Source: an uncultured delta proteobacterium (GTDB lineage Bacteria; Myxococcota_A; Polyangia; Polyangiales; Polyangiaceae). From it: a stretch of 64,000 bases of DNA. Both the position numbers and the translations under genes were made by a program. The stretch lies in the NCBI GenBank assembly GCA_963696385.1, contig CAVOKF010000007.1:448001-512000 (forward strand), given 5' to 3'. The notes under the pieces were generated by a model. The model ran no database searches. It was not told the DNA's origin and worked only from the letters and a program-made list of their open reading frames with translations. Each line of letters starts with the position of its first letter. Within the stretch, counting starts at the first letter, position 1. This document shows positions 1 to 64,000 of the stretch, piece after piece.

Positions 1-485
1 CGCGTCTCGAAGGCTCGCCGCGCCGACCCCACCCGTCGCGAATCGGGCCGCGCCGACCGGGAATTCGTGCCGGCCGCTGAACCTGTCGCTGTACGGGTCG
101 AATGGACTCGTCACTTCGGGAGAGAAGTCGCCGGCCTGAGGGAGAGATCAATCGTTTCCCATGGGTGGCCCTTGGACCGTCGGGGGAGCCGGCGCGGACC
201 CGGCTCGCGCTGTCTGCACGGAAACTCTAGAAGGCCCCGCTCGTGGTGTCGAGTGGGGTCTCCGGGGCGGCACGGCGAGAGGGGCGACCCGTTCGCCGCC
301 CACGACAGCGTGGCAACGCTCCGCTGCGCTCAGCGCCCGCCTACGCGATCGTCGGCCCTACGCGGACGCGGGACGCCGAGGAGACGCCAGCGGCGGACGT
401 CGAGGAGCCCCAGGCCCGAGGACGAGTCCAGACCCTCGGGGCATCGGCTCCGCATCGCGACGCGGAGCCTCTGCCCGATCCGCCG

Positions 486-857
486 CTACGGCCCCTTCCC
501 CGGGTCGAACATCGGGCGCACCTCGGACTCGCCTTCGAACTCCGGCCAGTGCTTGCGGTGGAGCTCCATGAACTCGGTCGCGAGGCGAATCGCCTCGGCC
601 TTCGAGTCCGTTTCGAGGATCGCCCAGCCGCCGATGACCTCCTTCATCTCGGTGAACGGGCCGTCGGTCACTGTGAGCTTGCCGCCAGCGAGACGGATGC
701 GAACGCCCTCCTTGCTGGGCAGGAGCCCGCCCGTCTCGACGAGGGTCCCGTCCTTCAATGACTTCTGGACGAACTGGCCCATCGCCTCCATGAGCGCGCG
801 GGGCGGCCCGGCCTGGCGATACGACTCCGGGTGGCGAATGAACGTCAGGTATTTCAC
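486..857 (-). CDS. YciI/DGPF-domain protein
   Basis: Motif VTDGPFTEMKEVIGGWAIL..EVRP; RBS gaaggag upstream of GTG. Confidence 0.9.
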   Translation of the reverse strand: MKYLTFIRHPESYRQAGPPRALMEAMGQFVQKSLKDGTLVETGGLLPSKEGVRIRLAGGKLTVTDGPFTEMKEVIGGWAILETDSKAEAIRLATEFMELHRKHWPEFEGESEVRPMFDPGKGP

Positions 858-869
858 GGTTTCTCTCCT

Positions 870-960
870 TCAGGTGCCTCTGCAGGCGCGATCGAGCGTC
901 GCGATGTCCAGCTTGACCATTTTGAGCATCGCGTCGGTGACCCTCTTCGTGCGGGTCGCA
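870..960 (-). pseudogene. C-terminal remnant of a VOC/PhnB-like protein
   Basis: Manual translation RTKRVTDAMLKMVKLDIATLDRACRGT* matches the typical PhnB-family C-terminus; no 5' part present. Confidence 0.6.
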
Positions 961-977
961 GGCACTTTCGATCCAAG

Positions 978-1004
978 GACGAACGAGCGGGCACGGAGCC
1001 GACA
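978..1004 (-). promoter_or_regulatory. ECF42-type promoter TGTCGG-N17-CGTC
   Basis: Minus strand tgtcgg ctccgtgcccgctcgtt cgtc, upstream of VOC remnant and DGPF gene. Confidence 0.55.
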
Positions 1005-1031
1005 AGCCGCAACGTTTTTCTCGCTGGACCC

Positions 1032-1150
1032 CTACCCCGCCTCCTTGTCTTGCGTAAGCCGGTCGATCTGCAGCCGGATGTGCGCCGCCTCCGTCCGGCG
1101 ACTTCGCGAGGGCGAGCGCGCGATCGAACGCCTCGCGCGCCTCGTCGCGT
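1032..1150 (-). pseudogene. C-terminal remnant of a TPR-extended ECF sigma factor (ECF42-like)
   Basis: DEAREAFDRALALAKSP / frameshift / TEAAHIRLQIDRL*; next to a DGPF gene as in ECF42 loci. Confidence 0.55.
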
Positions 1151-1459
1151 CAGCGGGCGTGCCCGACGCCGCAAAGAACAAGATCATGCACCGGACCTGC
1201 CCCGCGCACGGCTTCCGACGACTGGACTCCCACCCCGACCCTCGACCGGACCCCGCGACCGCGATCGAGCGGCCATGCACGCGCCTTGTCCGCGGGAAAC
1301 GTTCACGGTCGCGTCGTGAGCGCAAGAAGAGCCGCATACTCGACGCGTTTGCGCGGACCGAAACCGAAAAGCAGATCGAGTGTCCTGCGGATGCGATCAC
1401 GCCTGTGCGAGCGGCCCTGAGGCCGCTCGCGCTCGGTCTTCGACGGCCTGCCCTCGGGC

Positions 1460-3688
<2,229 letters not shown>

Positions 3689-3704
3689 CTACCGCCGCGA
3701 CCAC

Positions 3705-3751
3705 GATACATCCAATTGATTGATTGGATGGTATCGATAGGATGGAACTAT
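3705..3751. promoter_or_regulatory. OxyR-type operator between katG and oxyR
   Basis: attg-N7-ggat-N7-ATAG-N7-CTAT (3715-3751) overlapping palindrome gatacatccaat...attggatggtatc. Confidence 0.7.
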
Positions 3752-4778
3752 GATCGCGATGAGCGCCGCGCCACACCCGTTCACGCTCCGTCAGCTGCAG
3801 TACATCGTCGCCGTCGCGGAGCAGCTGTCTTTTCGACGCGGCGCGGCGGCGTGCCACGTCTCGCAGCCGTCGCTCAGCGCGCAGCTTGCGCAGGTCGAGG
3901 GCTCGCTCGGCGTGCGCCTCTTCGAGAGGGCGCACAAGCGCGTTCTCGTCACGGTGGCCGGTCGTGAATTCGTCGAGCGCGCGAAGCGCCTGATCCTCGA
4001 GGCCGACGAGATCGTGCGGGCCGCGCAGCGCGTCGCCGATCCGCTCTCGGGGACGATTCGGCTCGGCGTCATTCCGACGATTTCTCCGTATCTGCTTCCG
4101 TCGGTCACGCCGGCGCTCCGGCGGAAGCTACCGAAGCTACGCATCGCGTGGGTCGAAGACAAGACGGACGCGCTGGTCCAGAAGCTCGGGTCTGGCGAAA
4201 TCGAAGGCGCGGTCGTGACGCTCGAGGCGGCCATCGGCGACGTCATGCGGGAGATCGTCGCCCCCGATCCGTTCGTCCTCGTCACGCGGCCGGAGCACCC
4301 GCTCGCGGCGAGAAGAGGGCCGGTCACGGAGGCGGAGCTTCGAGGCGAAGAGCTTCTCCTGCTCGACGAGGGGCACTGCTTTCGCGATCAGGCGCTCGAG
4401 GCGTGCGCAACGGCGCGGGTGCGCGAGGGGGAATTTCGCGCGACGAGCCTCTCGACGCTGGTGCAGATGGTCCTCGGAGGAGCGGGGATCACCTTGATCC
4501 CCGCGCTCGCGGTCGACGCCGAGGCGCGGCGCGCACGTCTCCACGTTCGCCCGCTCGCCGGTCGTGCTGCCCATCGGACCATCGCGGTGATTTGGCGCAA
4601 GGGATCGGCGCTCGAACCGGCGCTGCGAGAGATCGCGGCGGTGCTGCGCGCGGCATACCCGACTGCGGGGCCAAGCCGAGGCGTGCCCGCGCGACGCGCG
4701 CGACGGGGAGTGCGGTCTGGAGGCGCTCGCCAGCCGAGTGGCGGGAAAAGAGTGACGAGCGACGCTGGGAACCAATGA
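3750..4778 (+). CDS. oxyR: LysR-family H2O2-inducible activator OxyR
   Basis: LysR HTH (TLRQLQY..VSQPSLS), GHCFRDQALEAC redox Cys pair, RATSLSTL; divergent from katG; start may be 3759. Confidence 0.92.
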   Translation: MIAMSAAPHPFTLRQLQYIVAVAEQLSFRRGAAACHVSQPSLSAQLAQVEGSLGVRLFERAHKRVLVTVAGREFVERAKRLILEADEIVRAAQRVADPLSGTIRLGVIPTISPYLLPSVTPALRRKLPKLRIAWVEDKTDALVQKLGSGEIEGAVVTLEAAIGDVMREIVAPDPFVLVTRPEHPLAARRGPVTEAELRGEELLLLDEGHCFRDQALEACATARVREGEFRATSLSTLVQMVLGGAGITLIPALAVDAEARRARLHVRPLAGRAAHRTIAVIWRKGSALEPALREIAAVLRAAYPTAGPSRGVPARRARRGVRSGGARQPSGGKRVTSDAGNQ

Positions 4779-4801
4779 CAGGGGCCGCCATTATCCCAAC
4801 T

Positions 4802-5350
4802 ATGAAACCGATCCTGCGATTCCGCGACTTCCTGCTCAACCCTCCGCTCACGGCTCCTCGGTCCACCCTCTTCATGCGCCTGATGGCGGGAGGCGTCTTC
4901 CTTTCCGAAGGCATCCTCAAGTTCGTCTATCCGAACCAGGGAGTCGGGCGCTTCACCAAGCTCGGCATTCCGATGCCCGGGTTCACGGCCACCTTCATCG
5001 GCGGTTTCGAGATCGTCGGCGGCATCCTCCTCATCGCAGGCCTCCTCACGCGCGTCATCGCGATTCCGTTCATCGTCGAGATGGTGGTCGCCATCCTCAC
5101 GACGAAGATTGGGCTCTATCTCGGAACGTCCCCGCTGCCGCTCCCGCCCGCGCCGCCCAAGATGGGCTTCTGGGCGGTGATGCACGAGACGCGCTCCGAC
5201 TACGCCCAGATTCTCACCTCGATCTTCCTGCTCGTCGTGGGTCCCGGCTCCTGGTCGCTCGACGCCCTGCTGCGCCGTCGCCGCGAGGCGCGGATCGCTC
5301 CGCAGCCCTCCGAAGAGCGCCCACTGCCTCAAGCCGACGCTGGCGTTTGA
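4802..5350 (+). CDS. DoxX family membrane protein
   Basis: RLMAGGVFLSEGILKF, GLLTR, GPGSWSLDA motifs; start chosen at ATG 4802. Confidence 0.88.
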   Translation: MKPILRFRDFLLNPPLTAPRSTLFMRLMAGGVFLSEGILKFVYPNQGVGRFTKLGIPMPGFTATFIGGFEIVGGILLIAGLLTRVIAIPFIVEMVVAILTTKIGLYLGTSPLPLPPAPPKMGFWAVMHETRSDYAQILTSIFLLVVGPGSWSLDALLRRRREARIAPQPSEERPLPQADAGV

Positions 5351-5460
5351 TGTTCGCGCGCCCCGGCGCCTGGAGGGATGGCAAGGTGGTATCCTGAAGG
5401 CCCGTCAAGCACGACGTTGCAGTCATCGAGCCTCGGCCGAAACCTGCGAGGAGATACCTC

Positions 5461-6420
5461 ATGAAAACGATGAAGGCCCTTCGTTTCGAAAAATACGGGC
5501 CGCCCTCTGTTCTCACGCTTCAAGAACTCGGAGTGCCCGATCTACGTCCCGGTCAAGCGCTGGTCGAGGTGCACGCCTCGGCGGTCAATCCGAGCGACGT
5601 AAAAAACGTCGCGGGAGCGTTCCACTCTCCGTTGGCGCGCGTGCCGGGGCGCGACTATGCGGGGGTGGTTGCCATCGGCGAGGGGTGGACGGGCAAGGAC
5701 GTCTGGGGAACTGGCCCGGGGCTGGGCGCGACCCGAGACGGAACGCACGCCCAATACGTGATCGTGGACTTGGATTCGCTCTCCGAGAAACCGGCACAGC
5801 TTTCGATGTCCGAAGCGGCTGCCGTCGGCATTCCGTTTCTCACCGCATGGGCGTCGCTGGTCGACGTTGCCCAGATCCAAGCCGGAGAAACTCTCTTGGT
5901 CACCGGCGCGGCGGGAGCGGTCGGCCAAGCGGCCATCCAAATTGCGCATTGGAAGGGAGTGCGAGTGATGGGTGCCGATATCTCGGACAACCCGTCCGAC
6001 GCAGACGCCTACGTCAACGCGAAAAGCAAGGATCTGACCGTCGAAGCCAGAGCGTGGACGACGGGACAGGGCGTCGACCTCGTGCTCGACTGCGTCGGAG
6101 GCCCCATGTTCGAGTCGTGCGTGAAGTCGCTGCGGACGGGCGGTCGCCAAGTGGCCATCACGAGCGTGGGGGATGGACGAGTCGCCTTCAACCTAAAGGA
6201 CTTCTATCATAATCGCCTGCACTTGATCGGGGTCGACTCCATGGCGTTCACCGGCCCGCAGATCGCGACGATCATGAACAGCCTGCGGGCGGGCTTCGAG
6301 GCCCGTCATTTGCGGCCGCCGTCCGTTCAGACCTGGTCCTTGGAGCGGGCTGTCGACGCCTATGCGGCGGTGCAGGCGGGAACGTCCGGCAAGAAGCATG
6401 TCCTTGTACCCACGCTCTAA
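5461..6420 (+). CDS. Zinc-binding ADH / quinone oxidoreductase (MDR family)
   Basis: ASAVNPSD, PGRDYAG, GAAGAVG Rossmann motif; RBS ggag. Confidence 0.92.
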   Translation: MKTMKALRFEKYGPPSVLTLQELGVPDLRPGQALVEVHASAVNPSDVKNVAGAFHSPLARVPGRDYAGVVAIGEGWTGKDVWGTGPGLGATRDGTHAQYVIVDLDSLSEKPAQLSMSEAAAVGIPFLTAWASLVDVAQIQAGETLLVTGAAGAVGQAAIQIAHWKGVRVMGADISDNPSDADAYVNAKSKDLTVEARAWTTGQGVDLVLDCVGGPMFESCVKSLRTGGRQVAITSVGDGRVAFNLKDFYHNRLHLIGVDSMAFTGPQIATIMNSLRAGFEARHLRPPSVQTWSLERAVDAYAAVQAGTSGKKHVLVPTL

Positions 6421-6585
6421 GTACACCGCCCCAGAAACAAAGGGATCAGCCGGGCGGTGTACTTTCAATCGCCGGGAGGCGATTGGGGGTTTGGGGCGAA
6501 GCCCCAAGGAAGTCAGCTCAGTACAGCGCCAGCCAGCAACGCAGGCGTCAGCGCAGCTGGGTACCGCTCAACGGGGCGCTGTACT
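6419..6585. repeat. Cluster of four inverted repeats (REP/MITE-like; first may be a terminator)
   Basis: aagtacaccgccc/gggcggtgtactt; aatcgcc/ggcgatt; ttggggc-gaa-gccccaa; agtacagcgcc/ggcgctgtact. Confidence 0.65.
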
Positions 6586-6608
6586 AAGTCATAAGCCGAG
6601 GAGGGCGC

Positions 6609-6866
6609 GTGATCGTAAAAATTCTCTGTGGAGTCGCTGTCGGTGTCCTGATCGGCATTGGATGCCGCTTCTTCGAGATCCCGCTTCCAGGGCCGCCCGC
6701 AATCCTAGGCGCGTTTCTAGCCGTCGCCATGGCGACCGGTTACACCGTGACGGACAAGGTCCTCTCGGCGAGGACGCGAGCCCGCGCCACGCTGGACCCT
6801 CTGCACGAATCGAACCTCGAAGCGCCAAGGGACTCTACGGAGGATTCCCCGCTGCGCGGCAGATGA
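6609..6866 (+). CDS. XapX/DUF1427 small membrane protein
   Basis: IGIGCRFFEIPLPGPPAILGAFLAVAMATGY. Confidence 0.8.
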   Translation: MIVKILCGVAVGVLIGIGCRFFEIPLPGPPAILGAFLAVAMATGYTVTDKVLSARTRARATLDPLHESNLEAPRDSTEDSPLRGR

Positions 6867-7002
6867 CAGTCCTCATCCCGATTTAGCCTAGTCCTCGACC
6901 CGTTGCGCGCAGCTCGTCATCGCCGCAGCCGACCGACCCAGTCACCTCTGCTCGCTGCAAGCGATGTGGGTGAGAAGCTCGCGGTCGGAAAACGGTCGGC
7001 CC

Positions 7003-8181
7003 TCAGATCGGGTAGCTCTCAAGCTCGATCCCGCGCGCGGCGCGCGTCGTCAGCACGTGGAGAATGCGCTCGAAAGGAGGCGACGCGAGTAGGCCATACA
7101 TCTCGTTTCGCATCCATCGCTGGGCGCGCGTAGGGGGGGCGTAGAAGGGGCCGACGTGCTTGACGCCGTTTTGGCACTTCGTGGCGTAGGGACGAAGTCG
7201 CTGCTCGTAGCGACGGAACGCGACCGCGTGGTCCTCCGCGGAAGCGAGCTCGCCGGCCAGAACGTAGGCGCCGACCACGGCGAGCCCCGTCCCTTGCCCG
7301 CCGATCGTCCCTCCATACGCCGCATCGCCGAGGAGCGCGATTCGCCCCGATGAATAGCGAGGAAGCTCGGCGCATGCGATCTCGTCGAAGTAGAGGTCCT
7401 TGGCCGCCGCGAGCGCCTCGAGCAAGCGGGGGACCTCCCAGCCGTCGCGCGCGAAGGTCTTCGCGACGATCGCCTTCTGCGCGGCCACGTCGCGACGGTC
7501 GTATTCGAGAGCGGGAGATCGAAATACGAACGTGGCGCGCGCCGGATCCGACGCGCCGGCGCTCGAGAGCGAGACGCCTCTGCCCGGCTGACTGTAGATG
7601 ATCCCTTCTCGGTCGAGGCCAAGCAGGTTCGGCGCCGTGAACCCGGCGACGTAGTGTCCACGAAAGCGAAGAAACTGCGCGTCGGGCCCGAACGCCAACG
7701 CGCGCACGATGGAGTGAAGACCGTCGGCGCCGACTACGAGGTCGAACGAGCGCGGGGCAGCGCGCTCGAAGCCGACATCGACGCGATCGGGTCGCTCGTG
7801 CAGCGCGGCGATCGAATCGCCGAACAGATACTCTGCGCGGTGTTCGGTCGCCTCGAAGAGCACGCGCACGAGATCCCCGCGCGCGATCTCGAGGTCGCCG
7901 CTCATGAACGACGCCGGCAAGCGCGCGACCACCTTGCCACGCTCGTCGACAAACGACTGCCCGCCCATCCGCGTCTCACGCTTCCTCAGCTCCGCGAGAA
8001 TGGCCATTCGCTCGATGACGGACATGTGAACCGCGCCACGGAAGTCGACCGCCTGGCCGCCGTCCCGGAGCGAGGGCGCACGCTCGACGACCGTGACTCG
8101 AATCCCCAGGCGAAGCAGCCACCACGCGAGCGCGGGACCGGCGATGCCGGCACCCGAGATCAGGACACTGTCGATCTTCAT
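7003..8181 (-). CDS. FAD-dependent monooxygenase
   Basis: ISGAGIAG, VGADGLHS, LLGDAAY motifs; start at ATG 8181. Confidence 0.93.
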   Translation of the reverse strand: MKIDSVLISGAGIAGPALAWWLLRLGIRVTVVERAPSLRDGGQAVDFRGAVHMSVIERMAILAELRKRETRMGGQSFVDERGKVVARLPASFMSGDLEIARGDLVRVLFEATEHRAEYLFGDSIAALHERPDRVDVGFERAAPRSFDLVVGADGLHSIVRALAFGPDAQFLRFRGHYVAGFTAPNLLGLDREGIIYSQPGRGVSLSSAGASDPARATFVFRSPALEYDRRDVAAQKAIVAKTFARDGWEVPRLLEALAAAKDLYFDEIACAELPRYSSGRIALLGDAAYGGTIGGQGTGLAVVGAYVLAGELASAEDHAVAFRRYEQRLRPYATKCQNGVKHVGPFYAPPTRAQRWMRNEMYGLLASPPFERILHVLTTRAARGIELESYPI

Positions 8182-8370
8182 CGTTGTTCTCCCGACGACC
8201 GCTGGTTCTTGGCCGTCGCGAGTACACTGTACGCATAGGTCGAGCCGATCAAGGCCGCCTCGCGACGAACGTACCGATTCTGTACTACGGCAGATTGGCG
8301 CGAATCCCACTCGAATGGCCGCCTCGGCTCCTGAACGCCGCGCTCGCTCCGCTTGCACGTCAGACGGCCA

Positions 8371-8386
8371 TCTGTACTAGTACAGA
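8371..8386. promoter_or_regulatory. Perfect 16-bp palindromic operator TCTGTACTAGTACAGA
   Basis: Abuts regulator start codon; related GTAC-based sites at about 8222-8232 and 8270-8289. Confidence 0.65.
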
Positions 8387-8387
8387 G

Positions 8388-9329
8388 ATGCCCGCCCCCG
8401 AGCGAGAGCCCGCCTACCTCCGCATCGCTTCCGACCTCCGCCGACGGATCCGCGACGGGTCGCTCCGCCCGGGACAGCGCGTTCCCTCGACGCGACGACT
8501 GGCCAAGTCCTGGAAGGTCGCGCTCGCAACCGCGAGCAAAGCGCTCGGACTGCTGGTCCAGGAGGGGCTCCTGCGGACCGCGCCGCGGGTCGGCAATGTC
8601 GTCACGGGTCCGGCGCTACGCGAGACCCGCGAGGGATCGAAGAACAGCCGGCCGCTGACGCGCGCGAGCATCGTCCAGGCCGCCATCGAGATGGCCGACC
8701 AGGAGGGGCTGAGCGCGCTCTCGATGCGTGGGGTGGCCGCGAAGATGGGGTGGCCGGTGACGTCGCTCTATCGGCACGTCGCGAAGAAAGAGGAGCTCTT
8801 GCATCTGATGGTCGACGCCGCGATGCGCGAGGAGCTCCACCCCCCGCCCCACGGGGACTGGCGCGCGCGGGTCCAGGTCGGGGCGCGCCTCGTCTGGCAG
8901 CTCGCCCGACGCCACCCTTGGTCCATACGGGTCATGACCCTCACGCGCCCGATCCCGAGCCCAGTCTCGCTCACCCATGCGGAGTGGATGCTCTCGGCCC
9001 TACGCGAAGCCGGCGCGGACGCCGTCACAGCCATGCAAATGCACGTGACGCTGTACGCCTACGTCCAGGGCCTCGCGACGAACCTCGAAAGCGAGGCCGA
9101 AGCGCAGGGCGAGACGGGCGTCGATGAAGAAGGCTGGATGCAATCGCGTGGACTGGAGTTCGCCGCGCTCGCGGCAACGGGGGCGTTTCCGACCTTCGCG
9201 CGGATCCTGGGGGAGCTCAGCGGGGGCTTCGATCTTGACCTCGATCGCCTCTTCGAGTTCGGGCTCGGCCTTCTCCTCGACGGTTTCGCGCGCGCGATGG
9301 CAAGCGGGACCCAGCCCGATCCACAGTGA
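8388..9329 (+). CDS. GntR-HTH / TetR fusion transcriptional regulator
   Basis: N-terminal GntR (YLRIASDLRRRI..PSTRRLA) plus TetR HTH (LSMRGVA..SLYRHV) and TetR_C (FEFGLGLLLDG). Confidence 0.9.
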   Translation: MPAPEREPAYLRIASDLRRRIRDGSLRPGQRVPSTRRLAKSWKVALATASKALGLLVQEGLLRTAPRVGNVVTGPALRETREGSKNSRPLTRASIVQAAIEMADQEGLSALSMRGVAAKMGWPVTSLYRHVAKKEELLHLMVDAAMREELHPPPHGDWRARVQVGARLVWQLARRHPWSIRVMTLTRPIPSPVSLTHAEWMLSALREAGADAVTAMQMHVTLYAYVQGLATNLESEAEAQGETGVDEEGWMQSRGLEFAALAATGAFPTFARILGELSGGFDLDLDRLFEFGLGLLLDGFARAMASGTQPDPQ

Positions 9330-9407
9330 CCGTGCTCGCAGCACGGTTACAGCCGTGCGAGCAGCGGGCGTACCCAGGCCTCTGATCGTGGGGGCCCCTT
9401 TTCGACC

Positions 9408-10457
9408 TCAGCGCGGTTGCTGCGCGAAGAATCGCCAGATCTCCGCCGGACCGTCGAAGTCACGATCGGTTCGACCCAGAATGCGCGGATAGCGGATGAA
9501 GCGCTGCGGCACGACGTGGCCGCCCCCGTGAATGGTGTCGAGCACGACCTGCTTGGCGCCCGGCGCGCCCCACGTCAAACGTTCTACCCAGAGCGAGGCG
9601 TCTCCGCCCGGGAGTCGCTCGACCACGGGGTCCGTCGCGAGCCCCCCCAGCTTGGCAAAATAGAGCGCGGTGTCGACGGACGACAGCACATAACCGCGGT
9701 CGGCGAAACCGAAGATGGTCTCGTGGCCGCCACCGTAGGGATCGATCGGATCGTCGGTGCCGTTCATGACCAGCACGGGGATCGCCTTTCCGTTCTCCCG
9801 GCAATCGTTGTTTTCGGGGACCGGCAGGCTTGCGCTGATCGGAGCGACGCCGGCGACCTCCCCGGCCATCTCCAGGGCAATCCGATAGCACATGGACCCG
9901 CCGTTGGAGTGGCCGGTCGCGAAGACGCGTCCGGAGTCGACGCCGAGCCGGGCGCGGAGCTTCGAGACGATCGCGCGAACAAAGCCGACATCGTCGATGT
10001 TCAGCGTACGCGCCGAGAACGACGCCGCCTTGCGGCAGTCGTTCCAATGGTGCTCGTAGCCATCGGGGTAGGCCACGACAAACCCGTTGGCGTCTGCGAC
10101 GCGATCGAAGGCGTAACCGGTCTGGCCGCGCAGTTGCTCACCGGTGCCGCCCGAACCGTGGAAAGCGATGAGGAGCGGCGGGGCGGGGGGCAAGGAGGCG
10201 GGAGCGTAATAGGCAAACGTTCGATCGCGGTCGCCGACACGCAACGTGTCGCGGGCCAAAGAGCCCGTCAGGGCAGGAGCAGGCGTTCGCGGTACATAGA
10301 GGTAACGATGATAGGCCACGGCGAGCAGCACGCCCACGAAGGCGAGGACACGCAGGAATCGAGGCAAGCGTCTGGCTCTCCTCGAGGCGAACGATGGCGC
10401 GAACACGCAGGCTTCAACGTATCTCGTCTTGAACCGCGCGGGGTCGTTGCTGAACAA
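9408..10457 (-). CDS. Secreted/anchored alpha/beta hydrolase (PHB depolymerase/LpqC-like esterase)
   Basis: AFHGSGG, VAYPDG, GHSNGG, NGTDD, GGGH; start uncertain. Confidence 0.85.
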   Translation of the reverse strand: MFSNDPARFKTRYVEACVFAPSFASRRARRLPRFLRVLAFVGVLLAVAYHRYLYVPRTPAPALTGSLARDTLRVGDRDRTFAYYAPASLPPAPPLLIAFHGSGGTGEQLRGQTGYAFDRVADANGFVVAYPDGYEHHWNDCRKAASFSARTLNIDDVGFVRAIVSKLRARLGVDSGRVFATGHSNGGSMCYRIALEMAGEVAGVAPISASLPVPENNDCRENGKAIPVLVMNGTDDPIDPYGGGHETIFGFADRGYVLSSVDTALYFAKLGGLATDPVVERLPGGDASLWVERLTWGAPGAKQVVLDTIHGGGHVVPQRFIRYPRILGRTDRDFDGPAEIWRFFAQQPR

Positions 10458-10584
10458 CCTGGTCGCCCATCGGCTCCGCTCTGGCTATTGGACTCGGCAT
10501 CCGGTGCCCCGAGAGCGGCTGCTTTTTCCGCACAGTACGCCATTTTCGTGCGTTGGTTTCGACATCACGCCGCGTTAGAGTCCC

Positions 10585-11529
10585 GTGCGTATGACGCTCG
10601 ACCTGGCGGCTTACTTCAGCCGTATCGGTTACCGAGGACCGCGCGCGCCGACCATCGAGGTCCTGAACGCCCTCACCTCGGCGCACGCCCAGGCCATCCC
10701 GTTCGAGAACCTCGACGTGCTCCTCGGACGCGGGATCGACCTCGCGCCCGAGGCAGTCTTCGACAAGATCGTCCGCCGACGACGAGGCGGCTATTGCTTC
10801 GAGCACAACGGGCTCTTTCTCGAGGTCCTCACCGCGCTCGGATTTGCCGTGCGCCCCCTGAGTGCGCGCGGACGCATCCTGCCTGCGCGCGACCAGACCC
10901 CGCCGCGCACGCACGTGCTCCTGGAGGTGCAGGTTGGCGGCGAGCGCTGGCTGACGGACGTCGGCGTGGGAGCCTTGTCGCTCACCTCCGCCATTCGCTT
11001 CGCGATCGACGAAGAGCAGCGTACGCCACACGAGCCGCGTCGGATCATCCGCGAGGCCGAACACTGGCTGCACCAGGCGCGCCTCGGCGACACGTGGACG
11101 GATGTCTACGAGTTCACCGGCGAGGAGATGCCGCTCATCGACCGTGAGGTCGGCAACTGGTACACGAGCGCACACCCGCGGTCTCACTTCCGAAACCTCC
11201 TCCTTGTGGCGCGCGCCGCCTCTGACGGCGGCCGCGTCACCCTGCGCGACGGGGAACTGAAGCGACGCGGTCGCGACGGCCGCGCCGAGACGCGGATTAT
11301 CGACTCACCTGAGGAGCTGCTCGCTGTCCTGAGAGCTGAGTTCGAATCTCGCGTTCCCGCCGGGAACCCGTTTCGGCGGGACCGGAGTGCCATCGCCCGT
11401 GTGAGATGGGCTCGCCTCGTCAGGATGAGAGCTGCGCCAGAATCCGCCGAGGCAAAATCGCCACAACTTGTTCCGCCTCCCCCAGTCGCAACAAACCATT
11501 GTCGACGAAAATGCAGGTCGAGGGGATGA
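10585..11529 (+). CDS. Arylamine N-acetyltransferase (possible frameshift near 11347; corrected stop 11404)
   Basis: IPFENLDV, RRGGYCFEHN, RTH, DVGVG catalytic triad. Confidence 0.9.
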   Translation: MRMTLDLAAYFSRIGYRGPRAPTIEVLNALTSAHAQAIPFENLDVLLGRGIDLAPEAVFDKIVRRRRGGYCFEHNGLFLEVLTALGFAVRPLSARGRILPARDQTPPRTHVLLEVQVGGERWLTDVGVGALSLTSAIRFAIDEEQRTPHEPRRIIREAEHWLHQARLGDTWTDVYEFTGEEMPLIDREVGNWYTSAHPRSHFRNLLLVARAASDGGRVTLRDGELKRRGRDGRAETRIIDSPEELLAVLRAEFESRVPAGNPFRRDRSAIARVRWARLVRMRAAPESAEAKSPQLVPPPPVATNHCRRKCRSRG

Positions 11530-11553
11530 GAACTGAAGGCCGGCTTCGCGCCT

Positions 11554-11985
11554 TCACGCGCGTGGCGGGATGGGCGCCTTCGTGCGCCGCCCCCACGCGA
11601 CGAAGAGCGCGAGCGCGATGAGCACGAAGTTGAACGGCGTATTCGCCGCCTCGCCGCGCGAGACGTGGAAGACAATCGCGCAACCCTGCAACGCGACGCA
11701 TCCCAGCGCGGCGAGCACCGTGAGCCCGGGCTTGATCCGAGTGATCGAGGGAAGCACGACGCCAAGGCCGCCGAGAATGTCGATCCCAGCGGTGGCGTAC
11801 AAGAAGATCGGGGACACTTGCCCCATCCACGGCATTTTCGACGCGAGCTCGGGGACCGGCGTGGCCAGCTTCCAGAGCCCGCCGCCAACGAACGTGAGCG
11901 CCAGAAGGCCCTGGACGATCCACAAGCCGACGTGGAGGCCCTTGCCCGGCGGATGCTTGGGTTCCCGTTTCGGGATGTCGGTCAT
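11554..11985 (-). CDS. DoxX-like membrane protein
   Basis: LWIVQGLLALTFVGGGLWKL..LGGLGVVLP..AWGR. Confidence 0.88.
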   Translation of the reverse strand: MTDIPKREPKHPPGKGLHVGLWIVQGLLALTFVGGGLWKLATPVPELASKMPWMGQVSPIFLYATAGIDILGGLGVVLPSITRIKPGLTVLAALGCVALQGCAIVFHVSRGEAANTPFNFVLIALALFVAWGRRTKAPIPPRA

Positions 11986-12057
11986 CGTGCTTCCTCTCGC
12001 GTGCCTAGCTCGGTCGGAGCGCGGACGCTCCTTTCCGAATCGACCGGAACGTCGGAT

Positions 12058-12450
<393 letters not shown>

Positions 12451-12524
12451 TTGCAGCCTCCTGTGAGCGACGAACCCCTTCGGCGCGGTTCGCAGCCGCC
12501 CCGATGGTTTCCGTTTTGCCTACT

Positions 12525-12551
12525 GACGTTTTAGCGGGAAGGAACGTGACG
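12525..12551 (-). promoter_or_regulatory. ECF41-type promoter for the VOC-DoxX operon
   Basis: CGTCACG-N16-CGTC on minus strand. Confidence 0.7.
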
Positions 12552-12609
12552 ACGGTCACGTCGCATCGTCCAGCTTGTTTTTGCTACGGGTGGGATCCTC
12601 CCCGATGCG

Positions 12610-12636
12610 TGTCACAATGAGGCCCCCTGGTGCGTC
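12610..12636 (+). promoter_or_regulatory. ECF41-type autoregulatory promoter
   Basis: Exact TGTCACA-N16-CGTC, 6 nt before the sigma ATG. Confidence 0.78.
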
Positions 12637-12642
12637 ATCCCC

Positions 12643-13560
12643 ATGACGAACGACAGGAGCGGGAACGTGACCGATGCATCCCTGAGCGCGCAATTCGAGC
12701 AGAACCGGCCCCGCCTGCGTGCGGTCGCGTACCGCATGCTGGGCTCGACCAGCGAAACCGAGGACGCCTTGCAAGAGACGTGGCTGCGGGTCACGCGGGC
12801 CGACATCGGCGCGGTGGACAACCTCGGCGGCTGGCTCACCACCGTGATCACGCACGTGTGCCTCGACATGCTCCGAGCGCGCAAGACGCGCGAGAATGCG
12901 GCGCCCGCGATGGGGGCCGAGGGCGCAATTGCGGCGTCCGCGCCGACCGATCCGGAGCGAGAGCTCGTGCTCGCCGACGCGGTGGGCTCCGCCATGATGA
13001 TCGTGCTCGACACGCTGAGTCCGGCCGAGCGCGTCGCCTTCGTGCTGCACGATCTCTTTGCGCTGTCGTTCGAGGACATCGGCGCCATCGTCGGGCGGTC
13101 GGCTGTCGCGACGCGGCAACTCGCGAGCCGCGCGCGAAGGCGCGTACAGGGGGCCGGAGAGAGGGAGAAAGAGCTCCCGTCCCAGCGCCAAGTCGCTCAA
13201 GCTTTCATGACCGCTTCGCGCGACGGCAATCTCGAAGCGGTGCTCGCCGTGCTCGATCCCGATGTCGTGCTGCGCGCCGACCCCGTGGCCGTGAAAGCCG
13301 CGGCCGCGAACGAGGCGAAGGGCGCGCCGCGTCTCGTCCGCGAATTGCGCGGCGCCGCCGACGTCGCTCGCGTCTTCCTCGGCAGCGCTCAGGCCGCGCG
13401 GCCTGCTCTCGTCGACGGCACGCCTGGCGCCGCGTGGGCGCCCGGGGGCCGGCCGCGTGCCATCTGGGCCTTCAAGGTGGAGCAAGGCCGCATCCTCGAA
13501 GTGCAATTCATCGCCGACCCAAAGACGATCGCGCGGCTCGAGGTGTTGCTCGTCGACTGA
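12643..13560 (+). CDS. ECF sigma factor with SnoaL-like extension (SigJ/ECF41-like)
   Basis: AYRMLGS..EDALQETW, LSPAERVAFVLHD, RQLASRAR, LDPDVVLRAD. Confidence 0.92.
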   Translation: MTNDRSGNVTDASLSAQFEQNRPRLRAVAYRMLGSTSETEDALQETWLRVTRADIGAVDNLGGWLTTVITHVCLDMLRARKTRENAAPAMGAEGAIAASAPTDPERELVLADAVGSAMMIVLDTLSPAERVAFVLHDLFALSFEDIGAIVGRSAVATRQLASRARRRVQGAGEREKELPSQRQVAQAFMTASRDGNLEAVLAVLDPDVVLRADPVAVKAAAANEAKGAPRLVRELRGAADVARVFLGSAQAARPALVDGTPGAAWAPGGRPRAIWAFKVEQGRILEVQFIADPKTIARLEVLLVD

Positions 13561-13781
13561 GCAGGTCACACTCAACCTGGCGCAGGTGATCCGGCTCGGC
13601 GCGGCCCTTGGCGGCAAGAGGCGGACGGCCGATCAAGAGATCCCCGTTTCCGCGGCGTTCTCGCGCGATCCGCCGCGGTGCCTCGGCCCACCCGAGCCCG
13701 GAGCCAAGGTGCTTCAGGGTGATGCCGAGACGGGCGAGACGAGAAGGCCCCCCTCGCGAAGTTCGGAAACGTCCCCGTTGG

Positions 13782-14421
13782 TCACCGGTGGAGAAGCTTG
13801 AACGCCACGTCACGTCCCTTGCCCCCGACCGTCGCGAGGTGAATCCACAGGATCGCGAGTGACTCGAGGTGGCGCGCGTTGCGAAGCGGTCCGACATCGA
13901 CGGGCTCGAAGCCGAGCGTGCGAGCGAGCTCCGAGACCGTTCGTTTCGCCTCTGCATCGTCGCCGGCGAGATAGAGATCGGCCACCGCGGTACCGAGCTT
14001 AGCGTCCGCGTGGAATTCGGCGCCGAACGTGTTGAATGCCTTTACGAGACGAGCGCGGGGAAACCGGCGAGCGAGGTGAGCGGTGACAGAGCCCTCCTCG
14101 GGCGGCATATGTACGGGACCGGCATTCCACGTCAGCGGGTTGGTGCAATCGACGATGACGGCGCCGAGGATCCCGCTCGCCTCCTCGAGCACCGCCGCCG
14201 CCGCGTCGGCCGGCACCGCCAAGAAGACGACCTCGACCCGAGGACCTAGCCCCTTGGTATCGACGGCGTGCGCGCGATCGCCGAGCGCGTTCGCGAGCTT
14301 CTCGACCTTGTCTGCGTCCCGACTTGCGATTCTGTACGTCGATCCCGTGCTCTGCGAGATTGCGAGCCAGCGCGGTGCCGACGGCACCCGTGCCCACGAC
14401 AGCAGCCGATCGAATGCCCAT
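13782..14421 (-). pseudogene. NADPH-dependent F420 reductase family, split by a +1 frameshift near 14332
   Basis: VVGTGAVG in one frame; VDCTNP, VKAFNT, GDD, DVGPL in the other; may be an assembly error. Confidence 0.85.
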
Positions 14422-14541
14422 GTCCTTCTCCTTGCCTTCCTCGTGCCATCGGAAGGGACCTCGCGTGGACGCTCGATGGCGTCGCGCGACCCAAAGCTAG
14501 TGCGTCCCATGGCGCCCACAATGTCCGCCCGATGGACCTTC

Positions 14542-14559
14542 TGTCCCATTCGTGGGACA
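14542..14559. promoter_or_regulatory. Palindrome TGTCCCA-N4-TGGGACA, probable LysR site
   Basis: Lies between divergent LysR and oxidoreductase starts. Confidence 0.5.
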
Positions 14560-14573
14560 ACTTTTTTCTCCTC

Positions 14574-15480
14574 ATGAGCTCAGCGCGTGCGCTCGATCCG
14601 TCGGCCCTCCTCCTGCTCGCTGCCGTGGCTCGTGAAGGCGGAATCCGGGGCGGGGCGGCGAAGCTGCGCGTCCCACGGTCCACGGTGAGCCGCCGGCTCG
14701 TCGATCTCGAGGAGACAGTCGGCGTACGGCTCGTGGTGCGCACCGCACGCCGGTTTCAAATGACCGATCTCGGGTGGGCTCTGGTCCATCAAGGCGAGCG
14801 GATCGACGAGATCGTGCGTGCTTCGACGGAGCTCGTGCACCGATCGTCGGTCGAGCCAGGCGGTACGCTCCGCGTCGCCGTTGCGCCGCTCCTTGGCGAG
14901 GCCCTCTTGCCGGAGGTGCTCTCCGAGTACCTCCGCCGATACCCGAGGGTGCGCGTCGATCTTCTCCTCTCGGCCGAGTACGTCGATCTGCGGCGATCGA
15001 ACATCGACGTGGCGTTGCGGTCGGGGCCGATCCCGGACGCGACCGATTCTGTTCGCCACGCGCCTGGGTACGTCGGTGACGGGTCACTATGCGAGCCCGG
15101 GCTATCTCGCTGCGCGAGGGACGCCGCGTAGGCCGTCCAATCTGGCCGACCACGATTGCATCGTCGTCGGCGGCGACGGCACGACCTGGATGTTGCGCGA
15201 ACGCCAAAAGGACGTCGCGTTTGACGTGAACGCGCATGTTCGGGCCAACGATTTCCATATCGCACGGGCGCTCGCCGCATGCGGCGCGGGGGTGGTGCGC
15301 CTCGCCAGGTTTTTCGCCGAGGATCACGTCCGAGCGGGCACGCTGGCGCCCGTGCTGGAGGCGAGGTGGCCGCGCGTGCCCGTGTTTGCCGTGCACACGT
15401 CGGTGAGCCCGGCGCCAACGAAGATCGCGGCGTTCGTCGCGCTCGTCCGCGCCGCAGCACCGCGCATTCTGGAGGAATGA
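14574..15480 (+). pseudogene. LysR family regulator, frameshift near 15047
   Basis: HTH PRSTVSRRL..LEETVGVRL, GTLRV, IDVALR; continues in another frame YASPGYL..KIAAFV; may be an assembly error. Confidence 0.85.
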
Positions 15481-15509
15481 GCCTCGGGGTTCATGGGTGG
15501 CCGCCTTAC

Positions 15510-15538
15510 GTGACAGCTTGAGCGGCGCGCGCTAAGGT
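15510..15538 (+). promoter_or_regulatory. Sigma70-like promoter GTGACA-N17-TAAGGT
   Basis: Predicted start falls at the leader-peptide GTG (leaderless). Confidence 0.55.
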
Positions 15539-15545
15539 GACATCT

Positions 15546-15623
15546 GTGAAGCTCGGTTCGACGTTTTACGGGTTTACCTTTTCATGGGCCGCTACCACGC
15601 GGCACCAGAGGTCGACCTCGTAG
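15546..15623 (+). CDS. Aromatic-rich attenuator leader peptide MKLGSTFYGFTFSWAATTRHQRSTS
   Basis: F,Y,F,F,W within 8 codons, directly upstream of a terminator and DAHP synthase. Confidence 0.75.
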   Translation: MKLGSTFYGFTFSWAATTRHQRSTS

Positions 15624-15651
15624 ACGATTCGAACAATCTCTCAGGTCAAAG

Positions 15652-15690
15652 ACCCCTGGTCGCCGCGAGCGACCAGGGGTTTTCGCTTTT
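15652..15690 (+). terminator. Attenuator intrinsic terminator
   Basis: 12-bp stem acccctggtcgc/gcgaccaggggt followed by tttcgctttt, ending 15 nt before the ATG. Confidence 0.85.
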
Positions 15691-15705
15691 CTGGAGCCCG
15701 AAGCC

Positions 15706-16827
15706 ATGCACGCCACGAACGATGTTCACGTAGTCGACACCCGACCGCTACCGACCCCGAACGAGCTTAAGGCCGACCTTCCCCAGACGCCCGAGGTGGC
15801 CGATCTCGTCGTTCGGTCTCGTAACGCGATTCGCGACGTCATCGCGGGGGAGAATCAACGTCCTCTCGTCATCGTCGGACCGTGTTCGGTGCACGATCCG
15901 CAGGCGGCGCTCGACTACGCCGAGCGCCTCGTCGTTCTCAAGCGCCGGTACGAAGACGAGCTGCTCGTCGTCATGCGCGTGTACTTCGAAAAGCCGCGGA
16001 CGACCGTGGGGTGGAAGGGGCTCATTAACGATCCGCACTTGAACGGGAGCCACGACATCGCCGAAGGCCTTCGCGCCGCCCGGCGAGTCCTCCTCGAGGT
16101 CGCGCGGATCGGGATCGCGGCGGCGACGGAGATGCTCGACCCCATCGCCCCGCAGTACCTGGCGGACCTCGTGAGCTGGACGGCAATCGGCGCGCGCACC
16201 ACGGAAAGCCAGACGCATCGCGAGATGGCGAGCGGGCTGTCGATGCCCGTGGGCTACAAGAACGGCACGGACGGCAGCCTGCAGGTGGCCATCAATGCGC
16301 TCGTCGCCGCGTCGCAAGCGCATAGTTTCCTGGGCATCGATGGCAACGGGCGAGTCGCGATCATCCGGACGACCGGCAACCCCGACGGCCACATCGTGCT
16401 CCGCGGCGGTAGCTCGGGGCCGAACTACTCGGCAGCGCACGTGGCCGTGGCGGGCCACGCGCTAGCGAAGACGGGCGCCAAGCCGCGCATGCTCGTCGAC
16501 TGTAGCCACGACAACAGCGGAAAGAACTTCCGCAATCAGCCCGCCGTGGTCGACGACGTAACCCAGCAGATCGCGCACGGTTCGCCGCACCTCCTTGGCG
16601 TCATGATCGAGAGCAACATCGGCGAGGGGCGGCAGGATCTGAGCGCCGGGACGGCGCCCCGTGATCTCGCTTACGGCGTGAGCATCACCGACGGGTGCAT
16701 CGACTTGCCGACGACCGAGCGCGTGCTTGGGACGCTCGCTCGCGCCGTTCGTTCGCGCCGATCGGTTTTGCTCAAGGCCAGCGAGGTCGATGACGATCTA
16801 CCGAAGTCGGGACTGCTTGCCCAATGA
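15706..16827 (+). CDS. Class I DAHP synthase (AroF/G/H type)
   Basis: GPCSVHD, RVYFEKPRTTVGWKG, IGARTTESQTHREMASG, DCSHDNS, SITDGC. Confidence 0.97.
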   Translation: MHATNDVHVVDTRPLPTPNELKADLPQTPEVADLVVRSRNAIRDVIAGENQRPLVIVGPCSVHDPQAALDYAERLVVLKRRYEDELLVVMRVYFEKPRTTVGWKGLINDPHLNGSHDIAEGLRAARRVLLEVARIGIAAATEMLDPIAPQYLADLVSWTAIGARTTESQTHREMASGLSMPVGYKNGTDGSLQVAINALVAASQAHSFLGIDGNGRVAIIRTTGNPDGHIVLRGGSSGPNYSAAHVAVAGHALAKTGAKPRMLVDCSHDNSGKNFRNQPAVVDDVTQQIAHGSPHLLGVMIESNIGEGRQDLSAGTAPRDLAYGVSITDGCIDLPTTERVLGTLARAVRSRRSVLLKASEVDDDLPKSGLLAQ

Positions 16828-17002
16828 CGCGGACTCTTCGCCGGCCGGCGCGCTTTGCGCTTCCTGTCTCGCCCCCATCGGCTGCGTCGGTTGCGCCCGA
16901 TTCGGCCGGCTCCTGGAACACCGTAACGAGGCCCGAACCCCGCGCTAGTCTCTCGTGTCGAAAGCTGGTTCCGGACTCGGATGGCGCCCCGGATCGTCAC
17001 GG

Positions 17003-18601
<1,599 letters not shown>

Positions 18602-18836
18602 CGGACGCGAGGATAATGGATCCGCGCGCCGGCATCCCGCAAAGGAAGAAAGGCCTCTTGGCGCGGTCCAATTTGCCTCATCCAACCCGAACGACCCACC
18701 TCGGGCCGCCAAACGGCTCAAACAGACCGAGCGACAGACTGGCCATCGGCGAAACGCCCCCGATTCCGCGCCGACCGAGGCCGAGGCACCCCCGTGGGGC
18801 GCGGAGGGCCGGTGGAGCTACACTGGGTGGCGCGTC

Positions 18837-19481
18837 ATGCCCGAACCCACCGACCGCCAAGTGCAGGAGCGCATGGGCCAGAGCTATGCTCTCGACCGGC
18901 TTTGGGGTGAGACGATGGGTTTGACGTCCGGCGACACCAAGGAAAAGCCCCTGCGGGAAGTCATCGCCGTGCTGGAAGCCACGGGAACGGCCTACGCCGT
19001 GATTGGCGGCATCGCGATGCAGATTCATTCTTCGGAGCCCCGAACCACGCTCGACATCGACCTCGCGGTGCGGTTTTTTGCCGACGTGCCGTCCGATGCG
19101 CTCGCCAAGGCGGGCTTCGCGCATGAGGGTCGCTATGCGCACAGCGACAATTGGCGAGCGCCCGGGATGGGGCCCCGGGTCGAACGCGTCCCCGTGCAGT
19201 TCTCGGCCGAAGACGTGGGCATCGAGGAGGCGATCGCTCGGGCTCGGGTCGTCGACGCGGGCGGCTTTCGACTTCGCGTCGCGGCTCCCTTCGACCTGCT
19301 CGTCCTCAAGCTCGCGGCCGCCGAAGAGCCCAGACGTCGGCCAACCAAGCGGCTCCAGGATATGACCGACATTGTCCTGCTATCCAAGGAATTCCCCGAG
19401 GTCGCCGCGGCATTCCCAGACCTCCAGGAGCGGGTCAACCGCCTGGCGGCGGATCTGCTCACCGTGGACCGGGGCGAGTAG
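18837..19481 (+). CDS. Nucleotidyltransferase-superfamily protein (AbiEii/DUF6036-like)
   Basis: YAVIGGIA, PRTTLDIDL, LLVLKLAA, QDMTD; start could be 18915. Confidence 0.75.
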   Translation: MPEPTDRQVQERMGQSYALDRLWGETMGLTSGDTKEKPLREVIAVLEATGTAYAVIGGIAMQIHSSEPRTTLDIDLAVRFFADVPSDALAKAGFAHEGRYAHSDNWRAPGMGPRVERVPVQFSAEDVGIEEAIARARVVDAGGFRLRVAAPFDLLVLKLAAAEEPRRRPTKRLQDMTDIVLLSKEFPEVAAAFPDLQERVNRLAADLLTVDRGE

Positions 19482-20029
19482 ATGCCATGTTGCTGGCGTC
19501 GGTGACGGTCGTAGCGATACCGCGCCGGGGGAGGCCAGGAAGAAGGGAGCGAAGGGGCGGCGCGGTGGCTCGTCGTCGGCACGCTGCGAGGAAAGGCCAA
19601 AACGCCGGGGCGGTGGCGACCTGCCGCGATGCCGCCGACGAGCACGAGGGCAGAGCGTCTCCTCGCGTGGAGCCGGCACAAGGCTGCGTCATGATGAGCA
19701 GCAAAGGGCCTCGGGGGTGTTCCTCGGGCCAACGACCGGTCGAGCCGGCGAGCGTGCTCGACTCCACGGAGGAGACATGAAGTATCTTGGATTGGATGTG
19801 CACGGGAAAGCAACCGTGTTTTGTCTGCTCAACGCGGAGGGCGAAGTCGTCGAGAGGGGCAGCCTGCCGACGACGGCGCCCGATTTGACGAAGCTGATCC
19901 AGAGGCTCTCGTCGATCGACACGCTGCTCTGCGGTCAGGAGGTGGGGACGATGACCCACTTTGTCCATGACGTCGTGACGAGCGCGGGAGCGAAGATCCT
20001 GTCGTTCAACGCGCAGCATCTTCGGATGA
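19480..20029 (+). mobile_element. Truncated IS110-family copy (left end plus first ~84 codons, ATG 19777)
   Basis: 19479-20029 matches 30729-31278 apart from one extra G; YLGLDVHGK RuvC-like start. Confidence 0.9.
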
Positions 20030-20220
20030 GGGCGAGGGCCGTCCCTGCCGCGATCGGTGCAGCTCGCGCCGAAGCGCTCGACAGGCCGCTCCGGCAAAAA
20101 TTCTGCCATGGCGACCGTGGCGAAATCAGGAACTGCGAATGCCAGGTCCGCGACAACGACCGACGCCGGTACCGGGAACGCAAGGATCGCACGCGCGGCC
20201 CGGCAGTGGCTGGTTGCAGC

Positions 20221-20942
20221 GTAACCGCTGCATAGAGAGGCGTTCTTCCGCGGGGTTCGATTCGTGGGCAAGCTGGGGCGCATGACGAAAGAGACGGAAG
20301 CGAAGTGGGTGGAGCGCATACGGGAATGGCGGGCGAGTGGACTTTCTGCCGAGAATTTCGCGAGGACCAAGGGGTACAAGCGTCGACGCTGTGTTGGGCA
20401 GCGTCGCAAGTGCGGCGCGCAGCCGAGTTAGCTGCGCCGACGTCGCCGCGTTCAGGGGAAGCACAAGGCGGGGGACGGGCGGAGCGGCAGACACCGTCAT
20501 GCAAGGCGCCGCGGTTTTTGCCTGATCGCGCCGGCCCGTCGGAGCCGTATTTCTGGACCGCAAGCTCGCGAAACTCGCGCCCGCTCAGCGCAAGGCGCAA
20601 CGCGACGGCTCCGACGACCACGCGGGGGCTGCCGGCAACACCCTGTCGCTGATCGCCTCGTGCAAGCTCCACCGACTCGACCCCGAGCTGACCTCACGGA
20701 GATCATCCGCATCCTGCCGTACTGGCCCCGTGACCGGTACCTCGAGCTCGCCCCGAAGTATTGGGCCGCCACGCGCGCACGCCTCTCGCCCGACGAGCTC
20801 AAGCTGCCGCTCGGGCCTATCACCGTGCCTCCGCCCCCCTCGAAAGAGCAGACCTCGTCGAACTGAACGACCGTCGTTCACGCACGCGAAGATGCCCCCT
20901 GCCGCTTCGGCACGCCATAACGCCTCTTCGTGCAGCGCTTAC
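20221..20942 (+). mobile_element. Internally deleted IS66-family element
   Basis: Terminal IRs gtaaccgctgca / tgcagcgcttac; TnpA start MTKETEAKWVERIREWRASGLSA (20282); TnpC tail GSDDHA..SLIASCKLH..YLELAPKYW. Confidence 0.82.
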
Positions 20943-21106
20943 GTTGTGTCCTTGCGGCACGGCTGCGGGGCGGGGAGTACGAGGGGGGGGTCTGGCGGGG
21001 GGGGCGTGCGAGAGGGGCGGGTCGCGGCGGGCGGCGGTGGCATTCGGCAACAGTGCGTGAAGTCGACGCGTGACTCGGGCAGCGTCGCGGTCAGGAGGAA
21101 GACCTG

Positions 21107-21520
21107 ATGAATCGAACGAGTATCGGGGCAACGGGCGCTCTAGAAAGTCTGCGCGGGCGGATAGAGCGGTGGCGAGCCGGATGCGGAGGCAAGCGGTCGA
21201 GGGTGCCGCAGGAGCTGTGGAACGCGGCGATCGAGGTGGCTCGCCGCGAAGGGGTGTGGGCGACGTCGCGGGCGACGCGTTTGAATTACCAAGGGCTGAA
21301 GGACCGGATGAGCCAAGCGTCGACGGGTTCGGCGATCGAGACGACGTCGCCGTCGTTCATCGAAGTGGCGATGCCGGCGGCGAGGACGGCGGACGGGTCG
21401 AGCCGGACGGTGATCGAGCTCGAGGGTCGAGGCGGAGAGCGGCTGCGCGTGGAGGTGACGGGCGCGAGCGGGTTGGACGTGGTCGGATTGGCGCACGCCT
21501 TCTGGAGACGCGAGCGATGA
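21107..21520 (+). CDS. tnpA: IS66 accessory protein (TnpA-like)
   Basis: RIERWR..RVPQELWNAAIEVA..LNYQGLK..FIEV; ATGA-coupled to tnpB. Confidence 0.75.
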   Translation: MNRTSIGATGALESLRGRIERWRAGCGGKRSRVPQELWNAAIEVARREGVWATSRATRLNYQGLKDRMSQASTGSAIETTSPSFIEVAMPAARTADGSSRTVIELEGRGGERLRVEVTGASGLDVVGLAHAFWRRER

Positions 21521-21894
21521 TCCAGCTCACGCCGCAGATGCGGATTCTGGTTGCGGTGGAGCCGGTGGACTTTCGGCGGGGGATCGACGGGATGTGCCGG
21601 GTGTGCCGGCAGATCTTGTCGAGCGATCCGTTTTCGGGAGCAGTGTTCGTATTTCGAAGTCGTCGGGGGACCGCGATTAAGATTTTGGCGTATGATGGGC
21701 AGGGATTCTGGCTCTGCCAAAAGCGTTTGTCGCAGGGTCGATTTGCACATTGGCCACGAAGCGGCGCTGGCGACGAGAAGACTCGCCAGCTGCTGGCGCA
21801 CCAAGTGCAGGTGCTGCTGATGGGTGGCAATCCGGAGGCGACGCAGGCGGCGAGCCCGTGGCGTTCCGTGACGCCGGACGTCGCGGCGGCGTAA
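21517..21894 (+). CDS. tnpB: IS66 accessory protein TnpB
   Basis: EPVDFRRGIDG, VFVFRSRR..IKILAYDGQGFWLCQKRLSQGRF. Confidence 0.92.
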   Translation: MIQLTPQMRILVAVEPVDFRRGIDGMCRVCRQILSSDPFSGAVFVFRSRRGTAIKILAYDGQGFWLCQKRLSQGRFAHWPRSGAGDEKTRQLLAHQVQVLLMGGNPEATQAASPWRSVTPDVAAA

Positions 21895-21915
21895 GCCGGC
21901 CGCGCTCATCGCCGT

Positions 21916-23640
21916 CTAGGCGGCGGCACGCGTATCGTCGCCGCCGCCGCTCGGCGAGGCGCCGCGCCGTGCGAGGGTGGCCTTGTAGTTCCAGGGGAGC
22001 CAGTCGCCGGGAGCCTCGGCGACGGCCTTGGAATGGCGTTGCAGCGCGGTGAGGTAATCGAAGGGATTTTGGTGGTGCAGCTCGGCGGTGTGGATGAGGG
22101 TCATATAGATGTCGCCGACGCGCGCACCGAGCTCGCTTCTGTAAAAGAACGACACGTTTCTCAACCGAATCGCCATCTTGAGGACACGCTCGCACAGGTT
22201 ATTGTCGAGCGGGGCTCCCGGAACACGGAGAAAAACCGTGAATTTGTCCCACCGTTTGAGGAAATAGTGGAAGGCCTGCCCGAGGTCGGAGTGGGGCTCG
22301 ATGCGCTTTTCGTCGAGCTGAGCGGTCATCCACTTCTGCAGATCCCCCATGACGGGCGCGCTGAGTCGCTGGTGCACCCGTAATCGCTCGTCGTCCGAGA
22401 GGCCTTGCTTTTTGCAGTCGTGGTCGACCTTGTAAACCGCCGCGAGCCGCTCGAGAAGCGCGAGGCACTCGTCGGGGTAGTTGGCGACCTCGTCGACGAC
22501 CTTGCGTCGCCCGTGGGAGATGCAATTGATCTCGATGACGTCATGGCCGTCGGGGACGTTGCGCGAAAGGGCATCACTCATGAGCAGAGGGACAGGCCGG
22601 TCTGGGGCTCGTTGTTTCAGCAGCTCGGCGAGGTTTTCTCCCGCATGCTTTCGCCCCGTGAAAAATAGCGCGATGACGCCGAGTGACGCGATGATCGAGA
22701 CGATGGCGGTCGTGAACAAGCCTGTGCGCTCGGGGGCCTCGAGTGTTCCTTTCGCGAGCAAGTCGGCGCGGCGCTTGCCCATGAGGCTCAAGATGCGCAT
22801 GTGGCTATCGTCGACGTGCAAGAGCTCGGCCTGGGCGGCGATGCGCTTGAGCTCCTTGTAGACCGGCTCGACCCGATCGACGCGGTCGCGCAGGACATCC
22901 CACTGGGTCGACGCAGGGACGGGCGTACCGAGATTGTCCTGCAGCTTCTCGAGTCGATGGAAGGGAACGCCCGCTCCGTAGTGCATCACGGCGATCATGC
23001 TGCTGGCGGACTCGTCGCACTTTTCTCCCTGGGCCTCGGGCGGCGGACGAGCGGTGAACACGTGGCCGCAGGCGCCGCAGCGAAGCTGCTTGCAGTGAAA
23101 GCAGGCGGCCCCCAGCGGAGCCCGCCCGACGATCCGAACGAGGGTCGCGGGGGCGGCCAGCTCGTAGACACGGCCTTGTGTGCAGAGCGGGCACGAGTCT
23201 CCCCGCCGCAGCGACTCGTGATCCACGGTGACGTGCTGCGCCGCGCGATAGGCGGAGGCGGGCACGCGTCCGTGACCCTTGCGCTTTTCTTTCGTGGGGG
23301 GCGCCGATGGCTCCGGCGCATTCGCCGCGGCCGCGGGGGTGGCGCTGGGATCGCTCGCGGGCGCGTCTTGCGGCTCGACCGCCGGATGGGCCGTCTGCGA
23401 CGCAGGGTTGGCCACGTCGGCCTTGATGTGAGCGGTCTTCTCATTGCCCGTGAGTCCGAAGAGGCGCCGCACCCGCGTCAGCGTGGCGTGGGTCTTGCGC
23501 AGCTCGCGGGTCATCTCGATCACGGTCGTCGCAAGCGCTTCGATGAGGTGGTAGTCGTCGTCACAGACGACCGCCCGGATGCGCTCCAGCATCGGCGGCA
23601 GGTCGTTCAGGTCGACGTCACGGACGGGCGTGCGATCCAC
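21916..23640 (-). CDS. tnpC: IS66 family transposase
   Basis: RKGHGR, Zn-finger CPLC..CGAC, HVDD, MSD, CISHGRRK, DNNLCERVLK; GTG 23640 abuts the upstream stop. Confidence 0.9.
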   Translation of the reverse strand: MDRTPVRDVDLNDLPPMLERIRAVVCDDDYHLIEALATTVIEMTRELRKTHATLTRVRRLFGLTGNEKTAHIKADVANPASQTAHPAVEPQDAPASDPSATPAAAANAPEPSAPPTKEKRKGHGRVPASAYRAAQHVTVDHESLRRGDSCPLCTQGRVYELAAPATLVRIVGRAPLGAACFHCKQLRCGACGHVFTARPPPEAQGEKCDESASSMIAVMHYGAGVPFHRLEKLQDNLGTPVPASTQWDVLRDRVDRVEPVYKELKRIAAQAELLHVDDSHMRILSLMGKRRADLLAKGTLEAPERTGLFTTAIVSIIASLGVIALFFTGRKHAGENLAELLKQRAPDRPVPLLMSDALSRNVPDGHDVIEINCISHGRRKVVDEVANYPDECLALLERLAAVYKVDHDCKKQGLSDDERLRVHQRLSAPVMGDLQKWMTAQLDEKRIEPHSDLGQAFHYFLKRWDKFTVFLRVPGAPLDNNLCERVLKMAIRLRNVSFFYRSELGARVGDIYMTLIHTAELHHQNPFDYLTALQRHSKAVAEAPGDWLPWNYKATLARRGASPSGGGDDTRAAA

Positions 23641-23641
23641 G

Positions 23642-24517
23642 TCAGTACCCACCGAGCAGGCGTTTTCGGAAGTCGCCGACCAGCGGATATCCGAACAGCT
23701 GTTTGAGGGAACGATTCGCGGCATGCGTCTGGTCGTCTTTTCCGCGGCCGGTCGTGATGCCCAAAACGGTCCAGTTGGCCGCGCGGTAGCAGGTGCCACG
23801 AAAACGATCCGGATCGACGAACGTTTCGGTGAAGTAGATCGGATGCCGGTAGACTCGCTGCCAGTCGTCCGAAAGCCGGCGCGAAATGGCGCCGAGCAGA
23901 TGCGACGCCAGATGCGGCACCTTCACCCACGGCAAAATCAGAAACCGGCTCTGGTAGGCGACAAACCGAATATGGGCCCTTCGCTGCTCCTTGGACCAGC
24001 CGATGTAGCGATCCCGAGGCCCCAGATGCCGCGCGGCCGACGACCAGCAGAAACACGCGATCGGCTGTCCGGCCGCCGATACCAGGTACTTGAGGTGCTC
24101 GCCGACCGGATGCGTGTACCCCAGATAGTGATGCTGCTGGACCAGCGACTTGACCAGCGACTCCTCGGGCGTGCGTCGAACCTGCCGAATGTCCAGGGGA
24201 CCGAGCTCCGCGAGCGGAACCGCCAGCGGGCGCGCCGGGACATCCACATGATCCACGACCGCGTGCCGACGCGGCTGCTGACTCCGCCATCGCGCCGGCG
24301 GCAGCTCCACGTGGCCTTCCCGGTGCAATCGCAGCATCAGCCCGCGACAGACCGCATCGCACAACGTCCCGTTGGGTTGCGCCCAACCCCACGCCTCACA
24401 AACCTTGAACGACAACGCTCGGCGACTGGTCCCCGGACTCGCGGCGATCAGCTCTCGCAGAAACGCCACGTCGCCGGCGCGCACCTCGCGTCCTCGATAT
24501 CGAAGCAATGCCTCCAT
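23642..24517 (-). CDS. DUF4338 / DruA-like protein
   Basis: HHYLGY, RDRYIGWS, RFLILPWV..HLASH, ETFVD..GTCYRAANW..TTGRG. Confidence 0.88.
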   Translation of the reverse strand: MEALLRYRGREVRAGDVAFLRELIAASPGTSRRALSFKVCEAWGWAQPNGTLCDAVCRGLMLRLHREGHVELPPARWRSQQPRRHAVVDHVDVPARPLAVPLAELGPLDIRQVRRTPEESLVKSLVQQHHYLGYTHPVGEHLKYLVSAAGQPIACFCWSSAARHLGPRDRYIGWSKEQRRAHIRFVAYQSRFLILPWVKVPHLASHLLGAISRRLSDDWQRVYRHPIYFTETFVDPDRFRGTCYRAANWTVLGITTGRGKDDQTHAANRSLKQLFGYPLVGDFRKRLLGGY

Positions 24518-24629
24518 GGGCGCGATCCGTATCGCGTCATTTTTTAGAACGCAAGCTCTATTTTACACCCACGCCTCCGCGTCACGACCGCTCACCGCAG
24601 TGTTGCCGCAAGGTCACCTTACGTTGCAG

Positions 24630-25784
24630 CTACGGGACGGGCGCGATGCCCGTGCTGCGCCTCACGGTTGACGAAGCAAAAAAACCGCCGCACTCGTCCT
24701 TGAGGCGGCATGACGCGCACTCATCAAGGTAAAGGTTTTTCCAGTCCGAGATGCTCTTTCGTGCAAATCGGTGAAGGACCATGGGGAGCACGCAGAGCTG
24801 GTGGTTGTAAATGGAGACCTTGAATCCCGCCCGGTCCAGACTTCGGGTGGCATCGACAAGTTGGCGCTGGTACTCGACGGGATCGACCCACAACGCATCT
24901 GCATTCGTCTTGGCAAACCCGGTGAGTTCGAGGCCCATGAGGGCCACATGATCGGCGAACAGAAGATTCCGCGCCAGAAATTCAGCGAACGCAGGGAGGC
25001 GCGCATACGTGTCGCGGTGAATGACAAAGCGAATCTCAACGCGGACGCGGCGGCGTTTGAGATTCAGAATGCCGCGGACAGTTTCGTCAAACGCGCCCTT
25101 GGCTTGCACGACGTAGTCGTGCTCCTCGGGTAAGTCCGAGTACAGCGGAATCCCGATCATTAGGTCCGGGTGCCCCACGTCGGCCAAGGAGCGTGCGAAC
25201 CCAGCGTCCGAAAAGCGGCGGCCGTTGGAGAGGACGTGCACTGCCGTTCGAGGAAGCATGCGCTTCATCAGATCGAGAAGCTGCACGAGGTGGTCCCCCA
25301 GCAGGGCAGGCTCGCCGCCGCTGAATCCGATCTCCTTGGTGTCCGGCGAGACCAGCGGAATCACGCTTTTCAACTCATGGATGCGCCAGAGGTCATCTCC
25401 GGACCTCGGCGGCTGCGAGCACATCACACAATAATTGTCGCACCGCTCTGTCAGCAAAAAGGTATTGGAGTTCGAAGCAAGTCGATAGAGCGTCGTGAGG
25501 TTGCGGCGGGCCGGCTCGACTCGTACCACGTCACCGTGAGCCAAATACCGCAGTTCTGGCGCAAGAACGTAGCTGTCCCGGCGGTCCGCGCCCTGCATTT
25601 CATGGTGGAGCAGGTATCCACGAAAGCCCGTTGGCAAAACAGCGACTGGCTCCCTGACGAGCAGAATCTCGGTCTCTCGTTCGACACGTGAGGACTCGGG
25701 CTGATCGCAGATCCGACCGACGAAGGAGTAGGCCGACACGTCCGCAAGGGGACGCAAGCCGCGCACTGAAAGCTTCAAAAGCAT
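24630..25784 (-). CDS. hxsC: His-Xaa-Ser system radical SAM maturase HxsC
   Basis: TERCDNYCVMCSQPP, SGGEP, VALMGLE.TGFA, SISDWKN..C..C....CGGFF. Confidence 0.9.
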   Translation of the reverse strand: MLLKLSVRGLRPLADVSAYSFVGRICDQPESSRVERETEILLVREPVAVLPTGFRGYLLHHEMQGADRRDSYVLAPELRYLAHGDVVRVEPARRNLTTLYRLASNSNTFLLTERCDNYCVMCSQPPRSGDDLWRIHELKSVIPLVSPDTKEIGFSGGEPALLGDHLVQLLDLMKRMLPRTAVHVLSNGRRFSDAGFARSLADVGHPDLMIGIPLYSDLPEEHDYVVQAKGAFDETVRGILNLKRRRVRVEIRFVIHRDTYARLPAFAEFLARNLLFADHVALMGLELTGFAKTNADALWVDPVEYQRQLVDATRSLDRAGFKVSIYNHQLCVLPMVLHRFARKSISDWKNLYLDECASCRLKDECGGFFASSTVRRSTGIAPVP

Positions 25785-25789
25785 CGCAT

Positions 25790-27247
25790 TCAGATCCATC
25801 CGAGAAGGGTCTGTCGCACCGCGGAGTCGCCCTCAAGAAGCCCAATCACATGGCGTAGCGCCGCCATCTGTTTGGTGCAGAAATCGCTGAACGCTTTGTG
25901 CCCGACTGGGTCACCTTGTGTGACCATGTGAAACACGGGGTCGGCGCCGCAGTACGGCAAAAACGGGCAGTCATTGCACATAGGCGCTCCCTCCGGCATC
26001 GATTCGTCCAAGACAGAGAGGAGGCTATCGGACGTCAACATCGTCTCGTAGCTGTCCGTATCGAGATGGCCGAGCCGGAACGACCGGTCCCCCATCTCAG
26101 CGAGCATGCGACCCTCATCCGAGGCATACACCGAGCCATCGTAGTTGTAGACTATCGCGCCGATCGCAATTCCAGCGGGGGACTGAAGATCGACGTACCG
26201 CGATCCCGTTGGCGAGAGAAGTTTTTGCAGAAGGATCGATGTAAACTCCTCTCGGAGTTGATAGCCGGCCGCGTTGATCCTGAGGATGTGGTCAAGGCCG
26301 CGCTTGAAAAAAGCGATCCAGTCCTCAATGGTACAGCGCCGGAGGAGCCTCGTGCGCGCCGCAAACCCGTAGGGACTCAGGTTCCGCAAGAAAATGCTGT
26401 GGAAGCCTTGTCGAACGTATTCATCGATAATCTCTTCTGGTCGCATGAGGCTCGCAGGCGTTGTCGTCATGAGTGCGGAGACGCACTCGGCACCGAGCGA
26501 TTCTCGTGCGCGACGGATGCTCTCGATCGTCGTCTGATGGCTGTGACCTCCCCGCTTCGGTCGCTGTGCATCGTGGATCTCCTCGGGACCGTCGAGAGAA
26601 GTCGATAGGTGGACTTCATTCAGCTTGCAGAAGGCAAGTACATCGTCGGAGAGCCTCGAGAGGTTGGAGGCGATGACAAATCGGAGGTCCCTGCCATGCG
26701 CCCCGTTTAGCAGTCTGGCGCGCTCGACGATGTGTCGGATCAGATCGAAGTTCAAGAGTGGCTCACCCCCCTGAAACTCGATCTTGAGGTGTTTGGATGG
26801 GCTTCGAAATGTGAGTTCGAGCGCCGCATCGGCGTGCGCCTGGGTCATGTCAAACTGGAGCCGATCCTCGGTTTGGCGAGAAACCTGGCAGTAGTGACAG
26901 GAGTGGTCGCAACGCAGGGTTACGACAAAGATATGCAAGCCCGTAAACGACGCGACGTCCTCCGCGCGCGTGCGGTACTTTAGCGCCAGAAGGTCAAGGG
27001 CGACTCGAGACCCATCGTCGAACAGAAAATGGCGTGCCTTGAGCGCCTTGTAGACATCGTGCCCCGGATCGAGCCGATGCTCGATGAAGGCGACGAGGTC
27101 GTCGCGGCTGAGTAGCACGTACTCGCCGACATCGTTCGTGACGATGTATCGCTGGTCATCGATAGGCCCAAATCGGAACGGAAGCAGTCGATACCCAGCG
27201 GCCGGCCGATACGCTGCACGGTCACGAAAGGCAGGGCCGAGAGTCAT
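25790..27247 (-). CDS. hxsB: His-Xaa-Ser system radical SAM/SPASM maturase HxsB
   Basis: LLPFRF, LHIFVVTLRCDHSCHYCQVS, EFQGGEP, DLQSPAG, ASDEGRML, CNDCPFLPYCGADP. Confidence 0.92.
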   Translation of the reverse strand: MTLGPAFRDRAAYRPAAGYRLLPFRFGPIDDQRYIVTNDVGEYVLLSRDDLVAFIEHRLDPGHDVYKALKARHFLFDDGSRVALDLLALKYRTRAEDVASFTGLHIFVVTLRCDHSCHYCQVSRQTEDRLQFDMTQAHADAALELTFRSPSKHLKIEFQGGEPLLNFDLIRHIVERARLLNGAHGRDLRFVIASNLSRLSDDVLAFCKLNEVHLSTSLDGPEEIHDAQRPKRGGHSHQTTIESIRRARESLGAECVSALMTTTPASLMRPEEIIDEYVRQGFHSIFLRNLSPYGFAARTRLLRRCTIEDWIAFFKRGLDHILRINAAGYQLREEFTSILLQKLLSPTGSRYVDLQSPAGIAIGAIVYNYDGSVYASDEGRMLAEMGDRSFRLGHLDTDSYETMLTSDSLLSVLDESMPEGAPMCNDCPFLPYCGADPVFHMVTQGDPVGHKAFSDFCTKQMAALRHVIGLLEGDSAVRQTLLGWI

Positions 27248-27609
27248 TGGCGCCGAATGAGGTCGGTTTTTGAGAAAGCATGAGCCAGAAGGAGCGCACG
27301 CAGCGCCCTCGTCTCTTCAGCGATCTGCTCTCGCAACTCCTGGTCGAGCAGATCCTGGAAGAACAGGCGGACGACGTCGAGCGCCTCGTTATTGTTGGTT
27401 GCGCGTGGGAAGAGAAACGTGATCGGCAGCGAGGCGATGTCTACGCTGCCTAGGACGACCGTGCACTTCCCGGCGAGCTTGTATGCCGCCTTCTGCACCG
27501 CGGACAATCGATAGCAGCGCAAGTCGACCTCGGCCCGTACGAATCCGTCTTGAAACTGGAGAGGTTCGCTGCTGCCACTCCGTGTTTTCGCATCCGCGTC
27601 GGTCGGCAT
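27244..27609 (-). CDS. hxsD: His-Xaa-Ser system protein HxsD
   Basis: Y..SAVQKAAY, FQDLLDQELREQIAEET..LRALLLAHAFS; ATGA-coupled to hxsB. Confidence 0.85.
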   Translation of the reverse strand: MPTDADAKTRSGSSEPLQFQDGFVRAEVDLRCYRLSAVQKAAYKLAGKCTVVLGSVDIASLPITFLFPRATNNNEALDVVRLFFQDLLDQELREQIAEETRALRALLLAHAFSKTDLIRRQ

Positions 27610-27626
27610 GGGGCGATTCCGATCTA

Positions 27627-28163
27627 CTACCAGTCGATCTCGACGACGCCAGTTTGCCCCTCGCTGAGGTCGACGGTCCTGGCCTCGACGCCCACGAACC
27701 GGTTCTCCACGCGGATGACATGCGAGCCAGACTTGAGCGTGAGCGTACCACTGGCGTCCTGACCAACGAATTGACCGTCGACGAATATGCGACCGCCCGG
27801 GTACGCGACGAACGACACCGTCGCGGGCTTCGCGGGTGGCGGTGGCGGGGGAGGCGGGACCGGGGGTGGCGGGGCCGGCGCGGGACTCGGTTCGTATCCA
27901 CCTCCGCCACCTCCGCCACCTCCTCCGGACGAATGGCTGCGATGCGACGAATGCGAGCTGTGGGAGCTGTGGGCCAGGTAGCCGGCTGCCTGGTCGGACG
28001 GCACGAGCAACAGCGGTGGGTCCGTCTCGCCGTCCTCGTTCCGGCGCCGGGCGACCTGAGCCGCTGCTTCGGGGATCAAGAGATCGGACGAGGCGGCAGC
28101 CCCGAGCAGCGCGAGTACCGCCGCGCCGAGCGAGGTAAGCTGAGTCGCCCCCGGCTTGCGCAC
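27627..28163 (-). CDS. hxsA: His-Xaa-Ser repeat precursor HxsA with Gly/Pro linker and PEGA-like domain
   Basis: Hydrophobic N-terminus, AHSSHSSHSSHRSHSS, G10, poly-Pro, PGGRIFVDGQFVG..LKSGSHVIRVE. Confidence 0.88.
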   Translation of the reverse strand: MRKPGATQLTSLGAAVLALLGAAASSDLLIPEAAAQVARRRNEDGETDPPLLLVPSDQAAGYLAHSSHSSHSSHRSHSSGGGGGGGGGGYEPSPAPAPPPPVPPPPPPPPAKPATVSFVAYPGGRIFVDGQFVGQDASGTLTLKSGSHVIRVENRFVGVEARTVDLSEGQTGVVEIDW

Positions 28164-28369
28164 AGCTTACGATCGACGGCTCGGAGGGCGACGTCAAGAG
28201 TGGTCCGGTGGACCGTTGATCATTCAGTTCGAGCGCTGCCGGCACGGCGCCCCGAAACAACGCCCCAATGGCGACAGTCCTTTCGGTGCGGTGTGCTTGC
28301 TCCTTGCGGACCGACCTTCCGCTACGCGATGATGATTGTTGCGTTTAATCCTCTCGCGGAGGGAGCCTC

Positions 28370-30676
28370 GTGACCGATTCGAGTCCGTCTGCAGCGACTT
28401 GCCCGTCGTGCGGAGATCCCGCGTCTGTCGAGGCGGCAACTTGCCCATACTGCCACGCTCCGCTTGTGTGGGGTGACTCGGCACCGAAGATCCCGAACCG
28501 AAGCGTAAGAGAGGCTGCAGCGTCCTGGGCCAAGTCTGTCTTCGGGGCGCCCTGGGACTTCGCCAACTTGATTCGCAGCGTGCAAGTGCGGGACGAAGTC
28601 CTGGAGCGGCTCCTCACCGTCATCGTTCGCCGAGAACTGCGGGAGCAGCGGATTCCCACGAATCAGCGAAGAAGCTCGGCGGTTCGTCTCGACCGTAGCA
28701 CGGTGGATCCGTTCGCCATTGCCGCGGACGCGCTGCGCGCCAGCAGCGAGTACGTGACAGCCTGCGCGGGCTGCGGCGGAGCGGGCTCAGCGTCGTGTGA
28801 ACAGTGTCGAGGTGGCGGTCGCGCCGCCTGCCGTAACTGCAATGGGAGTGGCCGGGAGCGCAAGTACTACAAGAAGAGCAGTCGCTTGGTGAAGTGCGGT
28901 GTTTGTCGTGGTGGCGGCACCGTTGCTTGCGGGACGTGCGAAGGTCGTGGCGCCGTGACTTGCCAGGGTTGCACGGGGAGTGGTCACCAGCTCGCGTGGC
29001 TCGCTTATGACGAAACTTCTCGCTGCGACGTCACGGTCGTGCCCAATAGCCCGATTGTCGCCGCACACCCACAGCTCAGGAAGCCTCGGGCTCTCGCGGC
29101 GAGCGAGCTTTCGGGGTTCGGGATACTCGCTTCGATCGATGCGCGAGGGCCGGTGCGGGTCGACGGGAGGGATGGCGTCCACTCGCCGCTCCTGCGAGAG
29201 CAGGCGTCCTCGCTCGATCGGCGGTTGGAGCGAATCAACTTCCAACAATACCTGAGACTTGCGGTCATCCGACGCGACGCGATGTACGAAATGTGCGGGA
29301 CTTTGGGCGTCCTTGTTCTTTCGGGTGGCGATCTCCTCGGAGCACGAACGCCCGCGGCACTGCGACCGATTCAACGGCGGCTCTATCTCTGGCTGGCCTC
29401 GGCTATTGGCGCGGCCGTGGCTGCCCGCGCTCTTACGGCTGCTCTACTCGGACCCACCGCGTATTTCGCACGGACTAATGGCGTGGTGGTCGTCGCGTCC
29501 TGGACGGGAGCGGCACTGGCTCTCGTGTTCCTAGGCGCCGCTCTTCGTGCGCTTCGGCCCGGCTTCAAGGTGGGAAGGCTGTCGGTCTTCGAGAGGATTT
29601 CGGGACTGGGTGCGGTAAGCGCTGTATGCATCGCTGCCGTTGCCGCCCTCGCCGGGCGACCGCGGGTTGGCGAAGTTCAGCAGGTGCTGTCTGCCGGAAA
29701 TATCCGACAGGCCAAGATGATCGTCGAGGCTCTCGTGGCCACGAAGGGGGAAACCACGGAGGTTCGTGAAGCAGAAGACGCCGTCACGCTCGCCGATGCA
29801 GAGAATCTGTCCGGCGAGCAGAAGCTCAAGGCGTTCGCGCAAGTAGCGTCAAGGGGGGGAAGCCGGGCGGGACAGGCGGCGCAGGCGGCGCGCACGGCGC
29901 AGCTGCGGGAGATTCAGCAGGCTATCGACGGACGGAACCCCGTCGACGCTGTCGCGAACATCGATCGCTGGTTTCCAAACTGGAAGTCCGATCCGCAGGT
30001 GTCGGCCAAACGCGCTTTGGCCGATGACGTGGCGTACTCGTTATGCGCAGACGCGCCGTGCCGGTTCGTCAGTGCCACTGGGGCGGACAGCGCGTGGAGT
30101 ACCCCCGAGCGGGCGGCACGAGCCAAAGCTTCACGGGAAGAAATCATGTCGAGCCTGTCATTCTCCGAGGTTCCGGGCGAATCACAGCTGGGTCGCCTTC
30201 AGCGGCTGCGCTCGTTCATCACGGTCGCGACCCAGCCTGCGATTCTGGCAAGTGGCGATGCCGAGATCGCCGTAAAAGCCAAGGCCGCAAGCGAATGGGC
30301 AAGCAGCGAGCGTGCGAGGGTGGCGCTCCTGAACGCCGATGAGCCCGTCGCATCTGAGCTACTGCAAGCGTCGTTCACTGAACGGGAAGCCAAGATCGCG
30401 ACGGCTACGGTCGACGGAATAGCCGTCTCCTTGTCGCTCGATATTCAGAAGAAGTGTCGCGGGATCTACATGGTCGGCGCAACGCCAGGAGCGCGTCAGC
30501 TCGATGCAAACGCTGAGGCCACCCACTTGCTGTCCCAGGCCGTTGGGCACCCGGCAGTCGTAAAGCCCGTCAGTAACGGTGTGACGTCGCGCTGGTCGGA
30601 GGGTGCGATCCCCGTGCTTGCGCGTTGGAAAGACGGAAGTCTCGTGGAGCTGAGGGTCGGGGACGCGACGCCCTAG
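28370..30676 (+). CDS. Membrane protein with N-terminal zinc ribbon and six CxxCxGxG repeats
   Basis: CPSCG..CPYC, six DnaJ-type repeats, about three hydrophobic helices, long helical C-terminus; 768 aa. Confidence 0.8.
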   Translation: MTDSSPSAATCPSCGDPASVEAATCPYCHAPLVWGDSAPKIPNRSVREAAASWAKSVFGAPWDFANLIRSVQVRDEVLERLLTVIVRRELREQRIPTNQRRSSAVRLDRSTVDPFAIAADALRASSEYVTACAGCGGAGSASCEQCRGGGRAACRNCNGSGRERKYYKKSSRLVKCGVCRGGGTVACGTCEGRGAVTCQGCTGSGHQLAWLAYDETSRCDVTVVPNSPIVAAHPQLRKPRALAASELSGFGILASIDARGPVRVDGRDGVHSPLLREQASSLDRRLERINFQQYLRLAVIRRDAMYEMCGTLGVLVLSGGDLLGARTPAALRPIQRRLYLWLASAIGAAVAARALTAALLGPTAYFARTNGVVVVASWTGAALALVFLGAALRALRPGFKVGRLSVFERISGLGAVSAVCIAAVAALAGRPRVGEVQQVLSAGNIRQAKMIVEALVATKGETTEVREAEDAVTLADAENLSGEQKLKAFAQVASRGGSRAGQAAQAARTAQLREIQQAIDGRNPVDAVANIDRWFPNWKSDPQVSAKRALADDVAYSLCADAPCRFVSATGADSAWSTPERAARAKASREEIMSSLSFSEVPGESQLGRLQRLRSFITVATQPAILASGDAEIAVKAKAASEWASSERARVALLNADEPVASELLQASFTEREAKIATATVDGIAVSLSLDIQKKCRGIYMVGATPGARQLDANAEATHLLSQAVGHPAVVKPVSNGVTSRWSEGAIPVLARWKDGSLVELRVGDATP

Positions 30677-31025
30677 CCCCTGAGCCTGTAGGGTGTAATC
30701 ACTGACGTAGTGGTTTCGTCGGTGCGGATAGATGCCATGTTGCTGGCGTCGGTGACGGTCGTAGCGATACCGCGCCGGGGGAGGCCAGGAAGAAGGGAGC
30801 GAAGGGGCGGCGCGGTGGCTCGTCGTCGGCACGCTGCGAGGAAAGGCCAAAACGCCGGGGCGGTGGCGACCTGCCGCGATGCCGCCGACGAGCACGAGGC
30901 AGAGCGTCTCCTCGCGTGGAGCCGGCACAAGGCTGCGTCATGATGAGCAGCAAAGGGCCTCGGGGGTGTTCCTCGGGCCAACGACCGGTCGAGCCGGCGA
31001 GCGTGCTCGACTCCACGGAGGAGAC

Positions 31026-31965
31026 ATGAAGTATCTTGGATTGGATGTGCACGGGAAAGCAACCGTGTTTTGTCTGCTCAACGCGGAGGGCGAAGTCGTC
31101 GAGAGGGGCAGCCTGCCGACGACGGCGCCCGATTTGACGAAGCTGATCCAGAGGCTCTCGTCGATCGACACGCTGCTCTGCGGTCAGGAGGTGGGGACGA
31201 TGACCCACTTTGTCCATGACGTCGTGACGAGCGCGGGAGCGAAGATCCTGTCGTTCAACGCGCAGCATCTTCGGATGATCGCGGCGTCGCGCAAGAAGAC
31301 CGACAGGCGCGACGCGTACTGGATCGCCAAGAGCCTTCAGACCGGACTGATGCCTCACGCCGTCCATATCCCGACGACCGAAGTACGACGCCTACGCAGC
31401 TTGCTGGCACAGCGCCGAGCCCTTGCGGCGGAGCGCAAGCGATGGCTGCTGCGTGCCCGGTCCCACTTGCGCGAGATCGGGACCCCCATCGCCAAGGGTG
31501 CGGGCAAGATCACCCGAAAGCTCGAACAACTGCTCGCGTGCCCCGATGGGCTGGACGCGGACCGAGCCGACGCTCTCGAGCTCTGCGCCCGTCAAGAACA
31601 GCAGCTGCGCGCGGAGCTACGCAAGCTCGAGAAGACTCTCTACGGCGAGGCTGGTGCCGTCCGTCCATCAGAGTGGCGAATCGACCCGTTTGGGACCCAT
31701 TACCAAAGAAGGCTCCAGCGCACTTCGGAGCGTGCTGGTCCAGGCGGGACACGTCTTGCTGTTCCGCTGCGGTTCCGACGACGCCCGCCCGCTCCGCGAG
31801 CTGCCAAAAAGGGTCCAGACCGCCCGCGTGCGTCGCAAGATTGCAGTCGTGGCCGAGGCCCAGTTCATCGTGCGCACGGCCTTCTACATCTTACGAGACG
31901 GCACGACGTACGACCCGCAGCGGCGCCGTACCTATGTGCAGGAGGAGAAAGCAAAAGTCGCATAG
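31026..31965 (+). pseudogene. IS110 transposase with internal deletion/frameshift near 31650
   Basis: GLDVH, E, KKTDRRDA (DEDD) in one frame; LVPSVHQSGE..GPITKEGS..LR in another; IPGxG segment missing. Confidence 0.88.
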
Positions 31966-32320
31966 CTTACCGAACAGCTTAACCGGATCGGAGACCGAAG
32001 CCGGGGAAGTCGATGGGAGGCCAGGCCGCAGTCGGGCATGGCTCGCGATGCGCACGCCTCGCGAAGTCTTCGAGTAGATTGGCCGGCCTCACTTTTTCCC
32101 GTACGGCAACATGTGCCGACCGCCGTTGGGCCGAGCACGCATGGAAGGATGGCGACTCCCGAGCGGAGGTCCCGAATCGGTGCCGCGATGAACACGAATC
32201 CGTCCAGTCACATGGCTGGCCGAAGGAGACGTCTGTCTTGAAGCCCAACTGCACGTTGAGTCTCGTCCCCTCGCGCGAGGGCGTTCTCGCTCGCTGCTCG
32301 GAAAAAAACGCCTCGCCGCA
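31966..32320 (+). ncRNA. Candidate bridge/seek RNA region of the IS110 element
   Basis: Long non-coding 3' region containing cgagtag and catggaag, identical to junction sequences; boundaries approximate. Confidence 0.5.
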
Positions 32321-32588
32321 CTTGACGGTCAACATGGAAGCCCGTTCAAAGCCTGCGGGTCGGCGTGCCTCTTGCAGTGCCCTTGCTCCCGCCTTGGCCG
32401 GTCGGCCCTTCCCCACTCGGACGACTACGTGAGGTTCTCCATGGACTTCCTCGTCACCCAGGCTTCGCCTGGCGCACCTGGAAGCGCCGTCCCAATTGAA
32501 CGTTTTGGATACAGGTCGTGAGTCGTGCCGGTCGAGCGAAGTCCGCTGCTGGGCTGTGGCCGCTCTCTCGGCTAAGCTCGGAAGCGCC

Positions 32589-33251
32589 ATGGAGATCGCG
32601 CGCCGAGCGATCGCTCTCTGCGCCGTCGCGCTCGGGCGCTTTGCGATTTCCTGCTCGACGGGCGACGCAGGTTCCGGCGGCCATGAAGGCGGCGTTGACT
32701 CCCGTGCCGGAGAGCCGATCGACTCCACCGCACAAGAGCTCTCCGACGACCACGCATCCGCATCGACCGACGTCGGCACGGTCGGACCTTTCGATGCCCC
32801 TTCGGTCGATTCGTCGCAGTGCACGGCCCAACTCGAAGAAGCCGGCGTGTGCAACGACCTGACGCTCTCAAGTTCGGCGGTCACCCCGACGTGCGTGGCC
32901 GGCGAGGCGCCGACGGCCCAAGGCGGCAGCATTTCCGACGGCACCTATGTGCTGCAATCCGTCGTGCTGTACGGCGGATGCCCGGCCGAAGGAACTTTTA
33001 TCACCACGTGGAGCATTTGCGGCAGCGCGTGGCAGGTTGCCGAAACCGCCAGTTCGGAAGCCGGCAGCTCCACGTTGCGCGTCGACTTCACGGCGGACGT
33101 GGGCGCCACGTCGGTCACGCTGACGCCGACGTGCCTCGCCGACGTGAACGAGCCTACGAGCGTGCGCGGTTACACGGTGTTCGGCGAGCAGCTTTTGTCT
33201 CTGCAGACCATCGAGGGCGCCACGTCCGTGGGCATCTACCAGAGGCAATAG
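32589..33251 (+). CDS. Putative Cys-containing lipoprotein
   Basis: Signal peptide ending AISC, acidic linker, PTAQGGSISDGTYVL motif. Confidence 0.7.
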   Translation: MEIARRAIALCAVALGRFAISCSTGDAGSGGHEGGVDSRAGEPIDSTAQELSDDHASASTDVGTVGPFDAPSVDSSQCTAQLEEAGVCNDLTLSSSAVTPTCVAGEAPTAQGGSISDGTYVLQSVVLYGGCPAEGTFITTWSICGSAWQVAETASSEAGSSTLRVDFTADVGATSVTLTPTCLADVNEPTSVRGYTVFGEQLLSLQTIEGATSVGIYQRQ

Positions 33252-34174
33252 GTCTTGGGTGCTCAGTCGGGACGCGCGGCCACGGTGCTCGCGCTTCGCC
33301 TGGATCCCAGCGCTACAGACGCGGCAAGCGCAACACGAAGTGGTTCGTGTGCTTGCACCCCCCCCGATCGTGCATCGCACTTCGAATCGACCACGCGCGC
33401 ATCGTTCGCCTGCCGATGCTGAGTTGCGGCGTGCGCTCGCGCAAGCTGTGAGCCGGCGCTCAAATTCTAACGCGATCCTCCTGCACAGCCTCAAGCTGGA
33501 ACAGGCTCTGACACTCGCGTGACTACGCGTCGGCTGCGAGTACGCGGTCGATCCCAGACTTGCCAGGCCACCCCGACCCCGACCCAATACTTTCACCGCC
33601 GCCGGGGGAGTCGTCGGGGTTGGCTCTTGAGCCCGTGCGGATTCGGAAAAGAGGGGGAGCGATGCTGCAACAATAAGGAGGGAGCGACCCGCGAACAATA
33701 ATGGCATATGGCAAATAAATCAGGGGTGTGGGTTTGTATGTTTTGAGATTCCCCCGACAAAAGTAGTTTCGGATCCGGAAAGACCCTACCAGGAGCTGCG
33801 GGTGCGTGCGGCGAGAAATATTATAAAATCTCTGCTCCAAACAATGCGTCGGAGACACCGAAACGATGGAGACATTCGCGTGAAACTGCCCGGTGCTCCC
33901 CCTTCGGGATCCGGACCGATTGCCAAGATGCCCGATCCGTCGCGCGTTTATCTGCGACTGGAAGCCCTTTACAACCATGGATTGCCAAGAAGGAATTCCT
34001 GACTGCCCAAAGATCGCGGAAACTTCCTTCTCACCTCCTTTTCGGATCGAACGTGGCGCGGAAGCGCGTGGCAAGTCGCCGAAGACATGCCCTACCCCCG
34101 CTCGATACGTTCCTTACTTCCTGTAAGGCAAGACGCAGTCCTTGCGCAACCTTCGTCGTCTCAGTGCCGTTCGC

Positions 34175-34612
34175 TCAGCTTCGGCTGCTTGGACACATGG
34201 CGCGGGCGAGGACCAGGGCGTCCGACAGCGGGATCTCGAAGACGCCACGGCGGGCGAGCCGGCCCCACGCACGATCGCGCGCGAAGGTCAGCTGGCCTTT
34301 CAGGTCGACGAAGGGAACCTCTCGCGCGCGTTCGTAAGCGACCGCGCGGCGAAAGGGCACGAAGCCGCCGCCCATGTCGACTGGCGCGGCGGCCTCGCCC
34401 ACGACGCGGCCGATGGCCGTGAACGCACGCAACGGCGCGCCGTCGGCCATGGCGGCCCGGGGCGAGTAGTAGACAAGCCAGTCGCCGACTCCGATGCGCG
34501 CGAGCGGTCCACGCTTGCCGTGACAGAGCTGTGCGAAACCGCCTTCCACTCCGAGCCGCACGTGGGCGCGCGACACGACGCCCACCCAGGCCCGCTGCAC
34601 GGCGCCGTTCAC
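34175..34612 (-). CDS. EVE domain protein
   Basis: WVGVVSRAHV..GFAQLCHGK..GDWLVYYSP..FTAIG; GTGA-coupled to upstream gene. Confidence 0.88.
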   Translation of the reverse strand: MNGAVQRAWVGVVSRAHVRLGVEGGFAQLCHGKRGPLARIGVGDWLVYYSPRAAMADGAPLRAFTAIGRVVGEAAAPVDMGGGFVPFRRAVAYERAREVPFVDLKGQLTFARDRAWGRLARRGVFEIPLSDALVLARAMCPSSRS

Positions 34613-35028
34613 GAAGCCGCCTCGGCGTATCGAACCAGCGACTGCGTCTGCGTCGCGGCGCCTGCCGCCTGCTTGCGCGCGACCACGCGATCCCACAGGA
34701 AGGCGAGCAAACCGGTGATCTCGATGACCAGCCGCAGGCGGGTGCCCCCGGCGACGACCTCCATCTCGTGTGCCGTTCGCATCTTCGCGAGCGCCAGATG
34801 CGACACATCGACGAACCGGCGAAACGGCTCCGCCGCCTCGACCGTCATCGCCACGGCGGGCGCGCCCTTCGGCTTGAGGGTGAACCGGGCGCCGGCTGCG
34901 ATCGGCTCGGGCGCGTCGATGGACTCGATGTCCGAGTCCCAGGCCGGCCACGAGGCCACGTCGATGAGGGCGCGGTAGAGCTTGTCCGGCGCGATGGGGA
35001 CGACAGTCTCGTAAGTGTATCTCTTCAT
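34609..35028 (-). CDS. SRPBCC / polyketide cyclase family protein
   Basis: DVASWPAWDSDI..GARFTLKPKG..ITGLLAFLW. Confidence 0.85.
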   Translation of the reverse strand: MKRYTYETVVPIAPDKLYRALIDVASWPAWDSDIESIDAPEPIAAGARFTLKPKGAPAVAMTVEAAEPFRRFVDVSHLALAKMRTAHEMEVVAGGTRLRLVIEITGLLAFLWDRVVARKQAAGAATQTQSLVRYAEAAS

Positions 35029-35058
35029 GGGTCAACCTCCGAGAGCAGACCTTACGAG

Positions 35059-35114
35059 GCGGCACTGACAGATCCTGTCAGGAGCGTGGGTCGCCGACCA
35101 CCGGCTCGGGGATG
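35059..35114. repeat. Left arm of 56-bp inverted repeat, containing operator CTGACAG-N3-CTGTCAG
   Basis: 50/56 identity by manual alignment to reverse complement of 35990-36045. Confidence 0.8.
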
Positions 35115-35321
35115 CGGCAAGAGCCGTGCTTATGGGCCCCTATAAGGGGCACGGCGCGGACGCGCGGACCGATCCCGCTCGACGTGGTCGGCGGGCTATC
35201 CGACCCGAACGCCGCGCGCGCGAAAGGAACCGGCGCAAGGCCGCCCGCCAGGCGTGGAAGAAGAGTCGTAAGGCGGACCGCAACAGACGACTGCCGTTGC
35301 TGTACGCTTCGCTCCGCGTCC

Positions 35322-36026
35322 GTGTCGCGTTCCAGTCGACTCCTCCAGCTTCTGCAGGTCCTGCGCCGCCGACGTAGCCCCGTGCGTGCCGAGGCCATCG
35401 CCGGCGAGCTCGGCGTGTCGGTGCGCTCGATCTATCGCGACGTCGCGACCCTCCGCACACAAGGAGCCTCGATCGATGGCGAGGCCGGCGTGGGATATAT
35501 CCTGCGTCCGGGATTCCTGCTGCCGCCGCTCATGTTCTCCGAGGACGAGATCGAGGCGCTCGTCCTCGGCCTACGCCTCGCCCACGAGGACGGTGACCCG
35601 ACTCTCGCGAAGGCGGCCGTCGAAGCCGACGCAAAGATCCGCGCCGTGCTGCCCGCGCAACTCCTCGCCGACGCCGCACCGCTCCTCGCAGGTCCGCGGC
35701 CGGCCCGCGCGCCCGATCGGATCGACCTCGCGCAAGTGCGGCGCGACATCCGCGCAGAGCGCAAGGTCTCCATCGACTACCTGGATCTGAGCGGCGCGGC
35801 GACGACCCGGATCGTCTGGCCTTTCGCGCTGGCCTTCTTCGAGCGCGCCCGTGTGATCCTCGCCTGGTGCGAGGACCGCCAGGACTATCGCTCGTTTCGC
35901 GCCGACCGCGTCGGCGCCTGGCGAGCGCTCGCCGATCGCGCGCCGCGCACGCGCGCCGCTCTTCTTCGGGAGTGGCGCGAGAAGAACGCCATTCCCGAGC
36001 CGGAGGTCGGCGGCCCACGCTCCTGA
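35322..36026 (+). CDS. YafY-family HTH-WYL transcriptional regulator
   Basis: RLLQLLQVLRR, ELGVSVRSIYRD, GEAGVGY..LPPLMF, AWCEDRQDYRSFRADR. Confidence 0.92.
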   Translation: MSRSSRLLQLLQVLRRRRSPVRAEAIAGELGVSVRSIYRDVATLRTQGASIDGEAGVGYILRPGFLLPPLMFSEDEIEALVLGLRLAHEDGDPTLAKAAVEADAKIRAVLPAQLLADAAPLLAGPRPARAPDRIDLAQVRRDIRAERKVSIDYLDLSGAATTRIVWPFALAFFERARVILAWCEDRQDYRSFRADRVGAWRALADRAPRTRAALLREWREKNAIPEPEVGGPRS

Positions 36027-36045
36027 CACGGTCTGTCCGTGCCGC
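35990..36045. repeat. Right arm of the 56-bp inverted repeat (WYL 3' end plus degenerate operator)
   Basis: Reverse complement of 35059-35114. Confidence 0.8.
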
Positions 36046-36097
36046 GCGCCCGACGCCATGGCACGTCACGGCTGGGTCACACAACGCCGACGTTCGC

Positions 36098-37366
36098 TCA
36101 ACGGTCTGCGTCGATCCGTCCCGGCGGATGAGGCTCCGCCGGGTCCGGAATCCACGCACCGTGAAGACCGATGGGCACGCGGCAAGGAAGCCGGATCGTC
36201 GCGACCGGATCGCCTTCGAAACGGCTGGCGTCGAGGATCACGAGATCGCCCGCCTCCCGGGCGCGGTCGTACACGAAGGTGATGGCCCAGGCTTCGTCCT
36301 CGTCGATGGCCCCGGCGCGCGGCGCAAGGGCGCATTCGCCAGGCATGCGCGCCGGTCCGAAATCGTGTGCGCACGAAGTTCCGGTGGCGACGTCGTACTT
36401 CCTCAAGACCGCGCGCTGCCAGGTGCCCGTGCCCCAGTCCGAGAGCTCCACCGCGTACCCGTGCCGATAGGGCCTTCCCTCGCGCGAGGGGTGGACCCGG
36501 GGAAAGTCAACGAACCGAGCATCGAGCACGTTCTCGGTGACGCGACCGGTGCGCAGATCCAGCGCATACCGGTAGAGTTCGCATGCGGTCATCAGCCGTG
36601 GCGCACGGACTACGTCCAGGACCACATGAGTTCCGTCCTCGTACGCGTTTAGGCAATGCGAGATGAAACCAGGCTGCACATCGAACCAGGCGACGTCTTC
36701 GTCCCGACCGTCACGGCCAAGGACGCCGATGCGCGAGCGGTAGTCGTCCGACCAGCGAAGCGGCTGCGGCGAGCCCCAGTCCTCGACCAGCACCGGCAGG
36801 TCCCAGAACACGACGTATCGATCCGTGATGCCCATATCGTGCATGTACGTCGCAGCGGGCACGCGTATCGGCGCCCGGTGGACAATGCGACCCTCGGCGT
36901 CCGCGCGGTAGTACGTTACGTGCGGGATCTCTCGCCCGTATGAAAGGAAGAGGAGCTCGCCCGTGGTCGGGCACTTCTTTGGGTGGGCGATCATGGATCG
37001 CTGCAGCCCCCCGGCGAAGTCGAAGCGACCCACCGTCTCGAGCTCTGCATCGATCTCGACGGGAAGCTGCGCTTCGGCGAGCGCGAGGATGCGGCCCGCG
37101 TGCGACACAACGCTCGTGTTGGGCCCGCGCTTGCGCATCCAGCGGCTCCGGTACCACCTCGCGCGCCCGGCCTCGAGCCGTACGCCGTGGAGCATGCCCT
37201 CGCCTGCAAACCACGCAGGCGAGGTGCCGCTGCGTGGATTCGGCCCGTTTCGGACGTACGTACCGCACAGGTCGCGAGGGATCTCGCCGATGACCGCCAG
37301 ATCGTGCAGTGTGCGCTCCTCCAGCACCGGCGCATAGGCGCCCGTCAGATGAAACGGTTTCATCAA
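36098..37366 (-). CDS. Carotenoid oxygenase family protein
   Basis: YVRNGPNP, GEGMLHG, AHPK, MHD, H.LNAYE, DFPR, GLHGAW. Confidence 0.93.
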   Translation of the reverse strand: MMKPFHLTGAYAPVLEERTLHDLAVIGEIPRDLCGTYVRNGPNPRSGTSPAWFAGEGMLHGVRLEAGRARWYRSRWMRKRGPNTSVVSHAGRILALAEAQLPVEIDAELETVGRFDFAGGLQRSMIAHPKKCPTTGELLFLSYGREIPHVTYYRADAEGRIVHRAPIRVPAATYMHDMGITDRYVVFWDLPVLVEDWGSPQPLRWSDDYRSRIGVLGRDGRDEDVAWFDVQPGFISHCLNAYEDGTHVVLDVVRAPRLMTACELYRYALDLRTGRVTENVLDARFVDFPRVHPSREGRPYRHGYAVELSDWGTGTWQRAVLRKYDVATGTSCAHDFGPARMPGECALAPRAGAIDEDEAWAITFVYDRAREAGDLVILDASRFEGDPVATIRLPCRVPIGLHGAWIPDPAEPHPPGRIDADR

Positions 37367-37677
37367 TCTCCCATCGCCAATGTATGCGATGTAAATGCGA
37401 TGTATACTTTGAGGTCGTCCACGCTGCTCGTCGAAGGGCAGCTCGGTCGATTCGACCGGCCCGCGGAGGCCGCGAAGCTCGTCTCGGGCCTGCTCTTCGA
37501 AGGATTGCTCTGTCGGACTGAGTGGTCGGGAATGGAAAGCCGTCGTTGCCCGTCGGCGGATCGGCCAGTCGCAGGTGGCGCAATCTGGCTCAGGAGCATC
37601 GCGGGGAAGTGTGGGACTCGATTGGAGCGGGCAACGGCCCAGAGTTTGCTACCGTCTTGAAGCTGGAAGCTATCCGC

Positions 37678-38562
37678 ATGCGGGCATGGTCGAAGATCTT
37701 GAGAGTGGCCCTCGTGTCGTTGCTGTCCGCCGTGACCGCCGGCTGCGGAGGCCAATCGCTGTCCGATCCGGCGGAATCGCACAACGCGCAGCCCGCGGCC
37801 GGATTGGAGGGCTCGGGCGGGGACACGACGGAGGGGATCGCAGGCAGCGGCGCGTCGCCCGAAGCGGATGCGAGCGGGGTCGCGGTGAGCACCCCCGGCA
37901 CGGTCACGGGTGTCGGCTCGTGTTCGGGCGGCGGCAGTGCCGCGCCGTGCCTCATCGACGGCGCAAGTCCTGGGACTCCCATGACGTGTCCCAGCAATCA
38001 GTGCAACGTGCTCGGCTCCACGGGACCGGAGATCGCGATCACCGACGCCTGGGAGGGCGGGGCCTCCTCGGCGATGCTTGCCGGGGACCAGGCGTGCATG
38101 TCAGGCGAGACCGCCGCGTGGAGCAGCCAGACATGGGGAGCGATGCTTACGTTCAACTTGGGCCCAGAGGTCGACTCGACCGGCGACGCGGGCGTCCCTG
38201 GCTTGCCCGCCGCGATTGCGGCCCCCGTGCAGCTCACCGGATCGGGCGTCGACGTGCAGATTTCCCTCTCGAGCGGCCAGACCCCGACGGTACAGCAGGT
38301 CCTGCTCGTCGTCTTCGTGGCGGGCGCTGACGCGGGCACGTGGTACGCGGACGAATACTGCACGCAGCTCCCCGCGGCTGATGGACGACTGGTTTATGTA
38401 CCGTGGACGGCGCTCACGTACCAGTGCTGGCAGCCGGGCAACCCGGCACTGGCCGGGCCGCCTCAAACGGGAGTGGTGGGCGTTCAGGTGAGCGCCGTGT
38501 ATGAATCGACGGTGGCGGCCACGTACAACCTCTGCGTCGATCAGCTTTCGATCGCCCCCTGA
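37678..38562 (+). CDS. Putative lipoprotein, possible carbohydrate-binding beta-sandwich
   Basis: Lipobox TAGC, Gly/Ser linker, VPWTAL..CW, YNLCVDQL. Confidence 0.7.
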   Translation: MRAWSKILRVALVSLLSAVTAGCGGQSLSDPAESHNAQPAAGLEGSGGDTTEGIAGSGASPEADASGVAVSTPGTVTGVGSCSGGGSAAPCLIDGASPGTPMTCPSNQCNVLGSTGPEIAITDAWEGGASSAMLAGDQACMSGETAAWSSQTWGAMLTFNLGPEVDSTGDAGVPGLPAAIAAPVQLTGSGVDVQISLSSGQTPTVQQVLLVVFVAGADAGTWYADEYCTQLPAADGRLVYVPWTALTYQCWQPGNPALAGPPQTGVVGVQVSAVYESTVAATYNLCVDQLSIAP

Positions 38563-38686
38563 TCCCATCGGCGTGCTCACCGAGCGCGAGCTCCACATCC
38601 GCGACGGGCGCTTTCTCCGACGGCGCGGTCGGGGGCTTCGTGGGGCGGTACCCTCGCGCAAGCCCGCCGCGTGATACAACGCGCAG

Positions 38687-40531
38687 GTGACCGAGATCCT
38701 CTGGGACGGAAAGTACCGCGACCACGCGAGGATCGCGCCGGTCCGAATCGAGCTGCCGTTCCAGACCGTGGAGACGGTCAACAGCGCTCGCGATCGTGCG
38801 CGCACCCTTGAGCTCTTCGCTTCGGGCGGGTCCACGGAGTGGCGGAACCGGCTGATCTGGGGCGACAAGAAGTACGTTCTGCCCAGCTTACGCGCCGAGT
38901 TTTCTGCCAAGATCGACCTCATCTACATCGACCCGCCGTTCGACACGGGCGCCGACTTCTCGGTTACCGCCGACGTTCCGGAAACCGACCAGCTGCTGCC
39001 GAAGCGGCCGTCGATCATGGAGATGAAGGCGTACCGAGACACCTGGGGAGTGACGCCTGACGAGCGAGCTCGGGGCGTCACGTCGAAGGACAAGTACCTG
39101 CGCTGGTTCTCCGACGCAGCGTTTCTCCTCCGCGACCTTCTCGCCGACGCCGGCCTGCTCTTTGTTCACCTCGACGACAACATCGGACACGAGGCGAAGG
39201 TGGTCCTCGACGAAGTCTTCGGACCCGAGCGGTTCCGCGGAGAGATCGTCTGGCAGCTCGGTACGGGCGCGAAGAGCCGCAAGTTCTTCTCGATCCAGCA
39301 CAACATCATCCTCGTCTACTCGGGTGGGGAAACCTGGACGTTCAATCATGAGACGAACATTGCGCGCGAGCCGTTTGCTGAGGGGAGCCTCGCGACGCAC
39401 TTTCGTCACATCGACGAAAACGGGCGACGCTATCGCGTGCGCACGGTAAACGGGAAAGACTATCGCTACTACGCCGATGAAGGTCGTTTGATCGGGAGCG
39501 TTTGGACGGACATCTCCTCCATGACCGCCAACTCTCCGATCCTCGACGAGGGCACCGGTTACCCCACTCAGAAGCCGGAAAAGCTTCTCGAGCGCATCAT
39601 CGCGGTATGCAGCAACAAGAACGACCTCGTGCTCGACTGTTTCTGCGGTTCCGGAACGACCGCCGTAGTTGCGGAGAAACTCGGTCGCCGATGGATCGCG
39701 TGCGACTTGAGCCGGTTCGCCATCCACACGACGCGAAAGCGTCTACTGGCGGTCTCCGGCGCGAAGCCGTTCGTCGTCCAGAACCTCGGCAAATACGAGC
39801 GAAGCGCCTGGGCCGCGGCAGAGTTCAAAGCGGATCACCAAGCGCGCGAGGATGCCTACCGGCGCTTCATCCTCCAATTCTTCCGGGCCGAACCGCTCTC
39901 TGGCTACGTATGGCTCCATGGGGCCAAGGCAGGCCGCTTCGTCCATGTCGGCGCCGTGGACGCGCCGGTCACGGCGTCGGATGTAAAGGGCATAGCGCGT
40001 GACGTTCTTCGCGCCGCAGGTCGAGGTGGAGGAGCGGTGGACATCCTCGGATGGGAATTCGCCTTCGAGCTGAACGAGACCGCCAAGCAGATCGCCGCGG
40101 AAGCGAAGGTCCACGTTCAGTTTCGGCGCATTCCCAGAGACGTTCTGGACAAACGAGCGGTGGAGCAAGGCGACATTCAAGAGAGAGACTTTCTTGAGTT
40201 GCGTGTCTTTTCTACGAAACAACAACAAAAGGGCCGCGAGCTGACCGTTTCTCTTACCGACTTCATGATGCCATCCGAGGACCTTCCGGAGGACATCCAG
40301 TCGCTCGTGACTCATTGGTCTCAGTGGGTCGACTACTGGGCGATCGATTGGGACTTCAGGGGCGACACGTTCCACAACCAGTGGCAGTCTTACCGCACCC
40401 GCGACCTACCGAACGTCGAGTTGTCCGCGAAGCATGTGTACAAGGAACCCGGTAGCTACGTCGTCATGGTGAAGGTCATCGACCTCTTGGGCTGCGACAC
40501 GACGACGACGATCCCCGCGAAGGTGGAGTGA
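38687..40531 (+). CDS. mod: Type III R-M DNA methyltransferase (Mod)
   Basis: IYIDPPF, YPTQKPEKLL, DCFCGSGTT, VKVIDLLG. Confidence 0.93.
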   Translation: MTEILWDGKYRDHARIAPVRIELPFQTVETVNSARDRARTLELFASGGSTEWRNRLIWGDKKYVLPSLRAEFSAKIDLIYIDPPFDTGADFSVTADVPETDQLLPKRPSIMEMKAYRDTWGVTPDERARGVTSKDKYLRWFSDAAFLLRDLLADAGLLFVHLDDNIGHEAKVVLDEVFGPERFRGEIVWQLGTGAKSRKFFSIQHNIILVYSGGETWTFNHETNIAREPFAEGSLATHFRHIDENGRRYRVRTVNGKDYRYYADEGRLIGSVWTDISSMTANSPILDEGTGYPTQKPEKLLERIIAVCSNKNDLVLDCFCGSGTTAVVAEKLGRRWIACDLSRFAIHTTRKRLLAVSGAKPFVVQNLGKYERSAWAAAEFKADHQAREDAYRRFILQFFRAEPLSGYVWLHGAKAGRFVHVGAVDAPVTASDVKGIARDVLRAAGRGGGAVDILGWEFAFELNETAKQIAAEAKVHVQFRRIPRDVLDKRAVEQGDIQERDFLELRVFSTKQQQKGRELTVSLTDFMMPSEDLPEDIQSLVTHWSQWVDYWAIDWDFRGDTFHNQWQSYRTRDLPNVELSAKHVYKEPGSYVVMVKVIDLLGCDTTTTIPAKVE

Positions 40532-40534
40532 CCC

Positions 40535-43153
40535 TTGGCCGCACCAAAAGGCGGAGGACGACCGCGAAGTGTAAGGAAGCGCGATTCGGCAGCGGACAAG
40601 ACCGACAACCTGCTCGATGCGACGTCGAAGCTCAAGACGGCGCCGTGCATTCCCGCGCTTCGTGAAGCCGTCCGCGCTTGGCGCGTTGGGGGCTACGAGG
40701 GCACCACGGACACGACGCGGCGCCTTTTGTCCTACTGGTTCCAGAGCGATCATCGACGTCCGAACGGGGCACGGTTCGCCTATCACCCTGCGCAACGCGA
40801 GGCCATCGAGACGCTGATCTTCGTGTGGGAGTCCGAGCGGGTCCGTTCGCGCGCGGCGCTTTTCGAACGGTACGCGCTCGACCTGGACGAGACGCCCGGC
40901 TCGCTCACCGATGCCTTCGCTCGATACGCCATCAAGATGGCCACCGGAAGCGGCAAGACCAAAGTGATCGCGCTCGCCGTGGCGTGGCAGTTCCTCAACG
41001 CGCAGCGAGAAAGCGGAGCCGCCAAGGACTACGCCCGGACCTTCCTTCTGCTCGCGCCAAACGTCATTGTGCATGAGAGGCTCCGGACGGACTTCGCCAG
41101 CGGTCGAATCTTTGAGGCCGATCCGGTTGTGCCACGCGACCTTCGCATGCTCTGGGACTTCGACTGCGTTCTTCGCGGGGACGGTGCGAAGGCGCATGCG
41201 GAGGGAACACTCTTTGTCACCAACATCCAGCAGTTCTACGAGCGGGGGCAGGAGGCGAGCACGGAGCCGGGGCCCATGGCGGCCGTCCTTGGGCCTCGCT
41301 CTATGTCAGCCTCGAAGCTCGAGGTGGCCGATTTTCGCGAGCGCATTGGCCTGCGCAGCGGCCCTCTTATGGTGTTGAACGACGAGGCTCATCACACCCA
41401 CGCCGAAGACGGTGAGTGGACCCGTGTCGTTCGAACCCTTCATGGCAGGACTCCGCTCAACCTGCAGGTTGATCTCTCCGCAACTCCCCGCTACCCGAAC
41501 GGCGCTCTCTTTCCGTGGACGATCTTCGACTACCCGTTGAAGCAGGCTCTTCTTGACGGGGTCGTCAAACGGCCGATGCGCGGCGTCCTCGACGTCCAGG
41601 AAGTGAAGTCCGAGCGAGCTTCGATCCGCTACGAGGGCTACCTCGTCGCTGCCGTCGAGAGGTGGAAGGAGTACGTCGAGCAGCTCAGCCCGCTTAGGAA
41701 GAAGCCTCTTCTGTTCGTGATGCTCTCGAGCACATCGGAGGCCGACGACGTCGCCGACTGGCTGCGCCGAACGTATCCCCACGAGCTCGGGGCTCCGCAC
41801 GTCCTGGTCATCCATACGAACGCGGCCGGTGAAGTCAACAAGGCCGACATCGAGAAGGCGCGCGCGCTCGCTCGAACGGTCGACGAGGAGACCAACGACA
41901 TCAGAGCCATCGTCTCCGTCCTGATGCTGCGCGAGGGATGGGATGTGCAGAACGTCACGGTCGTCGTCGGGCTACGCCCCTTCACGGCCCGCGCGAACAT
42001 CCTCCCTGAGCAAGCGATCGGACGCGGGCTTCGCCTGATGTTCCGGGGGCAACCCGCAGCTGGGTACCAAGAGCGGGTCGACATCATCGGCAACGACAAA
42101 TTTCTCGAGTTGGTCGATGACCTCGAGGAGCTGGAGGGGATCCGCTTCGATGCCTTCGAGGCGGACAAGGATCGCGTCCAGATCGACACGGTCGGTCCTA
42201 CGCCAGACCGCGCCGAATTCGACATCGCCATCCCGGTTCTCTCTTTTGCCCTCGTGCGCAAAAAAGGGCTTTCCGAAGCAATCGCCGCCCTCGACGTGAG
42301 GCGACTCGACCTCCCGCCCGGATTCAGCATCCGAATCGAGAGCGACGACCCGGCGACGTTCACGTACGAAGGCTTCGACGCCGCCACGGATCGCGAGGAG
42401 ATCGAGCGACGTTACGCCGTGCCCCGGGCGCGCACGGCGCAGGAGGTGATCGGCTACTACGCGCGCCGGATCGGCGATGATCTGAAGCTGCCTTCTCAGT
42501 TCGCTACTCTTGCGCCAAAGGTCCGGGAGTTCTTCGAGCACCGCTTTTTCGGCGAGCCGGTCGACCTCGACAATCCAAGGGTTGTCCGGTTCATGGCGAG
42601 TGCTGCTGCGCGCCATCTCACGGTCGGCGCGTTCGCAAGGGCTTTTCGAGCCGTCGCTGCAGCAAGCGCCGAGCCGCGCGTCGTCGCACAGGCTCGCCGG
42701 CTTTCAGAGTGCCCGCCCTTCCCATGGTCGCAGTGGCTCGTCGACACCGGCCGCACGGTCTTCAACCTCGTGGCCTGCGACAACGAGTACGAGCGCACGT
42801 TCGCGCGCTTTCTGGAGAGTGCCGAAGGCGTAAAGGCCTTCGCGAAGCTTCCGCTCCGTTTCGGTTTCGCCGTGGAGTACCTCGACGAGAAGGGCAGCCT
42901 GCGGCTTTACTACCCCGACTGGGTGGTTCGGGCCGCTGACGGTCGGTCGTACCTCCTGGAGACAACGAGGCAAGTCGCCTCCGACGTCGCCGCGAAGGAT
43001 CGCGCGGCGCGGCTGTGGTGCGAGAACGCGACGACCGTCGCAGGTCAAGAATGGCGCTACATGCGCGTCGAGCAGAGTGAATTCGAGCGCCTCGCGCCAG
43101 CGCAGTTCTCCGACCTCACCGCCCTCAGCAGGACGGTACACGGGGTCGCATGA
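40535..43153 (+). CDS. res: Type III restriction subunit (Res), SF2 helicase plus PD-ExK-like domain
   Basis: QREAIE, KMATGSGKT, NDEAHH, SATP, REGWD, QAIGRGLR, YYPDW..LETT. Confidence 0.92.
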   Translation: MAAPKGGGRPRSVRKRDSAADKTDNLLDATSKLKTAPCIPALREAVRAWRVGGYEGTTDTTRRLLSYWFQSDHRRPNGARFAYHPAQREAIETLIFVWESERVRSRAALFERYALDLDETPGSLTDAFARYAIKMATGSGKTKVIALAVAWQFLNAQRESGAAKDYARTFLLLAPNVIVHERLRTDFASGRIFEADPVVPRDLRMLWDFDCVLRGDGAKAHAEGTLFVTNIQQFYERGQEASTEPGPMAAVLGPRSMSASKLEVADFRERIGLRSGPLMVLNDEAHHTHAEDGEWTRVVRTLHGRTPLNLQVDLSATPRYPNGALFPWTIFDYPLKQALLDGVVKRPMRGVLDVQEVKSERASIRYEGYLVAAVERWKEYVEQLSPLRKKPLLFVMLSSTSEADDVADWLRRTYPHELGAPHVLVIHTNAAGEVNKADIEKARALARTVDEETNDIRAIVSVLMLREGWDVQNVTVVVGLRPFTARANILPEQAIGRGLRLMFRGQPAAGYQERVDIIGNDKFLELVDDLEELEGIRFDAFEADKDRVQIDTVGPTPDRAEFDIAIPVLSFALVRKKGLSEAIAALDVRRLDLPPGFSIRIESDDPATFTYEGFDAATDREEIERRYAVPRARTAQEVIGYYARRIGDDLKLPSQFATLAPKVREFFEHRFFGEPVDLDNPRVVRFMASAAARHLTVGAFARAFRAVAAASAEPRVVAQARRLSECPPFPWSQWLVDTGRTVFNLVACDNEYERTFARFLESAEGVKAFAKLPLRFGFAVEYLDEKGSLRLYYPDWVVRAADGRSYLLETTRQVASDVAAKDRAARLWCENATTVAGQEWRYMRVEQSEFERLAPAQFSDLTALSRTVHGVA

Positions 43154-43276
43154 GAGTGGAGCTCGAACAGGTCGGCCCGTGCCGCGCCGGTCCTCCGCGT
43201 CGCTTGCGTGGCACGCTTCGCGCAACCGGTCGCGATTCCGCGGACGTGGGCGCTTCCGTGCACTAAGGTGAGGGCC

Positions 43277-43924
43277 ATGACGACCATCGGACTCATCGGC
43301 GCAGGCCGCATCGGAAGCCAGGTCGCGCGCCTGGCCATCGCACACAACTACAACGTCGTGATCAGCAACTCGCGCGGCCCCGATACACTTGCGGATCTCG
43401 TCAAGGAGCTCGGCCCGAGAGCTCGCGCAGCAACGTCCGTCGATGCGGCGAAGGCAGGCGACGTCGTCGTCGTCACCGTCCCGCTCAAGAACTACCGGAG
43501 CGTTCCGGTCGAGCCCCTTGCAGGCAAGGTCGTCATCGACACGAACAACTATTACCCGCAGCGTGACGGGCACATCCCCGAGCTCGACAACGAGTCGACG
43601 ACGACCGCCGAGCTGTTGCAAGCGCACCTTCCGAAATCGAAGGTGGTCAAGGCGTTCAACCACATCTACGCGGCCGAGCTCACGACGCACGGCCAACCCG
43701 CCGGCACCGCGAACCGGCGCGCCCTCGTCATCGCGGGCGACGACGCGAACGCGAAGGCCACCGTAAGCAAGATGCTCGACGCGTTTGGCTTCGACACGGT
43801 CGACGCAGGACCGCTTAAGGAGGGCTGGCGCATCCAGCGCGACACGCCGGGCTACGGACCGCGACGCAATGCCGAGGAGCTGCGGAGGGACCTTGCGGCA
43901 GCGAAGCGGTACCGGGATATGTGA
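43277..43924 (+). CDS. NADPH-dependent F420 reductase family oxidoreductase
   Basis: IGAGRIG, NSRGP, IDTNNYYPQRDG, VKAFNHI. Confidence 0.92.
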   Translation: MTTIGLIGAGRIGSQVARLAIAHNYNVVISNSRGPDTLADLVKELGPRARAATSVDAAKAGDVVVVTVPLKNYRSVPVEPLAGKVVIDTNNYYPQRDGHIPELDNESTTTAELLQAHLPKSKVVKAFNHIYAAELTTHGQPAGTANRRALVIAGDDANAKATVSKMLDAFGFDTVDAGPLKEGWRIQRDTPGYGPRRNAEELRRDLAAAKRYRDM

Positions 43925-44073
43925 GCGAGGCACGCTCCAGAAGGACACGATTGCACGTGCGGTCTCAACGAGCCCCACGAGCCCTGCGATCCGAATGGCC
44001 AATACGCGCAACCATGGGGCCCCAGACGCAAGGGATCTTGTGGGGCCGCCGAGGAGCGCGTCTACTCGCTCTC

Positions 44074-45009
44074 ATGTGCGACAACGATTCCTTCGACGAC
44101 ATGGTGGCGTACCGCCTTCGCTCCGAGCCCCTCTCGCGGCGAGGCTTCGGCTCTCTCTCGCTCGGCGCAGGATTCGCGTCGCTCCTGCCGATCGGGTGCC
44201 AATCAGCCGATCCGGCAGTGGGTCCGGTGCCCGCACCGACGGCGGCGGCAGCCGGAGCGGGGATCGCGACGTCCGAGTCGGAGGTCAGCATCACGACGCC
44301 GGACGGCGCGTGTGACGCCTACTTCGTACATCCAACGAACGGCACGGCTCCGGCAGTCCTCATCTGGCCGGACATTTTCGGTCTCCGTCCGGCGTTCCGT
44401 CAGATGGGAAAGCGGCTCGCCGAGTCGGGATACGCCGTGCTGGTGGTGAACCCCTTCTACCGGACGAAAAAGGCGCCGACGTCGTCTCCGCATGCGCAAT
44501 TCGACGATCCGGCGACGCGTGAAGCGCTGATGGCGCTAGCGCATTCGCTGACGCCGGAGACCGAGGTCACCGACGCGAAGGCTCTCACGGCGTGGCTCGA
44601 CCAGCAACGATCCGTCGACAGGTCTCGCAAGATGGGAACGACCGGCTACTGCATGGGCGGGCCGCCCGTCATGCGCACGGCGGCGACGAATCCGGATCGC
44701 ATCGGAGCCGCTGCGACGTTCCACGGCGGAGGCCTGGTGACCGACAAGCCGGACAGCCCGCACCTTCTGATTCCGAAGATGAAGGCGCATTTCCTCGTCG
44801 CGATCGCCGCCAACGACGACGCCAAGCAGCCGGATGCGAAGGAAACGCTCAAAGCGGCGTTCGCCCAAGCGTCTCTGCCGGCGCATGTCGAAGTGTACGA
44901 AGGGACGATGCACGGTTGGTGTCCGCCGGATTCGCACGTATACAACCGCGATGCGGCGGAGAAGGCGTGGGGCGAGCTCCTCATGCTGTTGAAGAGTGCG
45001 CTCGGGTAG
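44074..45009 (+). CDS. Dienelactone hydrolase family protein with Tat-like signal
   Basis: SRRGF, WPDIFGLR, GYCMGG, FHGG, HGW. Confidence 0.92.
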   Translation: MCDNDSFDDMVAYRLRSEPLSRRGFGSLSLGAGFASLLPIGCQSADPAVGPVPAPTAAAAGAGIATSESEVSITTPDGACDAYFVHPTNGTAPAVLIWPDIFGLRPAFRQMGKRLAESGYAVLVVNPFYRTKKAPTSSPHAQFDDPATREALMALAHSLTPETEVTDAKALTAWLDQQRSVDRSRKMGTTGYCMGGPPVMRTAATNPDRIGAAATFHGGGLVTDKPDSPHLLIPKMKAHFLVAIAANDDAKQPDAKETLKAAFAQASLPAHVEVYEGTMHGWCPPDSHVYNRDAAEKAWGELLMLLKSALG

Positions 45010-45022
45010 GGCGTCACGACAA

Positions 45023-47629
45023 TCACCCGAGCTCCATTCTCGGCGCGAGCAGGGCTTCGAGCGCACCGATCAGTTCGTCCACTTTCACCGGTTTTGTGAG
45101 GTACCGATAGAACCCAGCCTCGATGCCACGATGCTTGTCCCGTTCGGATGCGGCGGCGGTGAGGGCGATCACGGGAATGTCCTTGGTGTCGGGAAAGTCG
45201 CGAAGCGCTCGGAGCGCGTCGAGTCCGCTCATTCCCGGCAAGTTGATGTCCATGATGATGACCTCGGGCTGACGTCTGCGCGCCAGATCGACTCCGAGCT
45301 CGGCTGTCGCCGCGGCGAGCAAGTCGATGTTCTCGAACGTGCTGACGAGATCCTTCATGAACGTCACGTTGGCCTGGTTGTCCTCGACGTAAAGGATGAG
45401 CCTGCGTCCTTCGCCTGCGAGACGATTCGTGATGACGACCCCAACCGGGGGTGGAAGGCTCGATCTCGCTTGGGAGACGTGAACCGGCAGGTCGACCCAG
45501 AACTGAGAACCTTCGCCGAAGACGCTCTGGAAGCCGACCTCGCCGTGCATGAATTCGGCGAGGCGCTTCGTGATGACCAGCCCGATACCCGTCCCCTCGA
45601 TCGGCCCCGTCTCCTGTCCCGCCCTCTGGAACGGCTGGAAGAGCTTGGCCTGCTTCTCGGCCGGGATGCCCATCCCCGTATCGCGCACGGTGACGCGCAC
45701 CGACTCGGCGCGCGGGAGCGAGACCGTGAAGGTCACCTTCCCCGATGGCCGGTTGTACTTAATCGCATTGGATCCCAGGTTCATGAGAATTTGCGAGAAC
45801 CTGGTTCGGTCCACCGAAACCAGGGGAAGGTCCGCGGGCAGCGCATCGACATCGACCCGAATCCCTTGGCGCGCGGCCATCGTTTCGAGCGTTGTCCTCA
45901 CTTCATCCAAGACCTCGGTCACGCTGACAGGCTCCAGCGAGATCGACACCCCTCCCGCTTCGATGCGCGACAAATCCAGGATGTCGTCGATCAGGTGGAG
46001 CAGGTGCTCGCCACCCTTCAGGATCTGATCGACGCGCTCGTTTTGGCGAAGCGAGAGCGGCGTGTTCCTGTCCCGTTGCAGCAGTTGCGCAAACCCCAGG
46101 ATCGCGTTGAGCGGCGTGCGAAGTTCGTGGCTCATGGACGCCAGAAAGTCACTCTTGGCTTGATTCGCCGCCTCGGCTGCCGTGCGGGCCTCGCGCAGTT
46201 CCTCGGCCAGACGGACATCGTCGGTGAGGTCCCAAATCGTCTTGACGATGCCCCCTTCCGCCGTGCGCCGATCGATGACCCGCAGGCTGCGCCCGTCCTT
46301 CATGCGCAAGTCGAAGGTCGTCGTTTGATCGTGTCGTCGCCTGGCCATCCGCTCCGCACGAAAGCGTTCGCGCTCCGCATCGTCTTGAAACGCGACGTCG
46401 TGGATCCAAGCGTCGAGCAGGGCCTCGTACGGTCGCCCGACCACGGCCCCTGAAATGGAGTCGCCGATGAAGCGCCGATAGACGCTGTTGCACAGGACGA
46501 GTCGATCGTTGTCGTCGAAAAGCGCGAACGCGTCCTGAATGCTCTCGACCGAGCTTGCAAGCCTGTCCGCGAGGAGCTTGGCTTGCGCCTCCATCCGCTT
46601 GCGCTCCGTGATATCGCGGATCGCGGCGGAGACGGTCCGGCCTTTCTCGGTCTGACGGGGGCTCAGGCTTACCTCGATCGGCAGCTCCGTGCCGTCCTTT
46701 CGACGGCCAAAGAGTTCAAGTCCCGAGCCCATCGGACGGGCGCTTGGATGCGCGAAGAAGCTCGCCAGACGTGCGACATGCGCGTGCCGGAACCGCTCAG
46801 GGATCAAGACGTCGAGGGGCTGGCCGATGAGTTCGGAGCGCGTGTAGCCGAACAGTCGTTCGGTCTGTACGTTCACGAGATCGATCCGGCCGTCGGCGGC
46901 CACCACCACGATCGCGTCGGGCGCCGTGTCGAGGAGTTGAAGGTACCCCTGCGAAGATGCGAGCTCTACGACCTTGGCGTTCAGCTCGGCGGTTCGCGCC
47001 TGAAGGGCACGAGCGGTCTCCCTCTCGGCAACTTGAGCCTTTACAGCGGCGGCATGCGCAGCCTGCTCCGCTGAATAGGACCGGGCGTTTCCTATGGCGA
47101 GTGCCGCATGGTCAGCCAGAATCTGGGCCAGATCCCGATCGCGCTCATCGAACGGCAGGGAATCGTGCCTGAAACGGCCCCACGCCAGGACACCAATGGA
47201 TTGCCCGCGTAACCGCAACGGAACCAGCAATCGACTGTGCAAGCCAAGCATCCTCGCCCGCTCATCGTTCTCGGGTGACATGCCCGACGTAGCAAGGGAC
47301 GACGCTCCTGATTGCAGTACCTCTCTTAGGAGCGGGTTTTCCCCAAGCTGGAAAGGCTGCGTCGCGAGCACGAAGCGCAGTGTCTCTGCCTCGCAGGAAT
47401 GGATGGCCACGGTGTCGAGCGTTTGCCCGTCCTCCGAGAGCAGGAGCACGCGACAGACGTCTCTGAGCGACTCCGCCAGTTTGCGCGCCATGGTGTCGAG
47501 CAGGCGCCTATAGTCGCGCGTGTCCTCCGCAAAGGAGCGCGTGACCTCGGAAAGGACGCGGAACCATCCCTCGAGGCGCTGAACTTGTTCTGCCGCTCCC
47601 GGCGCGTTCGGCACGATAGCGCTAGTCAT
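45023..47629 (-). CDS. Hybrid sensor histidine kinase (GAF-PAS-PAS-HisKA-HATPase-REC)
   Basis: [39 protein letters not shown]. Confidence 0.95.
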
Positions 47630-47817
47630 GGAATCTTCGCCTCTGGCTTGCTCTCAAGGTGCAACGGTCAGGGCCGACGGGGAGATCCCCCGGAGCAGGT
47701 GGCCGTCGTTCGAGAGATGTCGCCGTGCGAGTCGTAGACGCCGAACGGGCTCATTGCACGCCGGAGAAACGCCGGCCGTGGGCGGTTCTGCCTTGCGTGA
47801 AGACCGCGCGCCGCGGC

Positions 47818-48234
47818 CTATGCGTCCGGACGTCGGAGGGACGCTGTTGGCGAGGGGGGTAGCCCGCCGGCGACATCGCCGGTCGCCCTCGACGAGGACC
47901 GGGACAGGAGCTCGACACGCTTGCCCGTCAGGCTAGGGGTGAGCACGCGATACAGGACGCTAGAGCCGCATCCGGTAACCGCATACTGTCGCTCCCGGTC
48001 CAAGCGCCTCATTTCGAGGTTGTTGCTCTCGCACGGTAAATCACGAGAAGCACTCGCCTTGAGAGCCGACACGAGCGGGTCCGGCGTCGTCTCCGATTGT
48101 TGGAAAACGGTGCCGCCGGTGGCGGTAACCGAATACGCACCGCACCCCGCGCATAGCCAAATGCCACCGATCGTCGCGCCTACCCGCAGCGGCCACCTCA
48201 GCCTTTTCACCGTCTCGTCACGTTCCATAGCCAA
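47818..48234 (-). CDS. Putative small lipoprotein
   Basis: LCAGC lipobox; ASRDLPC..YAVTGCG motif. Confidence 0.55.
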   Translation of the reverse strand: MAMERDETVKRLRWPLRVGATIGGIWLCAGCGAYSVTATGGTVFQQSETTPDPLVSALKASASRDLPCESNNLEMRRLDRERQYAVTGCGSSVLYRVLTPSLTGKRVELLSRSSSRATGDVAGGLPPSPTASLRRPDA

Positions 48235-48426
48235 GCCCCAGTGCGGCGCCTCCGGCTGTGCCGTTCATTGACGTGGAAACGCGTCGCTTGCCGGACCTCC
48301 GTAAAACGTCCGGCAGAAGCATTTCTTCCGCGTGTGGCCAATAAATTTGCACTTCAGAGCGCCAATGCTGCTGCCAGCGGAATGCGCGGACGTGTGCGGG
48401 GCAAGTCGCCGCGCCGTGGTCGCCCG

Positions 48427-48531
48427 TATCTGGAGCTGGCCCAGCGGATGAATCTTTCGCTGGCGACGCTCGACTAGGAACTGCTTACCGCGAGCGCCGC
48501 CCTTGGTGTCCCCCTGCTCGGCCTGTCCTGA
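48427..48531 (+). pseudogene. C-terminal remnant of a VapC/PIN toxin
   Basis: YLELAQRMNLSLATLD*ELLTASAALGVPLL with in-frame TAG at 48475. Confidence 0.55.
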
Positions 48532-48851
48532 CCGAGAGCGCGTTCGGCCCATCGGGCGCTTCTGCTGGGCACCCTCTCCTCGCCGGAATCCCACTTTGCC
48601 TACAGAGGACTTACGGCTGAGCTATAGTGTCCGTATGAATCGCCCCTCGAGTGGAGGCACAACTCACCCGTCGGCGAGCATCGGCGAGCGCGGCACGCCC
48701 CAAGGCCGCCTCGTCCTGCGCTGGTTTTTCCGTCGCCAAGCGACACCGCTTGCGGACAGCCCGGTCTTCGGGATCGTGGGCGGCCGCATAGATGGCGGTC
48801 CTTCGTGGCTCCACCTCTTGCCGTGGAACTCTCAACTGGAGGAAGCAGAAC

Positions 48852-49558
48852 ATGGGACTCACGATGATGAACATGGCGAGCCTCGGATTTGGCCTGTCTC
48901 TGGTTGCCGCAAACGTGGCATGTGGCGGTGGATTAAGCGGGGCGGGGGCGGATCCCCCGGCCTCGGCCACCGGTTCCGCTCAAGTCACGGTCAATCTCGA
49001 TCTGCCGAACGTCGGCAATCCGAAGTACGACACATTTTTCAGTAGCGTCGTCGAACTGGAGCAACGCGTCGCCGACGCGCGTGCGGCTCTCGAGAATGCA
49101 CCAGCGACGCTGAACAAGGCGATGAACCTGGCCGAGGCGACCGACTTCGAAACGGCCGTCAAGAACATAAGCGGTAGGCTCAAGGGCAAGGTGACGGTGA
49201 CCATCAACGTCGGCCCAGCCGGCGCGGACGTGAACGTCGTGGCCGCCTCCGGCGTGACCTTGTCCACCGAAGAGCAGGCGATGGTGGATGCCTACAGGAA
49301 GGTGGCGACCGATGTCGCCGCCATTCCCATAAAGCTCGAGCCCGTGGTGCCTAAGTCGATCGACATCGTCAAGCAGGGCGCGGTACTCACGGTCAGCGCC
49401 AGGTCGGATTTACCGGCATCAAGGGCATAATCACGCTGCCCTCGGTCATTGGTGGAATCAACAAGGCGACGGCCGCAATGGGTGAGATCAAGACCGATGT
49501 TCCGCTCGTGATCGAGAAGTCCAAGACGATGACGGTCGCCCTGTCGGGCGCCATCTGA
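48852..49558 (+). CDS. Putative helical lipoprotein (frameshift near 49410)
   Basis: NVAC lipobox; coding-like continuation TGIKGIITLPSVIGG..ALSGAI* in another frame. Confidence 0.7.
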
Positions 49559-49661
49559 GCCGTCCCGATCCGGAAAGCATGGCGCCGACGTACGGGAAAC
49601 GAGAAGCTACAACGTCGAGCGTCAGCATGAGGACGCCGGCACTGAGCGCCGATGTCGGCCG

Positions 49662-50576
49662 TCAGCGCGCTCGGCGCGGCACGCGCCCATATGGCGCCGT
49701 CCTCAGCTCGTCGGCGAGAAGCTCCGCGACGGCCCGCACCCGCGGGATGGCCAGCGAGCTGCGAGCGCAGACGAGGTGCATCGATGAGGAGATGGGCCCG
49801 AGATCGAGCTTCATTTCCACAAGCGTCGTCGGCACGGCCCGCGGGCTACGGACACGACCGAGCGGGATCGCTCCGACGCCCGCCTCCGCGGCTCGCCGCT
49901 GCACGAGAAAGTCGTCGGACGCGAACACGGGACGGAAGCCCGGAATGCGCGAGGCCAGCTGCGGGTTGGGCGGGAGGTGCTCAAGCGGCGGCGCCCAGCC
50001 GATCCAGCCAACGTCGCCGGGGCCGTACCCACGCGGCAACCGTTCGATGTACCCGGGCGTCGCGTAGACCGCGACATCGAACTCGATAGTGGCCACCGTC
50101 ATCAGATCGCGCCGGGCTGTGGCGCGATCGAGGCGCTCCATGCGTAAGCCGAGATCCGCCTCGCGTCGCGCGAGATCGAGGTATGCCACCGTGGACACCA
50201 CCTCGAGTCGGACGTCCGGCAGTTCGTCGCGCGCCCGCTGCGCGAACGGCGCGATGAAGTCGAACGCGACGCCGGGAGGCGCGGTGAGGCGCACGACGCC
50301 GCGGGGCTTGGTGTCCGCGCCGGAGACGACGTGGTCGACATCGCGAGCCGATTCGGCCATCCGCCGCGCCGGATCGACAACGCGCTCGCCGAACGGCGTC
50401 AAGCGCGTTCCGTCGACCGCGCGCGTGAAGAGCGGCTCGCCCAGGCGCGCCTCCAGGTCCGCGAGCTGACGGCTCACCGTGGGCTGGGTAACCTGCAGGA
50501 CCTTGGCCGCCCCACTCAAGCTCCCCGCTTCGGAAACGGCGAGGATCATCTCGATTTCGCTCCAGTGGACATGCAC
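49662..50576 (-). CDS. LysR family transcriptional regulator
   Basis: GSLSGAAKVLQVTQPTVSRQL, GVVRLT, DLARREAD. Confidence 0.92.
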   Translation of the reverse strand: MHVHWSEIEMILAVSEAGSLSGAAKVLQVTQPTVSRQLADLEARLGEPLFTRAVDGTRLTPFGERVVDPARRMAESARDVDHVVSGADTKPRGVVRLTAPPGVAFDFIAPFAQRARDELPDVRLEVVSTVAYLDLARREADLGLRMERLDRATARRDLMTVATIEFDVAVYATPGYIERLPRGYGPGDVGWIGWAPPLEHLPPNPQLASRIPGFRPVFASDDFLVQRRAAEAGVGAIPLGRVRSPRAVPTTLVEMKLDLGPISSSMHLVCARSSLAIPRVRAVAELLADELRTAPYGRVPRRAR

Positions 50577-50642
50577 TGGCGCATGATACCATTCGTACTT
50601 TGGCGGTTTTCATGTATTCGCGCATAGCTCAGACTCGCGGGC

Positions 50643-51608
50643 ATGAAGACGCTCACTTCCCTCCCCACCCTCGTCCTCGCCTCCCTCCTTTCACTCGCGC
50701 TCGACGGCTGCGCAGCCACGAGCCACCCAACCGCCCCGGCGTCGATCGGGACGCCGGGCGCAGCGTCCACCTTCGATGCTCTCATCGACCACCCCGGCCC
50801 GATCGAGGTCGACACCATTGTCTCGGCCCGCTGGCAGGTCGACCGCAGCGGCCTCCTTGACCTGAGCGACGCCAAGGCAAAGGCGGCCGGCCTGGTCGAT
50901 GGCCCCGAGCCCATCGACCTGTTCATTCACGTCATCCGCCATCCGCAGAAGGGAACGTTCCTCGTCGACTCCGGTGTCGAGCGCGCGTTCCTTGCGGATC
51001 CGGACCACGCGCTCATCCACGGATGGCTCGGCGGCATGGCCCACCTCGACAAGCTGCGTGTCGACCGCGACATGGCGTCGGTCGTGGCAGCCACCGGCTC
51101 GGTCCAGGGTCTCTTCCTCACTCATCTGCACCTGGATCACGTCCTGGGCTTGCGGGACGTCCCCTCGTCGACGCCGGTGTACGTAGGCGTCGGCGACGCG
51201 CGCGACCGATCGTTCATGAACCTTTTCGAGAGCGGCGTTTACAACGACGCGCTTTCCGGCAAGGGCCCGCTACGCGAGATCCGCTTCGATGCCGATCCGG
51301 ACGGTCGCTTCGACGGCCTGCTCGACATCTTCAACGACGGCTCGCTCTGGGCCATCTGGGTTCCAGGGCACACGCCCGGAAGCATGGCATTCCTTGCGCG
51401 CACCCCCCACGGTCCCGTGCTCCTTACGGGCGACGCGTGCCACACTGCGTGGGGCTGGGAACACGGAGTCGGCCCGGGGAAGTTCTCCGACGACATCGCG
51501 AAGAGTGCCGAGAGCCTCTCGCGACTCGAGGCGCTCGTCACGCGGCACCCGCGCATTGAGGTCCGCCTCGGTCACCAGCAGCTGCCGGTGGCCTCGGCGC
51601 AGCGGTAG
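50643..51608 (+). CDS. MBL-fold metallo-hydrolase, lipoprotein (AHL-lactonase-like subgroup)
   Basis: LDGC lipobox, THLHLDH, PGHTPG, GDACH, LGH. Confidence 0.9.
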   Translation: MKTLTSLPTLVLASLLSLALDGCAATSHPTAPASIGTPGAASTFDALIDHPGPIEVDTIVSARWQVDRSGLLDLSDAKAKAAGLVDGPEPIDLFIHVIRHPQKGTFLVDSGVERAFLADPDHALIHGWLGGMAHLDKLRVDRDMASVVAATGSVQGLFLTHLHLDHVLGLRDVPSSTPVYVGVGDARDRSFMNLFESGVYNDALSGKGPLREIRFDADPDGRFDGLLDIFNDGSLWAIWVPGHTPGSMAFLARTPHGPVLLTGDACHTAWGWEHGVGPGKFSDDIAKSAESLSRLEALVTRHPRIEVRLGHQQLPVASAQR

Positions 51609-51652
51609 TCGTCGACCCCGACCCCGACCGAGCGTGGTATCCGTATGGGCGG

Positions 51653-51757
51653 ATGAAGGTCATGATCTTCGGCGCCACGGGCATGGTTGGGCAGGCCGCG
51701 CTGCGCGAGTCTCTGCTGGACCCGGCCGTGGAGCGAGTTCTCACGGTTGGGCGAAGA
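51653..51757 (+). pseudogene. N-terminal remnant of an NAD(P)-binding epimerase-like protein
   Basis: MKVMIFGATGMVGQAALRESLLDPAVERVLTVGRR, then runs into a convergent gene. Confidence 0.7.
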
Positions 51758-51780
51758 ACACGCTACGCGATCCCGACCTC

Positions 51781-52938
51781 TCAGAACGACGCCTGGCCGT
51801 AGAGACCCGCTTGCCAGACGTCGCCGCGGGGAGCGCCCGGGTAGACGTCGAGGGGGAAAACGAGGGAGACGACAGGAAAAGACAGCGTGAGTTGGCCGCG
51901 GAAACCGACCCGCGGCGAGGAGCCAGACCGGAGCTGGACGGGGACGCCGGCGCCAACGCCGACGGAGGGAATGAAGACGAGCAGATTGGGGGACGCGACC
52001 TCGGCGAGGGGGGCGAGGGTCGTCACGGACGCGAAGTCCGTGTCGACCGCCGCAGAGACGATGAGCCACGACGGCGCGGCGACTTCGTAGCCGAAGCGGG
52101 CGCGGATGCCCCGGGTGTCGAAGCGCGAGCCGACGCCGACCAGGGGCCCGCCGTGGAGCACCGAGGTGCCGGGGGCGGTCACGAGCTCGAAGCGCAGCGT
52201 AGTGACGTCGCGCGAGGCGATGCGGCGCCGGGCGACCGTCTCGCCGCGCTCGTCGGTCGCGGTCCAATCATCCTGGCCATCGGCCCAAAAGCGCGCGTCG
52301 GGGACATGCACCTCTACATCAATCATGGGCGCGCCGCCCCAGCTCCGGATCGGCGAGACAGCGTACGCGTACGAGCTTTTGGCCTCGCGGCGCTCGCGCG
52401 TACCGAGCCAGACGTGCCGTACTTCGATGGGCGACTGCGCGAAGCCGTGCGCCGCGGCGCCTGTGATCCTCGAGACGGGGCGCATGCGGCCCGAGAACGT
52501 AATCGTGGCGCGCTCGCCCGCTTCGACCGCGAGGGCGAAGCCGCTCCGCCCGACGGACGCGTCGTGCGCAAGCGCCGGATCGATCGCGGCGACGTTCGCG
52601 TCGACGGCAGCGAGCTGCTCGGGGGTGAGCTCGCGGCGCGCGTCGGCCCCGTCCGCGACGGCCTGGAAGGCGTCGGTCGCGATGCCGTAGAACGCGCCGA
52701 GAACTTCCTCGCGGACATCGCCGGGGTTGCGCACGTGGTAAACGGCAGTGAAGGCGCAGTCCGTCGCGTCGCACCGGAAGGAGAGCTCTTCGTGCTCGAC
52801 GACGAGCCTCGTCGGTCGCTCGAGGAAAGCCCCGCCCTCCGCTTCGGGCGCGCGCACGAACGTTTGGGCGGCGTTGGCCTCGGCCACGCCGGCGACCGCG
52901 AGCGGAAAGACGAATGCGGCGAGTGCGATCGCGCGCAC
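51781..52938 (-). CDS. Exported hypothetical protein with beta-barrel-like C-terminus
   Basis: Signal peptide (AEANA), VEHEELSF..Y..N, SWGG; alternating strands ending YGQASF. Confidence 0.7.
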   Translation of the reverse strand: MRAIALAAFVFPLAVAGVAEANAAQTFVRAPEAEGGAFLERPTRLVVEHEELSFRCDATDCAFTAVYHVRNPGDVREEVLGAFYGIATDAFQAVADGADARRELTPEQLAAVDANVAAIDPALAHDASVGRSGFALAVEAGERATITFSGRMRPVSRITGAAAHGFAQSPIEVRHVWLGTRERREAKSSYAYAVSPIRSWGGAPMIDVEVHVPDARFWADGQDDWTATDERGETVARRRIASRDVTTLRFELVTAPGTSVLHGGPLVGVGSRFDTRGIRARFGYEVAAPSWLIVSAAVDTDFASVTTLAPLAEVASPNLLVFIPSVGVGAGVPVQLRSGSSPRVGFRGQLTLSFPVVSLVFPLDVYPGAPRGDVWQAGLYGQASF

Positions 52939-53931
52939 TCAACCGCCCTGCGCGGGGATTGTCGTCGTGATAGCGCCGAAGTAGTTGTCGACGAAGTCCT
53001 TCGTCGGGATTTGCTTCGCGAGCTCGGATTCGCCCCACGTCCAGAAGCTCAAGTTCGCGACCTGGCGCGTGGCGTCCGGTACGATCTCGCTGAGGAGCGT
53101 AATCCAGTGGTTGGGGAACGCATTCATTATGAACGTGTCGTCGACGCTCGTGAGCTGGAGGGGCGCGAGGAGGTTCGCGTTAATGAGGAGAGCGTTGTCC
53201 GTCCCCGGCGCGCAGGTCAGCGTCGACGCGGAAGGAATGCCCGGCCGCGACGCCCAGCGCCCATTGTCGACCACCGAGGCGAAGAACCCCGTCGCCCTGA
53301 ACCACGACGCGACCTCTTCAGGACGCGTCATCGCCGCGATCGTCTGGTCGGGATCGCCGCGCCAGTCGGCGTGCCACCAGACATTCATCGTGTTGCGCAG
53401 CGCGCCGAGCAACATCCAGACGGCCTGCGTTGCCGGGAAAGCCTCCATCTTCTTTCGCATCGACGCGTAGTCGGCACTGAGCAGGTTGGCGTTGGGCCGG
53501 AGCTGCAGGCTGCCGAGAGGCGCCGCGCCCATTTCGAAGAGCATCGTGGCCGCCTTCGCGACGGCGACGGGGTGGCGACCGATGACGATGTTGAAGAACG
53601 CGGCCGGGCCGCAGAGGTTCATCATGCCCTGCCGGATCTGGCGCGGGTCGCGGATGATCTCCTCGAGCCCGTCGGCGACCGTGCCGCGATCGAGCGACGC
53701 CCAGGCACCCTTCGGCGTCGTCGCGACGGAGACCGTGCCCCCGGGGACAACGGGGATCGTTCGTGGCAACGCAGGCGGCCCCCGGCGAAAGGTGTCGATG
53801 ACGGCGAGCGCGTCGGCGACGGTGGAGAGCTTGAGTGTGTCGGCGCCGCGCTGGTCGTTGACGAACGCCGTCAGGCTGTCGACGTCGTCGAAGGCGTCGG
53901 TCGAGGCGGAACCGGAGACGAGATTGCCCAT
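52939..53931 (-). CDS. Hypothetical protein, papain-like Cys-His fold
   Basis: RQGMMNLCGPAAF, PNHWITL, FWTWG motifs. Confidence 0.7.
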   Translation of the reverse strand: MGNLVSGSASTDAFDDVDSLTAFVNDQRGADTLKLSTVADALAVIDTFRRGPPALPRTIPVVPGGTVSVATTPKGAWASLDRGTVADGLEEIIRDPRQIRQGMMNLCGPAAFFNIVIGRHPVAVAKAATMLFEMGAAPLGSLQLRPNANLLSADYASMRKKMEAFPATQAVWMLLGALRNTMNVWWHADWRGDPDQTIAAMTRPEEVASWFRATGFFASVVDNGRWASRPGIPSASTLTCAPGTDNALLINANLLAPLQLTSVDDTFIMNAFPNHWITLLSEIVPDATRQVANLSFWTWGESELAKQIPTKDFVDNYFGAITTTIPAQGG

Positions 53932-54048
53932 GGATCGCCCTCTCTCGCCAGCGTGCCAGCGAGTGCTCGACGCTAGTCAATCGACTTCGGCTTTCCAACG
54001 GTACCCGAACAGGTGGTGCGCGGTCGCCGAGCGAGGTAAACACCACCC

Positions 54049-54810
54049 GTGCAGCCGTACGTCGTTCGCCAAGGCGACTTCATGGACCAGCTCGCGAGCC
54101 GGTACGGCTTCGATGGCGACGCGGCGTGGAACGACGGGAGCAATGATGGCCTTCGGAGAGCGGGCCGACTACCGAACCAGCTCTTCCCGGGTGACAAGCT
54201 GTCGCTTCCGGATCCCACCCCGCTAAAGGCTCACGCGCTCACCGTGGGCTCCATGAACACCTTCACGGCCCCCGCCCCGACGACGACGACGATCGGCGTG
54301 AAGTTCATTTCCACCGAGGGCGGCGCCTCGTACGCATCAAAGGCGTTCTTCGTCTCCGAGCTGCCGGAGCTGACCGACCTTTCGACGACGGGCGAGGGCG
54401 TCGCAACGTTCGACACGCCGGTCACGCTTTCGAAAGCGACGATCGTCTTCTCGGAGACCGGCGAGACGTGGGTGCTCGCCATCGGCGCGATGGACCCGAT
54501 GACGACGCTGAGCGGCATCTTCAAGCGCCTGCAGAACCTCGGTTATATCGCCGCGAACATCGAGTTCGACAGAAACGAACCGAGCAGCAACCTTCCGACC
54601 CTTCGCAACGGCCTTTTGGCCCTCAAGGAGAGCGAAGGCCGGGCTCCCGAGTCGTCCCCTCCGAGCGGCTCTCCCGATTCGTCGCCGCCGAGCGCGGACG
54701 CTGGAGGAGACGACAACGCCTCGGCCTCCGCTGCTGCCAGTGGGCTCTCCGACGACGGCACGCTCGACGGCGACACCGCCAATCTCCTGAAGGACGCCCA
54801 CGGCTGCTGA
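54049..54810 (+). CDS. LysM plus peptidoglycan-binding domain protein
   Basis: YVVRQGDFMDQLASRYG..PNQLFPGDKL; GIFKRLQNLGY..DGTLDGDT..HGC. Confidence 0.8.
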   Translation: MQPYVVRQGDFMDQLASRYGFDGDAAWNDGSNDGLRRAGRLPNQLFPGDKLSLPDPTPLKAHALTVGSMNTFTAPAPTTTTIGVKFISTEGGASYASKAFFVSELPELTDLSTTGEGVATFDTPVTLSKATIVFSETGETWVLAIGAMDPMTTLSGIFKRLQNLGYIAANIEFDRNEPSSNLPTLRNGLLALKESEGRAPESSPPSGSPDSSPPSADAGGDDNASASAAASGLSDDGTLDGDTANLLKDAHGC

Positions 54811-54992
54811 GCCGAACGGCGCCGAGGGCTATCGGGGCCGCTCAAGGCCATCGTCGGCTTGCGCGCGCTGAAAGCCGCGCAGGGGACCCCGACGGCGCGA
54901 CAGCGGTTCGGGTATCCGAGCGCTCCGTGCAATCCAGGCACTGGACTTTCCGAAGGCCACGATCTTAGAGACTTCGTTCGGAGGAAACGACG

Positions 54993-55625
54993 ATGAAGTG
55001 CTGGATTCTCGTCATCGCTGCGAGCGTGGCGGGGTGCTCGTCGGGCACGGGATCCCTTGGCCAGGCGTGCACGTACACCTCGGCGGGGTCGGACACGCTT
55101 TTCGGCGGTACCTACTCGTGTAACGGCGGGCTGCTTTGCAATCAGGCGCCCCAGCTGAACGGGCAGCCGGTCTGCCAGGCGCCAAACTCCCAAGGGGCCG
55201 GCGCCGCTTGCGACGACGACGCTCTTTGTGAGTCGGGCTTGTTTTGCGCGCCCATGGCGGGCGGGGCCACGTGCCAGCCTCTTCTCCAGGAGGGCGCCCC
55301 GTGCCCGAGCGGCGGCGGCTGTGCCCCGAACCTGCAGTGCGTCAAGGTCGTCATGAGCAACGGGGCCTATTGCCTAACGGCTGAGGATGGAGGGGCAGAG
55401 GCCGGCGAAACCGATGAAGCGGGCACCGTCGATGCGACCGCAGCGGGTGACGCGGCCCAGGCTACGGAGGGCGGCGAAGCCGGGGACGCGGCCGCGATCG
55501 AGAGCCAAGACTCGGCTCAACGCGGCCGCGGTGGCGACCACCACGAGATTGAAGATGCCGCGCGGTTCGACCCCGCTACTCGGACCCGGCCGCTCGGACG
55601 CCAAGATGCTCCGATTGGCGGATGA
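54993..55625 (+). CDS. Cys-rich lipoprotein
   Basis: VAGC lipobox; three G..C..C..GL.C repeats; acidic tail. Confidence 0.72.
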   Translation: MKCWILVIAASVAGCSSGTGSLGQACTYTSAGSDTLFGGTYSCNGGLLCNQAPQLNGQPVCQAPNSQGAGAACDDDALCESGLFCAPMAGGATCQPLLQEGAPCPSGGGCAPNLQCVKVVMSNGAYCLTAEDGGAEAGETDEAGTVDATAAGDAAQATEGGEAGDAAAIESQDSAQRGRGGDHHEIEDAARFDPATRTRPLGRQDAPIGG

Positions 55626-55686
55626 ATGGTCCGTCGGCTCCCAGGTCGGCACGACCTTTCACATCTCCGACCAAGGATGAACTGCC

Positions 55687-57342
55687 ATGCCCGAATCCCC
55701 GAGCCTGTCCTACGCAGCCGAACGCCTCTTCCGAACGGCGTTCCCGAAGCTCACGGTCGTAGCGCCTCCGGCAGGAATCCGCGTGGAGCGGGACGTCGCC
55801 ATCCCCATGCACGACGGGACGACGCTGCGCGCGAACGTCTTCCGACCCGACCGAGAGGGCCGGTGTCCCGTGATCATGTACGCGCACCCGTACGGCAAGG
55901 ACGTGCTGCCGACGCGGACGCCGTTCGGGTATCTCCCCCTGAAGCGCTATCGTTTCATGCGGCAACCGGAGCGCGTCACTTTCTCGGCCTACACAGCCTG
56001 GGAGGCGCCGGATCCGGGCTACTGGGTTCCGCGCGGCTACGTCCTGGTAAACCTCGACCTCCGCGGCTTCGGGACGTCGGAGGGCAAGGGAACGCTCCTC
56101 TCGGACCAAGAGGCCACCGACTACGCCGAGGCGATCGAGTGGGCCGCTGCGCAACCGTGGTCCTCCGGCAAGGTGGGTCTGAACGGTGTCTCGTACCTCG
56201 CGATCAGCCAGTGGAAAGTGGCTGCACTTCGCCCCAAGTCGCTTGCGGCGATCTGTCCGTGGGAAGGGTGGACCGACCCCTACCGTGACACCGCCTACCC
56301 GGGCGGCGTCCGCGAGGACGGCTTCCTCCCTTTCTGGGCCAACATGACGGAACGCGCCGGCCACGTCACAGAGTCGCTGCGACAGCAGCAGCTCGCTCAC
56401 CCCGAGCTGGACGACTTCTGGGCCTCGCGTACGCCGGTTCTCGAACGCATCGAGGTGCCGGCGCTCATCTGCGCGAGCTTCTCCGACCAGGGCCTCCACT
56501 CGCGCGGTTGCTTCGAGGGCTTCCGCCGCATTGGGTCACAGCACCGCTTCCTCTACACGCATCGAGGCGGCAAGTGGTCGACCTACTACTCGCCTGACGT
56601 TCTGGCGCTGCAAGCACGCTTCTTCGATTGCTTCCTCAAGGGCGAGGACAACGGAATGCGCGACGTATCGCCCGTACGGCTCGAAGTACGAACGCAGGGT
56701 GACCTCGTCCACGCGGTGCGCGAGGAGCGAGCTTGGCCGCCTCCCGGGGTCCGCTGGACGCCGCTCTACCTCGCACCCGGAGGACTACACGCCACGCCGA
56801 CGACCGCCCCGGCGACGTCGCAGTTCGACGTCCCGCACGGTGGCGCGAGCTTCGACCTTCGAGTTGCAGAGGACATGGAGCTCGTCGGGCCGATGACGCT
56901 TCGTCTGCACGTCGAGCTCGAAGGTGCGTCGGATGCACACCTCTTCGTTGCCGTCTCCAAGATCGAGGCCGCAGGTCGCGAGGTTCCCTTCGAGGGCTCT
57001 AGCGGCTTCGGCTGCGACGTCGTAGCGAAGGGGTGGCAACGGCTCGCCCATCGTCGCATCGACGATGCGCGTGGAGAGCCTCACCGGCCGTACCACCCGC
57101 ACGACGTCCCGGAGCCGGTACGCCCCGGGGACATCGTGCCCGTCGACATCGAGATCCTTCCATCGGCGACGTACTTCGCGCGCGGCGACACGTTGCGTCT
57201 TCATGTGCAGGGCCAATGGCTCTGGCGGCGCAGCATGTTCTTCGGGATGTTCCCCTTCACCTACACGCCGAGCCCCAAGGGGAAGGTGGTTCTGCACCTC
57301 GGGGACGGCCGCGACTCGCATCTCCTCGTGCCGCGGGCATGA
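55687..57342 (+). CDS. CocE/NonD family hydrolase
   Basis: DGTTLRANVFRP, PYGKD, DLRGFGTSEG, GVSYLA. Confidence 0.93.
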   Translation: MPESPSLSYAAERLFRTAFPKLTVVAPPAGIRVERDVAIPMHDGTTLRANVFRPDREGRCPVIMYAHPYGKDVLPTRTPFGYLPLKRYRFMRQPERVTFSAYTAWEAPDPGYWVPRGYVLVNLDLRGFGTSEGKGTLLSDQEATDYAEAIEWAAAQPWSSGKVGLNGVSYLAISQWKVAALRPKSLAAICPWEGWTDPYRDTAYPGGVREDGFLPFWANMTERAGHVTESLRQQQLAHPELDDFWASRTPVLERIEVPALICASFSDQGLHSRGCFEGFRRIGSQHRFLYTHRGGKWSTYYSPDVLALQARFFDCFLKGEDNGMRDVSPVRLEVRTQGDLVHAVREERAWPPPGVRWTPLYLAPGGLHATPTTAPATSQFDVPHGGASFDLRVAEDMELVGPMTLRLHVELEGASDAHLFVAVSKIEAAGREVPFEGSSGFGCDVVAKGWQRLAHRRIDDARGEPHRPYHPHDVPEPVRPGDIVPVDIEILPSATYFARGDTLRLHVQGQWLWRRSMFFGMFPFTYTPSPKGKVVLHLGDGRDSHLLVPRA

Positions 57343-57365
57343 CCGACGACGTTGGTCGGCGCCTG

Positions 57366-57794
57366 TCAACTCGGGAGGCCGCCAGGTTGGGAGCCCTCTA
57401 TAGCGCCGTGGAAGACGGCTTCGATGTCGTGCCCGTCCGGATCGAGAACGAAAGCCCCGTAGTAGTTCGGGTGGTAGTGCGCGCGGATCCCGGGGGCGCC
57501 AAAGTCCCTTCCGCCAGCGGCAAGGGCCGCCCGGTGGAAGGCGTCGACCTCGGCGCGATTGCGCGCGGCGAACGCGAGATGGGTCGGGACCACGACGCCC
57601 ACGTGTTCGGGTTTCAGGAAGGAGGTGGGTCCCGTCCCGATCCAGAAGGCCGGCATGCCGCCGCGACCGAAACCGCACGCGTTGCCGAACTCCATGATGG
57701 GGGCGATTCCCAGCGGCGCCAACGCGCGCTCGAAGAATGCTTTGGATCGCGCGTAGTCGGAGACGGACAGGCTCACGTGGTCCAGGATCGACAT
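57366..57794 (-). CDS. VOC/glyoxalase family protein
   Basis: LDHVSLSVSD, HLAFAA, YHPNYYGAFVLDPDGHDIEAV. Confidence 0.92.
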   Translation of the reverse strand: MSILDHVSLSVSDYARSKAFFERALAPLGIAPIMEFGNACGFGRGGMPAFWIGTGPTSFLKPEHVGVVVPTHLAFAARNRAEVDAFHRAALAAGGRDFGAPGIRAHYHPNYYGAFVLDPDGHDIEAVFHGAIEGSQPGGLPS

Positions 57795-57839
57795 AGTGGA
57801 CCCTGCCACATCTTCCGGCGCGCGTCACGCGACCGCTCG

Positions 57840-59171
57840 TCAGTTGTCCGAAAGGACGACCTCGGCGGGCTTCGCGGGCCTCGGCAAAATCCCCATCCGC
57901 TCGTAGATCGGCCGCACGGCCCGGCGCACCTCAGGCAGCGCGCGCAGGAAGATCGTGGCGGCAACGACGCAGATCGCTCCCCCGACGAGGATCGTGTTCT
58001 CGGCGCCGATGCGGGTTGCGAGCGCGCCGGCGATCAGGCTTCCGAGTGGAACCGTCCCGAAGAGCGACATGGCGAGGAGGCTCATCACCCGGCCGCGCTT
58101 GTCCTCGTCGACGATCGTCTGGATGATCGTGTTGCTCGCAGCGGTCTGCAGCATCATCCCGGTCCCGGCGAGCAGCAGCAGCGGCATCGCGAGCCAGAGG
58201 ATGTGAACCCGCGAGAATGCGATGAGGCCGAAGCCGAAGAGCGCCGCCGACATCACGACCACGCGGCCCAGCCCGAGGACGCTCGTTCGCGCGGCGAGGT
58301 AGAGCGCCCCCGCGAGGGCGCCGACGCCGGCGGTCGCCTGGAGGGTGCCCAGGGTCCCGGCGCCGCCGTGCATGACCTCGCGCGCAATGACCGGCAGGAG
58401 CACCGCGAACGGCCTGCCCGCCAGGCCCGTCACGGCGAGCAGTAGGAGCAGCGCCCGGATCGGCGCGAAGCCGCTCGCGTACCGGAACCCTTCGGCCATC
58501 TCGTGGAGCACGCGCGTGGACTTCGGCGTGCGCGGCGGCTCGTCGAGGCGCATGAGCAGCACCGAGAGGATGACGGCGCCGTAGCTGACCGCGTCGACGA
58601 AAAAACACCACCCCTCGCCGACCGCGGCGATGAGCACGCCGGCGATCGCGGGTCCGAGCAGGCGCGCCGCGTTGACCATCGACGAGTTGAGCGCAATCGC
58701 ATTGGGGAGATCGGCGCGGTCGTCCACCATCTGGACGACCATCGATTGGCGCACGGTCATGTCGAAGGCGTCGATGAGGCCCTGCAGAACGTTCAGCGCA
58801 ATGACCTCCCAGACCCGAATGACCCCGCTGATGGCGAGCCCCGCGAGCAAAAACGACTGGAGCATCGCGAGCGTCTGCGTGGCGAGCAGGACTCGGTACC
58901 GGTTCCAGCGGTCGACCATGACGCCGGCGAGCGGAGCGAGGACGAATGTGGGGATCTGTCCGGCGAACGCGAGCACGCCGAGGAGCCATGCGGAGCCCGT
59001 CAGCCGGTAGACGAGCCATGACGTGGCGACCTTCGTCAGCCAGGTGCCGATGAGCGAAATGCCCTGCCCCGTGAAGAAAAGGCGGTAGTTTCGGTGACGC
59101 AGGGCGCGTCCGACTGACGGCGCCCGGGGCGCGCCCCCTATCGGGTGAGCCGGGGGGGTCTCGGGTGCCAT
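57840..59171 (-). CDS. MFS transporter
   Basis: ALRHRNYRLFFTGQ, AGVMVDRWNR, NAIALNS, RGRVMS. Confidence 0.93.
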   Translation of the reverse strand: MAPETPPAHPIGGAPRAPSVGRALRHRNYRLFFTGQGISLIGTWLTKVATSWLVYRLTGSAWLLGVLAFAGQIPTFVLAPLAGVMVDRWNRYRVLLATQTLAMLQSFLLAGLAISGVIRVWEVIALNVLQGLIDAFDMTVRQSMVVQMVDDRADLPNAIALNSSMVNAARLLGPAIAGVLIAAVGEGWCFFVDAVSYGAVILSVLLMRLDEPPRTPKSTRVLHEMAEGFRYASGFAPIRALLLLLAVTGLAGRPFAVLLPVIAREVMHGGAGTLGTLQATAGVGALAGALYLAARTSVLGLGRVVVMSAALFGFGLIAFSRVHILWLAMPLLLLAGTGMMLQTAASNTIIQTIVDEDKRGRVMSLLAMSLFGTVPLGSLIAGALATRIGAENTILVGGAICVVAATIFLRALPEVRRAVRPIYERMGILPRPAKPAEVVLSDN

Positions 59172-59244
59172 CGATCGGGATGTTACATTTTTGCGCGTGT
59201 CGGCCGACGTCGCCGAAGGGGCGCCTCCAACTCGGGTCGCCGGC

Positions 59245-59460
59245 CTATCCCGACGACGGAATCAAGTCCTGAACGCCCTTGACGATCTGGGCGCCGAGGT
59301 GGAACAGAAACCATAGGACGGCGCCGGCCATGATCACGATGCCGAGCGGGTAGGCCCACGCCATTCGCTTTGCGCGCGGGGTCGGCTGCCCGCATTTCGG
59401 GCAAGCCTGCGCCTCGTCGGAAACGTCCCCGCCGCAAGCCAAACATTTAACGAGACGCAT
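59245..59460 (-). CDS. Small zinc-ribbon membrane protein
   Basis: LVKCLACGGDVSDEAQACPKCGQP plus one TM helix. Confidence 0.75.
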   Translation of the reverse strand: MRLVKCLACGGDVSDEAQACPKCGQPTPRAKRMAWAYPLGIVIMAGAVLWFLFHLGAQIVKGVQDLIPSSG

Positions 59461-59569
59461 CAAGGGTGAGCGTAGTCGGTGCAAGGGCGGTGACTCGACC
59501 CATTTGAGATCGCGTCTGCGGGCCCGGCAGACGGTTCTCGCTCAGAAAGTGACCTCCGCGCCGCTGCTC

Positions 59570-59626
59570 CGTCGAGGCGACGCCATGCTCGGCGGACTGC
59601 ATCATGATTACCGCGCCGCGGCGTGA
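59570..59626 (+). pseudogene. C-terminal remnant of an integrase-core transposase
   Basis: LGGLHHDYRAAA* tail typical of rve-type IS transposases. Confidence 0.5.
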
Positions 59627-59823
59627 GGGTGGCAGACGACGAGACGAGCGATGACAGGCCACGGCCGCGGCGCGCAAGACCGGATCGGTCAAGGGCCCGA
59701 GGGCTCCGCCGCGCCCGAACACGCGTTCCGTCGAGGCCCGGTTCATCGTGCGCACTGCCTCGTTCGGGCTTTCGTGCGGACATCTATCGACCGGCTGGCG
59801 CATGTCGTCTACTTTGACGACCC

Positions 59824-60654
59824 ATGGGCGGGCCACGAGCAGCGAGGCACCGACAGGCGAAGTCGAAGCTCACGCCCATCGCCACGGCCGAGGTCGCGGC
59901 GGGGCTGGTCTCCGCCGTCGGACGAGACGGCGCCATCCTGAAGACGGAGGTCACCCGGCGGAGCTCGCGAACGCAGGTGCTCGACGTCTTCGATGCCCTC
60001 GTTCGCGCCGGCCTCGAGGTGAGCGCGCGCTTCGTTCGCCGCCCGCTCGAGACGCAGATCCTGGAACGCCTGAACGGGGGGCCGCTGTCGCTTCGCGGAC
60101 TGGACAAGGTTGTGCGGGGCGCCACCGCGCGCGAGACTGCGCAGATGGCGACGAGCCTGGTGGACCGGAACAGGGCTCGATTCGTCGTCCGCGGAAAGGA
60201 CCTGCTCCTCGCGCGCCCGGACGCACCTGTGCTCGACACGCACGCGCAACAGCGTTTGAAAGCGGCCGTGGGAGCACTCGGCGCCTCGCTGGCGCTGGCC
60301 GACAAGAAAGACGGATGCCTGCTCCAATCGGATGTCGAGGATGCGCTCAGGCCCTTCGTCGGATCGCCTGCGCCGCTTGCCTCCGCGGCGATTCACGATG
60401 TGGCGTCGCTGGTCGACGCACATCGCGAGGGGTCGGGGTTGACATCGGTTCCCAAGCTCGTTCGGCTGCTGGGCGGCCTTTCGGCGCGGGACGCGCTTCA
60501 CGCCGAGCTCTTGCGAGGCGCTCGCGCGGGCCGATTGGAGCTTCGCCCGGAGAGCGGGATGGGGCGCCTGTCGGCCGAAGACGCGTCCTTTTGCATCTCG
60601 GGGCCCCAGGGGTCTCGGCTTTCGTGGGTGCGCCGGATCGAGGGGCCGTCGTGA
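59824..60654 (+). CDS. Hypothetical protein, possibly winged-helix DNA-binding
   Basis: GTGA-coupled to ATPase; C-terminal VPKLVRLL..LHAELL..GRLELRP. Confidence 0.7.
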   Translation: MGGPRAARHRQAKSKLTPIATAEVAAGLVSAVGRDGAILKTEVTRRSSRTQVLDVFDALVRAGLEVSARFVRRPLETQILERLNGGPLSLRGLDKVVRGATARETAQMATSLVDRNRARFVVRGKDLLLARPDAPVLDTHAQQRLKAAVGALGASLALADKKDGCLLQSDVEDALRPFVGSPAPLASAAIHDVASLVDAHREGSGLTSVPKLVRLLGGLSARDALHAELLRGARAGRLELRPESGMGRLSAEDASFCISGPQGSRLSWVRRIEGPS

Positions 60655-62756
60655 CCACGCCGAGGGCCGCGACCAGGCCGTCGACGTCGCCCTTCGAAAA
60701 CAATCACGCGGACCCATGGGGCAAAGCGTTCGTTGACCTTCCCGAACTGAACGCGGGCGTCACCGATGCCATCGCGGGCGCGATCACCCAAGTTCGGAGC
60801 ACCTCGGGGCGCCGCGATGCCGAAGTTCGAACGACGAGTTTGCTGGTCCTCGGGCCCGCGGGGGCGGGCAAGACGCACTTGTTCGCGCGGCTGCGGCGCA
60901 AGCTCGGACCCAAAGCGGTTTTCGTGCATCTGCGACCGCTCGTCGGCACGGAGATGACGCCGCGGTACGTCCTCGGTCAAATCGTGCAGCAGCTTGGATA
61001 CGAAGTCGAGACCCGCGGCGGCGACCGCGGTCTCAAACAGCTCGAGGCGCTCGTTGGGTCCTCGCTCGCCCAGCTCGATGGGGTGTCGCCGGATTGGCCA
61101 AGAGCCTTTCTCGACGAGGTGATGGGGCTCGACGAGGGAGCACGCGCTCACAAGCTCGAGTGGGCGGTCGAGAGGCTGCTCGAGCGACACAGGGAAGCGG
61201 ACGAAACCTATCTGACTCGGCTTCTCCACGCCCCGTTTCTGAAACCGGCGCAGCAACGCGCTGCGCTGGCGTGGCTCTCTGGGCGAGACCTCGAGGAGCA
61301 GCAGATGCAGCGCCTCGGAGTCGCCGGAGGCCTGCCGGAGGAGCGCATCCTCCAGGCGCTGCAGACGCTCGGGCTTTTCGCTGCCCCGGGGTCTCCGATC
61401 GTGCTGGTCTTCGACCAGCTCGAAAATCTCATGGACGCCGAAGCGACAGGCTCGCGCGTGCGCGCGTATGCGAATCTCGTCGCCGAGCTGTTCGATGCGA
61501 CGCGCGGGTTCGTGCTCGTCCAGATGGCACTCGACAGCGAATGGGAGCATGCGATTCGTCCGCAGCTCAGCGAAGCGCAGAAGTCGCGCCTCGGGGGGCA
61601 TGCAATCCCCATCGCGCTGCCGACGCCGAGTCAGGCACGCGAACTCGTGCGCCGTTGGGTCGAGGGTCTGCCGGACCGGCCGCAGCCCTTTCCCTGGCCG
61701 TTCGGCGAAGAACGCGTTGAGCATTGGTCGCGGACCGCGGGCATGACCCCGCGTATGCTCATGATCGAGTGCCGGCAAGCGCTCGCCCTGGGGCCCGACG
61801 CACCCTTCGACGTGCCGGTCGCGGACGCGCAGCCGCCCACCGACGCGGTTCTCCGGAGCGTCGATCCGGACAACGACGACGCGGCGCTGAGGGCGGCTTG
61901 GGAGAGCCATCTCGCCGCGGCCCGGGGGGCACTCGACGAGGCGGCGGCCGATCGCCGGAGTGCGGATCCGGCGCGCCTGGTGGGCGGCATGGCGTCCTGT
62001 CTGCACTTTCTCAAGGACGCGCAGGCGAAGCGCGTCGATGCGCGGCAGCCCGTGCAGATCGTTGCGCGCGTAGGCGCGAGAGTCTGCTTCGTGGCGTTTG
62101 TCCATCAAACTCATCCGCGGTCGGTGGTGACCGCACTCGACCGCGCCTCCGACAGTCTGTCTCAAGGCACTGCGATCGCCGTCCGCGAGCGCGCCCTCGA
62201 ATTCGCGCCGACGTGGAAAAAGGTACACGCCAGTCTGGCGGTGCTTCGCGAGAGGGGACTGCAGTGGATTTCTCTGGAGAGAGACGATGCAGCGCGGCTG
62301 CTGGCGCTCGAGAGTTTCCTCGCCTCGGCCAAGTCGAAGGACCTGGAGGATGGTGCCGGACGGATCTTCGAGGAAGCGGAGGTGCGCGGCTGGATGGACC
62401 GCACGCTCGGGGTGACGAGTTGGCCGGTGGCTCGAGCCCTCGCGGGAGCGCGGGTAGAACGGGAGTGGGAGGGAGACGACGGCGCGGCGGAGCGGCGCTC
62501 CGAGCCCGTCCAAACGGGCAGCGCCCCTTCGAAAGGGCGGAGCGGAGAGATCGTCGCCGCGGAGACAGCGACCACCATCCGGGCGTGCCTCACGCAGCTG
62601 CGGATCGCGTCGCTCGAGCGGCTCGTGCGTGAGGTCGCGCGGGTGAAGTCGGCGGCTTCGCGGGCTGAGGTCGTGAGCGCGCTCGAAGCGATGCCCGGAC
62701 AGGTCCGCTGGTTCGGACGCGCGATTGTGGCCATCCGCGAGCAGGAGCCGCGATGA
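60651..62756 (+). CDS. AAA/P-loop ATPase
   Basis: Walker A GPAGAGKT, Walker B LVFDQLE, TPRML sensor-like motif. Confidence 0.88.
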   Translation: MTTPRAATRPSTSPFENNHADPWGKAFVDLPELNAGVTDAIAGAITQVRSTSGRRDAEVRTTSLLVLGPAGAGKTHLFARLRRKLGPKAVFVHLRPLVGTEMTPRYVLGQIVQQLGYEVETRGGDRGLKQLEALVGSSLAQLDGVSPDWPRAFLDEVMGLDEGARAHKLEWAVERLLERHREADETYLTRLLHAPFLKPAQQRAALAWLSGRDLEEQQMQRLGVAGGLPEERILQALQTLGLFAAPGSPIVLVFDQLENLMDAEATGSRVRAYANLVAELFDATRGFVLVQMALDSEWEHAIRPQLSEAQKSRLGGHAIPIALPTPSQARELVRRWVEGLPDRPQPFPWPFGEERVEHWSRTAGMTPRMLMIECRQALALGPDAPFDVPVADAQPPTDAVLRSVDPDNDDAALRAAWESHLAAARGALDEAAADRRSADPARLVGGMASCLHFLKDAQAKRVDARQPVQIVARVGARVCFVAFVHQTHPRSVVTALDRASDSLSQGTAIAVRERALEFAPTWKKVHASLAVLRERGLQWISLERDDAARLLALESFLASAKSKDLEDGAGRIFEEAEVRGWMDRTLGVTSWPVARALAGARVEREWEGDDGAAERRSEPVQTGSAPSKGRSGEIVAAETATTIRACLTQLRIASLERLVREVARVKSAASRAEVVSALEAMPGQVRWFGRAIVAIREQEPR

Positions 62757-64000
62757 GCCCATTTTCCGTCACCGAGGTTCGCAATGCGCTGCGCTGCCCG
62801 CGGATCTTCGCGCTCGGCAGGATGAAGAACCGAGCGGTCGCGTTTCCCATCGGGTCGTCGTGTCTCGGCGCCTCGTTTCATCGGATCGTCGACCGGTTCG
62901 CGCGAACCGTCGAGACCCCTCCTCTGCGCGTGGCCGGGCTCGAAGAGGGAGCCCCGCTCGACGCGATCGAAGCGGAGCTTCGGGCGTGGGTCCTCGGACT
63001 GCTTGCCGACGAGCTCGACGCGGATGCGACCCTCGCCACCATGCCCGGCGAAGTCGACGATCTCGCTCAGGCGCTTCGTGAACTTGCGCGTCACTTGGCT
63101 GCGCGGTTGCGGCGCTTTCCTGGGCGGCCTTCCGACGCGCTCCGCAAGGTCCTGCGAGACAGCGAGCGCCCGATCGAGGCGGTCGTCGAGGAGGGGATCC
63201 TGCTGCGCGGCACCATGGACGCGCTCTATGGCGAACCCGACGGCTCCCTCGAAGTCATCGAGTACAAACTGACCGACGACGCCAATGACGGGCTCGATCG
63301 CGCGCAGGCGGCGCTCTATGGCCACTTGATCGAGCTATCGACGGGAATGGCACCAAAGCCGGTGGTCCTTCGGTTCATGCCGATGCTACGCGAAACCGCG
63401 ATTTCGAAGGTCGAAGCGGACGACCTCGTCCGCCGAACGGTCCTGCCGGTCGTACGGGACATGGTTCGGTGGGTGGACGAGCCGGGCACGGCACCGGCCG
63501 CCGAGCGGCGCGATCTTTGTCCCGTGTGCCCGCTCGCCGAAGCCTGCGCGGAGGCCTATCCGGATCGCGTCGGGCCGCGAGACGACCCGCCTGCGGCCGC
63601 AGCGCGGCCTCGCGTGGATGCCGCCGGGGCCATCGGGCCGGCCGTGACCTCTCCCATCCTCAGCGCATCGTCCTTTGACGAGGACGGCCGAAAACAGGCC
63701 AATCGCCTGCGCGACAGCATCCTCGCCGAGCTTCGCAAACATGGCATCAATGCGATGTGCCCTCGTCCGCCGGTCGTGGGTCCAACGCTGTTCGAGGTCG
63801 AGGTCACACGGGCACGCGGATCGGTCAAGGCCCTCGATCAGATGGCCGAGGACGTGAAGCACCGGCTCGCGAGCGAGGACGGCACGGAGGCGTCCTACGA
63901 ACAACGAGCCGGAAGGCGGCTGTTTGTCGTCCGACGACCCGTGCCGCGCAAGGTGCTGCTCTCGCCGCTGCTCGCCGAAGCTCACGACTACCTCGCCGGG
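62753..64000 (+). CDS. Cas4/AddB-like PD-(D/E)xK nuclease fused to FtsK-like domain (partial)
   Basis: Manual translation: RCPR, GASFH, RGTMD, IEYK, QAALY, CPVCPLAEAC, then VVGPTLFEVEV; open to window end. Confidence 0.8.
   Translation, partial: MSPFSVTEVRNALRCPRIFALGRMKNRAVAFPIGSSCLGASFHRIVDRFARTVETPPLRVAGLEEGAPLDAIEAELRAWVLGLLADELDADATLATMPGEVDDLAQALRELARHLAARLRRFPGRPSDALRKVLRDSERPIEAVVEEGILLRGTMDALYGEPDGSLEVIEYKLTDDANDGLDRAQAALYGHLIELSTGMAPKPVVLRFMPMLRETAISKVEADDLVRRTVLPVVRDMVRWVDEPGTAPAAERRDLCPVCPLAEACAEAYPDRVGPRDDPPAAAARPRVDAAGAIGPAVTSPILSASSFDEDGRKQANRLRDSILAELRKHGINAMCPRPPVVGPTLFEVEVTRARGSVKALDQMAEDVKHRLASEDGTEASYEQRAGRRLFVVRRPVPRKVLLSPLLAEAHDYLAG

Follow-up and report, generated by a model that had tools for sequence, protein, structure and literature searches.

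We propose, with a probability of roughly 0.55, that the four hxs genes of the window (the whole 64,000-nucleotide stretch of DNA that was analysed) and a divergent neighbouring gene make up a myxobacterial version of the HXS anti-phage system that comprises five genes. In this variant the C-terminal domain of HxsA, here termed PEGA-W, would dock on the 768-aa membrane protein encoded by the fifth gene and hold the HxS array at the inner membrane. An earlier note on this DNA had placed the cluster at 24630-28163. The four hxs genes do lie there, but the conserved divergent gene just outside that range had been overlooked. This gene is the most informative feature of the HXS variant. The genes and the parts of HxsA are as follows.

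24630-25799, minus strand: hxsC, radical SAM maturase of 389 aa (TIGR03977; CxxxCxxC at residue 120)
25790-27247, minus strand: hxsB, radical SAM maturase of 485 aa (TIGR03978; CxxxCxxC at residue 113)
27244-27609, minus strand: hxsD, 121 aa, ATG start at 27609 (TIGR03976 match)
27627-28163, minus strand: hxsA, putative PEGA-type HxS-repeat effector precursor of 178 aa, GTG start
27927-27971, minus strand: five tandem HxS triplets of HxsA (HSS HSS HSS HRS HSS), residues 65-79 by script count
27897-27926, minus strand: run of exactly ten Gly by script count, residues 80-89
27825-27896, minus strand: Pro-rich linker, residues 90-113, with a conserved PPPPPKPA preceding the domain
27630-27824, minus strand: PEGA-like beta domain, PEGA-W, residues 114-178, ending in an invariant Trp
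28164-28369, no strand: divergent intergenic region of 206 bp between hxsA and the fifth gene
28370-30676, plus strand: gene of the predicted 768-aa membrane protein with three TM helices, without family assignment

The genes hxsA, hxsD, hxsB and hxsC follow one another in this order on the minus strand, and their coordinates confirm the tight spacing that had been claimed for them. A gap of 17 nt separates hxsA from hxsD, while hxsD and hxsB overlap by 4 nt and hxsB and hxsC by 10 nt. The identity of the cluster was confirmed by an HMM check against NCBIfam, in which three products pass their equivalog cut-offs. HxsB scores 585.7 bits against TIGR03978 (cut-off 370) and covers the profile over its full length, HxsC scores 385 bits against TIGR03977 (cut-off 267.9), and HxsD scores 68.9 bits against TIGR03976 (cut-off 50). 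The C-terminal Cys cluster of HxsC is made up of residues 361, 364 and 370. In HxsD, LLDQELRE stands instead of the motif LLNDYxLRE.

The product of hxsA is most likely an exported protein with tandem HxS repeats, as indicated by the five triplets and a hydropathy peak at residues 9-23. The hydrophobic N-terminus, the five triplets, the ten-Gly run and the poly-Pro spacer of the earlier description were all recovered by hydropathy and script count. The residues H68, S70, H71, S73, H74 and S76 are unchanged across 54 aligned sequences. The Gly run is not a conserved feature, since its length differs between loci and its longest stretch is 2-7 residues in the 19 other loci. The linker contains Pro runs of 4 (residues 98-101) and 8 (residues 103-110) and is modelled by AlphaFold2 with a pLDDT of 85-98 (residues 90-113); about 100 residues follow the repeats. 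All 54 HxsA family members match TIGR03979 at E <= 0.001 (best 6.4e-18). The window HxsA scores 47.4 bits against the cut-off of 121.65, with residues 17-120 on profile positions 13-112 of 190, and stays below every HxsA equivalog cut-off in NCBIfam. In the alignment its layout up to the linker is the same as that of canonical HxsA. Homologues of the same architecture (n = 148) come mostly from Myxococcota and metagenomes; the host of the window is described as a soil myxobacterium.

Behind the linker, a PEGA-like domain whose last residue is an invariant Trp takes the place of the peptidoglycan-binding domain, which is a new feature. The HxsA proteins of Klebsiella and Rhizobium end in PF01471 PG_binding_1, and Pfam gave no PG_binding match in the window HxsA. 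The PEGA-like C-terminus of the earlier note held at the level of family and fold, although the window copy itself remains under the Pfam gathering score for PEGA (PF08308; E = 0.098, 13 bits against 20.8). At E <= 0.1 PEGA is matched by 40 of the 54 aligned family members, with a best value of 7.3e-6. When residues 112-178 were used for an exhaustive phmmer search, 544 representatives came up at E <= 0.001, and in many of them 2-14 stretches were matched; these multi-repeat proteins are read as putative tandem PEGA-repeat proteins. The C-terminal domain is all-beta in the AlphaFold2 model, where the block pLDDT is 85 over residues 91-100 and 95-98 over residues 101-178, and Foldseek places it next to 6hif_Y, 9k1u_B and carboxypeptidase regulatory-type domains. 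The family matches, the phmmer search and the model together establish a family-level relationship to PEGA and a beta-sandwich fold. Nine residues of the domain are invariant: P122, G123, G124, G134, D136, N154, G158, G172 and W178.

The product of the fifth gene is divided into the following parts.

28400-28453, plus strand: Zn ribbon, residues 11-28, upstream of the CxxCxGxG region
28763-28984, plus strand: six CxxCxGxG motifs, DnaJ/BSD2-type Cys-rich zinc-finger region, residues 132-205
29387-29662, plus strand: three TM helices, residues 340-361, 369-393 and 409-431, from hydropathy and helical in the AlphaFold2 model
29666-30319, plus strand: helical-repeat (TPR-like) region, predicted periplasmic, residues 433-650 of the AlphaFold2 model
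30341-30673, plus strand: C-terminal beta domain, residues 658-768, predicted docking site of PEGA-W

A simple scan of the 206-bp region found no sigma-70-like promoter, a type of scan that says little for a myxobacterium. The 768-aa protein has 41 homologues, and those from named sources are annotated as hypothetical. It has no match in NCBIfam or PADLOC, Pfam returned weak zinc-ribbon matches only, and neither Foldseek nor VIA-align found a full-length structural match. The mean pLDDT of its AlphaFold2 model is 87.6. The N-terminal region contains 16 zinc-type Cys. Its Cys-rich part matches the profiles of BSD2 (E = 2.6e-4) and of the DnaJ CR domain 1exk (E = 0.0035), and in Foldseek the zinc-finger region matches 6ekb (TMt 0.70, 34% identity). 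A J domain is absent from the protein, as no DnaJ match was obtained with Pfam at E <= 0.1. In the TPR-like region, VIA-align matches to TPR structures reach a Z of 10.1 (7cc7_A, rmsd 2.0, 79 aligned), which is not a decisive level for helical repeats. The protein is predicted to have its N-terminus inside and its C-terminus outside. The positive-inside loops (6 K+R before TM1 and 5 K+R between TM2 and TM3), the hydrophobic N-terminus of HxsA and the C-terminal fusions described below agree with this topology.

In each of 20 loci, the window and 19 others, the gene of the 768-aa protein adjoins that of PEGA-W. Nineteen of the loci are Hxs-linked; the two genes are divergent in 8, and the arrangement is 768>A-D-B-C in 6, A>768>D-B-C in 1 and D-B-C-A>768 in 4, one of the last being cut by a contig end. 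The twentieth locus (A>768) has neither HxS repeats nor the D, B and C genes. Only five gene families are common to the 20 loci, and no further family is shared by more than five of them, opposite-strand shadow ORFs aside. Neither the 768 family nor PEGA-W was matched in any of 23 other Hxs loci. The conserved adjacent membrane-protein gene is a new, previously unnoticed component of this HXS variant. In two metagenomic 768-family proteins, P0159 and P0204, a linker and a PEGA-W domain are fused right after the C-terminus. The zinc-finger region is intact in P0204; in P0159 most zinc-finger motifs are missing, and this protein may have arisen by decay of the 768>A arrangement. Pairs of PEGA-W and the 768-type platform also occur where HxS repeats or Hxs enzymes are absent (L017, and G129 in L045), and the primary role of the pair may therefore be unrelated to HXS.

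Structure prediction leads us to propose that PEGA-W docks on the C-terminal beta domain of the 768-aa protein. For residues 430-768 of this protein and residues 90-178 of HxsA an ipSAE of 0.72 was obtained (0.71, 0.72 and 0.72 in the runs), and the best of three controls gave 0.00. The ipSAE is a model confidence and not a measurement. Among solved complexes 116 of 157 reach the mark of 0.72, among mismatched pairs 2 of 215; these counts are only rough here because alignments made for this analysis were used. The contacts agree to at least 97% between runs, and the partner pLDDT is at least 88. The predicted interface of HxsA comprises residues 119, 121-125, 135-136, 153-157 and 177-178 and holds six of the nine invariant residues of the domain; the predicted contacts on the other side include Y700, R709, R752, E760 and P768. 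Conservation on the HxsA side is higher in the interface than in the rest of the domain (0.80 versus 0.65, permutation p = 0.027). On the side of the 768-aa protein it is no higher (0.57 versus 0.55, p = 0.37). A similar complex was not found among solved structures.

Li et al. (Nat Commun 2026; PMC13128918) describe canonical HxsA as a matured periplasmic anti-phage protein effector in which a signal peptide and five HxS repeats are combined with a folded peptidoglycan-binding domain, mutation of which leads to the loss of defence. HxsB, HxsC and HxsD are needed in that system. HxsA receives a modification of +8 Da on the SHRSS motif and is processed at its N-terminus, and the processed form spans residues 48-214, the anchor domain included. 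Broad anti-phage activity has been demonstrated; processing, modification and activity are known for the E. coli system only. By homology to this system, cytoplasmic HxsB, HxsC and HxsD of the window would act on the HxS-repeat region of HxsA by modification and processing, after which HxsA would be exported. In this lineage PEGA-W would serve instead of the C-terminal peptidoglycan-binding anchor and would dock on the neighbouring 768-aa protein at its periplasmic beta domain. The Zn ribbon and the DnaJ-type zinc-finger region of that protein would lie in the cytoplasm, linked through the three TM helices to the TPR-like helices and the beta domain in the periplasm. Once modified, the array would be tethered to the inner membrane, on its outer face, and not to the cell wall. 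In this position it would work as canonical HxsA does, most likely by hindering the entry of phage DNA. With one Arg in the array versus three in the aligned Klebsiella HxsA repeats, an electrostatic DNA-binding role is less obvious here. A Type III R-M system, a WYL regulator, an AbiEii-like gene, a DruA-domain gene and IS elements are found within about 15 kb. This defence-island context in an IS-rich region lends weak support to the anti-phage role, which we otherwise infer from homology.

The idea of the earlier note that the modified core stays on an exported folded domain is most likely correct. It has, however, already been published for canonical HxsA, where Li et al. describe the fusion to a folded domain generally and not to PEGA. 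The accompanying proposal of a surface protein was not supported, as the data favour a periplasmic protein predicted to be docked on an inner-membrane partner. Crosslinks of -2 Da had also been expected, which the shift reported for the canonical system does not bear out.

A classical RiPP has to be considered as well. A host protease with its gene at another site would excise and release its HxS core, and the PEGA domain and the N-terminus would serve as carrier or leader. The radical SAM enzymes are related, through weak NCBIfam matches, to the peptide maturases PapB, SCIFF maturase and GrrM, and their nearest relatives (Nostoc, G258) are paired with short HxsA2-type proteins ending right after the repeats. 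Canonical HxsA, too, undergoes proteolytic processing according to PMC13128918, but its processed product retains the anchor domain, which is needed for activity. The absence of a protease or transporter from the cluster, noted earlier, was borne out across the 20 loci, in none of which a protease or exporter is conserved. The nine invariant PEGA-W residues and a dedicated conserved partner gene would be unexpected for a disposable carrier. We regard such a peptide as very improbable. It also appears quite unlikely that the variant has no part in phage defence and that the His-rich array binds or senses metal in the periplasm, its 768-aa partner storing, delivering or reporting metal status. 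Five or more tandem His residues in the array, the 16 zinc-type Cys and the pairs lacking Hxs enzymes would suit such a role. The homology to a system with demonstrated anti-phage activity (PMC13128918) and the R-M, WYL, AbiEii-like and IS neighbours argue against it; moreover, a metal transporter or metalloregulator is conserved in none of the loci, and the Cys motifs are read as structural DnaJ-type zinc fingers.

The DnaJ/BSD2-type zinc fingers, placed in a beta domain, might instead mark the 768-aa protein as a maturation or export factor. Its cytoplasmic DnaJ-like domain would hold unfolded pre-HxsA for HxsB, HxsC and HxsD and pass it to the export machinery, and PEGA-W would be received only transiently. 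Li et al. (PMC13128918) argue that export and cleavage of HxsA are non-canonical and need dedicated helpers, and they report that HxsA by itself gives inclusion bodies. However, the 768-aa protein has neither a J domain nor an ATPase, and canonical systems work and HxsA2-type systems exist without a protein of this type. The fusions are predicted to put PEGA-W permanently at the periplasmic terminus, and the pair is also found apart from Hxs enzymes, so a helper of this kind seems unlikely. More tentatively than the main proposal, we consider that the 768-aa protein and a secreted PEGA-W partner may represent an older, general two-gene trans-envelope module, captured by HXS through a grafted HxS cassette. 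Beyond acting as a tether, the platform of the HXS version would then either relay to the cytoplasm what happens at the periplasmic array, for example when phage DNA arrives, or accompany the precursor while it is modified and exported. If this were true, the variant would be the first HXS system that includes a transmembrane component of its own.

The proposed five-gene variant can be compared with known systems part by part. DnaJ contains four CxxCxGxG motifs. The 768-aa protein resembles the DnaJ/BSD2 Cys-rich domain in these motifs, in its profile matches and in the 6ekb match, but differs in having six motifs, no J domain, three TM helices and a large predicted periplasmic part. PEGA-W shares family-level sequence similarity and the all-beta sandwich with the PEGA proteins of PF08308; in contrast, the window copy is single and C-terminal, ends in the invariant Trp, lies below the gathering score, and has an invariant set of its own (PGG, D136, N154, W178) and a dedicated partner. 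HxsA4-type loci (NF038313) are likewise found in Myxococcota and combine an HxsB-like enzyme above the TIGR03978 cut-off with an HxS-type repeat substrate. Their HxsB proteins, however, form a separate clade (100/100 support) at about 35% identity, and their substrates, short (HGS)n peptides, have Trp as the last residue. The 19 sampled HxsA4 loci contain no PEGA domain, no 768-family gene and no close HxsC or HxsD homologue, with weak matches to HxsC in 5 (22-28%) and to HxsD in 1 (36%).

The closest enzymes found belong to an HxsA2-type locus (NF038296) on plasmid p057_G of Nostoc sp. C057, with identities of 59% for HxsB, 51% for HxsC and 44% for HxsD. In the HxsB tree the PEGA/768 loci form one group, which is a further new finding and is sister to the HxsA2 type (91/93 support). 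The HxsA2-type loci share the gene order A-D-B-C with the window. HxsA2, by contrast, has 96 aa and ends just past the repeats without a C-terminal domain, its loci contain no 768-family gene, and the window HxsA reaches 20 bits against the NF038296 cut-off of 48. With the canonical HXS system (TIGR03976-03979) the variant shares the paired radical SAM enzymes and HxsD, and an HxsA built of a hydrophobic N-terminus, a segment conserved ahead of the repeats, about five tandem HxS triplets with Gly and Tyr behind them, and a low-complexity linker before a folded C-terminal domain. That domain is PEGA-like here and not PG_binding_1, TIGR03979 is matched below its cut-off, and HxsB and HxsC are 31% and 37% identical to the Klebsiella enzymes. 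In Li et al. (PMC13128918), 99.7% of HXS systems are reported from Pseudomonadota and 99.6% have the order D-B-C-A, whereas the variant described here is myxococcotal, has the order A-D-B-C in the window and is accompanied by a conserved, here divergent, fifth gene.

The four genes of the hxs cluster are tightly packed on the minus strand of the window, with 17 nt between hxsA and hxsD, a 4-nt overlap of hxsD and hxsB and a 10-nt overlap of hxsB and hxsC. A fifth gene, which had been overlooked in the earlier note, is divergent from hxsA.

28370-30676, plus strand: gene of a 768-aa protein, 206 bp from hxsA
27627-28163, minus strand: hxsA, 178 aa, GTG start
27244-27609, minus strand: hxsD, starting with the ATG at 27609
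25790-27247, minus strand: hxsB, open reading frame
24630-25799, minus strand: hxsC, open reading frame

The products of hxsB, hxsC and hxsD score 585.7, 385 and 68.9 bits against their NCBIfam models, the curated cut-offs of which are 370, 267.9 and 50, respectively, and both HxsB and HxsC contain the motif CxxxCxxC. HxsA reaches 47.4 bits against TIGR03979 (cut-off 121.65) in an alignment limited to residues 17-120, and it is also under the NCBIfam cut-offs for HxsA2 and HxsA3. A script located five HxS triplets at residues 65-79 of HxsA, a glycine run of exactly ten residues at 80-89 and proline runs at 98-101 and 103-110. The open reading frames, the family scores and the repeat count confirm the gene cluster and the HxsA features described in the earlier note; the genes make up a genuine Hxs system. 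PADLOC 2023, which is without HXS models, gave weak viperin matches for HxsB and HxsC and none for HxsA or the 768-aa protein. A simple scan returned no promoter-like sites, and terminator-like sites at chance level. The stretch is present in four soil-metagenome DNA runs, all from one study.

The proposed fusion of HxsA to a PEGA-like domain is real and family-wide, although the window copy itself matches Pfam PEGA only marginally (E = 0.098, 13 bits, gathering score 20.8). In a word-indexed search, 148 HxsA homologues were retrieved at E ≤ 0.001, mostly from Myxococcota genomes and soil metagenomes. Their sources label them "hypothetical protein" or "PEGA domain-containing protein", with a single case of "HxsA". 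The 54 homologues that were aligned share the same architecture, and 40 of them match PEGA at E ≤ 0.1 (best 7.3e-6). The length of ten glycines is not conserved, the longest glycine run being 2-7 residues across 19 other loci. In the AlphaFold2 model obtained with the 54-member alignment, the N-terminal half of HxsA is poorly ordered and the C-terminus is all-beta, with block pLDDT values of 85 for residues 91-100 and 95-98 for residues 101-178. Foldseek matched the domain to small beta-sandwiches in the PDB (6hif_Y, E = 7.2e-4; 9k1u_B; carboxypeptidase regulatory-type domains), and a PDB sequence search with the HxsA family gave matches at chance level only. Residues 112-178, used as the query of an exhaustive phmmer search, yielded 544 representatives at E ≤ 0.001, many with 2-14 matched stretches, which, judged by sequence, we read as tandem PEGA-repeat proteins. 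The family-level PEGA matches, the model and the structural and phmmer neighbours show the C-terminal domain to be PEGA-like. It is a distinct single-copy subtype, designated PEGA-W (residues 114-178), with the invariant residues P122, G123, G124, G134, D136, N154, G158, G172 and the C-terminal W178.

The relatives of the PEGA-type HxsA were scanned in one genome per species, which gave 17 loci from Polyangium, Sorangium, Archangium, Labilithrix, Corallococcus, Myxococcus, Byssovorax, Kofleriaceae, Nannocystis and metagenome-assembled genomes (MAGs); isolates are among the sources for Myxococcus, Corallococcus and Sorangium. A homologue of the 768-aa gene adjoins the PEGA gene in all 17, and the same adjacency was found in two further loci from a phylum-wide search. 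Counting the window, the two genes are neighbours in 20 of 20 loci, 19 of them Hxs-linked and one not, with gaps of -6 to 465 nt between the matches. The gene orders are the following.

Eight loci: 768-aa gene and hxsA-hxsD-hxsB-hxsC divergent, on opposite strands
Six loci: 768-aa gene followed by hxsA-hxsD-hxsB-hxsC
One locus: hxsA, 768-aa gene, then hxsD-hxsB-hxsC
Four loci, one ending at a contig edge: hxsD-hxsB-hxsC-hxsA followed by the 768-aa gene
One locus (L017): PEGA gene without HxS repeats followed by the 768-aa gene, with no hxsD, hxsB or hxsC within 6 kb

Three controls, namely the clustering of open reading frames, the other Hxs loci and the DruA-domain gene, speak for a specific pairing. 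Clustering of the open reading frames of the 20 loci revealed only five widely shared families, present in 19, 18, 18, 16 and 15 loci under the filters applied. The sixth-most-shared real family occurs in 5 loci, and two 11-locus clusters consist of opposite-strand shadow frames. Neither a 768-family nor a PEGA-W match was found in any of 23 other Hxs loci (Klebsiella, Rhizobium, Nostoc, one HxsA2-like and 19 myxobacterial). In the phylum-wide search the 768 family was detected in at least 6 of 401 genomes and at full length in at least 3, each of these 3 adjoining HxsB; the counts are lower bounds, since two candidates were scored per genome. The gene of a DruA-domain protein downstream of hxsC was considered as a sixth component and rejected, being present in none of the 17 related loci. 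In locus L022 (6896-8327), which comes from a nanopore-derived MAG, the HxsB match is split and covers residues 7-274 only, probably through a frameshift introduced by sequencing error or a broken gene.

The 768-aa protein has 41 homologues; where the source gives one of them a name, it is "hypothetical". NCBIfam and PADLOC gave no match, and Pfam gave weak zinc-ribbon matches only and no J domain. The AlphaFold2 model has a mean pLDDT of 87.6, and the protein is organized as follows.

Cys 11, 14, 25 and 28: zinc ribbon
Residues 132-205 (motif positions): beta domain with six CxxCxGxG motifs
Residues 340-361, 369-393 and 409-431: three hydrophobic helices
Residues 433-650: helical repeats with TPR-like matches, Z up to 10.1, a level not decisive for helical repeats
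Residues 658-768: C-terminal beta domain of the model

Profile searches relate the CxxCxGxG region to BSD2 (E = 2.6e-4) and to the DnaJ Cys-rich domain (E = 0.0035), and Foldseek matches it to 6ekb (TMt 0.70). Six Lys and Arg residues precede the first hydrophobic helix and five lie between the second and the third, a distribution that fits a topology with the N-terminus inside and the C-terminus outside. With the whole model, Foldseek returned nothing at E ≤ 0.001. The wide VIA-align search (Z ≤ 10.1) covered mainly residues 340-597, that is, the transmembrane and TPR-like helices, and barely probed the terminal beta domains. The top score in the ESM Atlas, 0.76 for a Myxococcota cluster, is a lead only. 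A relative of the N-terminal zinc-finger and transmembrane part is encoded in locus L046 (4387-6501) of genome G201, in which HxsB was not found; its different C-terminus is Lys/Arg/Glu-rich and Cys-rich, and the next gene, judged by eye, is of kinase type (1141 aa).

Three independent lines of evidence point to a contact between HxsA and the 768-aa protein: adjacency, fusions and a predicted complex. The adjacency of the 768-aa gene and PEGA-W was kept through four rearrangements. In the fusion proteins P0159 (774 aa) and P0204 (816 aa), a proline-rich linker and PEGA-W directly follow the conserved C-terminal "...GDA.P" of the 768 family. P0204 is 36% identical to the 768-aa protein over residues 46-768, retains the zinc-finger region and has a tail 43% identical to HxsA 96-178. 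Most of the zinc-finger motifs are missing from P0159, which may have arisen by decay. The metagenomic P0191 (151 aa, N-terminally cut) begins much like the C-terminus of 768-family proteins, ends with PEGA-W and is a possible third fusion.

The complex predicted for residues 430-768 of the 768-aa protein and 90-178 of HxsA has an ipSAE of 0.72 (runs 0.71, 0.72 and 0.72), compared with 0.00 for the best of three controls. Of 157 solved complexes, 116 attain the ipSAE mark used, as do 2 of 215 mismatched pairs; these counts are a rough guide here because the alignments were our own. The runs share at least 97% of contacts, with partner pLDDT of at least 88, and PDB sequence and profile searches with both protein families found no comparable solved complex. 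On HxsA the predicted interface (119, 121-125, 135-136, 153-157 and 177-178) contains six of the nine invariant domain residues and is more conserved than the remaining domain (0.80 versus 0.65, permutation p = 0.027). On the 768-aa protein it includes Y700, R709, R752, E760 and P768 and is not enriched in conservation (0.57 versus 0.55, p = 0.37). The model supports, rather than demonstrates, that PEGA-W would bind the C-terminal part of the 768-aa protein.

HxsB is frequent in the phylum, with matches at E ≤ 1e-60 in 144 of 401 sampled genomes, 141 of them above the family cut-off. Twenty HxsB loci were sampled from 19 of these 144 genomes, and 19 of the 20 belong to a different clade of about 35% identity. 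Nine of the 19 (L029, L031-L035, L038, L040 and L042) encode short (HGS)n...W peptides with 11-23 His-Gly-Ser-type repeats and a terminal Trp, beside HxsB-like enzymes above the TIGR03978 cut-off; L029 has two such genes in tandem. In the other ten, no repeat peptide was found by pattern. Close homologues of HxsC and HxsD are missing from all 19 (weak matches only: HxsC at 22-28% in 5 loci, HxsD at 36% in one), and so are 768-family and PEGA-W matches. These loci are of the HxsA4 type. A maximum-likelihood tree of 38 HxsB sequences, from which L017 (no HxsB), L020 (cut) and L022 (split match) were omitted, unites the 15 sequences from PEGA/768-type loci in one group (support 92/99; 93% of bootstrap trees). 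The Nostoc HxsA2-type enzyme is the sister of this group (91/93), the myxobacterial HxsA2-like locus branches next (80/84), and the HGS-type clade is separate (100/100). The Klebsiella and Rhizobium sequences form long branches of unsure placement.

PEGA-W proteins without HxS repeats also exist, namely in L017, in a locus of genome G129 and in 8 of the 37 single-stretch phmmer matches; the other 29 comprise 19 with tandem HxS, 7 short pieces, one N-terminally cut sequence and 2 fusions. The G129 locus (L045, 5724-8084) encodes a distant paralogue, 786 aa long, which shares with the 768-aa protein the domain order and the same ending of the C-terminus, "...GEVTP". Its gene overlaps the start of that for a small PEGA-W protein (about 8078-8473), which has a hydrophobic N-terminus and lacks HxS repeats. 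The pair is unlinked to the HxsB of G129. These findings are most simply read as the joining of an HxsA2-like repeat cassette to the secreted member of a pair that already existed, made up of a platform (768-type) protein and a PEGA-W protein.

The G+C content is 58-60% over hxsB-hxsC (24500-27500) and 63-72% in the flanks, a pattern compatible with horizontal acquisition. A pair of direct repeats, each some 480 nt long (19470-19948 and 30720-31197, 98-100% identical), corresponds to the 5′ portions of IS110-family elements. The repeats lie about 11.25 kb apart, and the hxs operon, the 768-aa gene, the IS66 genes and the DruA-domain gene are all situated between them. The left IS110 copy seems truncated after 19948. 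The neighbouring genes are as follows.

18582-19481: AbiEii-like nucleotidyltransferase
21070-21894, plus strand: IS66 TnpB-like open reading frame
21916-23799, minus strand: IS66 DDE transposase
23642-24517, minus strand: DruA-domain protein, 291 aa, 112 nt downstream of hxsC (Pfam DruA (Druantia), E = 6.3e-33)
35112-36026: WYL/HTH regulator
38687-43153: type III methyltransferase and restriction enzyme pair

The opposite strands of the IS66 genes, unusual for one intact IS66, suggest two partial or nested copies. The DruA-domain protein has no PADLOC match, and no further Druantia gene was noticed close by. The WYL regulator, the type III pair and the AbiEii-like gene all lie within about 15 kb of the hxs locus. 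Taken with the repeats and the G+C content, they fit a neighbourhood that is mobile and rich in defence genes, but the evidence for this is weak.

According to the main text of Li et al. (Nat Commun 2026, PMC13128918), canonical HXS protects broadly against phages by interfering with the entry of their DNA, and it is reported as the first defence to block such entry. Its HxsA acts as a protein effector and comprises a signal peptide, five HxS repeats and a peptidoglycan-binding domain; mutation of this domain abolished defence (PMC13128918). N-terminal processing and periplasmic accumulation of this HxsA require HxsB, HxsC and HxsD, and a +8 Da change was placed on its SHRSS motif (PMC13128918). 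The central proposal of the earlier note, a modified exported protein rather than a released RiPP, is therefore established for the canonical family and not new as an idea. The words PEGA, Myxococc*, HxsA2 and "fifth" are absent from that main text, and a full-text literature search covering main texts found no description of a PEGA-type HxsA or an extra HXS component. In the published survey, Pseudomonadota account for 99.7% of systems, the order D-B-C-A for 99.6% and four proteins for >99.8% (PMC13128918). The 99.7% figure probably arises because PEGA-type HxsA scores under the family cut-off; such proteins appear in databases as "hypothetical" or "PEGA domain-containing protein", and the present loci extend HXS-type systems into Myxococcota.

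For the system in the window we infer that HxsA is modified, exported and docked in the cell and that the system acts against phages. New here are the swap of the anchor, the conserved membrane partner with its predicted docking interface and the place of these loci beside HxsA2-type systems in Myxococcota. The variant bears on how the effector of canonical HXS is positioned, exported and modified, and it supplies a concrete conserved membrane partner, a predicted interface and named residues, so that where the HxS array must sit to work becomes directly testable. The HxsA proteins of Klebsiella and Rhizobium (two plasmid copies) align with the window HxsA over the pre-repeat segment, the repeats and a Gly-Tyr stretch and then diverge: they end in PF01471 (PG_binding_1), whereas the window HxsA ends in the PEGA-like domain. 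The anchor of HxsA thus appears as a swappable module, which is missing in HxsA2, is a peptidoglycan-binding domain in canonical HxsA and is a predicted protein-docking beta domain in the PEGA subtype.
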